Assembly: GCF_006345805.1 (NCBI RefSeq)
Contig: NW_021835987.1
Location: 278,218-342,217, forward strand
Direction of reading: 5' to 3'
Length of the DNA stretch: 64,000 nt
From: Octopus sinensis
Taxonomy: Eukaryota
The notes below the pieces were generated by a model. The model was not told the origin of the DNA. It did no database searches and saw only the letters and a program-made list of their open reading frames with translations. A program made the position numbers and the translations under genes. Shown in pieces: positions 1-64,000 of this stretch (positions are counted from its first letter, which is position 1; each line of letters opens with the position of its first letter).

Positions 1-20
1 TGCCGTTTTTTTCTCGGCTT

Positions 21-330
21 TCAATACTCCCTCAGTCCTAACTGCCACTAGCAAGCTTTCCTCGCTTTAGCATATCTGTCTCATCAAGTTCCCGAGTTCG
101 ATACCTACGCAGTCTTGCACACTTATCAGTGCCCTTCCTCCATTTGCCCTCTTCGTGTAGAGACGATCAGTGTCTGCACGTGGATGATGGCCTCCATGCA
201 TCATTAGACGCTTCCTTGTCTTCCTGTCCAACTCTTATCTCTCCTCCTCTGTTCAGTGAAGGATCCCAGCGCCATACCGAACTACTGCGGCTGCGCATAA
301 GTTCATGGCCGAAATTATGTTCCAGGTATT
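21..330 (-). mobile_element. Non-LTR retrotransposon fragment, R4/Dong-like post-RT region (copies 20110-20440 +, ~38600-38910 -, ~58840-59150 +)
   Basis: Translation AVVRYGAG...QETRKRLMMHGGHHPRADTDRLYTK..NGGRALISVQDCVGIELGNL matches the recalled HP-x-x-D-x-DRLY-x-x-R-x-x-GGRGL motif of RLE-type LINEs. Confidence 0.75.
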
Positions 331-344
331 CAGCTTTGAAGCCA

Positions 345-392
345 ATACTATTACTACTGCTGCTGCTATTACTACTACTACTACTACTACTG

Positions 393-427
<35 letters not shown>

Positions 428-598
428 GCTGCTGCTGCCGCTGCTGCTGCTGCTGCTGCTCCTGCTCCTACCACTACTACTACTACTGCTGCTGTTGCTA
501 CTACTACTACTACTACTATTACTACTACTACAACTACTACTACTGATATTACTACTACTACTGCTGCTGCTGCTACTGCTGCTACTGCTGCTACTACA

Positions 599-629
<31 letters not shown>

Positions 630-630
630 T
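345..630. repeat. (CTA)n/(CTG)n compound microsatellite abutting the exon A acceptor
   Basis: Directly visible; source of the spurious poly-L/T/V ORFs. Confidence 0.95.
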
Positions 631-644
631 GATTATTATTTCAG

Positions 645-1731
645 ACAGCCAATGGATTAAAGCATATGCCATACCAATGAATGCTGGTTCGAGAGTCTAT
701 GAGTCATTCATGAATATAGGAAATACTTCATCCTGGAAAGTGGACAAATGCAATGGTACCTTCTGTCCTAACTTCTTCCGACATCCCTTCCTTGATTTCT
801 GGGAACATCTTCCAATTAATGAGGTACGTAGCCATATGCATACACATACACTAATATATATATAATAATAGTAATAATCGTGACGTATATTTGCCATTTA
901 GATATGGCTAACCCCTAAGGGTGGATGCTACTGAAGTTTGTAGCCCCAGGAGGACACCTCCCAGAAACTCGAGTCCGTGTGTATCATAAGTTGAAGACGG
1001 GAAGGATGGCTTCCCTTTGCAAATACTGATAGGGCACAGAAAATGTGTCTATAGCCAGCGGAAGGAGGTGTCCTCCTGGGGCTACAAACTACAGTAGCAT
1101 CCACCCTTAGGGGTTAGCCATATTTAAATGGCAAATATACGTCACATGTTTTGTAGCTACCGTTTATAACACGCTCTAAGATTTATTATTAATAGTAATA
1201 ATGATTAACAGATATTTAGATCAATTCAATTGCTTGTTACATTTTTGACCTACAAAAATTATTTATGAGGAAGGCGAAACAGTGTTGAATAAAATTCTAT
1301 CCGCGGAAAACCGCAGTAATAAGAAAAGATTATCACAGACAAAAGAATCTCCTTTTGGGTTTTTTTTTTATTTGATTTTGATTTTCCAGTTTCAGCTAAT
1401 GAGCTGTGGCCATGCTGGGGCACCGCCATTTAATGAGTAAACGGGAAACAAAATCGATGAAATCAGCTTACCATACATGACTGATTTCAGCAGAAAGTAA
1501 AGCACGTGGACCTCGGTGGTACTTGGATTCAAAGCTGAATTACTTTGTCATTCTTCTTGTGAGATGGCAAGATTGAGTAACAAACAAAACCTTATGGGAA
1601 CAGACGAACCAGGGACCTGTCAGAGCCCAGATCAAGAGCAGTCATGGATCATGGCTAGTTCAAAATATAAATTTATTTCGTCACTGTATTTATTGCGGAG
1701 ATGTGTCAATTCATGAAATGTTTTACTCTAG

Positions 1732-1786
<55 letters not shown>

Positions 1787-3675
1787 GGGGGGTGGGGGGG
1801 GTGTAATAGAGCTAAAAACGGATGGATTATTTGGGTATAACGACACACGTTTCCTTTGCAGAAGATTGTTATTATAGACACATTACGTCATGCAACATGG
1901 AATGGAATAGGTTTGAGATCGTATGTAATATTATGAAATAAGTTTGAATAACATTACCAATTCTGTAGGTCATACTGTATTAGAGGTTAATTAGCGATGT
2001 ATGCCACATAGTATCATGGTAATATATGAATTTTTCAAATGAAGGGGTATCAAATATGTTATTTGATTCATTTAGAGATATTAATCGTCTGGAAGCCGTT
2101 TAGCGACGTGCAACCGAGAGAATACCCTCCATCAGGCATTTGCCATATTCTGAACGCCTTACTTCTCTGGGCATGGACACATTGAAACATTTTTTCACGC
2201 TGAGAGTTGCTGAAGCATGGAACAAACTGCCGGCATCGGTTGTTAGTTGTCGGAGCACTGCATCCTTCAAAACTTCCATGCTTTCTGAGATTCCCCAACA
2301 CTACACCTGATTTTCTCCCCTCCATACACACGCAAACATGTATCTGACTCATACACTGTTTGCTTTCCAGACATTTGTACTTTACTGCATATACTTTATA
2401 CGCACTTTCTGACAAGTTGTGGTGCACCTGAGCACTGTATACATTGACTTCATTATTATTATTATAGCAAGATACGGATTAGGTGATAGGCCAATCAAAA
2501 TCATCAATTTTGCCTGTTATGCTTTACTGTTTACACTGCGTGTGTGTCAGTGTGTCTCAGTGTGTGCGTGTGCGTGTGTGTGCGTTTGTGTGTGTGTGTC
2601 AGTGTGTCAGTGTGTGCGTGTGTGTGTGTTTGTGTATTTGCGTGTGTGTGTGTGTGTGTGTGTTTGTGAGTTTGTGTGTGTGTTTGTGTGTGTGTGTGTG
2701 AGTGTGTATGTGTGTGTACCCGTGTGTGTATATGTGCGTGCTACATGTTCATATCTTTTGCAGGTAAAACTGGTAATCTATAAAAACGGAACCGATTCGA
2801 AAACAATCATATTTGATGGACGAAATACAACACTTAACACCTGGTTCTCTCACGAAAACTTGAAAAGTTCACCATGGGACGACCTAGCATCCGACCCCAA
2901 TCCTAAGTACTTAATGAGGTGAGTATAGTATGTCTATATATATTTTATGCTGGGGTTTTATTCCGTTACGTAGAGACTTATCATGTTACAAAAAAAATTG
3001 CCTTTCGTAGGCAACAGATAGAAAGTTTAACCTATACATTTAGATGCTAAACTTTCTGGAGACGAACAACATATGCCCAGGTTTTCAACAGTATATCTTC
3101 ATTTGTTATGATATACAGAATGCTAATTTGAACTAATACTGCTGCCGTCTGTAAAGATGAAATATATCCGGCGTTCCGTCCAGGAGGGGAACCTATACGC
3201 CAAGAAACCTTGAAAGCGGCCCTTATGAGCCAGGCATGGCTCGAGAAGGAACAACCAATCGCCGCTGCAAGAGGCTATAACTCTATTAATGGTACATTTC
3301 TGTATTTTCAACACTACACGACCAAATGAAATGCTTTCTCGTTACGAACAGCAGAGTTACCAGAATTTCACATTAAGTAGCATATTTTAAAGTGGGAAGC
3401 ACGAAAATGTATTTTCACCTTAAAATGTACACTCTTTTATTCTTTTACTCGTTTCAGTCATTTGACAGCGGCCATGCTGGAGCAGTTTTAGTCGAGCAAA
3501 TCGACCCCATGATTTATTCTTTGTAAGCCTAGTACTTATTCTATCAGTCTCTTTGGCCGAACCGCTATGTTACGGGAAAGTAAACACACCAGATTCGGGG
3601 GGACAAACACAGACACACAAACACACATACACACACATACACACACACACACACACGCACACACACACACACACA

Positions 3676-3726
<51 letters not shown>

Positions 3727-3864
3727 TTAATCTAAACATAAAAGCACAAAAAAACACAACAACGCGACATATATTTACTTGGGCAAGTGTTTTCTACTAT
3801 AGCCTCGAGCTCACCAAAGCCTTGTGAGTGGATTTGGTAGATGGAAACTGAAAGCAGCCCGTCG

Positions 3865-3911
<47 letters not shown>

Positions 3912-4383
3912 CTGTATGTTTGTCTGTGTTTTTCCCTCCAACATCGCTTGACAAAAGATGCTGGTGTGTTTACGTCCCCGTAACTTAGCGGTTCTGCAAA
4001 AGAGACCGATAGAATAAGTACTAGGCTTACAAAGAATAAGTTCTGGGGTCGATTTGCTCGACTAAAGGCGGTGCTCCAGCATGGCCGCAGTCAAAATAAC
4101 TGAAACAAGTAAAAGAGTAAAGGAGTAAACGTTTAGGCTTTCATATTCTGAAACCCATCCAACTTTTATTAACTCCACAGAAACGATCGTCCCTTCGGTA
4201 TATCAAAAGGGGCTAAGTGTACAAAGATGAGTGGCTGGTTCATTATTGATCCCCGTCCGACAAATTGTGGGTTTGCTTACAAAGATCATTCTCCTTCAGT
4301 CCGTTATTCTGATAAAAACTCGAAAGTTGTTTGGAGAAACGGTGAGTGATATTTTTATAATTTGTGTGTGTGTGTGTGTTTTG

Positions 4384-4425
<42 letters not shown>

Positions 4426-4923
4426 CGTATGTGTGTGTGTGGGCGTGTGCACGAGTGTGTGTGTGTGTATGCGTATGTGTGTGTGTGGGCGTGTGCACGA
4501 GTGTGTGTGTGTGTGCGTATGTGTGTGTGTGGGCGTGTGCACGAGTGTGTGTGTGTATGCGTATGTGTGTGTGTGGGCGTGTGCACGACTGTGTGTGTGT
4601 GTGCGTATGTGTGTGTGTGGGCGTGTGCACGAGTGTGTGTGTGTGTGTGTGCGCGCGTGTATATGTGTGTGTATGTGCGTATTTATGTGTGTGAGCCTTG
4701 ATTCAACTTATTTATTATTAAGAGCATCCCAACCATGACCCTCCTGTATGTTTCCCACTCAACGATGTAAAGATTCGGCTGCTATTTCTAGTAATTCCAG
4801 TGAACGCGCATGAAGACCTTCCACGATTTATTTCCATTCCTTTGGTTATTGATGTTGTTATTGTTACTTCCAGGCTATACATTAGCAGACTCCATGGCCG
4901 TATTCATCCGCCTGAGGCAGTAG
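645..4923 (+). CDS. Paralog P1 (unit 1): 4-exon gene for an uncharacterised ~180-aa extracellular-type domain; 5' exon(s) not found
   Basis: Exons 645-823, 2764-2918, 4181-4341 and 4874-4923 all have AG/GT boundaries, with phases 1-0-2-1 that join in frame. Product: (D)[59 protein letters not shown]|[51 protein letters not shown]|[54 protein letters not shown]|[16 protein letters not shown]. It has four N-x-S/T sequons and two Cys pairs, and the same exons recur in other paralogs. Confidence 0.88.
880..1145. mobile_element. Hairpin MITE family A (copies at 19471-19733, 39464-39728, 58160-58426)
   Basis: Terminal inverted repeats of ~80 bp (gtgacgtatatttgccatttagatatggctaacccctaagggtggatgctactg...) around a non-coding core. 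Confidence 0.75.
2075..2310 (+). mobile_element. CR1/L2-type LINE 3' fragment, left arm only (copy ~40637-40872)
   Basis: [36 protein letters not shown] resembles the LE-x-VQRRAT...Y-x-ERL-x-x-L motif downstream of RT. Confidence 0.7.
3425..3625. mobile_element. SINE segment of the same family (also 3925-4125, 6055-6235, 8270-8468, 13645-13825, 15995-16190, 23655-23850)
   Basis: Recurrent ggccatgctggagcaccgcc...gtaagcctagtacttattctatcggtctcttttgccgaaccgc...gtaaacacacc motif abutting (CA)n. Confidence 0.8.
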
Positions 4924-4949
4924 AATTTATCCAGCACATGATACTATAG

Positions 4950-5797
4950 TTGTTGTTCACGCCCATCCAATCCTGCTGACCACCACTAGTGATCTCAGTA
5001 GGTCAAGTATTACCTGTTAATAAAGAATCCATATAAATATTCTAAGTTGTTCACGTCCACCCAATCCTGCTGACCACCACTAGTGATCCCAGTAGGTCAA
5101 GTATTACCTGTTGATAAAGAATCCATAGAAACATTCTGTGTTGTTAACGTCCATCCAATCCTGCTGACCACCACTAGTGATCCCAGTAGATCAAGTATTA
5201 CCTGTTAATAAAGAATCCATATAAATATTCTAAGATGTATACGTCCATCCAATCCTGCTGACCACCACTAGTGATACCAGTACGTCAAGTATTACCTGTT
5301 AATAAAGAAACCATATAAATATTCTAAGATGTTAACGTCCATCCAATCATGCTGACCAAAACTAGTGATACCAGTAGGTCAAGTATTACCTGTTGATAAA
5401 GAATCCATAGAAATATTCTGTGTTGTTAACGTCCATCCAATCCTGCTGACCACCACTAGTGATCCCAGTAGATCAAGTATTACCTGTTAATAAAGAATCC
5501 ATATAAATATTCTAAGATGTATACGTCCATCCAATCCTGCTGACCACCACTAGTGATACCAGTACGTCAAGTATTACCTGTTAATAAAGAAACCATATAA
5601 ATATTCTAAGATGTTAACGTCCATCCAATCATGCTGACCACCACTAGTGATACCAGTAGGTCAAGTATTACTTGTTAATAAAGAATCCATATAAATATTC
5701 TAAGATGTTAACGTCCATCCAATCATGCTGACCACCACTAGTGATACCAGTAGGTCAAGTATTACCTGTTAATAAAGAATCCATATAAATATTCAAA
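4950..5797 (+). repeat. 94-bp minisatellite, 9 units, in the P1 3' UTR (unit-2 copy ~43505-44350)
   Basis: Unit registers at 4959, 5053, 5147 ... 5711. Consensus gttaacgtccatccaatcctgctgaccaccactagtgatcccagtaggtcaagtattacctgttaataaagaatccatataaatattctaagat. Confidence 0.95.
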
Positions 5798-5845
5798 GTC
5801 CGTCTTTCGAGTTGTGATTGGCTTCTCTGACCCCACAGACTGAGC

Positions 5846-5877
<32 letters not shown>

Positions 5878-6543
5878 TTCTAGTTCTTACTAAATGCTTT
5901 GCACCTTAGGTAAGTGTCTTCTACGAAAGCCTTCTGAGTGGATTAAGTAGGCGGGAACCGAAAGAAACATGTCGTTTATGTGTGTGTGTGTGTGTGTGTG
6001 TGTTTATATGTATGTGTGTGTGTGTGTTTTTATGCGTGTGCTTGCTACCCTCCCCACCAACATCGCTTGATAAACGATGCTGGTGTGTTTACGTCGCCGT
6101 AACTTTGTGGGTCGGCAAAAGAGACCGATAGAATAAGTACTAGGCTTACAAAGAATAAGGTCTGAAGACGATTTCTTCGACTAAAGGCGATGCTCCAGCA
6201 TGGCCGCTGTCAAATAACTGAAATAAATACAAGAAATGAATAATTAAACGGCTAGTATTCTGATTTCGAATTTAAACCTTAAGTTCGGGATGAGGTCGAT
6301 CTTATAGCAGTTTATATATATTGTTAAAATCTTTTATCCTTTATGGAAAATGATGTAAACCTCTGTAGAGACAACTGGAATTTCATAAGTATAAGTGACT
6401 AATATCAAAGAAGTACCAACGGTATCCCCTAGTATATATACATATATAGAACTTCCAATATCGTTAGTCGATATAGAGCAAAACTGGTGTACACTTGGAT
6501 AAAATTTATCCCTAGGATAAAACAACCTATTTTCATACAAACT

Positions 6544-6599
<56 letters not shown>

Positions 6600-6602
<3 letters not shown>

Positions 6603-6909
6603 AAGCGCAATGGACCATTGGTTCAGGCAGCTGACTGGCGGTTGTAGGATCGCGGTTTCTATTCCCAGACCGGGCTTTGTGAGTGTTTATTGAGCGAAAA
6701 CACCTAAAGCTCCACGAGGCTGCAGCAGGGGGGTGGTGGCGGTCCCTGCTGTACTCTTTCGCCATAACTTTCTTTCACTCTTTCTTCTGTTGGCCTGCTT
6801 TCTTAGCCAGTGGGGTGGCGTCATTTGAAGGGTAAAACAATGCGAAGCACATTGTGACCAGCGATGTGTAGCAACATGTGATAGCTTGGTCGGTCACGGT
6901 GACCACGGT

Positions 6910-6912
<3 letters not shown>
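6600..6912 (+). mobile_element. tRNA-headed SINE, second family (mirror 12990-13310)
   Basis: tgtggaagcgcaatggaccattggtt...ggtttctattccc head, with a tail at gaccacggtga + (TA)n. Confidence 0.7.
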
Positions 6913-6947
<35 letters not shown>

Positions 6948-6991
6948 TATAATAAATCTCTGAACGAAATATAACAGTGACTGCACGACCC

Positions 6992-7118
6992 GTGAGGTAT
7001 ATTTGCCATCTCAATATGGCTAACCACTAAGTGCTGGTGTTACTGTAGCTTGTAGCCCCAGGAGAACATGTACTCCAGCTGGCTTTAGGCACCCTTTCTG
7101 TGCCCTTAAGGTATTTGC
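6992..7118. mobile_element. Half MITE family B, truncated at its apex (unit-2 copy 45522-45648)
   Basis: Starts at the gtgaggtatatttgcc terminus and stops at aaggtatttgc, the hairpin centre of the full element. Confidence 0.7.
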
Positions 7119-7201
7119 ACACAACAATTCCACTATTACTACTCACAGTAAGACACATACACACACACACACACACACACAAAAGAGAAAACATCACTTA
7201 C

Positions 7202-8172
7202 CGTGGTTCCATACGACTTTCATTTTTGTGTCAGAATAACGGATTGAAGGAGAATGATCTTTGTAACCAAACGAATAAGATGGCGGAAGCTCATCGATAA
7301 CCAGCCAGCCGCTTACTTTTGTACTTGTGTTGCCTTTTGTTATATAGAAGCTATATTTTCCTCTGTGAAGTTAACAAAAGTTGGTTGGGTTTCAGAATAT
7401 GAAAATCTAAACATTTATGAAATATATATCAATATAGGCGCAGGAGTGGCTGCGTGGTAAGTAGCTTGTTTACCAACCACATGGTTCCAGGTCCAGTCCT
7501 ACTGCGTGGCACCTTGGGCAAGTGTCTTCTACTATAGCCTCGGGCCGACCAAAGCCTTGTGAGTGGATTTGGTAGACGGAAACTAAAAGAAGCCTGTCGT
7601 ATATATATATATATATATATAATAATAAATATTAGGGAATAAATCCAAATTTACAGGGAAAAAATCAGATTTAGGATTAAATCGATTTTATAGTAAAATA
7701 TTATAAAATATTATTCGAGACAAAACCACTATTTTGCAAAACAAACAAGGAAAAACTTAATCAATACATAAAATTTTAATAAATAGTCAAAAAAACCGCC
7801 ACTACAATCGTTTCTTGTCTTGATCGACAATCTTCAGGTGGACTTCCAATAATTCAGTGTCAATTGTATATTTTATTTATCTGTATGAGTGTGGGTGTGT
7901 AAATATTGTTGTATATATCGAGTTTAGTGAGTATATATATGAGTATATGTGAGGGAGTATATGTATCTGTTGTGTGTGTGTGGTGTTTTTGTGTGTGTGT
8001 GTGTTTGTGTGTGAATGTTTTGACACTGAATTATTGGAAGTCCACCTGAAGATTGTCGATCAAGACAAGAAACGATTGTAGTGGCGGTTTTTTTTTACTA
8101 TTTATTAAAATTTTATGTATTGATTAAGTTTTTCCTTGTTTGTTTTGCAAAATAGTGGTCTTGTCTCGAATA

Positions 8173-8257
<85 letters not shown>

Positions 8258-8791
8258 ATGTGTGTTGTGTGTCTGTGTTTGTCCCTCTAGCATTGCTTGA
8301 CAACCGATGCTGGTGTGTTTATTTCCCCGTCACTTCGCGGTTCGGCAAAAGAGACCGATAGAATAAGTACTGGGTTTACAAAGAATAAGTCCCGGAGTCG
8401 AGTTGCTCGATTAAAGGCGGTGCTCCAGCATGGCCGCAGTCAAACGACTGAAACAAGTAAAAGAGAGTATGTCCGCAATACACAATTGAATCGGTCAGTG
8501 TTCAAAATAGCCTTCAGTGTATCATACTTAAACTATATATCTGTAGCCTACGAAAAGTGATTCTTAATATTATATTTCTTTACATAACGAAACGAAAGAA
8601 AATAAGAAAAAAGATATGTAAATATACTTATTTAGCTCCACTGAGAAACGCAATTTTGTGGCTGAAGCTAGATCGTCCCATGGTGAACTTTTCAAATTTT
8701 CCAGAGAGAACCAGGTTTTAAGGGTTGTATTTCGTCCATCAAATATCATAGTTACCACATCTGTTTGGTTTTCGTAGAGCACCAGTTTCAC
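7202..8791 (-). CDS. Paralog P3 (unit 1): exons B and C only
   Basis: Exon B starts at 8791 after ttttgcag ([51 protein letters not shown]...); likely donor after 8628. Exon C is 7362-7202, 161 bp, cacag/gtaagt (GKYSFYITKGNTSTKVSGWLVIDELPPSYSFGYKDHSPSIRYSDTKMKVVWNH). Exons A and D were not found nearby. Confidence 0.75.
7437..7605 (+). mobile_element. tRNA-headed SINE (copies 18340-18500, 45971-46135, 57020-57185)
   Basis: Pol III A-box-like tggctgcgtgg and B-box-like ggtccagtcc/ggttcagtcc, followed by a body ending gaagcccgtcg + (TA)n. Confidence 0.8.
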
Positions 8792-8968
8792 CTGCAAAAG
8801 AAATGTTCATTTCATTAGTTGGTTCATAAACTTTAGGACATTAAAATGTTAACTTATATATTTATTAAAATGATAATTCTAATTACATACATACATATAC
8901 TATATCATTCTATGTATATAACATAATAATACACGCAATTATTAAAAAACTTGAATATAAATTATTAT

Positions 8969-8999
<31 letters not shown>

Positions 9000-9010
9000 C
9001 ATACATACAT

Positions 9011-9071
<61 letters not shown>

Positions 9072-10163
9072 CATATCGACATCTCTCTCTTCCTCTCTCT
9101 CAATATATGTATATATATATGTGTGGTGTGTGTGTGTGTGTGTGTGTGTGTGTCATATATATGACATGAACTAAGATTCACCTGATATCCACGCACATTA
9201 CGGATTTTACTGTAATGATCCCGGGAATATGGACTAAGTTCGTACGAAATATGCAACTTGCGGAAATACGCGTAGCGAGGGATTAAAATACTTATAAATC
9301 CCATTCATGGATTATTATGACTATAACTATGTTTATCCTACTTTGAATCGGAACACCTCGGTACAATTCCATAAAACGCTGTTGCAGGTTCGAATCATTG
9401 GACGACAGCCGACGCAATGAAATAGCAGTTTTTATATGAGTACTCAAAAAACGAGCTTTTGTGTGTGTACGTGTGTGCATGTGTGTGCGTGCTTGCGTCT
9501 GTTTGTGCGCGTTTGTGTGTGTGTGTGTGTGCGCGCGCGTGTATTTGTATACTTAAACTTCGAACACCAAGAACAAGTGTTCAACACCGTTTTGGTGGAT
9601 AAAATTCGTCTATTTAAGCTACCATTAGTTACACGTTCAGATGAACTTCTTAATATCTGAACAATTTTGAAAGCTAATTGCCCGCAAGGAATGACATTCG
9701 GCTGTATTGTGGAGGAAAACACGAAAAATCTCAGGAAAAATTTCCTGAACTTACATGACATCGATTCTATGACATATAGAATCAAGTAATCAAGGGAAGT
9801 TACTCTCTAATGACAACTTTTGATTGATTACCTCCCTTGGATTTAAATACTTTCTTGGATGGTGAATTTGCATCATATCATATTATGTTATATTCTTGGT
9901 ATATGTGGAGGGAATTCCTCGGGGTAGGGGTGGCATGTGTGGAGTTCATGTGTTGTATATATTGAATGTTCACGCATCGAGAAAGAAACTAACCTGCTGG
10001 GATTGTTGGCATGGGAGTCTCCTCTTTGACATGTCGGAGTATGAAATATTGCTTGTGTATGTAGCGAGAGAAGGTCTCATCCCTAATATTTAAGATATTA
10101 TCTGTTGACTGTATGATATTTAGCTTTTCAGTGATACAGAGCTAATCATTGTAAAGTATACTA

Positions 10164-10398
10164 GCCATCTCAATATGGCTAACCACTAAGGGTGAGTGTT
10201 ACTGTAGCTTGTAGCCCCAGGAGATCATCGTCTCCAGCTGGCTTTAGGCACCCTTTCTGTGCCCTTATGGTATTTATGGTATTTGCAAATACCTTAAGAG
10301 CACAGAAAGTGTGCCTAAAGCCAGCTGGAGACAATGATCTCCTGGGGCTAAAAGCTACAGTAACACCCACCCTTAGTGGTTAGCCATATTGAGATGGC
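10164..10398. mobile_element. Near-perfect hairpin MITE family B at the palindrome centre (unit-2 copy 48726-48900, right half garbled)
   Basis: gccatctcaatatggctaaccactaaggg...ggtattt-gc-aaatacc...cccttagtggttagccatattgagatggc. The whole element is self-complementary and its termini are related to family A. Confidence 0.75.
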
Positions 10399-11481
10399 TA
10401 GTATACTTTACAATGATTAGCTCTGTATCACTGAAAAGCTAAATATCATACAGTCAACAGATAATATCTTAAATATTAGGGATGAGACCTTCTCTCGCTA
10501 CATACACAAGCAATATTTCATACTCCGATATTTCAAAGAGGAGACTCCCATGCCAACAATCCCAGCAGGATAATTTCTTTCTCGAAGAGTGAACATTAAA
10601 TATATACAACACATGAACTCCACACATGCCACCCTACCCCGAGGAATTCCCTTCACATACACCTAGAATATAACATAATATGATATGATGCAAATTCACC
10701 ATCCAACAAAGTATTTAAATCCAAGGGAGGTAATCAATCAAAAGTTGTCATTAGAGAGTACCCTCCTTGATTACTTGTTTCTATATGTCATAGAATCGAT
10801 GTCATGTGAATTCAGGAAATTTTTCCTGAGATTTTTCGTGTTTTCCTCCACAATAGAGCGGAATGCCATTCCTTGCGGGCAATTAGCTTTCAAAATTGTT
10901 CAGATATTAAGAAGTTCATCTGAACGTGTAACTAATGGTAGCTTAAATAGACGAATTTTATCCACCAAAACGGTGTTGAACACTTGTTCTTGGTGTTCGA
11001 AGTTTAAGTATACAAATACACGCGCGCGCACACACACACACACACAAAAACGCGCACAAACAGACGCAAGCACGCACACACATGCACACACGTACACACA
11101 CACAAGCTCGTTTCTTGAGTACTCATATAAAAACTGCTATTTCATTGCGTCGGCTGCCGTCCAATGATTCCTACCTGCAACAGCGGTTTTATGGAATATC
11201 TGCGTGTTTGCATACGTAGATATTAACAAGTGAAACCATGGTACGTAGGTAATCGTTTTTTATTCCGTATATTTTCATTTGTTTCGCTTAATTTTACATT
11301 TTGGCGTTTTGCTGAGATTTTGCTTGAGAACACACCCTTCGTTTAATGGCGATTTGACGTCTATGTTTAGCATATTAGGTGTCCTCTTGATTTTGTATGT
11401 ACGCAATTTTTAATCTTCGGATGTTTTAAATATGCTAAGCCACTGGTTTCAATTGATTAATATCAATTTCTACTCTTATTA

Positions 11482-11571
<90 letters not shown>

Positions 11572-11728
11572 TGTAGGTCCCGGGTTGAGTCGGGGTTAAC
11601 CACAGTAAATAAGGTACTCAATACATTGCAGCTTCCTGAAGATTTCATCTGAATGAAACAGTTCTAGTCCTGTAGAAGCTCCTTCTATAAAATAATATAT
11701 ATATATATATATATATAATTGTGTGTGT

Positions 11729-11981
11729 GTGAGGTATATTTGTCATCTCAATATGGCTAACCACTAAAGGTGGATGTGTTGCTGTAGCTTGTAGCCCCAT
11801 GAGAACATCTACTCCAGCTGGCTTTAGGCACGCTTTCTGTGCCTTTAAGGTATTTGAAAATATCTTAAGAGCACCGAAAGCATGCCTATTGCCAGCTGGA
11901 TGAGATGTTCTCCTGGGGCTACAAGCTACAGTAACACCCACTCTAGTGGTTAGCCATATTGAGATGGCAAATATACCTCAC
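11729..11981. mobile_element. Full hairpin MITE family B (unit-2 copy 50302-50555)
   Basis: Termini gtgaggtatatttg...caaatatacctcac, with long internal inverted repeats. Confidence 0.75.
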
Positions 11982-12064
11982 GTTGTCGTTCAGTTACTGT
12001 TTTATACTTCGTTCAGAGATTTATTGTATATATATATATGTATATTTTTATTTCTTTTAATAAT

Positions 12065-12964
12065 ATATTATACGACTAACGCACGCACCCTCTTAAGTAA
12101 GATTGATCTGTATATCAAGTTCGCCTTGATATTAACTCTCACGCGCCACTCTGCTCTTTCTTCTTTCTTTCTTTCTTCTATCCCATCCCCTTTTCGTCTT
12201 TTTCCCTCACTTAACTTGTCTCCTCCTCTCTCTCATTCATTCTCATTCTCTCTCTCCCCCTCACCATTCTTCATGGTCTCCTCGCACCATTCCCTTTCTC
12301 TCCTTCCTCTTGCTCCTCCTCCCCCATTCCCGTCGTCCATCTGCGACGATACTTCCGCCGTAACTGCTAACGTCTTTCTCGCCCGCCTTTTAAGGCTACT
12401 GGACGACTTTTCCTGCTCTCTCGTCGTTCACAAAAAATTAGCGTTTGCAATACTTTTTTCGTTCGGCGTCAACAGCCCTTCTTATCTTGTTCTCCCTGTC
12501 CTGTCTTTTACTATTATATTTTTTTACTGTTTATATATATATTTTTTTAACTGTTTATATTTTTGTACTGTCGTTACTGTCCTCGTTTTTTTTTACCGTT
12601 TTCTTATTTTTTACCATTTTTTTACCCCTCTGCGAAAAGATCTCAGAATTTTAATTGATTTGCTTTTCGCAGGAAGGAAAGTTTCTTGTCGAAGATACGT
12701 CTCGCTTTATCCTTCGAAACGTAGAGTAGATGAAACCTTAGCGACTGAAGAAGGGTTTTTTTCGTTCTGTTAACTGTCCTGTACTCCATTTTTTTGTTGT
12801 TTTTAAAAAAATGCCCTGTTCCTTTGGTTTGTGTCTATGTTTGCGTTTCTCTATGTGTTCGACGTCCCTTTGGTGTCCTGTACTCATATATGCGTGTATA
12901 TGTACATGTAGAGATAGGTACGTACATATATGTTTATATATATGCATATGTTTTATTTCTTTTA

Positions 12965-12990
<26 letters not shown>
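12065..12990. repeat. ~0.9 kb insertion, right arm only (copy ~50645-51580), possibly Penelope-like
   Basis: Absent at the mirrored (TA)n at 6910-6950. Contains gaagaagggtttttt and cgaaacg motifs recalled from PLE ends. Confidence 0.45.
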
Positions 12991-13004
<14 letters not shown>

Positions 13005-14074
13005 CGTGGTCACCGTGACCGACCATGCTATCACATGTTGCTACACATCGCTGGTCACAATGTGCTTCGCATTGTTTTAGCCTTCAAATGACGCCACCCC
13101 GCTGGCTAAGCAAGCAGGCCAACAGAAGAAAGAGTGAAAGAAAGTTATGGCGAAAGAGTACAGCAGAGATCGCCACCAGCCACTGTCAGAGCCTCGTGGA
13201 GCCTTAGGTGTCTTCGCTCAATAAACCCTCACAAAGCCCGGTCTGGGAATCGAAACCGCGATCCTACAATCGCGAGTCCGCTGCCCTAACAAATGGTCCA
13301 TTGCGCCTCCACACACACCACACACATATATATAGTTTGTACGGAAAGAGGTTGTTTTTCCTAGGGATAAATTTTATCCAAGTGTACACCAGTTTTGCTC
13401 TATATCGACTAACGATATTGGAAGTTCTATATATGTATATATACTAGGGGATACCGTTGGTTCTTCTTTGATATTAATCACTTATACTTCTGAAATTCCA
13501 GTTGTCTCTACAGAGGTTTACGTTATTTTCCATAAAGGATAATAGATTTTAACAATATATATAAACTGCTATAAGATCGACCTCATCACGAACTTAAGGT
13601 TTAAATTCGAAATCAGAATACTAGCCGTTTATTATTCTTTTCTTGTATTTATTTCAGTTATTTGACAGCGGCGCTGCTGGAGCACCGCCTTTAGTAGAAC
13701 AAATCAACTTCAGGCCTTATTCTTTGTAAGCCTAGTACTTATTCTATCGGTCTCTTTTGCCGACCCACAAAGTTACGGGGACGTAAACATACCAGCATCG
13801 TTTATCAAGCGATGTTGGTGGGGAGGGTGGCAGGCACACGCATAAAAACACACACACACACATACATACAGTAAGTGACACACTCACACACACACGACAT
13901 GTTTCTTTCGGTTCCCGCCTACTAAATCCACTCACAAGGCTTTGGTAGAAGACACTTACCTAAGGTGCAACGCATTTAGTATGAACTAGAACATAAACAA
14001 CAACAACAACAACAACAGCTCTGTCTGTGGGGTCAGAGAAAGCCAATCACAACTCGAAAGACGGACTTCGAATA

Positions 14075-14625
14075 TTTATATGGATTCTTTATTAACAGGT
14101 AATACTTTTCCTACTGGGATCACTAGTGTGGTCAGCAGGATTGGATGGACGTGAACAACTTAGAATATTTATATGCATTCTTTATTAACAGGTAATACTT
14201 GACCTACTGGGATCACTAGTGGTGGTCAGCAGGATTGGATGGACGTTAACAACTTTGAATATTTATATGGATTCTTTATTAACAGGTAATACTTGACCTA
14301 CTGGGATCACTAGTGGTGGTCAGCAGGATTGGATGGACGTGAACAACTTAGAATATTTATATGCATTCTTTATTAACAGGTAATACTTGACCTACTGGGA
14401 TCACTAGTGGTGGTCAGCAGGATTGGATGGACGTGAACAACTTAGAATATTTATATGCATTCTTTATTAACAGGTATACTTGACCTACTGGGATCACTAG
14501 TGGTGGTCAGCAGGATTGGATGGACGTTAACAACTTTGAATATTTATATGGATTCTTTATTAACAGGTAATACTTGACCTACTGGGATCACTAGTGGTGG
14601 TCAGCAGGATTTGATGGACGTTAAC
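14075..14625 (-). repeat. 94-bp minisatellite, 6 units, in the P2 3' UTR (unit-2 copy ~52645-53205)
   Basis: Reverse complement of the P1 array, with six units. Confidence 0.95.
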
Positions 14626-14659
14626 AACAACAACTATAGTATCATGTGCTGGATAAATT

Positions 14660-17197
14660 CTACTGCCTCAGGCGGATGAATACGGCCATGGAGTCTCTAA
14701 TGTATAACCTGGAAGTAACAATAACAACATCAATAACCAAAGGAATGGAAATAAATCGTGGAAGGTCTTCATACGCGTTCACTCGAATTACTAGAAATAG
14801 CAGCCAATCTTTACATCGTTGAGTGGGAAACATAAACAGGAGGGTCATGGTCGGACGCTTTTAATAATAAATCAGTTGAATCAATGCTCACACACATAAA
14901 ACGCACACACACACACAAAATAAAAAAATATCACTCACCATTGTCCCATAAGATTTTCTTGTTTTTATGAGAATAACGGATTGACGGAGAACGACGTGTG
15001 TAACCGAACGAACACGCCGGCGGATGGTCATCAGTAACCAACCAGCCAGTCATCTTGAACATCTATTTATTTTTTTCGATATATGAAGAGACGATCTTTC
15101 CTGTGGAGTTAATAAAAGTTGGATGGGTTTCAGAATATGGAAACCTAACATTTACTCTTTTACTTGTTTCAGTCATTTTGACTGTGGCCATGCTGGAGCA
15201 CCTCTTTCAGTCGAGCAAATCGACACCAGGACTTATTCTTTGTAAGCCTAGTACTTATTCTATCGGTCTCTTTTACTTGTTTCAGTCATTTGACTGTGGC
15301 CATGCTGGAGCACCTCTTTTCAGTCGAGCAAATCGACCCCAGGACTTATTCTTTGTAAGCCTAGTACTTATTCTATCGGTCTCTTTTAACTTGTTTCAGT
15401 CATTTTCACTGCGGCCATGCTGGAGCACCTCTTTTCAGTCAGTCGAGCAAATCGACCCCAGGACTTATTTTTGTAAGCCTAGTACTTATTCAATCGGTCT
15501 CTTTTACTTGTTTCAGTCATTTGACTGCGGCCATGCTGAGCACCGCCTTTCAGTCGAGCAAATCGACCCCAGAACTTATTCTTTGTAAGCCTAGTACTTA
15601 TTCTATCGGTCTCTTTTGCAGAACCGCTAAGTTACGGACGTAAACACACCAGCATCATTTGTCAAGCGATGTTTGGGGGAGAAACCAGACAAACATACAG
15701 AAACACACCAACACACCACCCACAATATATATACATATATATATAGTATATATATATATATATATAGCACATACGACGGCTTCTTTCAGTTTCCGTCTAC
15801 TATTCCCGAGGCTATAGTAGAAGACACTTGCCAAGTATATATAGTCGCGTTGTTGTATATTTTGTGTGTTTCATGTTTAGATTAACTGTATATATATATG
15901 TTGTGTGTGTGTGTGTGTGTGTGTGTGTGGTGTGCGGGTGTGTGTGTGGTGTGGGTGTGTGGTGTTGTATGTGTGTGTGTGTGTGTTTGTGCTGTATGTC
16001 CCCAACACGCTTGACAAACCGATGCTGCTGTGTTTACTTTCCCGTAACATAGCGGTTCGGCAAAAGAGACCGATAGAATAATACTAGGCTTAAAAAGAAT
16101 AAGTCCATGGGGTCGATTTGCTCGACTGAAGGCAGTGCTTCAGCATGGCCGCTGTCAAATAACTGAAACAAGTAAAAGAATAAAAGAGTGTACATTTTAA
16201 GGTGAAAATACATTTTCGTGCTTCCCACTTTAAAATATGCTACTTAATGGAAATTCTGGTAACTCTGCTGTTCGTAACGAGAAAGCATTTCATTGGTCGT
16301 GTATGTTGAAAATACAGAAATGTACCATTAATAGAGTTATAGCCTCTTGCAGCAGCGGTGGTTGTTCCTTCTCGAGCCATACCTGGCTCATAAGGGCCGG
16401 TTTCCCGGTTTCTTGGCGTACAGGTTCCCCACCTGACGGGACGCCTATCCGTCGCAGGTGAGCTGTAAGATTTAGAAGGAAAGAGTGAGAGAAGTTGTGG
16501 CGAAGAATCAGCAGAAGTTTCGCCATTACCTTCTGTCGAAGCTGCGTAGAGCTTAGGTGTTTCGCTCATAAACCCACATATCGCCCGCTGAGAGTCGAAC
16601 CCGCCGACCCCTCGACCGCGAGTCCGCTGCTCTAACCACTAGGCCATGTGCCTCCACAGCAGCGGCGGTGGAATAGCTAAATCTATTTCTTGCTTTAGCA
16701 AGCAATCACAGCGGTGCTGTAGTTAGCCCGAATGCCTGGATATATTTCATCTTTACAGACGCAGCAGTATTATTTCAAATTAGCATTCTGTATATCATAA
16801 CAAATGAAGATATACTGTTTGAAGCCTGGGCATATTTGTTCGTCTCCAGAAAGTTTAGCGTCTAAATGTATAGGTTAAACTTTATATCTGTTTGCCTACG
16901 AAAGTTATATGTTTTGTACCATGATAAGTCTCTACGTAACGAAGAAAGAACAAGCATAAAAGATATATAGATATACTATACTCACGTCATTGAGAAATAC
17001 AGATTGGTGGCGGAAGCTAGGTCGTCCCATGGTGAACTTTTCAAATTTTTCTGAGAGAACCCAGGTTTTAGGGTTGTATTCGTCCATCAATATCATAGTT
17101 ACGAAGCGATTTCGTTTTTATAGATTACCACTTTTACCTGCAAAAAAATGAGCATGTAGCACACACATATACACCCGGTACACCCACACACATACAC

Positions 17198-17234
<37 letters not shown>

Positions 17235-17770
17235 CACACAAATATACACAAACACACACACGCAAATACACAAACACACACACCACAAATACACAAACAC
17301 ACACACACGCACACACACCACGCCGCGCACACACCCCACGCACCGAACACCCAACACACAACCACACACACACACAAAACCACACAACAAAAACACACAC
17401 CCCTGACACCACACACAAACAACCACACACACACAAACACACCACACAAACACACTGCACAACACACACCAAACCACACACAACACAAACACACCCACAC
17501 ACACACCCCTGACACACACGCGCAAACACCCACACACAACCACACACACAAACACACACACACCACCCACAACAAACACACATGGACACAAACACACACA
17601 CACACACACACACACACGCACCACACAAACGCACACACACACACCAACACACACACACAAACACACACCACACACTGTCACACAACACACACACAAACAC
17701 ACACACACGCCACACACACACAGAAACACAAACCCACACACACAAACACACACACACAAACACACACCCA

Positions 17771-17822
<52 letters not shown>

Positions 17823-19968
17823 CAACACAAACACCCACACCAAACCCCCACACACCACCCCCACACTGTACACACCACACACAAACTCACATACACACAC
17901 ACAAACTCACACACACACAAACGCACACACACAACCTCACCACACACACTGTCACACACTGACACCCACTGACACACACGCAGAGTAAGAACAGTAAAGC
18001 ATGTGGACCTTGTGGCCACTTGGACTCAAAGTTAATATTTTGTTATTCTTCTTGTGAGATGCCAAGTTCGAATAACAAACAAAGCTGTTAGACTAATGTT
18101 CACTCTCATCATTCTTTTGATCGAAACGAATTTGCATAACAGTCGAAATTTAATGATTTTGATTGGCCTATCACCTAATCCGTATCTTGCTATTATAATA
18201 ATAAATGAAATTAATGTATACGTGCTCAGGTGCACCACAACTTGTCAGAAAGTGCGTATAAAATATATGCAGTAATGTAGAAATGTCTGGAAAGCAAAGA
18301 GTGTATGAGTCAGACATAAATAATTTTTTATAAACAAACGCAGAAGTGGCTGTGTGGTAAGTAGCTTGCTACCAACCACATGGTTCCGGTTCAGTCCCCA
18401 CTGCGTGGCATCTTGGGCAAATGTCTTCTACTATAGCCTCGGGCCGACCAAAGCGTTGACTGGATTTGTAGACGGAAACTGAAAGAAGCCCGTCGTAAAT
18501 GTTTATATATTGTGTGTGTGTGTGTTTGTGGTTGTGTGTCTTGTTTTGTCCCCCTAGCATTTCTTGACAACCAATGCAAAAGAGTAGAAGAGTAAACCCG
18601 AAAGATTTGCAGTTACGGAGCAAAAGCTACTATGGAAGGCTCATAGTATAATAAACTGTACAATAACTCTATATAATATATATCATAATGATATTTAACC
18701 TCCGATTTTAAAGCGACAATTTTTGAATGTATATAAAGACCGAAAAATGATGAGCTAACCTCGGGCTGAGGTCATGTATTTCGCTCAAACCGCATTGTTG
18801 ATTAAAATTTCTTCATTTGTGTATTAAGGCTATTATTGGTTTCATTTAAGGGCGAATGTCTTAATATGTCAACATTTCCAAGCCGATTACCTGGAAGGAG
18901 GGTGTTAGTCTCCATTGTGGATGAAACCACGAAATATCTAGAGTAAAACATTCCATGAATGACACATCTCCGCAATAAATACAGTGACGAAAATAAATTT
19001 CAATTTTGAACTAGCCATGATCCAGACTGCTCTTGATCTGGGCTCTGACAGGTCCCTGGTTCGTCTGTTCCCACAAGGTTTTGTTTGTTACTCAATCTTG
19101 CCATCTCACAAGAAGATGACAAACTAATTCAGCTTTGAATCCAAGTTACACCGAGGTCCCACGTGCTTTACTTCTGCCGAGCTCAATAAAACTTTTACAG
19201 TCAGATTGTATGCTATTTCAGCACATCGATTTTGTTTCCCATTTACTCATCCAAACCCCAAAAGGAGATCTTTTGTCTGTGATAATCTTTCTTATTACTG
19301 CGGTTTGCCGCGGATAGAATTCTATTCAACATTGTTTCGCCTTCCTCATAAATCATTTTTGTAGGTCAAAAATGTAACAAGCAATTGAATTGATCTAAAT
19401 ATCTGTTAATCATTATTACTATTAATAAATAAATCTTAGAGCGAGTTTATAAACGTAGCTACAACACACCGTAACGTATATTTGCCATTTAGATATGGCT
19501 AACCCTAAGGTTGGATGCTACTGTAGTTGTAGTCCCAGGAGGACACCTCCGTCCGCTGGCTATAGACACATTTTCTGTGCCCTATCAGTATTTGCAAAGT
19601 GAAGCCATCCTTCCCGTCTTTAACTTATGATACACACGGACTCGAGTTCTGGGAGGTGTCCTCCTGGGGCTACAAACTACAGTAGCATCCACCCTTAGGG
19701 GTTAGCCATATTTAAATGGCAAATATACGTCACGATTATTACTATTATTATATATATATTAGTGTATGTGTAATGCATACGGCTACGTACCTCATCAATT
19801 GGAAGATTTCCCAGAAATCAAGGAAGGGATGTCGGAAGAAGTTAGGACAGAAGGTACCATTGCATTTGTCCACTTTCAGGTTGAAGGACTTCCTATATTC
19901 AGGAAATGAATTATAAATTTTCGAACCAGCTCTCATTGTTAGGGCATATGTTTTAATCCATTGTCTGT
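14660..19968 (-). CDS. Paralog P2 (unit 1), palindromic mirror of P1; contains small indels here
   Basis: Exon A 19968-19791, B 17137-16986, C 15100-14939, D 14708-14660, with splice sites homologous to P1. Each exon is 1-3 nt short, while the unit-2 copy is in frame, so the indels are probably sequencing error. Confidence 0.75.
15150..15690. repeat. Tandem array of a ~114-bp SINE segment, 4 units (5 units at 53735-54330)
   Basis: Repeated acttgtttcagtcatttgactgtggccatgctggagcacc...cttattctatcggtctctttt. A single copy lies in the mirrored left arm (3925-4125). Confidence 0.9.
16445..16660 (-). mobile_element. tRNA-headed SINE, right arm only (copy ~55140-55355)
   Basis: Minus strand tgtggaggcacatggcctagtggttagagc...ggttcgactc shows clear A and B boxes. 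Absent at the mirrored site near 3165. Confidence 0.75.
17160..17980. repeat. Long degenerate (CA)n tract (copy 55865-56660)
   Basis: Directly visible; far longer than the mirrored tract at 2540-2730. Confidence 0.95.
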
Positions 19969-20022
19969 CTGACATAAGTATAAGTATTATTTATTATTAT
20001 TGTTCTTTTTTATTAATTGTTT

Positions 20023-20056
<34 letters not shown>

Positions 20057-20671
20057 GTAGTAAGTAGTTAGTAGTAGCAGCAGCAGTAGTAATAGTATTG
20101 GCTCAAATCTGAATACCTGGAACATAATTTCGGCCATGAACTTATGCGCGCCGCAGTAGTTCGGTATGGCGCTGGATCCTTAACTGAACAGAGGAGGAGA
20201 GATAAAGTTGGACAGGAGACAAGGAAGCGTCTAATGATGCATGGAGGCCATCATCCACGTGCAGACACTGATCGTCTCTACACGAAGGAGGCAAATGGAG
20301 GAAGGGCACTGATAAGTGTGCAAGACTGCGTAGGTATCGAACTCGGGAACTTGATGAGACAGATATGCTAAAGCGAGGAAAGCTTGCTAGTGGCAGTTAG
20401 GACTGAGGGAGTATTGAAAGCCGAAAAAAACGCAAAACAAAGGAAGAAATACAAAAAGGATAAGGAAAGCATAAGGCAAAAAGGGACTCCGCAATCATTT
20501 TCCCGTAACCACTGATAAGGGCAGTGATAGGTGTGGACGACTGCGTAGGCACCATTATAGGTATTCATAGTCGGTGAAATAAATAAATCAAATTGTGAAT
20601 AAATGAAACACTCGGATTCTATCACTGTAGACATACACGCATTCATGCTCGCTCTCACACACACACACACA

Positions 20672-20703
<32 letters not shown>

Positions 20704-20769
20704 GCCATACATACATACACACACAAAGAGTCTCATATGTATGTCATTATTCAGTTACTTTTTCAAATT

Positions 20770-21080
20770 TCTTTCCATAGAGAAATAATCATTTTCACCT
20801 ACATCCAAGCTCCTTCATTGGAATTTCAAGATCAACAACAGGTATTTTTGTTTGCATGTATGTATGTTGTATGTATATATGTATGTATGTAATGTATATA
20901 TGTATGTATGTATGTGTATGTATGTATTATATGTATTGTGTTATGTATGTATGTTGTGTGTATGTTATGTATGTGTGTATGTATGTATATATGTGTGTAT
21001 GTGTGTATGTATGTATGTATGTGTGTGTATGTATATATGTATGTATGTATGTATGTTTGTATGCAGGCATGTACGTATGC

Positions 21081-21113
<33 letters not shown>

Positions 21114-21402
21114 TGTATGCATGTATGTATGCATGTATGTATGTGTATGTATGTATGTATGTATATATGTATGTGTGGGTAGGTATGTGTGGGTATGTAT
21201 GTGTGGGTATGTATGTGTAGTATGTTTGTATGTATGTATGGATGTATGTATGTATGTATGTATTAATTTTCAAGTGAAAGGAAAGATGAGACGCATTCTG
21301 CAAACAAATGGTTCATATTTGGTTGATTAAAAAATGTTAAGTCAGTATTTATTGACCTTTTTCTTTCCTTAAAATCGTCACGAACTTTTCGGACAACCCA
21401 AC
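20770..21402 (+). mobile_element. Mariner 3' fragment split by (TATG)n (mirror 37429-38270 -, copy 59490-60112 +)
   Basis: aattttcaagtgaaaggaaagatggagacgcatt...cacgaacttttcggacaacccaac matches the 3' end of the 33340-33745 element. Confidence 0.8.
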
Positions 21403-21736
21403 ATTTAAATTTATTATTACCTCTATGTTTTAATAAAGATTTGCTCATTAGAACCATACTATTTAATGGAAACGAAGCGAATATATAGTGGTATTTCAAA
21501 CTGATAACTCCGTCATGTACCACGCCGTTATTTTGATAAATTTGAAGTCCATACTTAAACATACATTTTCTTAGTTTTTGTAACTATCAAAAGTCCGTTA
21601 CGAATATTGATATGCTGGCCAGAGAAGAGAAGCATCCAGGTTTCATCAACAGAGAGGCTGGTTATTACTTATAATCGATTATTCGATTTTTGTCATGGAT
21701 TTTTCCTCTGTGTATAAATATATTAATAAAATGTAT

Positions 21737-22035
21737 ATACATACATCAAGGGAAAGTTTACGAAAATAAACAAAAGACGAAGGCAGGTGGAGTAAAACAA
21801 AACAAATATTAGTATAGCGCTCAGGAATAGAAAAAAGTCTTTACGTTTCGAGTCTACGTTGTTCGACAGAAGATTACATACATGCATACCACGCATACAC
21901 GCATACACACACACATGCACGCACACACATAAACGCACACACACACTTGTAAAACTGGTTATTGATACGTTCATTTACTTTTGGGTATACAAGAGAAAAT
22001 AGATCATTAACCACACATCGCTTAACGGTACCCTA
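21737..22035. repeat. Interspersed repeat at the outer palindrome arm (mirror 35197-35503, copy 60455-60770)
   Basis: gggaaagtttacgaaaataaac...tacgttgttcgacagaaag...ttaacgagtaccctag + (TAA)n. Possibly a Penelope-like terminus (recall). Confidence 0.55.
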
Positions 22036-22078
<43 letters not shown>

Positions 22079-22490
22079 GAAATACAACAACACACGACAA
22101 CAATAATAATGATAATAATAATAATAATGATAATAATAATAATATAATAATACAACAACAACAGCAACCAATAATAATAATATAATGATAATAATGATGA
22201 TGATAATAATGATAATAATGATAATAATAATAATAATAACAACATCAACATCAACAACAGCAGCCATAATGATAATGGTAATAATAATAATATAATAATA
22301 AAATAATATATAAATAATAATAATGATAATAAATTTAAAAAATAATAATAATAATAAAAAATATACAAAATAATAAGAAGAAGAAGAATAATAATATAAG
22401 AAGAAGATGAAGAAGAAGAAGATAAGAAGAAAAGAAGAAAAAGAAAAGAAGAAGAAGAAGAAGAAGAAAAGAGAAGAAAAAGAAGAATGC
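22034..22490. repeat. (AAT)n/(AAC)n/(GAA)n compound microsatellite
   Basis: Directly visible; copy at 60770-61260. Confidence 0.95.
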
Positions 22491-22507
22491 TTCACTTACA
22501 TCTATAG

Positions 22508-22559
22508 AAGGAAATCTCGTTGTTGTCATTCGTGCTGACGACTGTCATTATATCTTTCG
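22508..22559 (+). other. Candidate signal-peptide-like micro-exon upstream of P4 (copy at 61282-61333)
   Basis: tag|AAGGAAATC...TTTCG|gtgagt reads KEISLLSFVLTTVIISF and ends in phase 1, like the exon A acceptor. It is identical in both units. The upstream in-frame ATG is separated from it by TAG. Confidence 0.3.
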
Positions 22560-24292
22560 GTGAGTAATTCTTACAAACACGGCTGACGCTGTTGTAAGTA
22601 AAGAATTCTGATTGGCTGTTTAGAGCGATGGCGTTACATTCCAGTCGACTTCGTGCGGTGGGGAATTGTTGTTGTGTTGGAGGTGTCTCAATATATCATA
22701 GGAATAACCAGGTTCCAAACGTTTTGTAGTTAGCTTCCTTAATTCCCAGACCTGAGGTGACAGCCAGGATTTTGTAAGGGTTAACAGCGTCACTTCCATC
22801 ACTTCTTGAGATGAAGGAAAACTGCGATATTCTTGTTCACCGGAAGGAGTTAGAAGGGGGAAAGAAATGGGCAATGAATAGAGAGAGAGAGAGAGGAGAG
22901 AGATAGAGAGAGAGACAGAAGGGAGTTTATAGACCTGAGGTGACAGCCAGGATTGTTGTAAGGGTTAACAGCGTCACTTCCATCACTTCTTGATGAATGA
23001 AGGAAAACTGCGATATTCTTGTTCACCGGAAGGAGTAGAAGGGGGAAAGAAATGGCATGAAATAGAGAGAGAGAGAGAGGAGAGAGATAGGAGAGAGAGA
23101 CAGAAGGGAGTTTTTATATGTAAGGGGAAAATGCGTCAGAGGTATTACTGAAGATGAGGAAATATTAGAGAGTAAGAGGGAGAAATCCTGGAAGAGAGAA
23201 AATCCTGAAATGACAAGATGGAGAACGTTTGCGTGTGAGAGGAAGGGTGCTTGCAAAAAAAGAGAAACGGATTTGAAGTAAATTATAATTTAGGATAGTC
23301 TGTCTGTCTGTCTGTCTGTCTCTGTCCCTAGGTATGTGTTTGTGTATGTGCTTGCATGCATGTGTGACCCTCTGGATCTCTCGGCATACCAGCAACCACA
23401 AAATCCCCCCAGCCGGACACACCACTGCCACCAAGCTCATCATATATATGTATGTATGCATGTATGCATGCATGTATGTATGTATGTCTGTATGTAGTAT
23501 GTATGTATGTATGTATGTAGGTATGTAGGTATGCATGTATGCATGCATGTATGTATGTATGTATGCATGTATGTATGTATGTATGTATGTATGTTTGTAT
23601 GTATGTATGTGTGTGTGTCTGTGTGCGTGTGTGTGTGTGTGTTTATGTGTGTGTTTGTCCCACCACCAACATTGCTTCACACCGATGTTGGTGTGTTTGT
23701 GTCTCTGTTATTTGGATGTTCAGCAGAAGAGACTGATAGAATAAACACCAGGATTACAGGGAATAAGTCAAGGGTAAATTTCTTCGACTAAAGGGTGGTG
23801 CTCTAGCATGGCCACTCTCATTGACTGAAACAAGTAGAAGAATAAAAGAATACCAGAAAAACGTTCCGTAACACGAACCAAGAAGGTTCTTTGAATACGT
23901 ACGATGTATTTTAAGGTTAAATAGTGATTCCGTTTACGTTTTTGTATCTGAGATATTTTGGTTGGATTAAGTAGTCGTTGGTGTTACATTACTTTCTACA
24001 TTCTGTAATTATCACAATATACTTTTCTAGGCTTGAAATTTATGTTGTGAGGGTACCAGTTCATTACATTGACCTCAGTACACAACTGGTACTTAATTTA
24101 CCGAGCTCCAAAAGACGAAAGGATGTAATAAAAATGAGTGGAAATTAGGCTAACAACTAAAGAAATACATTTTAAAGTATCTCGATCTCTTTAACTTGAG
24201 CCGATTATTCTTCATTATGAGAGTGCTAACGTGTGCGTGTATGTATGCATGTGTACGTGTCTATGTGTGCTACATGTTCATTTGTTTTGCAG

Positions 24293-24446
24293 GTGAAACT
24301 AGTGATTAGCAAAACCAAACCGATGTGGTAACTATGATATTTAATGGACGAAATACAACCATTGAAAGCTGGTTCTCTCGGAAAAACTTGAAAAGTTCAC
24401 CATGGAACGACCTGGCTTCAGCCACCGGACTTGAATTCTCAATTAA
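24293..24446 (+). pseudogene. Paralog P4 (unit 1): orphan exon B
   Basis: Acceptor ttttgcag is followed by VKLV...[45 protein letters not shown]. There is a 1-nt frameshift near the start, no GT at the conserved donor position, and no exon C or D recognised downstream. Confidence 0.65.
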
Positions 24447-24460
24447 GGGACACAAGAATG

Positions 24461-24510
<50 letters not shown>

Positions 24511-25174
24511 AGTTGTGTGTATGTGTGCGTGTGTGTAGATATTTGAGGACTTGTCTCTGTATTGTGCGAAAACTGCCAGCAAATGAAGATTATCTGAACT
24601 ATCTATACTACAATGGAGAAAACTTCTTATTAATTAGGCATGTGACGATAATTAAAGTACTAAAAAAATCGCAATTATTAAAGGGCTAACTGTCTGGAAA
24701 TATTTTAAAGAAATTTCCTATAACTTCCATTTCTCAAGTTTCTTGAAGTATTTTTCAACACTCATTTCTCGCAAATTTAAATATTCATTGCATTCACTGT
24801 GTCCAGTTAATCACAAATTAAAATATTCTTTGCATTCCCTGCGTCCAATTAATCACAAATTAAGTATTCTTTGCATTGACTGAAGAGTATTCTATTCTCA
24901 TTTGCAATGCCTCTCACTTACTATTTTAAATTTTCATTTGCTATTTGGAAAACCGACAGTTTATTCTATTAATATAATGCGTAATTTATTATTTATAGAA
25001 TGAAAATTTTTTAAATACCTGTATAATTTTTGAATGTGGGATAGCTCTGAGAAGAACCTCGAAATTTGGCTTATTACTATTAGAAGACAAGAAGAAAACA
25101 TTTTCCGACAAATACTCGAAACCTGCACCTTATTCACGGTTTCCCAATACTCTGTTCCACTAAACCAATATTTA

Positions 25175-25790
25175 CACAAGTTGGCGGCGAGCTGGCAGAA
25201 CCGTTAACAGGGCGGGCGAAATGCGTAGCCATATTTCGTCTGCCGCTACGTTCTGAGTTCAAATTTCGCCGAGATCGACTTTGCCTTTCATCCTTTCGGG
25301 GTCGATAAATTAAGTACCAGTTACGCACTAGGGTCGATGTAATCGACTTAATCCGTTTGTCTGTCCTTGTTTGTCCTCCTTGTGTTTAGCTCTTGTGGGT
25401 ATTAAAGAAATAGGGTATTTCGTCTGCCGCTACGTTCTGAGTTCAAATTCCACCGAGGTCTACCTTGCCTTTCATCCTTTCGGGGTCGATTAAATAAGTA
25501 CCAGTTACGCACTGGGTCGATATAATCGACTTAATCCGTTTGTCTGTCCTTGTTTGTCCTCTCTGTGTTTAGCCCCTTGTGGGTAGTAAAGAAATAAGGT
25601 ATTTTGTCTACCGCTACGTTCTGAGTACAAATTCCGCCGAGGTCGACTTTGCCTTTCATCCTTTCGGGGTCGATTAAATAAGTACCAGTTACGCACTGGG
25701 GTCGATATAATCGACTTAATCCGTTCGTCTGTCCTTGTTTGTCCCCTCTATGTTTGGCCCCTTGTGGGTAGTAAAGAAATAGGTACTACT
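25175..25790 (+). repeat. SINE with three tandem ~185-bp body units (copy starts ~63765)
   Basis: Head ggcggcgagctggcagaa, then 3x tttcgtctgccgctacgttctgagttcaaat...cctttcggggtcgat...aaagaaata. Confidence 0.85.
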
Positions 25791-26690
25791 TAAATGCAGG
25801 TGTTACGTACAAAACATTTTAAATGTACGCTGTGTGGACGGGTAATGACTGTGTGAATTTTCCAAAACTCCTCTCTGCATCCCATCGGAACAAATTCTCC
25901 ATTAAATCCCTATATACTCTGAATTCACAACATCTTTCGTGTATTTATAGATACTTTTGTTAAAAAGTATCCATTTTTCTGCATGTCATGAGGCTACAAA
26001 GTCGGGAGCGTATACATGTATAGTAGCGCCCTTTTATTTATACGATTTCTTCATTTCATGTTTATTCCGTTCATTGTTTAGGGGAAGGTAAAAGTTGAAA
26101 GCCTGCTTCTCTCTGTGTTGTTGGACTAACGTGATGTTTACTTGAAAAAGAGAGATTATGACTGTGATAAATAAGGAAAATACTTATTAAGCAAGTGAAC
26201 ACTAGTACTCCCTGCTGCCATGTGGGTTCATCTGGTACATCAGATAAACATTTCACAAATATAGGTTTCGAATCTCTGAGATTGTTTAGTAGAGTGCTGA
26301 AAGGATGTAGGCCTTTGAAATCTTACAGCGCTAGGTCCTTACACTAGATGGAGAGGATGATATATTAGGTACCTTACAATGATGTTCAATATGGTTGTTG
26401 AGATTCGAAATCAGAACACTAGACCTTTGATTAGGTTACAGTATATTTATTAAAATTCTAGCATTAGGTGGATTATGAATAAGTGATCTTCAGATATTGA
26501 CTAAAACTTCTGGTTATTAAATAAGTTACAACTAAATACATGTGGTACAAAGAACTTATTTTTGAGGCAAAACCATTGAAGCAAAATCATTGAACAATTA
26601 CATTACTGGGATCTACCCCGTCATAGTTGAAAGCAGAAGAGCAGCATTGAGGTCCCAACACATAGCAGAATATAACGAAACAAAACTTAC

Positions 26691-26790
26691 CTTTGTTACA
26701 GATCACACTAACAACTGTGTTTGAAAACGTTAACCACTGTCTACTGTTGTCGGTGCAATCAACTGATGCCACTGAACTACCAAGGAATGT
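26691..26790 (-). CDS. Candidate internal exon of an unrelated gene
   Basis: Strong acceptor (ttgcag) and donor (AAG|gtaagt), 100 bp, with only one open frame: TFLGSSVASVDCTDNSRQWLTFSNTVVSVICNK-G. Unique, non-repetitive sequence. Confidence 0.4.
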
Positions 26791-27507
26791 CTGCAAATGT
26801 TTGAATTGTTCAATAATGCATTCAACTATTACTTAATCTTCACAGATGTCTTCACCGTCCACTACAGTCGTTACTGCTCTCTTGCTTCGAGTCTAATGCG
26901 CACAATTCTCAGTCGAATTGAAACGAAAATCGATTTAGAAAAGGCAAATTTTTACAGACTTGAACAGACTTGAAACACACTTCTTTTGTCCTCGGAATAT
27001 TTAGAAGGCGTAAGTGTTGTTATTTTGTTGTTGGTGGTGGCCTTGGTGGTGGTGGTTGTTTGTAGTAGTAGTTGCAGTAGAGTTAGTAGTAGTGATTGTT
27101 GCTTTCGGGTGGAGCTTTTAATGGGGCGTTGATAGGGATGTTGCATTGTGTTGGTGATGATGATTGTGGTGATGTTTTAAGGATATCATTACAGCAGTGT
27201 TGATATTTATGGTGTTAATTTTGCAAAAACGGTATGGGTGGTGGTAAGTGGATACAGTGGTTTATACTAATGTGGTGGCGTGATAGTGGTGGTAGCCTGT
27301 TGGTAGTGGTGTTAGTAGTGTTATTGGTGATGCGATGTTGTAGGATGGTAGATGTAGTGCTGGTGATAGTGGTGGTGGTAGTTCTGTCAATGTTACAGTT
27401 ATTGTTGTGGTTGTGGTGGTGAAAGATATTAATGATGATAACGAAGTTGAGTTTATAGTTGTGCCATATTTTAGCAGTATAGGTGGTGGTTGGTAGTGAT
27501 GGTAGAT

Positions 27508-27568
<61 letters not shown>

Positions 27569-28654
27569 TTATTTACATATATATATATATATACACACGG
27601 TAAGATACACACACACACACACACGCATGCCCACGCACGCACAAACACACACAAACACACACACACACACACACACTAACATACACAAACATATATACAA
27701 ACAAACACATCATACATGATATAAATGTACATGTATATACATGAACAGGGTATCGTGATGAAGTTGAATGAGGAAGCGTTAAGCATTGTGACCCTAGAAA
27801 TATTAACCTGAATATGACAACAAACTAAGAAAATAAACAATTGATTTTGTTACAACAATACAAGGTGAAGCGTTCAGCTTTTCTTTTCTTTGTACCATTG
27901 TAAGTTCTGTGTTCATGAACTGGAAAAGGCAAGTTTCCTTTCTAAACAGTACGAATGTTGTACGGAAAATATGACAATAACAACTCTTTAATCGATATTG
28001 ATTAGAGAAAGATTAACCATAATACTTACATCATGTAACTTAACTTTGAAGGTTTTTGAATTTTTGCATTTCGATGGGGGAAGAAAGCACCAAAAATCTG
28101 CCAGGAGTAGAGAGAGAAAGAGATAGAGAGAAATGTATGTATACACCCACACCCACACACATATATATTGTGTAAGATATAAGTTAGAGGTAATGTAACC
28201 ATCTACAGGATAGATGTATCCGAAGGCGCTCCTGGTAATACCTCAGTATGTATGACCCTTGTTATAAGGTATACGGTAGTAGGTAATTTAAAGGTAAAAC
28301 CGTGGTTTATATATATATATAAAAACGATAAGAAAGGGAACAATAATAACAGTTAGAATTAGATCAAGGAAAAGCAGATGTAAAATGTTAGTTGATTCAA
28401 TAGTCTTAAATTTCAGTGAGGTCCATAATTCCATATATCAGTTTTCCTTTCCTTTCCTTATATCTTCTTCTTACTGCCTTCTATTTATCTTTGCCATATA
28501 ATCGTTCTGATGATGTCTGTCAATTGCAACGAGATAACTGTACTTTTACCCCAGCTTGATACACCGAAACAGCTGTAAGCAGATTCTCATCATTATTAAA
28601 TGACTTTAAAACACACATTAGGTACTTCTAACAGTTATTGCTCCATTTCTTATC

Positions 28655-28735
<81 letters not shown>

Positions 28736-30226
28736 TTGATGGAGAGAGAGATAATGAGAGAATGAGAAAGAGGGAGAGACAAAAAGACAGACAGGGGACG
28801 AATAGATGTTGAAACTTTGCTTGGAACACCCGCGGGCTATCGGAAGGTGAATGTAAGTGGAGTGGTAAAGTGGACTGGAGGAGGTGAGAGGGAACTGAGA
28901 AGATGAACATGTGAAACGGGATTGGACAATGGAGGAGAAGAGGGGGGAACATAATGAGAGATAATTACGTGTTTGTGAAGGAGGATATAATTTGAAGAAT
29001 CGTAATCTACGATGTCCGTTGCAGATACACTCGAAGCAACATTTAACACAGAGAGAAAGAAAAAAGCAAAGCAGTAACGTATTTTACAGCATAGAATCCG
29101 ACAAAGTGAATGGCATAAGCATGTAGTGTAAGCATTTAACCATCGTCTCTATCTTCCGAAATCTTACAGCATTTCACATAGAAATTTCCTTTTGGTTCCA
29201 AAGTCGTCTTGGTGTATAAGTCGACATACAATTTGGGGTATAAATTTTGATTTCAAAAATTCTGCTTGCATTCCGGAAGTAGGGTACAGACTAAATTTGC
29301 TGAAACAGAGTAGCAGGACCCTTTCAGTTAGGAATACACATGGGTATATTGAGGGAAACAGTGTACACTGAGCTGAATTGGGAGCTGAATTTGATCATAG
29401 ATTTAGGGGACTCTTCCCCAACACACACACACGATGGGTTTTCACACGTCCGCAGGTGGGGAGCAAGTGGATTGGCATACTCGTTAAAATATTATTTGCC
29501 TTATTAATCCTGTAGGTTTCTCAGACTAAATCACGCTGAGGTCAACTTTACCTGTCATCTTACCCTGATCGATAAAATAAAATATCAGTGAAATTCTTGG
29601 CTCCATAACAATTTATAACCCACACCCTCCTATTTCAGGCATTGTCTAAATTAGAAAATCCCAAGATATATATTCTTAGAGAAAGCACCAAATATTTTTC
29701 TTAGGTCTCTGGGGTTTGTATGCGTGTAGAGGCGGGGCCGTCAGCATCACACATCCTAATCCAGTTCACCCAACTGGGGTTGAACAACTTCCAGCTTGTA
29801 TCCCATTGGCATTAAAGCACGGATCTGCCCTAATTATCCAAAAATAGTATCTAACCCATTGCCTGTCGAAAGCCTGTTTATATGTTTGCCCTAAACGTGC
29901 ACAGTTTAATTTAGCTCTTCTTTATGTAAATCTCTGAATCATATAAATGTTTTCTTTCCCAAAAGCCCAAGATGAGGACTTGTATAGCATAAGATGCATG
30001 GAAACAGACGAAATATGTCTTGTGTATCACATGTGATACCCAGGCCAGGAAAAGACTTAAGATGAATGTTATGGAGTCTGTTGATGATTTTCTTTCCTTT
30101 ATTAGCTTTTCATTATATGTAAACCTCAACAATTTAAGGTTGTCAGTGTTTTGTCTCCCTTATTCCTCGACGTGGTGGCAAATACATGAAATCATTATTA
30201 TTATTATTATTATAATTATTATTATA

Positions 30227-30288
<62 letters not shown>

Positions 30289-30304
30289 CATTTTATTATT
30301 ATTG

Positions 30305-30725
30305 AGTGAGAGAGCAGTTCATGCCATCAAAGTGACACTGGGGTAAAATATACGAAGCCCAGTATATCCATCATGACTAACCGTCTGATAAGGGTACACT
30401 AGGCACATGCATCACAACCATATGTGCGCGACATGGTGATCTCATATCAAAATAAACAGCACATGACCTTGCAGGCGGGGCCCAGTTAGAATTTTCTTCA
30501 GGTTGAGTAGCCCATCCCACTCGAAAGGTCCCTGAATAAGGGCTGTTTAAGGATGTTGAACGAAACACCCATGTTTCCAGAGGTCAATTATTCAAACCCC
30601 AAAGAATCCCTCTCAACACATGGCTATGATGCCCCCCCCCACTACTTCTGCTCGTGATCAGATTTGCGCATATCGTCAGCCACTAAGGGACATGCTCAAC
30701 TGGTTAAAGTCAAACAACTGATTTG
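30305..30725. repeat. Interspersed repeat following a (TAT)n tract
   Basis: ttgagtgagagagcagttcatgccatcaaagtgacactgggg... abuts the microsatellite. Recalled as a common cephalopod repeat, unverified. Confidence 0.45.
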
Positions 30726-31027
30726 GTGGGGGAAACAAGGAGGATGCGTGTGTGTGTTTGTGTGTCAGGGTTTGTTTTTACATGTGCTGGGGCTGGTGGG
30801 GTAGTCCATTCCATTTCAGGTGTGTTGTCTGAAATGTCTTTCCTCCTGGCCTCCACATCTGGTGTCTCTGCTTCCACTTCTGATGCCTCTGCTTGGAAGG
30901 ATGCGCCCACTGTGCTCTTATGTGACCCTTTTGACCACATTGGTATCATCTGGGCTTCCTGCCCTCGACCATCACTCGAAGCCTGGTCTCCTCCCCCACC
31001 TGTATAGTATCAACAATTTCCCTCAAA

Positions 31028-31378
31028 TCAGCAGGGGCTGCTTTTATTACAGGGCATGGACATCTCTAGTCCCTGCCCTTGCCAGATTTGTTGTTCTATT
31101 TTGGTTGCCTGGAGGTTGGATATTTTATCCTCCAGCCCCATCACAAGTGCCGCCACCAACCAGGTAACGATCACATCTGGCGGAATTACTCCAACCTTTA
31201 TCTTTGAAGTGCATCTTCCAAGATATGTGGGTAGGAGGACAACCTCTGCAGTTTTCAGGGATGCCATGGAATGTTGTCTGGCCTTTCCTTCAGTTGCGTA
31301 TTTCTTGCGCCTGGCCAAGTAGGCGACATCCTGCTGTGCTGACCTGAGGAATTTCACCACGGCTTCTTTCGAAGACAT
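31028..31378 (-). mobile_element. Probable retroelement ORF1/gag-like remnant
   Basis: 116-aa ORF (…EVVLLPTYLGRCTSKIKVGVIPPDVIVTWLVAAL…), GC-richer than its flanks, with no splice signals and repeats adjacent. The assignment is from recall only. Confidence 0.4.
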
Positions 31379-31992
31379 CCAATTTCTCGTTCTTTATAAT
31401 AAACGTTTTGTAAACAATAGTACAATGGGACGCGTAGTGCGTCCCACCAGGGGAGGGGTCACTTTGAATCAGTCCTTTATACTTGATGAGTTCGTTTTGG
31501 TCAATGAAAGAAGACGTATTTGAAAGCTTGGTGTATTTTCTCTTCTGTAGAGAAATACTGTCGTATTAGTGAACAAGCTTGATCTTAGTGGATAGTCTGT
31601 GTGTTTTGTTCATTTCAGGCACATCTGAGTCTGTAATTAATACTGATAAGGGAACATCGGACTGAGAGCAGGCATTTATGAAGACTCCTTAATCGGTAGA
31701 GCAAAATATTAAGAGTAGAAGACAGGATAGATCAGCGGAAAACGTGACGTTAATGAGTAGTTCTGATATCAACCGTTCACATAACGAACTACGGCGTAGT
31801 CACCCCTGAGTCACCTCAAATTAATAATATATTAATATATTTTATTAATACATTAATAAAAATCTACATATTCATATTTTGAGTTTGCATCAATTGTACA
31901 TATACATACATACATATATACACACATACATACATATATACATACATACATACATACATACATACATACATACACACACATACATACATACA

Positions 31993-32080
<88 letters not shown>

Positions 32081-32815
32081 AGCTTTCTTTGTAGTTTAGA
32101 ACTTGCATTAACGAATCTATACATTTTAATCCCAGTTCAGGGGCCATGAGATGTGTGTGTGTGCGAGTGTGCGCGTATGAGTGTGAATCTGCAATTGTTA
32201 CCTTTGTAATTAAGATTCACTGAAGCAAAAATCACTTGCGTGTTTATTTGTCAAGAAATATTGATATCTTTTAAAGTCAACAATGAGTGATTGAACCTGT
32301 GTTTGATGCAGATATATGAACGTGTCCTGATCGCCTTATCAGCGTGACGGATTTGATTACATTTCTCCATTGGAAATCTTTGGCCTGGCGAGGTCACCAG
32401 TTCAGCCATTGTATCCCCTACACAAGCACCATCACCAGCAACTATTACTAGAATGTCAGCATCAGAAACACAACAGCAACAGCATTATCAAGATCGGACC
32501 GACTTCTATAACTACACTTGCATAATCTCTCTACGTTTGGTGAAACGCTTGACTCTACTCAAGGAGTCTTCTTCTTCATAGAAATATAAGAAAACGTATT
32601 CAAATGCTTCGTGTATTTTCTTTTTCTTCCGGGGAGAAACACTAGCACATTAGTAAGCAAGTTTGATCTTAGAGGATGGTATAAATGCACAGGCTCTGCT
32701 CTTTGGTCATTTCTGACACACCTGACTGCGAGTAATACTGATTAGGGGACGTCGGACCGAGAGCAGTCATTTATGAAGATTCCTGAATCCGATAAGGAAA
32801 ATATTGATAGAAGAC

Positions 32816-32905
32816 TGTTGTTAACGTCCATCCAATCCAGCTGACCACCACTGGTGATCCACACAAGTCACGTTTTACCTGTTAATAAAGAATCCATATA
32901 AATAT
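32816..32905 (+). repeat. Dispersed, diverged monomer of the 94-bp minisatellite
   Basis: tgttgttaacgtccatccaatccagctgaccaccactggtgatcc...acctgttaataaagaatccatataaatat. Confidence 0.9.
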
Positions 32906-33339
32906 GATCAGAAGAAAATTGTGACCTTAATGAACTGTCCTGATATCAACCGTTCACATAACGAACTTCGTTGTAGGGGCTGCCTTCAACCTCAGTGAAA
33001 GTGGGTTTTTTTCTATATCGCGTGGTATTTCATGTCAACGACTGTGTGTAATGATTAGAATGTGTAAGGATTAAGATGAAGTTGTGTGAGCGTCTGTGTT
33101 TGGGTATGTGTATTTAAGTACGTGTATTTGTGTGTGTGTGCGTGTTAAGTTTACTATGCGTGCATTGTGAAGAGGACGCGAATTTGTGCTGTTTATATGA
33201 AGTCTATTTTATAAGGTCTAGCTGCCATGTAGAGGTCTCCCGCTGGATGATACATACTGCCATATTTGATGGCATAACAGATGAACATGCAGTCCCACGT
33301 GGACAATTGACATTTTTTTTTAGGCAGAAATTCAAGAGA

Positions 33340-33745
33340 AACGTCCAGAATTGACCAACAGGAAGGGTGTTGTTTTCCAACATGATAATGCAAGACTGCA
33401 CGTTTCTTTGAGAACCAGACAAAAATTGCTGCAGCTCGGCTGGGATGTGTTATCCCTCCCTCCATATTCACCAGATATTGCTCCTTCGGATTTCCACTAA
33501 TTCAGGTCTCTGCAGAATAGTCTTAATGGTAAAAATTTCAATTCCTTGGATGACGAAAAAAGATACCTTGATGAATTCTTTGCCATGGAACTACCTCAAT
33601 TCTGGGGAAAAGGGTATTTTCAAGTTAAAGGAAAGATGGAGACGCATTGTGCAACAAAATGGTTCATCTTTGGTTGATTAAAAAGTATTTATTGACCATT
33701 TTCTTTCCTTTAAAAATCGGCACGAACTTTCCGGACAACCCAATA
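33340..33745 (+). mobile_element. Mariner transposase C-terminal remnant with right TIR
   Basis: [15 protein letters not shown]...[39 protein letters not shown] contains the HDNA and YSPDLAPSD mariner motifs. TIR cggcacgaactttccggacaacccaata. Confidence 0.9.
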
Positions 33746-34437
33746 GATAAGTACCAACGCACAAAACTCTCGGATCTTGAGTAAACATTTATAAAAATAT
33801 ACTTATTCATATTTTGAGTTTTATTATTCCTGTTACCGGCAGTTGTACCTATATACACTTATATATCGTTGTAATTTAGAACCTGCGTTAAAGCAGCTAT
33901 AGATTTTAACTCAAGTCCAAGGGCCATGAATCGTTATATGTGTTTGTGTGCATGCGTGCGTATCTCTGCAGGTGTTATATTTGTAGTTAGGAAGCAACGA
34001 AGTAAAAATTTTTGCGTCGGTTATTTGTCATGAAAAGAAGATATCAATGATTAAAATTGATTGTGTTCCGTGCAGAAGTATGAACAAGTTCCCGTTGGCC
34101 CAGCTACGTTGACGAATTTCAAAGCATTTCTTGATTGGAAATCTGCATAGTAACGCTCGCTGTTCATCTTTTATATCTCATAAACACATCACCCCATCAA
34201 CGGATGCTAGCACTATTATGTCACCATCATATACACCATAGCAACGACATCCTCACCATCGCAACTACTTCAATAACTACTCAGCTGTATTTTTCTATGT
34301 GTAGTGTAGTACATGAATCTATTCAAGCAAATCTGTGGTATTGAGCAGAATATTTGCTGTAGCCCATCTTTTATAACAAGACAAAACAATGTACTTGATA
34401 ACACTTCCAATCAGTTAAGATCAGAACCCATGAGAGC

Positions 34438-34481
<44 letters not shown>

Positions 34482-34584
34482 TAGTTTTATTTTTATTTTT
34501 ATAGCGTGCTTTCACTTCACTACCGAGCGCAGCTCTGTGTGCCTTGGGTATGTGCTGTGATTTGTTGTGATGCTCTGATGGTTA

Positions 34585-34900
34585 TTGTATGGAAAGTGTT
34601 CTGCGTAGGATGTGTGCAGTGCCTAGTAGTGCAATTTTTTGTATGTTATATGTGTTTGTAAGTCCTGGTGTTTTTGTTATGTATTTGTCTGAATATTTTT
34701 TTATCATGCCTAATGCACCTACTATGATAGGAATTGTTTCTGTTTTCAGATTCCACATTCTAGTTACCTCTATTTCCAGGTCTTTGTATTTTGAGAGTTT
34801 CTCCATTTCTTTTAGAGACACGTTGTCATCTGCCGGTACTGATACATCAATTAGAAAGCATTTTTTTTCTTCATGGTCTGTTGGCCTTAATTTCTCTATC
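34585..34900 (-). mobile_element. 3' end of an RLE-type non-LTR retrotransposon (restriction-like endonuclease domain)
   Basis: KKCFLIDVSVPADDNVSLKEMEKLSKYKDLEIEVTRMWNLKTETIPIIVGALG...IQKIALLGTAHILRRTL fits the PD-(D/E)xK RLE C-terminus. An (AAT)n tract follows at ~34440-34478. Confidence 0.85.
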
Positions 34901-35122
34901 TGTGTGTATTGGCATATCCCAGAGTATGGTTGCTTTCTCGTTTTCTGTGACCTTTTCTGGTGTGTGCCTATACCATCTTTTTTCTGTTTATTATTATTAT
35001 TATTATTATTATGATTATTATTATTATTATCATTATCATTATTGCTGTTGTTGTTGTAGTTGTTGCTGTTGTTGTTGTTGTTATTATTATTATTGTTATC
35101 ATTATTATTATTATTGTTGTCG

Positions 35123-35198
<76 letters not shown>

Positions 35199-35503
35199 TA
35201 GGGTACTCGTTAAGCGATGTGTAGCTTAATAATCTATTTTTCTCTTGTATACCCAAAAGTAAATGAACGTATCAATAACCAGTTTTACAAGTGTGTGTGT
35301 GCGTTTATGTGTGTGCGTGCATGTGTGTGTGTATGCGTGTATGCGTGTATGCATGTATGTAATCTTTCTGTCGAACAACGTAGGCTCGAAACGTAAAAGA
35401 CTTTTTTTTCTATTCCTGAGCGCTATACTAATACATTTGTTTGTTTCTACTCCACCTGCCTTCGTCTTTTGTTTATTTTCGTAAACTTTCCCTTTATGTA
35501 TGT

Positions 35504-35896
35504 ACTAGCAGTATCGTCCGGCGTTGCACGGGTTTGTTTCGACCCTATGGAATTGGAATTTTTGAAAAGTAAAAATTTTCCATTATGTAGCTTGTTATTC
35601 TCTTCAAGTGAACATTTTTCTGGTTGAAATACACCGAAAAGTGGCGACACAGCAGTGAAAAAATCGTAAAATATCGGGATTTTCATAGAAAAAAGCACCT
35701 TTTTGATGTAAATAATTTTTGGTGTTAACATGGTCCGATTTGAATTTTATCCTCTACGGAAGGAAAAGCAACCCTTTTTCTATCATACTCTCAATTTTGG
35801 TCAACTTGTGCCGCAGGGTCTCGGAGGAGATAGTGTTAGTTGAAGGTTACCAAACCTGGCGCACACAGACAACTTCAGCTTTATATAGAGAGAGAT
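35504..35896 (+). mobile_element. Non-autonomous Helitron-like element
   Basis: 5' actagcagtatcgtccggcgttgcacggg and 3' cagacaacttcagctttatatag resemble Helentron/HelitronN termini. It begins exactly at an arm-specific insertion point. Confidence 0.5.
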
Positions 35897-35915
35897 AACA
35901 CGTACACACATTAAT

Positions 35916-35962
<47 letters not shown>

Positions 35963-37569
35963 TGTATGTATGGATGTGTGTATGTATATATGTACATGAA
36001 CCCAGGACCATGTGTTTGGAACGTAGTTTGTTACCACGCAACCACACCTGCCCCTATGTATGTGTGTGTGCGTATGTGCGTATTGGTAGATATATTATGC
36101 ATGTATATATATGTATATATATGTATACATATTACATGTACATCTATATATATATACATCTACACATAAAATACAAAATACAAAGTTATATCTTGATGTC
36201 GCTAGTGATAACAATACTCAAAATATATAACAGACTGGAATTGTAGGCCCGTCTCTTGCGATTTCGATCAATTGGATCTTGTTCTCCCTCTTGTATAGAA
36301 GTATACGGCTGCAGCGAAATTCATTTGGACTTTCTTCTATCGAAGGCATTTTAACAAAAATGCTTCCGTAAAGACGGTGAAAATATTGTCAATTTTTCCA
36401 AACAGGGACACAATTCAATTTTTAAACAATAACCAAAGCCCCTTATCCGAAAGGGGGAGGGTTACGGTTTACAATTATTTAACAAATGCAACACAACAAC
36501 GTTTCCCTGACGCGGAACCAACAAACGTGATTATAATAGTCAAACAGTAATAATAATAACAACAAACCTCTTTAATTTATCCCCATTTATGTGAAACCAC
36601 TTATTCAAGTTCAAGTCATTGATGCAATTTTATACGAATTGCTAGTACACACACACACATAATAAGGGTGAAAAATTGAATATTAATTTGATTAATATGA
36701 ATTGAAAACCAGTGATATAGCATATAAGACCATAGCGGATCTTCCTCTAGCAAAAAGGATGACCAGTATTATGGTCTCATCCCTGTTATATAAATACTTT
36801 CACTTTAATTATTACACACTTGCAAAGACCAAGTAGGTAAAAGTGTGGTGGTAATGGAAGGAGTGAAGCACTTGAAATGAGAGAGGGAAATCGTAAAATA
36901 TTGAGTTTTCTCGAATTTTTGCTTAATTGGGCGTGAAATTGAAAAAAACTTTACATGCCATGACCCAATGGAATCTACTTCGAAAAATCATAGGTAAATT
37001 CCAATTGAAGAAATTCTATATTGCACAATTGTATTAAAAACAAACTATTTGGGAGGCAGAGAAAATCTGCCTTTTATCATGAGATTATACAATTTTATTA
37101 AATATTTTATACACAGAGGAAAAATTCATGACAAAAATCGAATAATCGATTATAAGTAATAACCAGCCTCTCCTGTTGATGAAACCTGGATGCTTCTCTT
37201 CTCTGGCCAGCAATATCAATATTCGTAACGGACTTTTGATAGTTACAAAACTAAGAAAATGTATGTTTAAGTAATGACTTCAAATTTATCAAAATAACGG
37301 CGTGGTACATTGACGGAGTTTTATCAGTTTGAAATACCACTATATATTCTGCTTCGTTTCCATTAATATAGTATGGATTCTAATGAGCAAATCTTTATTA
37401 AAACATAGAGGTAATAATAAATTTAAATGTTGGGTTGTCCGGAAAGTTCGTGCCGATTTTTAAAGGAAAGAAAAAGGTCAATAAATACTTGACTTAACAT
37501 TTTTAATCAACGAAATATGAACCATTTTGTTGCAGAATGCGTCTCCATCTTTCCTTTCACTTGAAAATT

Positions 37570-38180
37570 CATACGTACATACATACATACATACACACTT
37601 ACATACATACATGCATGCATGCATACATGCAAGCATACATAGATACATACATACATACACACATACATGCATGCATGCATACATACATACATAAATACTT
37701 ACATACATACATACATGAATAAATACATACAAACATACATACATAGATACGTACATAAATACATACATACATACATACATACATACATACATACATACAT
37801 AAATACATACGTACATACGTACATACATAAATACATACATACATACAAAAATACATACATACAAACATGCATGCATGCATACATACATACATACACACAC
37901 ATGCATATATGCATACATACATACATACATTCATACATACATACGTAAATACATACATACAAACATGCATGCATGCATACATACATACATACATGCATAC
38001 ATACATACATACATAAATACATACATACATGCATGCATGCATGCATACATATATACATACACACATACATGCATACACATATACATACATACATACATAC
38101 ATACATACACACATACATACATACATACATACATACACACATACATACATACATACATACATACATACATACATACATGC
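37570..38180. repeat. (CATA)n microsatellite inside the mariner fragment
   Basis: Directly visible; mirrors 20855-21262. Confidence 0.95.
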
Positions 38181-38309
38181 AAATAAAAATACCATGTTGT
38201 TGATCTTGAAATTCCAATGAAGGAACTTGGAGGTAGGTTACAAACCGATTATTTCCCTATGGGCAAGAAATCTTGATATAAACTGAATAATGACATACAT
38301 ATGAGACTC

Positions 38310-38363
<54 letters not shown>

Positions 38364-38973
38364 CGAGCATGAGTGCGTGTATGTCTACAGTGATAGATCC
38401 GAGTGTTTCATTTATTCACAATTTGATTTATTAATTTCACCGGACTATGAATACCTATAATGGTGCCTACGCAGTCGTCCACACTCATCACTGCCCTTAT
38501 CAGTGGTTACAGGGAAATGATTGCGGAGTCCCTTTTTGCCTTCTGCTTTTCCTTATCCTTTTTGTATTTCTTCCTTTGTTTTGCCGTTTTTTTCTCGGCT
38601 TTCAATACTCCCTCAGTCCTAACTGCCACTAGCAAGCTTTCCTCGCTTTAGCATATCTGTCTCATCAAGTTCCCGAGTTCGATACCTACGCAGTCTTGCA
38701 CACTTATCAGTGCCCTTCCTCCATTTGCCCTCTTCGTGTAGAGACGATCAGTGTCTGCACATGGATGATGGCCTCCATGTATCATTAGACGCTTCCTTGT
38801 CTTCCTGTCCAACTCTTATCTCTCCTCCTCTGTTCAGTTAAGGATCCCAGCGCCATACCGAACTACTGCGGCTGCGCATAAGTTCATGGCCGAAATTATG
38901 TTTTAGGTATTCAGCTTTGAAGCCAATACTATTACTACTGCTGCTGCTATTACTACTACTACTACTACTACTG

Positions 38974-39011
<38 letters not shown>

Positions 39012-39182
39012 GCTGCTGCTGCCGCTGCTGCTGCTGCTGCTGCTCCTGCTCCTACCACTACTACTACTACTGCTGCTGTTGCTACTACTACTACTACTAC
39101 TATTACTACTACTACAACTACTACTACTGATATTACTACTACTACTGCTGCTGCTGCTACTGCTGCTACTGCTGCTACTACA

Positions 39183-39213
<31 letters not shown>

Positions 39214-39228
39214 TGATTATTATTTCAG

Positions 39229-40321
39229 ACAGCCAATGGATTAAAGCATATGCCATACCAATGAATGCTGGTTCGAGAGTCTATGAGTCATTCATGAATA
39301 TAGGAAATACTTCATCCTGGAAAGTGGACAAATGCAATGGTACCTTCTGTCCTAACTTCTTCCGACATCCCTTCCTTGATTTCTGGGAACATCTTCCAAT
39401 TGATGAGGTACGTAGCCGTATGCATACACATACACTAATATACATATAATAATAGTAATAATCGTGACGAATATTTGCCATTTAGATATGGCTAACCCCT
39501 AAGGGTGGATGCTACTGTAGTTTGTAGACCCAGGAGGACACCTCCCAGAAACTCGAGTCCGTGTGTATCATAAGTTAAAGACGGGAAGGATGGCTTCCCT
39601 TTGCAAATACTGATAGGGCACAGAAAATGTGTCTATAGCCAGCGGAAGGAGGTGTCCTCCTGGGGCTACAAATTACAGTAGCATCACCCTTAGGGGTTAG
39701 CCATATTTAAATGGCAAATATACGTCACATGTTTTGTAGCTACCGTTTATAACACGCTCTAAGATTTATTATTAATAGTAATAATGATTAACAGATATTT
39801 AGATCAATTCAATTGCTTGTTACATTTTGACCTACAAAAATTATTTATGAGGAAGGCGAAACAGTGTTGAATAAAATTCTATCCGCGGAAAACCGCAGTA
39901 ATAAGAAAAGATTATCACAGACAAAAGAATCTCCTTTTGGGTTTTTTTTTTATTTGATTTTGATTTTCCAGTTTCAGCTAATGAGCTGTGGCCATGCTGG
40001 GGCACCGCCATTTAATGAGTAAATGGGAAACAAAATCGATGAAATCAGCTTACCATACATGACTGATTTCAGCAGAAAGTAAAGCACGTGGACCTCGGTG
40101 GTACTTGGATTCAAAGCTGAATTACTTTGTCATTCTTCTTGTGAGATGGCAAGATTGAGTAACAAACAAAACCTTATGGGAACAGACGAACCAGGGACCT
40201 GTCAGAGCCCAGATCAAGAGCAGTCATGGATCATGGCTAGTTCAAAATATAAATTTATTTCGTCACTGTATTTATTGCGGAGATGTGTCAATTCATGAAA
40301 TGTTTTACTCTAGATATATAC

Positions 40322-40356
<35 letters not shown>

Positions 40357-42239
40357 GGGGGGGGTGTAATAGAGCTAAAAACGGATGGATTATTTGGGTA
40401 TAACGACACACGTTTCCTTTGCAGAAGATTGTTATTATAGACACATTACGTCATGCAACATGGAATGGAATAGGTTGAGATCGTATGTAATATTATGAAA
40501 TAAGTTTGAATAACATTACCAATTCTGTAGGTCATACTGTATTAGAGGTTAATTAGCGATGTATGCCACATAGTATCATGGTAATATATGAATTTTTCAA
40601 ATGAAGGGGTATCAAATATGTTATTTGATTCATTTAGAGATATTAATCGTCTGGAAGCCGTTTAGCGACGTGCAACCGAGAGAATACCCTCCATCAGGCA
40701 TTTGCCATATTCTGAACGCCTTACTTCTCTGGGCATGGACACATTGAAACATTTTTTCACGCTGAGAGTTGCTGAAGCATGGAACAAACTGCCGGCATCG
40801 GTTGTTAGTTGTCGGAGCACTGCATCCTTCAAAACTTCCATGCTTTCTGAGATTCCCCAACACTACACCTGATTTTCTCCCCTCCATACACACGCAAACA
40901 TGTATCTGACTCATACACTGTTTGCTTTCCAGACATTTGTACTTTACTGCATATACTTTATACGCACTTTCTGACAAGTTGTGGTGCACCTGAGCACTGT
41001 ATACATTGACTTCATTATTATTATTATAGCAAGATACGGATTAGGTGATAGGCCAATCAAAATCATCAATTTTGCCTGTTATGCTTTACTGTTTACACTG
41101 CGTGTGTGTCAGTGTGTCTCAGTGTGTGCGTGTGCGTGTGTGTGCGTTTGTGTGTGTGTGTCAGTCTGTCAGTGTGTGCGTGTGTGTGTGTTTGTGTATT
41201 TGCGTGTGTGTGTGTGTGTGTGTGTGTGTTTGTGAGTTTGTGTGTGTGTTTGTGTGTGTGTGTGTGAGTGTGTATGTGTGTGTACCCGTGTGTGTATATG
41301 TGCGTGCTACATGTTCATATCTTTTGCAGGTAAAACTGGTAATCTATAAAAACGGAACCGATTCGAAAACAATCATATTTGATGGACGAAATACAACACT
41401 TAACACCTGGTTCTCTCACGAAAACTTGAAAAGTTCACCATGGGACGACCTAGCATCCGACCCCAATCCTAAGTACTTAATGAGGTGAGTATAGTATGTC
41501 TATATATATTTTATGCTGGGGTTTTATTCCGTTACGTAGAGACTTATCATGTTACAAAAAAAATTGCCTTTCGTAGGCAACAGATAGAAAGTTTAACCTA
41601 TACATTTAGATGCTAAACTTTCTGGAGACGAACAACATATGCCCAGGTTTTCAACAGTATATCTTCATTTGTTATGATATACAGAATGCTAATTTGAACT
41701 AATACTGCTGCCGTCTGTAAAGATGAAATATATCCGGCGTTCCGTCCAGGAGGGGAACCTATACGCCAAGAAACCTTGAAAGCGGCCCTTATGAGCCAGG
41801 CATGGCTCGAGAAGGAACAACCAATCGCCGCTGCAAGAGGCTATAACTCTATTAATGGTACATTTCTGTATTTTCAACACTACACGACCAAATGAAATGC
41901 TTTCTCGTTACGAACAGCAGAGTTACCAGAATTTCACATTAAGTAGCATATTTTAAAGTGGGAAGCACGAAAATGTATTTTCACCTTAAAATGTACACTC
42001 TTTTATTCTTTTACTCGTTTCAGTCATTTGACAGCGGCCATGCTGGAGCAGTTTTAGTCGAGCAAATCGACCCCATGATTTATTCTTTGTAAGCCTAGTA
42101 CTTATTCTATCAGTCTCTTTGGCCGAACCGCTATGTTACGGGAAAGTAAACACACCAGATTCGGGGGGACAAACACAGACACACAAACACACATACACAC
42201 ACATACACACACACACACACACGCACACACACACACACA

Positions 42240-42288
<49 letters not shown>

Positions 42289-42426
42289 TTAATCTAAACA
42301 TAAAAGCACAAAAAAACACAACAACGCGACATATATTTACTTGGGCAAGTGTTTTCTACTATAGCCTCGAGCTCACCAAAGCCTTGTGAGTGGATTTGGT
42401 AGATGGAAACTGAAAGCAGCCCGTCG

Positions 42427-42471
<45 letters not shown>

Positions 42472-42940
42472 CTGTATGTTTGTCTGTGTTTTTCCCTCCA
42501 ACATCGCTTGACAAAAGATGCTGGTGTGTTTACGTCCCCGTAACTTAGCGGTTCTGCAAAAGAGACCGATAGAATAAGTACTAGGCTTACAAAGAATAAG
42601 TTCTGGGGTCGATTTGCTCGACTAAAGGCGGTGCTCCAGCATGGCCGCAGTCAAAATAACTGAAACAAGTAAAAGAGTAAAGGAGTAAACGTTTAGGCTT
42701 TCATATTCTGAAACCCATCCAACTTTTATTAACTCCACAGAAACGATCGTCCCTTCGGTATATCAAAAGGGGCTAAGTGTACAAAGATGAGTGGCTGGTT
42801 CATTATTGATCCCCGTCCGACAAATTGTGGGTTTGCTTACAAAGATCATTCTCCTTCAGTCCGTTATTCTGATAAAACTCGAAAGTTGTTTGGAGAAACG
42901 GTGAGTGATATTTTTATAATTTGTGTGTGTGTGTGTTTTG

Positions 42941-42980
<40 letters not shown>

Positions 42981-43478
42981 CGTATGTGTGTGTGTGGGCG
43001 TGTGCACGAGTGTGTGTGTGTGTATGCGTATGTGTGTGTGTGGGCGTGTGCACGAGTGTGTGTGTGTGTGCGTATGTGTGTGTGTGGGCGTGTGCACGAG
43101 TGTGTGTGTGTATGCGTATGTGTGTGTGTGGGCGTGTGCACGACTGTGTGTGTGTGTGCGTATGTGTGTGTGTGGGCGTGTGCACGAGTGTGTGTGTGTG
43201 TGTGTGCGCGCGTGTATATGTGTGTGTATGTGCGTATTTATGTGTGTGAGCCTTGATTCAACTTATTTATTATTAAGAGCATCCCAACCATGACCCTCCT
43301 GTATGTTTCCCACTCAACGATGTAAAGATTCGGCTGCTATTTCTAGTAATTCGAGTGAACGCGCATGAAGACCTTCCACGATTTATTTCCATTCCTTTGG
43401 TTATTGATGTTGTTATTGTTACTTCCAGGCTATACATTAGCAGACTCCATGGCCGTATTCATCCGCCTGAGGCAGTAG
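39229..43478 (+). CDS. Paralog P1 (unit 2)
   Basis: Exons 39229-39407, 41330-41484, 42741-42900 and 43429-43478. Near-identical to unit 1 (PIDE vs PINE). Exon C is 160 bp because one A is missing in a homopolymer (gataaaactc), likely a sequencing error. Confidence 0.85.
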
Positions 43479-44400
43479 AATTTATCCAGCACATGATATT
43501 ATAGTTGTTGTTCACGCCCATCCAATCCTGCTGACCACCACTAGTGATCTCAGTAGGTCAAGTATTACCTGTTAATAAAGAATCCATATAAATATTCTAA
43601 GTTGTTCACGTCCACCCAATCCTGCTGACCACCACTATTGATCCCAGTAGGTCAAGTATTACCTGTCGATAAAGAATCCATAGAAACATTCTGTGTTGTT
43701 AACGTCCATCCAATCCTGCTGACCACCACTAGTGATCCCAGTAGATCAAGTATTACCTGTTAATAAAGAATCCATATAAATATTCTAAGATGTATACGTC
43801 CATCCAATCCTGCTGACCACCACTAGTGATACCAGTACGTCAAGTATTACCTGTTAATAAAGAAACCATATAAATATTCTAAGATGTTAACGTCCATCCA
43901 ATCATGCTGACCAAAACTAGTGATACCAGTAGGTCAAGTATTACCTGTTGATAAAGAATCCATAGAAATATTCTGTGTTGTTAACGTCCATCCAATCCTG
44001 CTGACCACCACTAGTGATCCCAGTAGATCAAGTATTACCTGTTAATAAAGAATCCATATAAATATTCTAAGATGTATACGTCCATCCAATCCTGCTGACC
44101 ACCACTAGTGATACCAGTACGTCAAGTATTACCTGTTAATAAAGAAACCATATAAATATTCTAAGATGTTAACGTCCATCCAATCATGCTGACCACCACT
44201 AGTGATACCAGTAGGTCAAGTATTACTTGTTAATAAAGAATCCATATAAATATTCTAAGATGTTAACGTCCATCCAATCATGCTGACCACCACTAGTGAT
44301 ACCAGTAGGTCAAGTATTACCTGTTAATAAAGAATCCATATAAATATTCAAAGTCCGTCTTTCGAGTTGTGATTGGCTTCTCTGACCCCACAGACTGAGC

Positions 44401-44438
<38 letters not shown>

Positions 44439-45104
44439 TTCTAGTTCTTACTAAATGCTTTGCACCTTAGGTAAGTGTCTTCTACGAAAGCCTTCTGAGT
44501 GGATTAAGTAGGCGGGAACCGAAAGAAACATGTCGTTTATGTGTGTGTGTGTGTGTGTGTGTGTTTATATGTATGTGTGTGTGTGTGTTTTTATGCGTGT
44601 GCTTGCTACCCTCCCCACCAACATCGCTTGATAAACGATGCTGGTGTGTTTACGTCGCCGTAACTTTGTGGGTCGGCAAAAGAGACCGATAGAATAAGTA
44701 CTAGGCTTACAAAGAATAAGGTCTGAAGACGATTTCTTCGACTAAAGGCGATGCTCCAGCATGGCCGCTGTCAAATAACTGAAATAAATACAAGAAATGA
44801 ATAATTAAACGGCTAGTATTCTGATTTCGAATTTAAACCTTAAGTTCGGGATGAGGTCGATCTTATAGCAGTTTATATATATTGTTAAAATCTTTTATCC
44901 TTTATGGAAAATGATGTAAACCTCTGTAGAGACAACTGGAATTTCATAAGTATAAGTGACTAATATCAAAGAAGTACCAACGGTATCCCCTAGTATATAT
45001 ACATATATAGAACTTCCAATATCGTTAGTCGATATAGAGCAAAACTGGTGTACACTTGGATAAAATTTATCCCTAGGATAAAACATCCTATTTTCATACA
45101 AACT

Positions 45105-45161
<57 letters not shown>

Positions 45162-45682
45162 AAGCGCAATGGACCATTGGTTCAGGCAGCTGACTGGCGG
45201 TTGTAGGATCGCGGTTTCTATTCCCAGACCGGGCTTTGTGAGTGTTTATTGAGCGAAAACACCTAAAGCTCCACGAGGCTGCAGCAGGGGGGTGGTGGCG
45301 GTCCCTGCTGTACTCTTTCGCCATAACTTTCTTTCACTCTTTCTTCTGTTGGCCTGCTTGCTTAGCCAGTGGGGTGGCGTCATTTGAAGGGTAAAACAAT
45401 GCGAAGCACATTGTGACCAGCGATGTGTAGCAACATGTGATAGCTTGGTCGGTCACGGTGACCACGGTGATATATATATATATAAATCTCTGAACGAAAT
45501 ATAACAGTGACTGCACGACCCGTGAGGTATATTTGCCATCTCAATATGGCTAACCACTAAGTGCTGGTGTTACTGTAGCTTGTAGCCCCAGGAGAACATG
45601 TACTCCAGCTGGCTTTAGGCACCCTTTCTGTGCCCTTAAGGTATTTGCACACAACAATTCCACTATTACTACTCACAGTAAG

Positions 45683-45719
<37 letters not shown>

Positions 45720-45735
45720 AGAAAACATCACTTAC

Positions 45736-46699
45736 CGTGGTTCCATACGACTTTCATTTTTGTGTCAGAATAACGGATTGAAGGAGAATGATCTTTGTAA
45801 CCAAACGAATAAGATGGCGGAAGCTCATCGATAACCAGCCAGCCGCTTACTTTTGTACTTGTGTTGCCTTTTGTTATATAGAAGCTATATTTTCCTCTGT
45901 GAAGTTAACAAAAGTTGGTTGGGTTTCAGAATATGAAAATCTAAACATTTATGAAATATATATCAATATAGGCGCAGGAGTGGCTGCGTGGTAAGTAGCT
46001 TGTTTACCAACCACATGGTTCCAGGTCCAGTCCTACTGCGTGGCACCTTGGGCAAGTGTCTTCTACTATAGCCTCGGGCCGACCAAAGCTTGTGAGTGGA
46101 TTTGGTAGACGGAAACTAAAAGAAGCCTGTCGTATATATATATATATATATAATAATAAATATTAGGGAATAAATCCAAATTTACAGGGAAAAAATCAGA
46201 TTTAGGATTAAATCGATTTTATAGTAAAATATTATAAAATATTATTCGAGACAAAACCACTATTTTGCAAAACAAACAAGGAAAAACTTAATCAATACAT
46301 AAAATTTTAATAAATAGTCAAAAAAACCGCCACTACAATCGTTTCTTGTCTTGATCGACAATCTTCAGGTGGACTTCCAATAATTCAGTGTCAATTGTAT
46401 ATTTTATTTATCTGTATGAGTGTGGGTGTGTAAATATTGTTGTATATATCGAGTTTAGTGAGTATATATATGAGTATATGTGAGGGAGTATATGTATCTG
46501 TTGTGTGTGTGTGTGTTTTGTGTGTGTGTGTTTGTGTGTGAATGTTTTGACACTGAATTATTGGAAGTCCACCTGAAGATTGTCGATCAAGACAAGAAAC
46601 GATTGTAGTGGCGGTTTTTTTTACTATTTATTAAAATTTTATGTATTGATTAAGTTTTTCCTTGTTTGTTTTGCAAAATAGTGGTCTTGTCTCGAATAA

Positions 46700-46780
<81 letters not shown>

Positions 46781-47324
46781 ATGTGTGTTGTGTGTCTGTG
46801 TTTGTCCCTCTAGCATTGCTTGACAACCGATGCTGGTGTGTTTATTTCCCCGTCACTTCGCGGTTCGGCAAAAGAGACCGATAAAATAAGTACTAGTTTT
46901 ACAAAGAATAAGTTCCGGGGTCGAGTTGCTCGATTAAAGGCGGTGCTCCAGCATGGCCGTAGTCAGACGACTGAAACAAGTAAAAGAGAGTAAAAGAGAG
47001 TATGTCCGCAATACACAATTGAATCGGTCAGTGTTCAAAATAGCCTTCAGTGTATCATACTTAAACTATATATCTGTAGCCTACGAAAAGTGATTCTTAA
47101 TATTATATTTCTTTACATAACGAAACGAAAGAAAATAAGAAAAAAGATATGTGAATATACTTATTTAGCTCCACTGAGAAACGCAATTTTGTGGCTGAAG
47201 CTAGATCGTCCCATGGTGAACTTTTCAAATTTTCCAGAGAGAACCAGGTTTTAAGGGTTGTATTTCGTCCATCAAATATCATAGTTACCACATCTGTTTG
47301 GTTTTCGTAGAGCACCAGTTTCAC
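45736..47324 (-). CDS. Paralog P3 (unit 2): exons B and C
   Basis: Exon B 47324-47161 and exon C 45896-45736 (161 bp, open), essentially the same as the unit-1 copy. Confidence 0.75.
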
Positions 47325-47562
47325 CTGCAAAAGAAATGTTCATTTCATTAGTTGGTTCATAAACTTTAGGACATTAAAATGTTAACTTATATATTTATTA
47401 AATGATAATTCTAATTACATACATACATATACTATATCATTCTATGTATATAACATAATAATACACGCAATTATTAAAAAACTTGAATATAAATTATTAT
47501 ACACACACACACCACCACACACATATATATACATACATACATACATACATATATATTATATA

Positions 47563-47616
<54 letters not shown>

Positions 47617-47654
47617 CATATCGACATCTCTCTCTTCCTCTCTCTCAATATATG

Positions 47655-47704
<50 letters not shown>

Positions 47705-50045
47705 ATATATATGACATGAACTAAGATTCACCTGATATCCACGCACATTACGGATTTTACTGTAATGATCCCGGGAATATGGACTAAGTTCGTACGAAAT
47801 ATGCAACTTGCGGAAATACGCGTAGCGAGGGATTAAAATACTTATAAATCCCATTCATGGATTATTATGACTATAACTATGTTTATCCTACTTTGAATCG
47901 GAACACCTCGGTACAATTCCATAAAAACGCTGTTGCAGGTTCGAATCATTGGACGACAGCCGACGCAATGAAATAGCAGTTTTTATATGAGTACTCAAAA
48001 AACGAGCTTTTGTGTGTACGTGTGTGCATGTGTGCGTGCTGTGCATGTGTGTGCGTGCTTGCGTCTTTGTGCGCGTTTGTGTGTGTGTGTGTGTGCGCGC
48101 GCGTGTATTTGTATACTTAAACTTCGAACACCAAGAACAAGTGTTCAACACCGTTTTGGTGGATAAAATTCGTCTATTTAAGCTACCATTAGTTACACGT
48201 TCAGATGAACTTCTTAATATCTGAACAATTTGAAAGCTAATTGCCCGCAAGGAATGACATTCGGCTCTATTGTGGAGGAAAACACGAAAAATCTCAGGAA
48301 AAATTTCCTGAACTTACATGACATCGATTCTATGACATATAGAATCAAGTAATCAAGGGAAGTTACTCTCTAATGACAACTTTGATTGATTACCTCCCTT
48401 GGATTTAAAATACTTTCTTGGATGGTGAATTTGCATCATATCATATTATGTTATATTCTTGGTATATGTGGAGGGAATTCCTCGGGGTAGGGGTGGCATG
48501 TGTGGAGTTCATGTGTTGTATATATTGAATGTTCACGCATCGAGAAAGAAACTATCCTGCTGGGATTGTTGGCATGGGAGTCTCCTCTTGACATGTCGGA
48601 GTATGAAATATTGCTTGTGTATGTAGCGAGAGAAGGTCTCATCCCTAATATTAAGAGATATTATCTGTTGACTGTATGATATTTAGCTTTTCAGTGATAC
48701 AGAGCTAATCATTGTAAGTATACTAGCCATCTCAATATGGCTAACCACTAAGGGTGAGTGTTACTGTAGCTTGTAGCCCCAGGAGATCATCGTCTCCAGC
48801 TGGCTTTAGGCACCCTTTTGTGCCCTTATGGTATTTATGGTATTTGCAAATACCTTAAGAGCACAGAAAGTGTGCCTAAAGCCAGCTGGAGACAATGATC
48901 ATGGCTCCGTAACACCATCTAAAGCCAACATATGGTACTAGTTACAAGCAATAAGTTACGTATCAACTGCTAAGTGTAGCTCTACTCGTCAACAGATAAT
49001 TCAGCTAAATATCATACAGTCAACAGATAATATCTTAAATATTAGGGATGAGACCTTCTCTCGCTACATACACAAGCAATATTCATACTCCGATATTTCA
49101 AAGAGGAGACTCCCATGCCAACAATCCCAGCAGGATAATTCTTTCTCGAAGAGTGAACATTAAATAAATATATACAACACATGAACTCCACACATGCCAC
49201 CCTACCCGAGGAATTCCCTTCACATACACCTAGAATATAACATAATATGTATGATGCAAATTCACCATCCAACAAAGTATTTAAATCCAAGGGAGGTAAT
49301 CAATCAAAAGTTGTCATTAGTGAGCACCCTCCTTGATTACTTGTTTCTATATGTCATAGAATCGATGTCATGTGAATTCAGGAAATTTTTCCTGAGATTT
49401 TTCGTGTTTTCCTCCACAATAGAGCGGAATGCCATTCCTTGCGGGCAATTAGCTTTCAAAATTGTTCAGATATTAAGAAGTTCATCTGAACGTGTAACTA
49501 ATGGTAGCTTAAATAGACGAATTTTATCCACCAAAACGGTGTTGAACACTTGTTCTTGGTGTTCGAAGTTTAAGTATACAAATACACGCGCGCGCACACA
49601 CACACACACAAAAAACGCGCACAAACAGACGCAAGCACGCACACACATGCACACACGTACACACACACAAGCTCGTTTCTTGAGTACTCATATAAAAACT
49701 GCTATTTCATTGCGTCGGCTGCCGTCCAATGATTCCTACCTGCAACAGCGGTTTTATGGAATATCTGCGTGTTTGCATACGTAGATATTAACAAGTGAAA
49801 CCATGGTACGTAGGTAATCGTTTTTTATTCCGTATATTTTCATTTGTTTCGCTTATTTTTACATTTTGGCGTTTTGCTGAGATTTTGCTTGAGAACACAC
49901 CCTTCGTTTAATGGCGATTTGACGTCTATGTTTAGCATATTAGGTGTCCTCTTGATTTTGTATGTACGCAATTTTTAATCTTCGGATGTTTTAAATATGC
50001 TAAGCCACTGGTTTCAATTGATTATATCAATTTCTACTCTTATTA

Positions 50046-50147
<102 letters not shown>

Positions 50148-51549
50148 GTCCCGGGTTGAGTCGGGGTTAACCACAGTAAATAAGGTACTCAATACATTGC
50201 AGCTTCCTGAAGATTTCATCTGAATGAAACAGTTCTAGTCCTGTAGAAGCTCCTTCTATAAAATAATATATATATATATATATATATATAATTGTGTGTG
50301 TGTGAGGTATATTTGTCATCTCAATATGGCTAACCACTAAAGGTGGGTGTGTTGCTGTAGCTTGTAGCCCCATGAGAACATCTACTCCAGCTGGCTTTAG
50401 GCACGCTTTCTGTGCCTTTAAGGTATTTGAAAATATCTTAAGAGCACCGAAAGCATGCCTATTGCCAGCTGGATGAGATGTTCTCCTGGGGCTACAAGCT
50501 ACAGTAACACCCACTCTTAGTGGTTAGCCATATTGAGATGGCAAATATACCTCACGTTGTCGTTCAGTTACTGTTTATACTTCGTTCAGAGATTTATTGT
50601 ATATATATATATGTATATGTTTTATTTCTTTTAATAATATATTATACGACTAAACGCACGCACCCTCTTAAGTAAGATTGATCTGTATATCAAGTTCGCC
50701 TTGATATTAACTCTCACGCGCACTCTGCTCTTTCTTTCTTTCTTTCTTTCTTTCTATCCCATCCCCTTTTCGTCTTTTTTCCCTCACTTAACTTGTCTCC
50801 TCCTCTCTCTCTCATTCTTCATTCTCTCTCTCCCCCTCACCATTCTTCATGGTCTCCTCGCACCATTCCCTTTCTTCTCTCCCTTCCTCTTGCTCCTCCT
50901 CCCCCATTCCCGTCGTCCATCTGCGACGATACTTCCGCCGTAACTGCTAACGGTCTTTCTCGCCCGCCTTTTAAGGCTACTGGACGACTTTTCCTGCTCT
51001 CTCGTCGTTCACAAAAAATTAGCGTTTGCAATACTTTTTTCGTTCGGCGTCAACAGCCCTTCTTATCTTGTTCTCCCTGTCCTGTCTTTTACTATTATAT
51101 TTTTTTTACTGTTTATATATATATTTTTTTAACTGTTTATATTTTTGTACTGTCGTTACTGTCTCGTTTTTTTACCGTTTTCTTACCATTTTTTTACCAT
51201 TTTTTACCCCTCTGCGAAAAGATCTCAGAATTTTAATTGATTTGCTTTTCGCAGGAAGGAAAGTTTCTTGTCGAAGATACGTCTCGCTTTTATCCTTCGA
51301 AACGTAGAGTAGATGAAACCTTAGCGACTGAAGAAGGGGTTTTTTCGTTCTGTTAACTGTCCTGTACTCCATTTTTTGTTGTTTTTAAAAAAATGTCCTG
51401 TTCCTTTGGTTTGTGTCTATGTTTGCGTTTCTCTATGTGTTCGACGTCCCTTTGGTGTCCTGTACTCATATATGCGTGTATATGTACATGTAGAGATAGG
51501 TACGTACATATATGTTTATATATATGCATATGTTTTATTTCTTTTATTA

Positions 51550-51580
<31 letters not shown>

Positions 51581-53238
51581 CACCGTGGTCACCGTGACCG
51601 ACCATGCTATCACATGTTGCTACACATCGCTGGTCACAATGTGCTTCGCATTGTTTTAGCCTTCAAATGACGCCACCCCGCTGGCTAAGCAAGCAGGCCA
51701 ACAGAAGAAAGAGTGAAAGAAAGTTATGGCGAAAGAGTACAGCAGAGATCGCCACCAGCCACTGTCAGAGCCTCGTGGAGCCTTAGGTGTCTTCGCTCAA
51801 TAAACCCTCACAAAGCCCGGTCTGGGAATCGAAAACGCGATCCTACAATCGCGAGTCCGCTGCCCTAACAAATGGTCATTGCGCCTCCACACACACACAC
51901 ACATATATATAAGTTTGTACGGAAAGAGGTTGTTTTTTCCTAGGGATAAATTTTATCCAAGTGTACACCAGTTTTGCTCTATATCGACTAACGATATTGG
52001 AAGTTCTATATATGTATATATACTAGGGATACCGTTGGTTCTTCTTTGATATTAATCACTTATACTTCTGAAATTCCAGTTGTCTCTACAGAGGTTTACG
52101 TTATTTTCCATAAAGGATAATAGATTTTAACAAAATATATAAACTGCTATAAGATCGACCTCATCACGAACTTAAGGTTTAAATTCGAAATCAGAATACT
52201 AGCCGTTATTATTCTTTTCTTGTATTTATTTCAGTATTTGACAGCGGCGCTGCTGGAGCACCGCCTTTAGTAGAACAAATCAACTTCAGGCCTTATTCTT
52301 TGTAAGCCTAGTACTTATTCTATCGGTCTCTTTTGCCGACCCACAAATTACGGGGACGTAAACATACCAGCATCGTTTATCAAGCGATGTTGGTGGGGAG
52401 GGTGGCAGGCACACGCATAAAAACACACACACACACATACATACAGTAAGTGACACACTCACAACACACACGACATGTTTCTTTCGGTTCCCGCCTACTA
52501 AATCCACTCACAAGGCTTTGGTAGAAGACACTTACCTAAGGTGCAACGCATTTAGTATGAACTAGAACATAAAAAACAACAACAACAACAACAGCTCTGT
52601 CTGTGGGGTCAGAGAAAGCCAATCACAACTCGAAAGACGGACTTCGAATATTTATATGGATTTCTTATTAACAGGTAATACTTTTCCTACTGGGATCACT
52701 AGTGGTGGTCAGCAGGATTGGATGGACGTGAACAACTTAGAATATTTATATGCATTCTTTATTAACAGGTAATACTTGACCTACTGGGATCACTAGTGGT
52801 GGTCAGCAGGATTGGATGGACGTTAACAACTTTGAATATTTATATGGATTCTTTATTAACAGGTAATACTTGACCTACTGGGATCACTAGTGGTGGTCAG
52901 CAGGATTGGATGGACGTGAACAACTTAGAATATTTATATGGATTCTTTATTAACAGGTAATACTTGACCTACTGGGATCACTAGTGGTGGTCAGCAGGAT
53001 TGGATGGACGTGAACAACTTAGAATATTTATATGCATTCTTTATTAACAGGTAATACTTGACCTACTGGGATCACTAGTGGTGGTCAGCAGGATTGGATG
53101 GACGTTAACAACTTTGAATATTTATATGGATTCTTTATTAACAGGTAATACTTGACGTACTGGGATCACTAGTGGTGGTCAGCAGGATTGGATGGACGTT
53201 AACAACAAACAACTATAGTATCATGTGCTGGATAAATT

Positions 53239-54419
53239 CTACTGCCTCAGGCGGATGAATACGGCCATGGAGTCTGCTAATGTATAACCTGGAGTAACAA
53301 TAACAACATCAATAACCAAAGGAATGGAAATAAATCGTGGAAGGTCTTCATACGCGTTCACTCGAATTACTAGAATAGCAGCCCAAATCTTTACATCGTT
53401 GAGTGGGAAACATACAGGAGGGTCATGGTCGGACCGCTTTTAATAATAAATCAGTTGAATCAATGCTCACACACATAAACACGCACACACACACACAAAA
53501 TAAAAATATCACTCACCATTGTCCCATAAGATTTTCTTGTTTTTATGAGAATAACGGATTGACGGAGAACGAACGTGTGTAACCGAACGAACACGCCGGC
53601 GGATGATGTCATCAGTAACCAACCAGCCAGTCATCTTGAAACATCTATTTATTTTTTTCGATATATGGAAGAGACGATCTTTCCTGTGGAGTTAATAAAA
53701 GTTGGATGGGTTTCAGAATATGGAAACCTAAACATTTACTCTTTTACTTGTTTCAGTCATTTTGACTGTGGCCATGCTGGAGCACCGCCTTTTAGTCGAG
53801 CAAATCGATCCCCAGGACTTATTCTTTGTAAGCCTAGTACTTATTCTATCGGTCTCTTTTACTTGTTTCAGTCATTTTGACTGTGGCCATGCTGGAGCAC
53901 CTCTTTTCAGTCGAGCAAATCGACACCAGGACTTATTCTTTGTAAGCCTAGTACTTATTCTATCGGTCTCTTTTACTTGTTTCAGTCATTTGACTGTGGC
54001 CATGCTGGAGCACCTCTTTTCAGTCGAGCAAATCGACCCCAGGACTTATTCTTTGTAAGCCTAGTACTTATTCTATCGGTCTCTTTTACTTGTTTCAGTC
54101 ATTTTCACTGCGGCCATGCTGGAGCACCGCTTTTCAGTCGAGCAAATCGACCCCCCAGGACTTATTTTTGTAAGCCTAGTACTTATTCAATCGGTCTCTT
54201 TTACTTGTTTCAGTCATTTGACTGCGGCCATGCTGGAGCACCGCCTTTTCAGTCGAGCAAATCGACCCCAGAAACTTATTCTTTGTAAGCCTAGTACTTA
54301 TTCTATCGGTCTCTTTTGCAGAACCGCTAAGTTACGGGGACGTAAACACACCAGCATCATTTGTCAAGCGATGTTGGGGGGAGAAACACAGACAAACATA
54401 CAGAAACACACACACAAAC

Positions 54420-54458
<39 letters not shown>

Positions 54459-54631
54459 TATATACGACGGGCTTCTTTCAGTTTCCGTCTACTATTCCCG
54501 AGGCTATAGTAGAAGACACTTGCCCAAGTATATATATGTCGCGTTGTTGTATATTTTGTGTGTTTCATGTTTAGATTAACTGTATATATATATGTGTGTG
54601 TGGGTGTGTGTGTGGTGGGTGTGTGTGCGGG

Positions 54632-54664
<33 letters not shown>

Positions 54665-55905
54665 TGGTGTGTGTGTTTGTGTCTGTATTTGTCCCCCAAC
54701 ATCGCTTGACAACCGATGCTGCTGTGTTTACTTTCCCGTAACATAGCGGTTCGGCAAAAGAGACCGATAGAATAAGTACTAGGCTTACAAAGAATAAGTC
54801 TGGGGTCGATTTGCTCGACTGAAAGGCAGTGCTTCAGCATGGCCGCTGTCAAATAACTGAAACAAGTAAAAGAATAAAAGAGTGTACATTTTAAGGTGAA
54901 AATACATTTTCGTGCTTCCCACTTTAAATATGCTACTTAATGTGAAATTCTGGTAACTCTGCTGTTCGTAACGAGAAAGCATTTCATTGGTCGTTGTGTG
55001 TTGAAAATACAGAAATGTACCATTAATAGAGTTATAGCCTCTTGCAGCAGCGGTTGGTTGTTCCTTCTCGAGCCATACCTGGCTCATAAGGGCCGGTTTC
55101 CCGGTTTCTTGGCGTACAGGTTCCCCACCTGGACGGGACGCCTATCCGTCGCAGGTGAGCTGTAAGATGTAGAAGGAAAGAGTGAGAGGAAGTTGTGGCG
55201 AAAGAATCAGCAGAAGTTTCGCCATTACCTTCTGTCGAGCTGCGTAGAGCTTAGGTTTCGCTCATAAACACACATATCGCCCGGTCTGAGATTCGAACCC
55301 GCGACCCCTCGACCGCGAGTCCGCTGCTCTAACCACTAGGCCATGTGCCTCCACAGCAGCGGCGGTGGAATAGCTAAATCTATTTCTGTTGCTTTTAGCA
55401 AATCAGCGGTGCTGTAGTTAGCCGAATGCCTGGATATATTTCATCTTTACAGACGCAGCAGTAGTATTAGTTCAAATTAGCATTCTGTATATCATAACAA
55501 ATGAAGATATACTGTTGAAAGCCTGGGCATATGTTGTTCGTCTCCAGAAAGTTTAGCGTCTAAATGTATAGGTTAAAACTTTATATCTGTTGCCTACGAA
55601 AGTTATATGTTTTGTACCATGATAAGTCTCTACGTAACGAAAGAAAAAGAAACAAGCATAAAAGATATATAGATATACTATACTCACGTCATTGAGAAAT
55701 ACAGATTGGTGGCGGAAGCTAGGTCGTCCCATGGTGAACTTTTCAAATTTTTCTGAGAGAACCAGGTTTTAAGGGTTGTATTTCGTCCATCAAATATCAT
55801 AGTTACCGAAGCGATTTCGTTTTTATAGATTACCACTTTTACCTGCAAAAAAATGAGCATGTAGCACACACATATACACACACGGGTACACACACACACA
55901 TACAC

Positions 55906-55944
<39 letters not shown>

Positions 55945-56512
55945 CACACAAATATACACAAACACACACACGCAAATACACAAACACACACACACAAATA
56001 CACAAACACACACACACGCAACACACACCGCGCGCACCCACACACACGCGCAAACACACACCACACCACACAACACACACAACCACACCAACACCAAACA
56101 CACACACACACGACACAACACACACACACAAACGCACACACACACAAACACACACACAAACACACTGACACACACACACAAACACACACACACAAAACAC
56201 ACACACACACAAACACACTGACACACACGCGCAAACACACACACAACCACACACACAAAAACACACACACACACACACACAAAACACACACACACACACA
56301 AACCACACACACACACAACCAACACGCACACACACAACGCACACACACACACAAACACACACACACAAACACACAAACACACTGGCACACACACACAAAC
56401 ACACACACACGCACACACACACGAAAACACAAACACACACACACAACCACACACACAAAACACACCACACGCACACACACACGCACACACAAAACGCACA
56501 CACCACACCACA

Positions 56513-56545
<33 letters not shown>

Positions 56546-58661
56546 CTGAGACACACACACACAAACGCACATACACACACACAAACGCACACCACACACC
56601 AAACACACACACACACAAAGCACACACACACACACGCACACACTGAGACACACTGACACACACGCAGAGTAAACAGTAAAGCATGTGGACCTTGGTGCAC
56701 TTGGACTCAAAGTTGTTGAATATTTGTTATTCTTCTTGTGAGATGCCAAGTTCGAATAACAAACAAAGCTGTTAGACTAATGTTCACTCTCATCATTCTT
56801 TTGATCGAAACGAATTTGCATAACAGGCGAAATTAATGATTTTGATTGGCCTATCACCTAATCCGTATCTTGCTATAATAATAATAATGAAATAATGTAT
56901 ACAGTGCTCAGGTGCACCACAACTTGTCAGAAAGTGCGTATAAATATATGCAGTAATGTAGAAATGTCTGGAAAGCAAAGAGTGTATGAGTCAGACATAA
57001 ATAATATTTTTATAAACAAACGCAGAAGTGGCTGTGTGGTAAGTAGCTTGCTTACCAACCACATGGTTCCGGGTTCAGTCCCACTGCGTGGCATCTTGGG
57101 CAAATGTCTTCTACTATAGCCTCGGGCCGACCAAAGCCTTGTGTGACTGGATTTGGTAGACGGAAACTGAAAGAAGCCCGTCGTAAATATGTATATATAG
57201 TGTGTGTGTGTGTGTTGGTGGTTGTGTGTCTGTGTTTGTCCCCCTAGCATTTCTTGACAACCAATGCAAAAGAGTAGAAGAGTAAACCCGAAAGGATTTG
57301 CGAGTTACGGAGAAAAAGCTACTATGGAAGGCTCATAGTATAATAACTGTACAATAACTCTATATAATATATATCATAATGATATTTAACCTCCGATTTT
57401 AAAGCGACATTTTTGAATGTATATAATGACCGAAAAATGATGAGCTAACCTCGGGCTGAGGTCATGTATTTCGCTCAAAAACCGCATTGTTGATTAAAAA
57501 TTCTTCATTTGTGTATTAAGGCTATTATTGGTTTCATTTAAGGGGCGAATGTCTTAATATGTCACATTTTCCAAGCCGATTACCTGGAAGGAGGGTGTTC
57601 GTCTCCATTGTGGATGAAACACGAAATATCTAGAGTAAAACATTCCATGAATTGACAACTCTCCGCAATAAATACAGTGACGAAATAAATTTCAATTTTG
57701 AACTAGCCATGATCCATGACTGCTCTTGATCTGGGCTCTGACAGGTCCCTGGTTCGTCTGTTCCCACAAGGTTTTGTTTGTTACTCAATCTTGCCATCTC
57801 ACAAGAAGAATGACAAACTAATTCAGCTTTGAATCCAAGTACCCACCGAGGTCCACGTGCTTTACTTTCTGCCGAGCTCAATAAAACTTTTACCAGTCAT
57901 GAATTGTAAGCTGATTTCATCGATTTTGTTTCCATTTACTCATCAAACCCCAAAGGAGATTCTTTTGTCTGTGATAATCTTTTCTTATTACTGCGGTTTG
58001 CCGCGGATAGAATTCTATTCAACATTGTTTCGCCTTCCTCATAAATCATTTTGTAGGTCAAAAATGTAACAAGCAATTGAATTGATTAAATATCTGTAAT
58101 CATTATTACTATAATAATAATATCTTAGAGCGAGTTATAAACGGTAGCTAAAACACACCGTAACGTATATTTGCCATTTAGATATGGCTAACCCCTAAGG
58201 TTGGATGCTACTGTAGTTTGTAGTCCCAGGAGGACACCTCCTTCCGCTGGCTATAGACACATTTTCTGTGTGCCCTATCAGTATTTGCAAAGTGAAGCCA
58301 TCCTTCCCGTCTTTAACTTATGATACACACGACTCGAGTTTCTAGGAGGTGTCCTCCTGGGGCTACAAACTACAGTAGCATCCACCCTTAGGGGTTAGCC
58401 ATATTTAAAAGGCAAATATTCGTCACGATTATTACTATTATTATATGTATATTAGTGTATGTGTATGCATATGGCTACGTACCTCATCAATTGGAAGATG
58501 TTTCCAGAAATCAAGGAAGGGATGTCGGAAGAAGTTAGGACAGAAGCTACCATTGCATTTGTCCACTTTCCAGGTTGAAGTATTTCCTATATTCATGAAT
58601 GAATTATAAACTTTCGAACCAGCTCTCATTGTTAGGGCATATGTTTTAATCCATTGTCTGT
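53239..58661 (-). CDS. Paralog P2 (unit 2)
   Basis: Exon A 58661-58483 (179 bp; [60 protein letters not shown]). Exon B 55842-55688 (155 bp; [51 protein letters not shown]). Exon C 53683-53517 ([25 protein letters not shown]...[17 protein letters not shown], with compensating indels mid-exon). Exon D 53288-53239 ([16 protein letters not shown]). Confidence 0.85.
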
Positions 58662-59380
58662 CTGAAATAAGTATAATAGTATTATTATAATTATTATTAT
58701 TGTTTTTTTATTATTGTAGTAGTAGTAGTAGTAGTAGTAGTAGTTAGTAGTAGTATAGTAGTAGTAGTAGTAGTAGTAGTAGTAATAGAGCAGCAGCAGC
58801 AGTAAGTAGTAATAGTATTGGCTTCAAATCTGAATACCTGGAACATAATTTCGGCCATGAACTTATGCGCAGCCGCAGTAGTTCGGTATGGCGCTGGGAT
58901 CCTTAACTGAACAGAGGAGGAGAGATAAGAGTTGGACAGGAAGACAAGGAAGCGTCTAATGATGCATGGAGGCCATCATCACGTGCAGACACTGATCGTC
59001 TCTACACGAGAGAGGGCAAATGGAGGAAGGGCACTGATAAGTGTGCAAGACTGCGTAGGTATCGAACTCGGGAACTTGATGAGACAGATATGCTAAAGCG
59101 AGGAAAGCTTGCTAGTGGCAGTTAGGACTGAGGGAGTATTGAAAGCCGAGAAAAAAACGGCAAAACAAAGAAGAAATACAAAAGGATAAGGAAAAGCATA
59201 AGGCAAAAAGGGACTCCGCAATCATTTCCCTGTAACCACTGATAAGGGCAGTGATAGGTGTGGACGACTGCGTAGGCACCATTATAGGTATTCATAGTCC
59301 GGTGAAATAAATAAATCAAATTGTGAATAAATGAAACACTCGGATCTATCACTGTAGACATACACGCATTCATGCTCGCT

Positions 59381-59414
<34 letters not shown>

Positions 59415-59596
59415 ACACACACACAGCCATACATACATACACACACAAGAGTCTCATATGTATGTCATTATTCAGTTTACTTCAAAATTTCTTTCCCATA
59501 GAGAAATAATCAGTTTCTAACCTACATCCAAGCTCCTTCATTGGAATTTCAAGATCAACAAAGGGTATTTTTGTTTGCATGTATGTAGTATGTATG

Positions 59597-59630
<34 letters not shown>

Positions 59631-60769
59631 TTATGTATGTGTGTATGTATGTATGTAGTGTGGGTATGTATGTATGTATGTATGTGTGTATGTATGTATA
59701 TATGTGTATGTGTGTATGTATGTATGTATGTGTGTGTATGATATATGTATGTATGTATGTATGTTTGTATGCATGCATGTACGTATGCATAATATGTATG
59801 TATGTATGTATGTATGTATGCATGTATGTATGCATGTATGTATGTATGTATTGTATGTATATATGTATGTGTGGGTATGTATTGTGGGTATGTATTGGGG
59901 TATGTATGTGTGGATGTATGTGTATGTATGTTTGTATGTATGTATGTATGTATGTATGTATGTATGTATGTATGAATTTTCAAGTGAAAGGAAAGATGGA
60001 GACGCATTCTGCAACAAAATGGTTCATATTGGGTTGATTAAAAATGTTAAGTCAAGTATTTATTGACTTTTTCTTTCCTTTAAAATCGGCACGAACTTTT
60101 CGGACAACCCAACATTTAAATTTATTATTACCTCTATGTTTTAATAAAGATTTGCTCATTAGAATCCATACTATATTAATGGAAACGAAGCAGAATATAT
60201 AGTGGTATTTCAAACTGATAAAACTCCGTCAATGTACCACGCCGTTATTTTGATAAATTTGAAGTCATTACTTAAACATACATTTCTTAGTTTTGTAACT
60301 ATCAAAAGTCCGGTACGAATATTGATATTGCTGGCCAGAGAAGAGAAGCATCCAGGTTTCATCAACAGGAGAGGCTGGTTATTACTTATAATCGATTATT
60401 CGATTTTGTCATGGATTTTTCCCTCTGTATAAAATATTTAATAAAATTGTATAATACATACATAAAGGGGAAAGTTTACGAAAATAAACAAAAGACGAAG
60501 GCAGGTGGGAGTAGGAGAACAAACAAACAAATATATTAGTATAGCGCTCAGGAATAGAAAAAAGTCTTTTTCGTTTCGAGTCTACGTTGTTCGACAGAAA
60601 GATTACATACATGCATACACGCATACACGCATACACACACACATGCACGCACACACATAAACGCACACACAAAATTGTAAAACTGGTTATTGATACGTTC
60701 ATTTACTTTTGGGTATACAAGAGAAAAATAGATCATTAAAGCCACACATCGCGCTTAACGAGTACCCTA

Positions 60770-60821
<52 letters not shown>

Positions 60822-62880
60822 CAACAACAACGACAACAATAATAATGATAATAATAATAATAATGATAATAATAATAATATAATAATAATAACAACAACA
60901 ACAGCAACAATAATAATAATAATAATGATAATAATGATGATGATAATAATGATAATAATGATAATAATAATAATAATAACAACAACATCAACAACAACAG
61001 CAGCCATAATGATAATGGTAATAATAATAATAATAATAATAAAATAATAATAATAATAATAATGATAATAAAATTAAAAAAAAAAAAATATAATAATAAT
61101 AAAAAATAAAAAAAATAATAAGAAAGAAGAAGAATAATAATAATAAGAAGAAGAAGGAAGAAGAAGAAGAAGAAGAAGAAGAAAAAGAAGAAGAAGAGAA
61201 GAAAAGAAAGAAGAAGAAGAAGAAGAAGAAAAGAAGAAGAAGAAGAAGAAGAAAAGAAGAATGCTTCACTTACATCTATAGAAGGAAATCTCGTTGTTGT
61301 CATTCGTGCTGACGACTGTCATTATATCTTTCGGTGAGTAATTCTTACAAACACGGCTGACGCTGTTGTAAGTAAAGAATTCTGATTGGCTGTTTAGAGC
61401 GATGGCGTTACATTCCAGTCGACTTCGTGCGGTGGGGAATTGTTGTTGTGTTGGAGGTTTGTCTCAATATAATCATGAATAACCAGGTTTCCAAAGTTTG
61501 TAGAGTTAGCTTCCTTAATTCCCAGACCTGAGGTGACAGCCAGGATTGTTGTAAGGGTTAACAGCGTCACTTCCATCACTTCTTGATGAATGAAGGAAAA
61601 CTGCGATATTCTTGTTCACCGGAAGGAGTTAGAAGGGGGAAAGAAATGGCATGAAATAGAGAGAGAGAGAGAGGAGAGAGATAGGAGAGAGAAGAAGGGA
61701 GTTTATATGTAAGGGGAAAATGCGTCAGAGGGTATTACTGAAGATGAGGAAATATTAGAGAGTAAGAGGGAGAAATCCTGGAAAGAGAGAAATCTGGAAT
61801 GACAAGATGGAGAACGTTTGCGTGTGAGAGGAAGGGTGCTTGCAAAAAAAGAGAAACGGATTTGAAGTAAATTATAATTTAGGATAGTCTGTCTGTCTGT
61901 CTGTCTGTCTCTGTCCCTAGGTATGTGTTTGTGTATGTGCTTGCATGCATGTGTGACCCTCTGGATCTCTCGGCATACCAGCAAACCACAAAACCCCCCA
62001 GCCGGACACACCACTGCCACCAAGCTCATCATATATATGTATGTATGCATGTATGCATGCATGTATGTATGTATGTCTGTATGTATGTATGTATGTATGT
62101 ATGTATGTAGGTATGTAGGTAGCATGTTATGCATGCATGTATGTATGTATGTATGCATGTATGTATGTAGTATGTATGTATTTTGTATGTATGTATGTGT
62201 GTGTGTCTGTGTGCGTGTGTGTGTGTGTGTTTATGTGTGTGTTTGTCCCACCACCAACATTGCTTCACACCGATGTTGGTGTGTTTGTGTCTCTGTTATT
62301 TGGATGTTCACAGCAAGAGAGACTGATAGAATAAACACCAGGATTACAGGGAATAAGTCCAAGGTAAATTTCTTCGACTAAAGGGTGGTGCTCTAGCATG
62401 GCCACTCTCAATTGACTGAAACAAGTAGAAGAATAAAAGAATACCAGAAAAACGTTCCGTAACACGAAACCAAGAAGGTTCTTTGAATACGTACGATGTA
62501 TTTTAAGGTTAATAGTGATTCCGTTTACGTTTTGTATCTGAGATATTTTGGTTGGATTAAGTAGTCGTTGGTGTTACATTACTTTCTACATTCTGTAATT
62601 ATCACAATATACTTTTCTAGGCTTGAAATTTATGTTGTGAGGGTACCAGTTCATTACATTGACCTCAGTACACAACTGGTACTTAATTTACCGAGCTCCA
62701 AAAGACGAAAGGAGTAATAAAAATGAGTGGAAATTAGGCTAACAACTAAAGAAATACATTTTAAAGTATCTCGATCTCTTTAACTTGAGCCGATTATTCT
62801 TCATTATGAGAGTGCTAACGTGTGCGTGTATGTATGCATGTGTACGTGTCTATGTGTGCTACATGTTCATTTGTTTGCAG

Positions 62881-63034
62881 GTGAAAATAGTGTTAGCAAA
62901 AACCAAACCGATGTGGTAACTATGATATTTAATGGACGAAATACAACCATTGAAAGCTGGTTCTCTCGGAAAAACTTGAAAAGTTCACCATGGAACGACC
63001 TGGCTTCAGCCACCGGACTTGAATTCTCAATTAA
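62881..63034 (+). pseudogene. Paralog P4 (unit 2): orphan exon B
   Basis: Copy of 24293-24446 with a similarly disrupted start and no canonical donor. Confidence 0.6.
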
Positions 63035-63047
63035 GGGACACAGAATG

Positions 63048-63103
<56 letters not shown>

Positions 63104-64000
63104 AGTTGTGTGGTATGTGTGCGTGTGTGTAGATATTTGAGGACTTGTCTCTGTATTGTGCGAAAACTGCCAGCAAATGAAGATTATCTGAACTATCTAT
63201 ACTACAATGGAGAAAACTTCTTATTAATTAGGCATGTGACGATAATTAAAGTACTAAAAAAATCGCAATATTAAAGGGCTAACTGTCTGGAAATATTTAA
63301 AGAAATTTCCTATAACTTCCATTTCTCAAGTTTCTTGAAGTATTTTTAAACACTCATTTCTCGCAATTTAAATATTCATTGCATTCACTGTGTCCAGTTA
63401 ATCACAAATTAAAATATTCTTTGCATTCCCTGCGTCCAATTAATCACAAATTAAGTATTCTTTGCATTGACTGAAGAGTATTCTATTCTCATTTGCAATG
63501 CCTCTCACTTACTATTTTTAAATTTTCATTTGCTATTTGGAAAACCGACAGTTTATTCTATTAATATAATGCGTAATTATTATTTATAGAATGAAAATTT
63601 TTTAAATACCTGTATAATTTTTGAATGTGGGATAGCTCTGAGAAGAACCTCGAAATTTGGCTTATTACTATTAGAAGACAAGAAGAAAAAATTTTCCGAC
63701 AAATACTCGAAACCTGCACCTTATTCAAGGTCTTTCCAATACTCTGTTCCACTAAACCAATATTTACACAAGTTGGCGGCGAGCTGGCAGAACGGTAACA
63801 GGGCGGGCGAAATGCGTAGCCATATTTCGTCTGCCGCTACGTTCTGAGTTCAAATTTCGCCGAGATCGACTTGTCTTTCATCCTTTCGGGGTCGATAAAT
63901 AAGTACCAGTTACGCACTAGGGTCGATGTGAATCGACTTAATCCGTTGTCTGTCCTTGTTTGTCCTCCTTGTGTTTGCTCTCTTGTGGGTATTAAAGAAA

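What the first reader, a model, noticed from the sequence alone, without database searches (positions are those of the whole stretch)
4130..15150. Coding exons diverge much faster than the introns around them (P1 vs P2)
Hand alignment: exon C differs at about 50 of 161 nt (~70% identity, about half the residues replaced, only 4 purely synonymous codons). Its upstream intron flank is ~95% identical, and the intron before exon D plus exon D itself are ~97-98% identical. Exon B has 16 replacement vs 4 synonymous codons, and exon A about 9-11 vs 1. Cys, Trp and the core motifs are retained. Exon-faster-than-intron divergence is the established signature of diversifying selection in toxin and immune-recognition families such as snake PLA2 and conotoxins. 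Selective homogenisation of non-coding DNA by conversion is the alternative. Noisy P2 sequence may inflate the counts slightly.
Basis: partly seen in the sequence, partly recalled or inferred. Interest (0 to 1): 0.85.

Follow-up and report, generated by a model that had tools for sequence, protein, structure and literature searches.

The report
Hypervariable exon in octopus gene palindrome
Two inverted copies of an uncharacterised secreted octopus gene have nearly identical introns but very different middle exons. This is mostly because gene conversion keeps erasing differences in the non-coding DNA while an old, hypervariable binding-loop exon escapes it.

Summary
The window is the end of an unplaced Octopus sinensis contig carrying a 38.6-kb direct repeat. 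Each unit holds a large palindrome with two tail-to-tail paralogues, P1 (+) and P2 (-). They belong to an octopus-expanded family of about 295-aa secreted proteins: a PAN/Apple-like N-terminus plus an unnamed beta-rich C-terminal domain, encoded by five coding exons.

Alignable intron differs by 4.7% (131/2787). The exons differ by 8.9% (B), 14.8% (B') and 31% (C); exon D differs by 2%.

For P1 versus P2, dN/dS is about 1 in exons C and B', and synonymous divergence there (0.28 and 0.17) is itself well above intron divergence. At synonymous sites in exon C, P1, P2 and a third paralogue type are about equidistant. Intron differences fall in blocks (runs test p<1e-4). So exons and introns have different histories: conversion homogenised the non-coding DNA and exons A and D, while exons C, B' and the 5' part of B kept old divergence.

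Positive selection on exon C is supported in a younger clade (omega 2.48, p=0.011). This is a new instance of a known pattern.

The parts
645..823 (+).
   Evidence: Has an AG acceptor, a GT donor and an open frame, and matches the family proteins by tblastn. It is 8.9% different from P2c.
2764..2918 (+).
   Evidence: It is 14.8% different from P2c, with 15 replaced and 4 synonymous codons.
4181..4341 (+). P1 exon C, 161 nt: the hypervariable exon, with two Cys and two Trp
   Evidence: It is 31% different from P2c. The frame is open in all 23 paralogues examined.
4874..4923 (+). P1 exon D, the terminal coding exon, with its stop codon at 4921-4923
   Evidence: It shows 1 synonymous difference from P2.
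14660..14708 (-). P2 exon D
   Evidence: This copy has a 1-nt deletion that is absent from P2u2 and P2c.
14939..15100 (-). P2 exon C
   Evidence: Two homopolymer deletions break the frame here but not in copy P2c.
16986..17137 (-). P2 exon B'
   Evidence: Three 1-nt deletions occur in this noisy copy. The exon is intact at 55688-55842 and in P2c.
19791..19968 (-). P2 exon B
22501..23010 (-). P2 exon A (signal peptide plus PAN-like domain). It is broken or duplicated in this copy.
   Evidence: tblastn. It is intact in P2c and on contig C11141.
7202..7362 (-). P3 exon C: a third, degenerate paralogue fragment inside the stated range
   Evidence: Both Cys are lost.
8636..8794 (-). P3 exon B'
4126..4180 (+). 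Intronic element directly upstream of exon C (CATATTCTGAAACCCA...polypyrimidine...AG), conserved in all paralogues
   Evidence: Mean pairwise identity is 84% across 23 paralogues, against 69% for the exon core.
1..417 (.). Outer inverted repeat, partner at 20023-20430, lying in intron A-B just upstream of exon B
   Evidence: There are 0-2 mismatches per 100 sites between P1 and P2c over the first 357 nt.
9366..11197 (.). Central near-perfect palindrome: arms 9366-10275 and 10287-11197, with an 11-nt spacer
   Evidence: about 96% complementary.
38582..64000 (.). Second copy of the 38.6-kb unit. P1' has exons at 39229-39407, 41330-41484, 42741-42900 and 43429-43478. P2' has exons at 58661-58483, 55842-55688, 53683-53517 and 53288-53239.

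Best explanation
P1 and P2 are tail-to-tail paralogues on the two arms of a large palindrome. They sit in a tandem, birth-and-death array of an octopus-expanded secreted protein family.

Their exons and introns do not share one genealogy. Repeated gene conversion, between the arms and with other copies, has homogenised the introns, the flanks and exons A and D to about 95-100% identity. Exon C, exon B' and the 5' part of exon B have escaped. They still carry an old divergence at synonymous as well as replacement sites.

The edges of the divergent islands coincide with the exon edges. The reason is that the splice-proximal intron is conserved by purifying selection across the whole family.

Inferred, not shown:
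- The islands persist because convertants that erase the difference are selected against, or because the high local divergence itself blocks conversion tracts, or both.
- Exon C encodes two variable, Cys-bearing loops between conserved beta-strands. These look like a ligand-binding surface that is under diversifying selection in the family.
For: Genealogy differs between exons and introns:
- Intron divergence is 4.7%, against 8.9%, 14.8% and 31% in exons B, B' and C.
- Synonymous divergence is also raised. It is 4/14.3 in exon C and 4/23.3 in exon B' in codons that keep their residue, against 131/2787 in introns (p=0.0035 and 0.022). NG86 dN/dS is 0.93-1.17 in B' and C.
- In exon C, pS is 0.30 for P1-P2c, 0.34 for P1-P3 and 0.41 for P2c-P3. 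Yet P3's introns cannot be aligned with those of P1 and P2 beyond about 60 nt.
- Relative-rate counts in exon C are symmetric: 12-20 P1-specific against 18-20 P2-specific changes.

Conversion is active:
- Intron informative sites among P1, P2c and P1d form blocks, with 78 runs against a permuted mean of 128 and a minimum of 104 in 10,000 permutations.
- Intron divergence is overdispersed, 0-13 per 100 sites, and highest next to exons.
- Introns group P1 with P2 (4.5% against 5.8-6.0% to P1d), while exons group P1 with P1d.
- Patches are exchanged between copies. P2u2 carries a P1-type stretch in exon B, and P1x carries a P2-type codon.
- Elsewhere in the family the upstream and downstream introns of exon C disagree, for example 16/109 against 0/114 mismatches.

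No separate mutational process is needed. The transition:transversion ratio is the same in exons (41:48) and introns (87:80).

Selection on exon C:
- Omega is 2.48 in a 13-gene young clade, LRT against omega=1 p=0.011.
- Omega is 1.28 over 21 genes.
- All 23 copies of exon C have an open frame.
- The variable residues lie between predicted strands.
Against: - No donor or recipient for any specific conversion event was identified. Neither P1's nor P2's exon C has a close relative elsewhere in the assembly.
- The synonymous counts are small: 4 changes per exon.
- Exon B shows dS of about 0.03 with dN 0.097. That fits post-duplication selection better than old divergence.
- In a broader, more divergent sample exon C has omega 0.69, no higher than the other exons at 0.60-0.71. 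The evidence for selection therefore depends on the subset.
- The locus is repetitive and partly noisy, and it sits at a contig end.
Confidence: 0.6

Rival explanations
1. A recent inverted duplication was followed by positive (diversifying) selection, which drove replacement changes in the exons. The introns simply record the short time since duplication. This would resemble snake PLA2 and conotoxins.
For: - Exon B has 13 replacement and 1 synonymous change, with dS 0.03, about equal to intron divergence.
- P1 against P1d in the variable core of exon C (first 36 aligned codons) shows 16.5 replacement and 0.5 synonymous changes.
- The young clade gives omega 2.48, p=0.011.
- Structural Cys and Trp residues are retained while the loops change.
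- Neither exon C has a donor elsewhere in the genome.
Against: - dS in exons C and B' is 4-6 times intron divergence, and dN/dS is about 1.
- In exon C, P1, P2 and P3 are about equidistant at synonymous sites.
- The introns are mosaic rather than uniformly young.
- Introns and exons give conflicting groupings of P1, P2 and P1d.
Confidence: 0.2
2. A recent duplication of the whole gene was followed by replacement of single exons or exon segments. The replacements came by ectopic conversion or segment exchange from divergent paralogues that are lost or not assembled. This would be ASSET-like exon segment switching.
For: - Synonymous and replacement sites are equally diverged in exons C and B'.
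- Upstream and downstream introns of exon C often have different histories in the family. Some pairs have an identical exon C in introns that are 14% apart.
- Small patches are exchanged between copies.
Against: - No donor is present. The best non-self match to either exon C is 76-88%.
- It requires three separate exon-limited replacements in one gene.
- The raised divergence extends into the adjacent intron.
Confidence: 0.12
3. An assembly or polishing artefact. Near-identical stretches of paralogous copies were homogenised by misassigned reads, while divergent exons stayed distinct. Alternatively the copies are collapsed or duplicated haplotigs.
For: - The window is the last 64 kb of an unplaced contig holding 2.5 copies of a 38.6-kb unit.
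- P2 copies are indel-rich, at 9-20 per kb.
- Several short contigs carry alternative versions.
Against: - Three separately assembled P1 copies and three P2 copies agree on the exon differences.
- The introns still differ by 4.7% with a normal substitution spectrum.
- The exon differences keep the reading frames and the conserved residues.
Confidence: 0.05
4. A mutational process aimed at the exons (hypermutation of the variable exon) raises both synonymous and replacement rates.
For: dS and dN are raised together in exons C and B'.
Against: - The transition:transversion ratio is the same in exons and introns.
- Family-wide, the core of exon C is no more diverged than distal intron (69% against 64-71% identity).
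- Some pairs have an identical exon C in diverged introns.
Confidence: 0.03

Closest known systems
Accelerated evolution of snake venom-gland PLA2 isozyme genes and habu small-serum-protein gene arrays
   Same: A tandem array of paralogues in which intron divergence (KN) is lower than exon divergence. KA/KS is about 1 or higher, and the ends of the gene are conserved. The same three-rate comparison is used in PMC6609765, where recent pairs have KN 0.05-0.06 and KA/KS 1.5-1.7. The PLA2 case is from my own knowledge (Nakashima et al. 1993, 1995).
   Different: Here the protein is not a known toxin and its expression is unknown. For the pair in question KA/KS is about 1, not above 1. The introns are demonstrably mosaic, so conversion explains much of the contrast.
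Conotoxin genes (hypervariable mature-toxin exon, conserved signal exon and introns)
   Same: One exon carries nearly all the variation. Its Cys framework is conserved, while the signal and terminal regions are conserved. Synonymous rates in the variable exon are also raised (my own knowledge: Olivera 1999; Conticello 2001).
   Different: The protein is about 295 aa with a PAN-like domain and a beta-rich domain, not a small peptide. No venom context is shown.
Arm-to-arm gene conversion in large palindromes and concerted evolution of tandem families (for example primate Y-chromosome palindromes; my own knowledge, Rozen et al. 2003)
   Same: There are inverted arms several kb long with high identity and block-wise exchange between copies.
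   Different: Arm identity here is only about 95%, with islands of 70-85% that coincide with exons. The classic palindromes homogenise their genes as well.
ASSET: accelerated segment switch in exons of three-finger toxin genes (my own knowledge, Doley and Kini 2008-2009)
   Same: Exon segments differ far more than the surrounding introns.
   Different: No exchanged donor segments were found for P1 or P2.
Diversified mollusc recognition lectins (FREPs of Biomphalaria)
   Same: A secreted, expanded and variable mollusc family. Distant relatives of the C-terminal domain sit beside lectin-type domains, namely F5/8 type C, SUEL and Fibrinogen_C.
   Different: No fibrinogen or Ig domain is detected. 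There is no Pfam hit, and the best Foldseek fibrinogen-like hits have E>=0.13 and TM<=0.36. No somatic diversification is shown.

Membership tests
PLA2-type 'accelerated evolution' pattern | Intron divergence is lower than synonymous divergence of the exons. | tested here: met
   Intron divergence is 0.047, against pS 0.28 in exon C and 0.17 in exon B'. The feature is not met for exon B, where pS is 0-0.03.
PLA2-type 'accelerated evolution' pattern | KA/KS is at or above 1 in the mature-protein exons. | tested here: inconclusive
   For P1/P2, dN/dS is 3.25 in exon B (13:1, not significant), 0.93 in B' and 0.98-1.17 in C. The family's young clade gives 2.48 for exon C, p=0.011. A broad sample gives 0.69.
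PLA2-type 'accelerated evolution' pattern | A toxin or otherwise externally acting product expressed in a specialised gland. | not testable with these tools
   No expression data are available. No paper mentions the annotated family members.
Concerted evolution by gene conversion between palindrome arms or paralogues | Inverted or tandem copies with long stretches of high identity. | tested here: met
   The arms 1-6957 and 20430-12955 share 0-13% intron divergence.
Concerted evolution by gene conversion between palindrome arms or paralogues | A mosaic, block-wise distribution of shared differences among three or more copies. | tested here: met
   The runs test gives 78 observed against 128 expected, with 0 of 10,000 permutations as low.
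Concerted evolution by gene conversion between palindrome arms or paralogues | Discordant groupings of the same copies in neighbouring segments. | tested here: met
   Introns place P1 closest to P2c, while exons place P1 closest to P1d. Upstream and downstream introns of exon C disagree in other paralogues.
PAN/Apple domain proteins | A Pfam PAN model hit above the gathering score in the N-terminal domain. | tested here: inconclusive
   The best octopus members score PAN_3 at 17.0 bits against a cut-off of 21.1. More distant relatives with the same architecture pass, scoring PAN_1 at 31.5 and 28.1 bits.
Fibrinogen-related proteins (FREPs) | A Fibrinogen_C domain by sequence or fold. | tested here: not met
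   There is no Pfam hit at E<=10 and no PDB sequence hit. Foldseek gives E>=0.13 and TM<=0.36 on a model with mean pLDDT 51.

The most novel reading that the evidence does not exclude
Only one copy of exon A (promoter, signal peptide, PAN domain) serves the palindrome. It lies just outside a roughly 400-bp inverted repeat (1-417 and 20023-20430) that is almost identical between the arms.

Inversion between these repeats would swap which hypervariable gene body, P1 or P2, is joined to exon A. Both junctions exist in the assembly. Exon A joined to P2 occurs three times. Exon A joined to P1 occurs once, on contig C11141, which is 98.5% like the P2 upstream side and about 99% like the P1 body.

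The most novel reading is a recurrent flip-flop that uses the two diverged bodies as alternative cassettes, either as a germline polymorphism or somatically. That would also explain why their difference is preserved against conversion.
Probability: 0.07. Interest if true: 0.8.

Novelty: new member of a known kind. Interest (0 to 1): 0.45.

Why it matters
This is a clean, coordinate-level example of islands of divergence at exons within homogenised introns. It comes from outside the classic toxin and vertebrate immune families, in an uncharacterised family expanded in octopuses.

It shows that the exon-versus-intron contrast alone cannot be read as diversifying selection. Synonymous sites and the block structure of the introns have to be checked as well.

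It also nominates a candidate recognition protein. The candidate has a PAN domain, an unnamed beta-rich domain and two variable Cys-bearing loops. A locus architecture with one first exon and two inverted gene bodies is directly testable by PCR and RNA-seq.

Tried and rejected
- Six-frame Pfam scans of 4000-10300, with X at stops, found nothing. One call was over the size limit and one reference was out of frame.
- A word-index protein search with exon C alone found nothing, because P1 and P2 are not annotated.
- The idea that the 'exon' is part of a transposable element was rejected. There are only about 31 genomic matches, clustered in two arrays, and the reading frame is conserved in all of them.
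- Relaxed constraint or pseudogene decay was rejected as the cause. It cannot make exons diverge faster than introns, and the frames stay open.
I did not attempt it any other way.
- Per-exon omega in a broad sample did not single out exon C.
- The Foldseek search of the AlphaFold model gave no significant match, and a PDB sequence search gave none.
- A literature search for the annotated locus names gave nothing. A general search on octopus, Apple domain and gene expansion returned nothing relevant.


Full report
WHERE THE WINDOW IS. The window is the last 64 kb of an unplaced 342-kb contig (C12458:278218-342217) in a 2.72-Gb assembly. The annotated proteins that share its contig lengths are from Octopus sinensis. 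A self-comparison shows a direct repeat of about 38.56 kb: 1-25410 matches 38582-64000 at 93-99% identity. The repeat continues upstream of the window. Inside each unit lies a large palindrome whose arms run 1-6957 and 20430-12955. Its near-perfect inner part is 9366-10275 against 10287-11197, centred near 10281.

WHAT THE EXONS ARE. Aligning the arms exposed a 161-nt island of about 70% identity at 4181-4341. It is bounded exactly by an AG acceptor and a GTGAGT donor, and lies between flanks of about 95% identity. Its frame is open, and the same frame is open in every related copy in the genome. All copies share the motif RRFY..C..GWL..C..YPSIRYS..W. The genome has only about 31 matches, clustered on this contig, on scaffold C30 and on two short contigs, so this is a gene family and not a transposon.

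A search with the first exon of a C30 paralogue found annotated 'uncharacterized' proteins of about 295 aa in O. sinensis, O. vulgaris and O. bimaculoides. These fix a five-exon coding structure:
- Exon A holds the signal peptide and a PAN-like domain.
- Exons B, B', C and a short terminal exon D follow.

In the window the exons lie as follows:
- P1 (+): B 645-823, B' 2764-2918, C 4181-4341, D 4874-4923.
- P2 (-): A 22770-22501, B 19968-19791, B' 17137-16986, C 15100-14939, D 14708-14660.

It also holds a degenerate third fragment (P3: B' 8794-8636, C 7362-7202, both Cys lost) and the palindrome centre. P1 has no exon A in the window or in the 10 kb upstream of it.

DATA QUALITY. The P2 copy in unit 1 has 1-nt homopolymer deletions in every exon. 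The unit-2 copy has different ones. A third copy at the start of the same contig (P2c, C12458:1-12304) is intact throughout. P2 copies differ from each other by 9-20 short indels per kb, against about 1 per kb among P1 copies. I therefore used P2c as the clean P2 sequence and masked gapped codons.

CHECK OF THE OBSERVATION. P1 was compared with P2c. Alignable, non-repetitive intron shows 131 mismatches in 2787 sites (4.7%). The exons show:
- exon B: 16/179 (8.9%)
- exon B': 23/155 (14.8%)
- exon C: 50/161 (31%)
- exon D: 1/50 (2%)

No 100-site intron window exceeds 13 mismatches. In exon C, 26 of 53 residues are replaced and 4 codons are purely synonymous. Exon B' has 15 replaced and 4 synonymous codons, and exon B has 13 replaced and 0-1 synonymous. 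Both Cys, both Trp and the SPS-RYS motif are kept.

DOES IT MEAN DIVERSIFYING SELECTION SINCE A RECENT DUPLICATION? Nei-Gojobori estimates are:
- exon B: dN 0.097, dS 0.03
- exon B': dN 0.157, dS 0.169
- exon C: dN 0.35-0.36, dS 0.30-0.37
- exon D: no change

I then counted synonymous differences only in codons that keep their residue. This gives 4 over 14.3 sites in exon C, 4 over 23.3 in exon B' and 0 over 26 in exon B. Against the intron, Fisher p is 0.0035, 0.022 and 0.63. Where the contrast is largest, synonymous sites are as diverged as replacement sites, and both are several times the intron value. That is not what selection on the protein after a recent duplication predicts.

EVIDENCE FOR DIFFERENT GENEALOGIES AND CONVERSION. 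I added P1d, a diverged P1-type copy from contig C10441. Introns make the three lineages nearly equidistant, with P1 and P2 slightly closest (4.5% against 6.0% and 5.8%). Exons instead group P1 with P1d: 2.2%, 5.8% and 16% between them in B, B' and C, against 9%, 15% and 29-31% to P2.

Further evidence:
- Along the introns, the informative sites form long blocks in which one or another lineage is the odd one out. There are 78 runs, against a mean of 128 and a minimum of 104 in 10,000 permutations.
- Intron divergence is overdispersed, with variance 13.8 against mean 4.9 per 100 sites. It is highest next to exons.
- Patches have clearly moved between copies. The unit-2 P2 carries a P1-type stretch in exon B, and the C11141 copy of P1 carries a P2-type codon.
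- In exon C, pS is 0.30 for P1-P2c, 0.34 for P1-P3 and 0.41 for P2c-P3.
- Relative-rate counts are symmetric, with 12-20 P1-specific against 18-20 P2-specific changes. Exon C of P1 and exon C of P2 are thus about as old as their split from P3-type genes, whose introns cannot be aligned to theirs beyond the splice-proximal 60 nt.
- The substitution spectrum is the same in exons and introns, 41:48 against 87:80. No special mutational process is indicated.

WHY THE ISLANDS STOP AT THE EXON EDGES. About 55 nt upstream of exon C and about 20 nt downstream are conserved in all 23 paralogues. Mean identity there is 84% and 83%, against 69% for the exon's first 108 nt and 64-71% for distal intron. The immediate flanks would look alike under any history. 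The coincidence of island and exon boundaries therefore does not discriminate between the models.

IS THERE SELECTION AT ALL? Family-wide, the core of exon C evolves at about the distal-intron rate. A one-ratio codon model gives omega 1.28 over 21 sequences. In a younger clade of 13 genes omega is 2.48, and omega=1 is rejected (2dlnL=6.45, p=0.011). Many of those pairs show 12-22 replacement against 0-1 synonymous differences, with intron flanks only 2-5% apart. Conversion from divergent donors cannot produce that, because it would import synonymous changes too.

The signal depends on the subset, however. A broader sample gives omega 0.69 for exon C, no higher than exons A, B and B' at 0.60-0.71. 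Some pairs have an identical exon C inside introns that are 14% apart. I read this as episodic positive selection on exon C in a family that recombines freely.

WHAT THE PROTEIN IS. No Pfam family covers exons B'-D. The N-terminus scores just below the PAN thresholds in octopus, but above them in more distant relatives with the same architecture. A profile of the family finds 933 cluster representatives at E<1e-3. Many are large extracellular mosaic proteins that also carry ZP, Sushi, TSP1, TIG plus Fibrinogen_C, PAN, F5/8 type C, SUEL-lectin or EGF domains.

An AlphaFold model of a full-length member is poor overall (mean pLDDT 51). It is moderate (67-87) for residues 160-295, which are mostly beta-strands. 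Foldseek gives no significant PDB match; the top hits are fibrinogen-like domains at E>=0.13. On the predicted secondary structure the conserved parts of exon C are strands (VRRFYIT, RGWLTIN, SIRY). The variable parts are the two loops between them, each holding one of the conserved Cys. I infer a secreted binding protein whose variable loops form the ligand site. This is inference, not demonstration.

VERDICT. The contrast is real and large. Conversion in a palindromic, tandem family homogenised the non-coding DNA and the terminal exons, while the hypervariable exon C, exon B' and the start of exon B kept old divergence. Selection for diversity is plausible as the reason the islands persist. 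It is supported for exon C in a younger clade, but it is not shown for this pair. The pattern matches what is described for snake venom-gland gene arrays (KN, KS and KA comparisons, PMC6609765) and for conotoxins. This is a new member of a known kind, in a family with no known function.

LOCUS ARCHITECTURE WORTH FOLLOWING UP. The palindrome has only one exon A, next to a roughly 400-bp inverted repeat that is almost identical between the arms. In the window exon A is joined to P2, and P1 has none. On contig C11141 the same upstream region (98.5% to P2c's) is joined to the P1 body. This could be a paralogous copy, an inversion polymorphism or a misassembly. I could not tell which.

Noticed in passing
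window 1-25410 vs 38582-64000; L027 (C12458:268218-278217): A direct repeat of about 38.56 kb (93-99% identity) fills the end of the contig. Part of a third unit lies upstream. The P1 halves are about 99.5% identical between units, while the P2 halves are only 93-95% identical and rich in indels.
   Followed up: partly
contig C11141 (L032/L033) 1-11217 vs window 25220-20023 and 1-6573: Here exon A and its upstream region (P2-type, 98.5% to P2c) are joined to the P1 gene body. The switch lies inside the inverted repeat 1-417 / 20023-20430. In the window P1 has no exon A. This could be an inversion between the arms, a paralogous copy or a misjoin.
   Followed up: partly
window 4126-4180, and the equivalent position in 23 paralogues (alignment): The roughly 55 nt of intron before exon C (CATATTCTGAAACCCA...) are more conserved across the whole family (84%) than the exon core (69%). 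This may be a branch-point or splicing element.
   Followed up: partly
window 4857-5908 and 14066-14663: A 94-nt minisatellite starts at or just after exon D, with about 11 copies on the P1 arm and about 6 on the P2 arm. The unit is single-copy, conserved 3' sequence in other paralogues.
   Followed up: no
window 15155-15617 (also 53739-54317); single copy at 3998-4117: A 113-nt fragment of a SINE-like repeat is tandemly amplified 4-5 times upstream of P2's exon C. It is single-copy at the same site in P1. The same repeat has matches on many chromosomes.
   Followed up: no
window 7202-7362 and 8636-8794 (-): A third family member (P3) lies between P1 and the palindrome centre. It is only a fragment (exons B' and C) and has lost both conserved Cys. 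A full-length relative is annotated on contig C11141.
   Followed up: partly
window 24310-24483 (+), 62892-63074 (+): A further isolated fragment resembling exon B' lies on the opposite strand beyond P2's exon A.
   Followed up: no
L021:3268-3270 and L026:3216-3218 (C30 and C12458 paralogues): Two otherwise well conserved paralogues each carry a single in-frame stop codon, a TAA in exon B and a TAG in exon A. These could be young pseudogenes or base errors.
   Followed up: no
window 58570-58600 (P2' exon B) vs 19875-19905: The unit-2 copy of P2 carries a P1-type stretch of about 24 nt in exon B (TTCATGAATATAGGAAATACTTCA). The other two P2 copies lack it. This looks like a short conversion patch inside an exon.
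   Followed up: partly
window 9366-11197: A near-perfect 915-nt palindrome (about 96%) with an 11-nt spacer forms the centre of the big palindrome. It has no coding potential that I could see.
   Followed up: no
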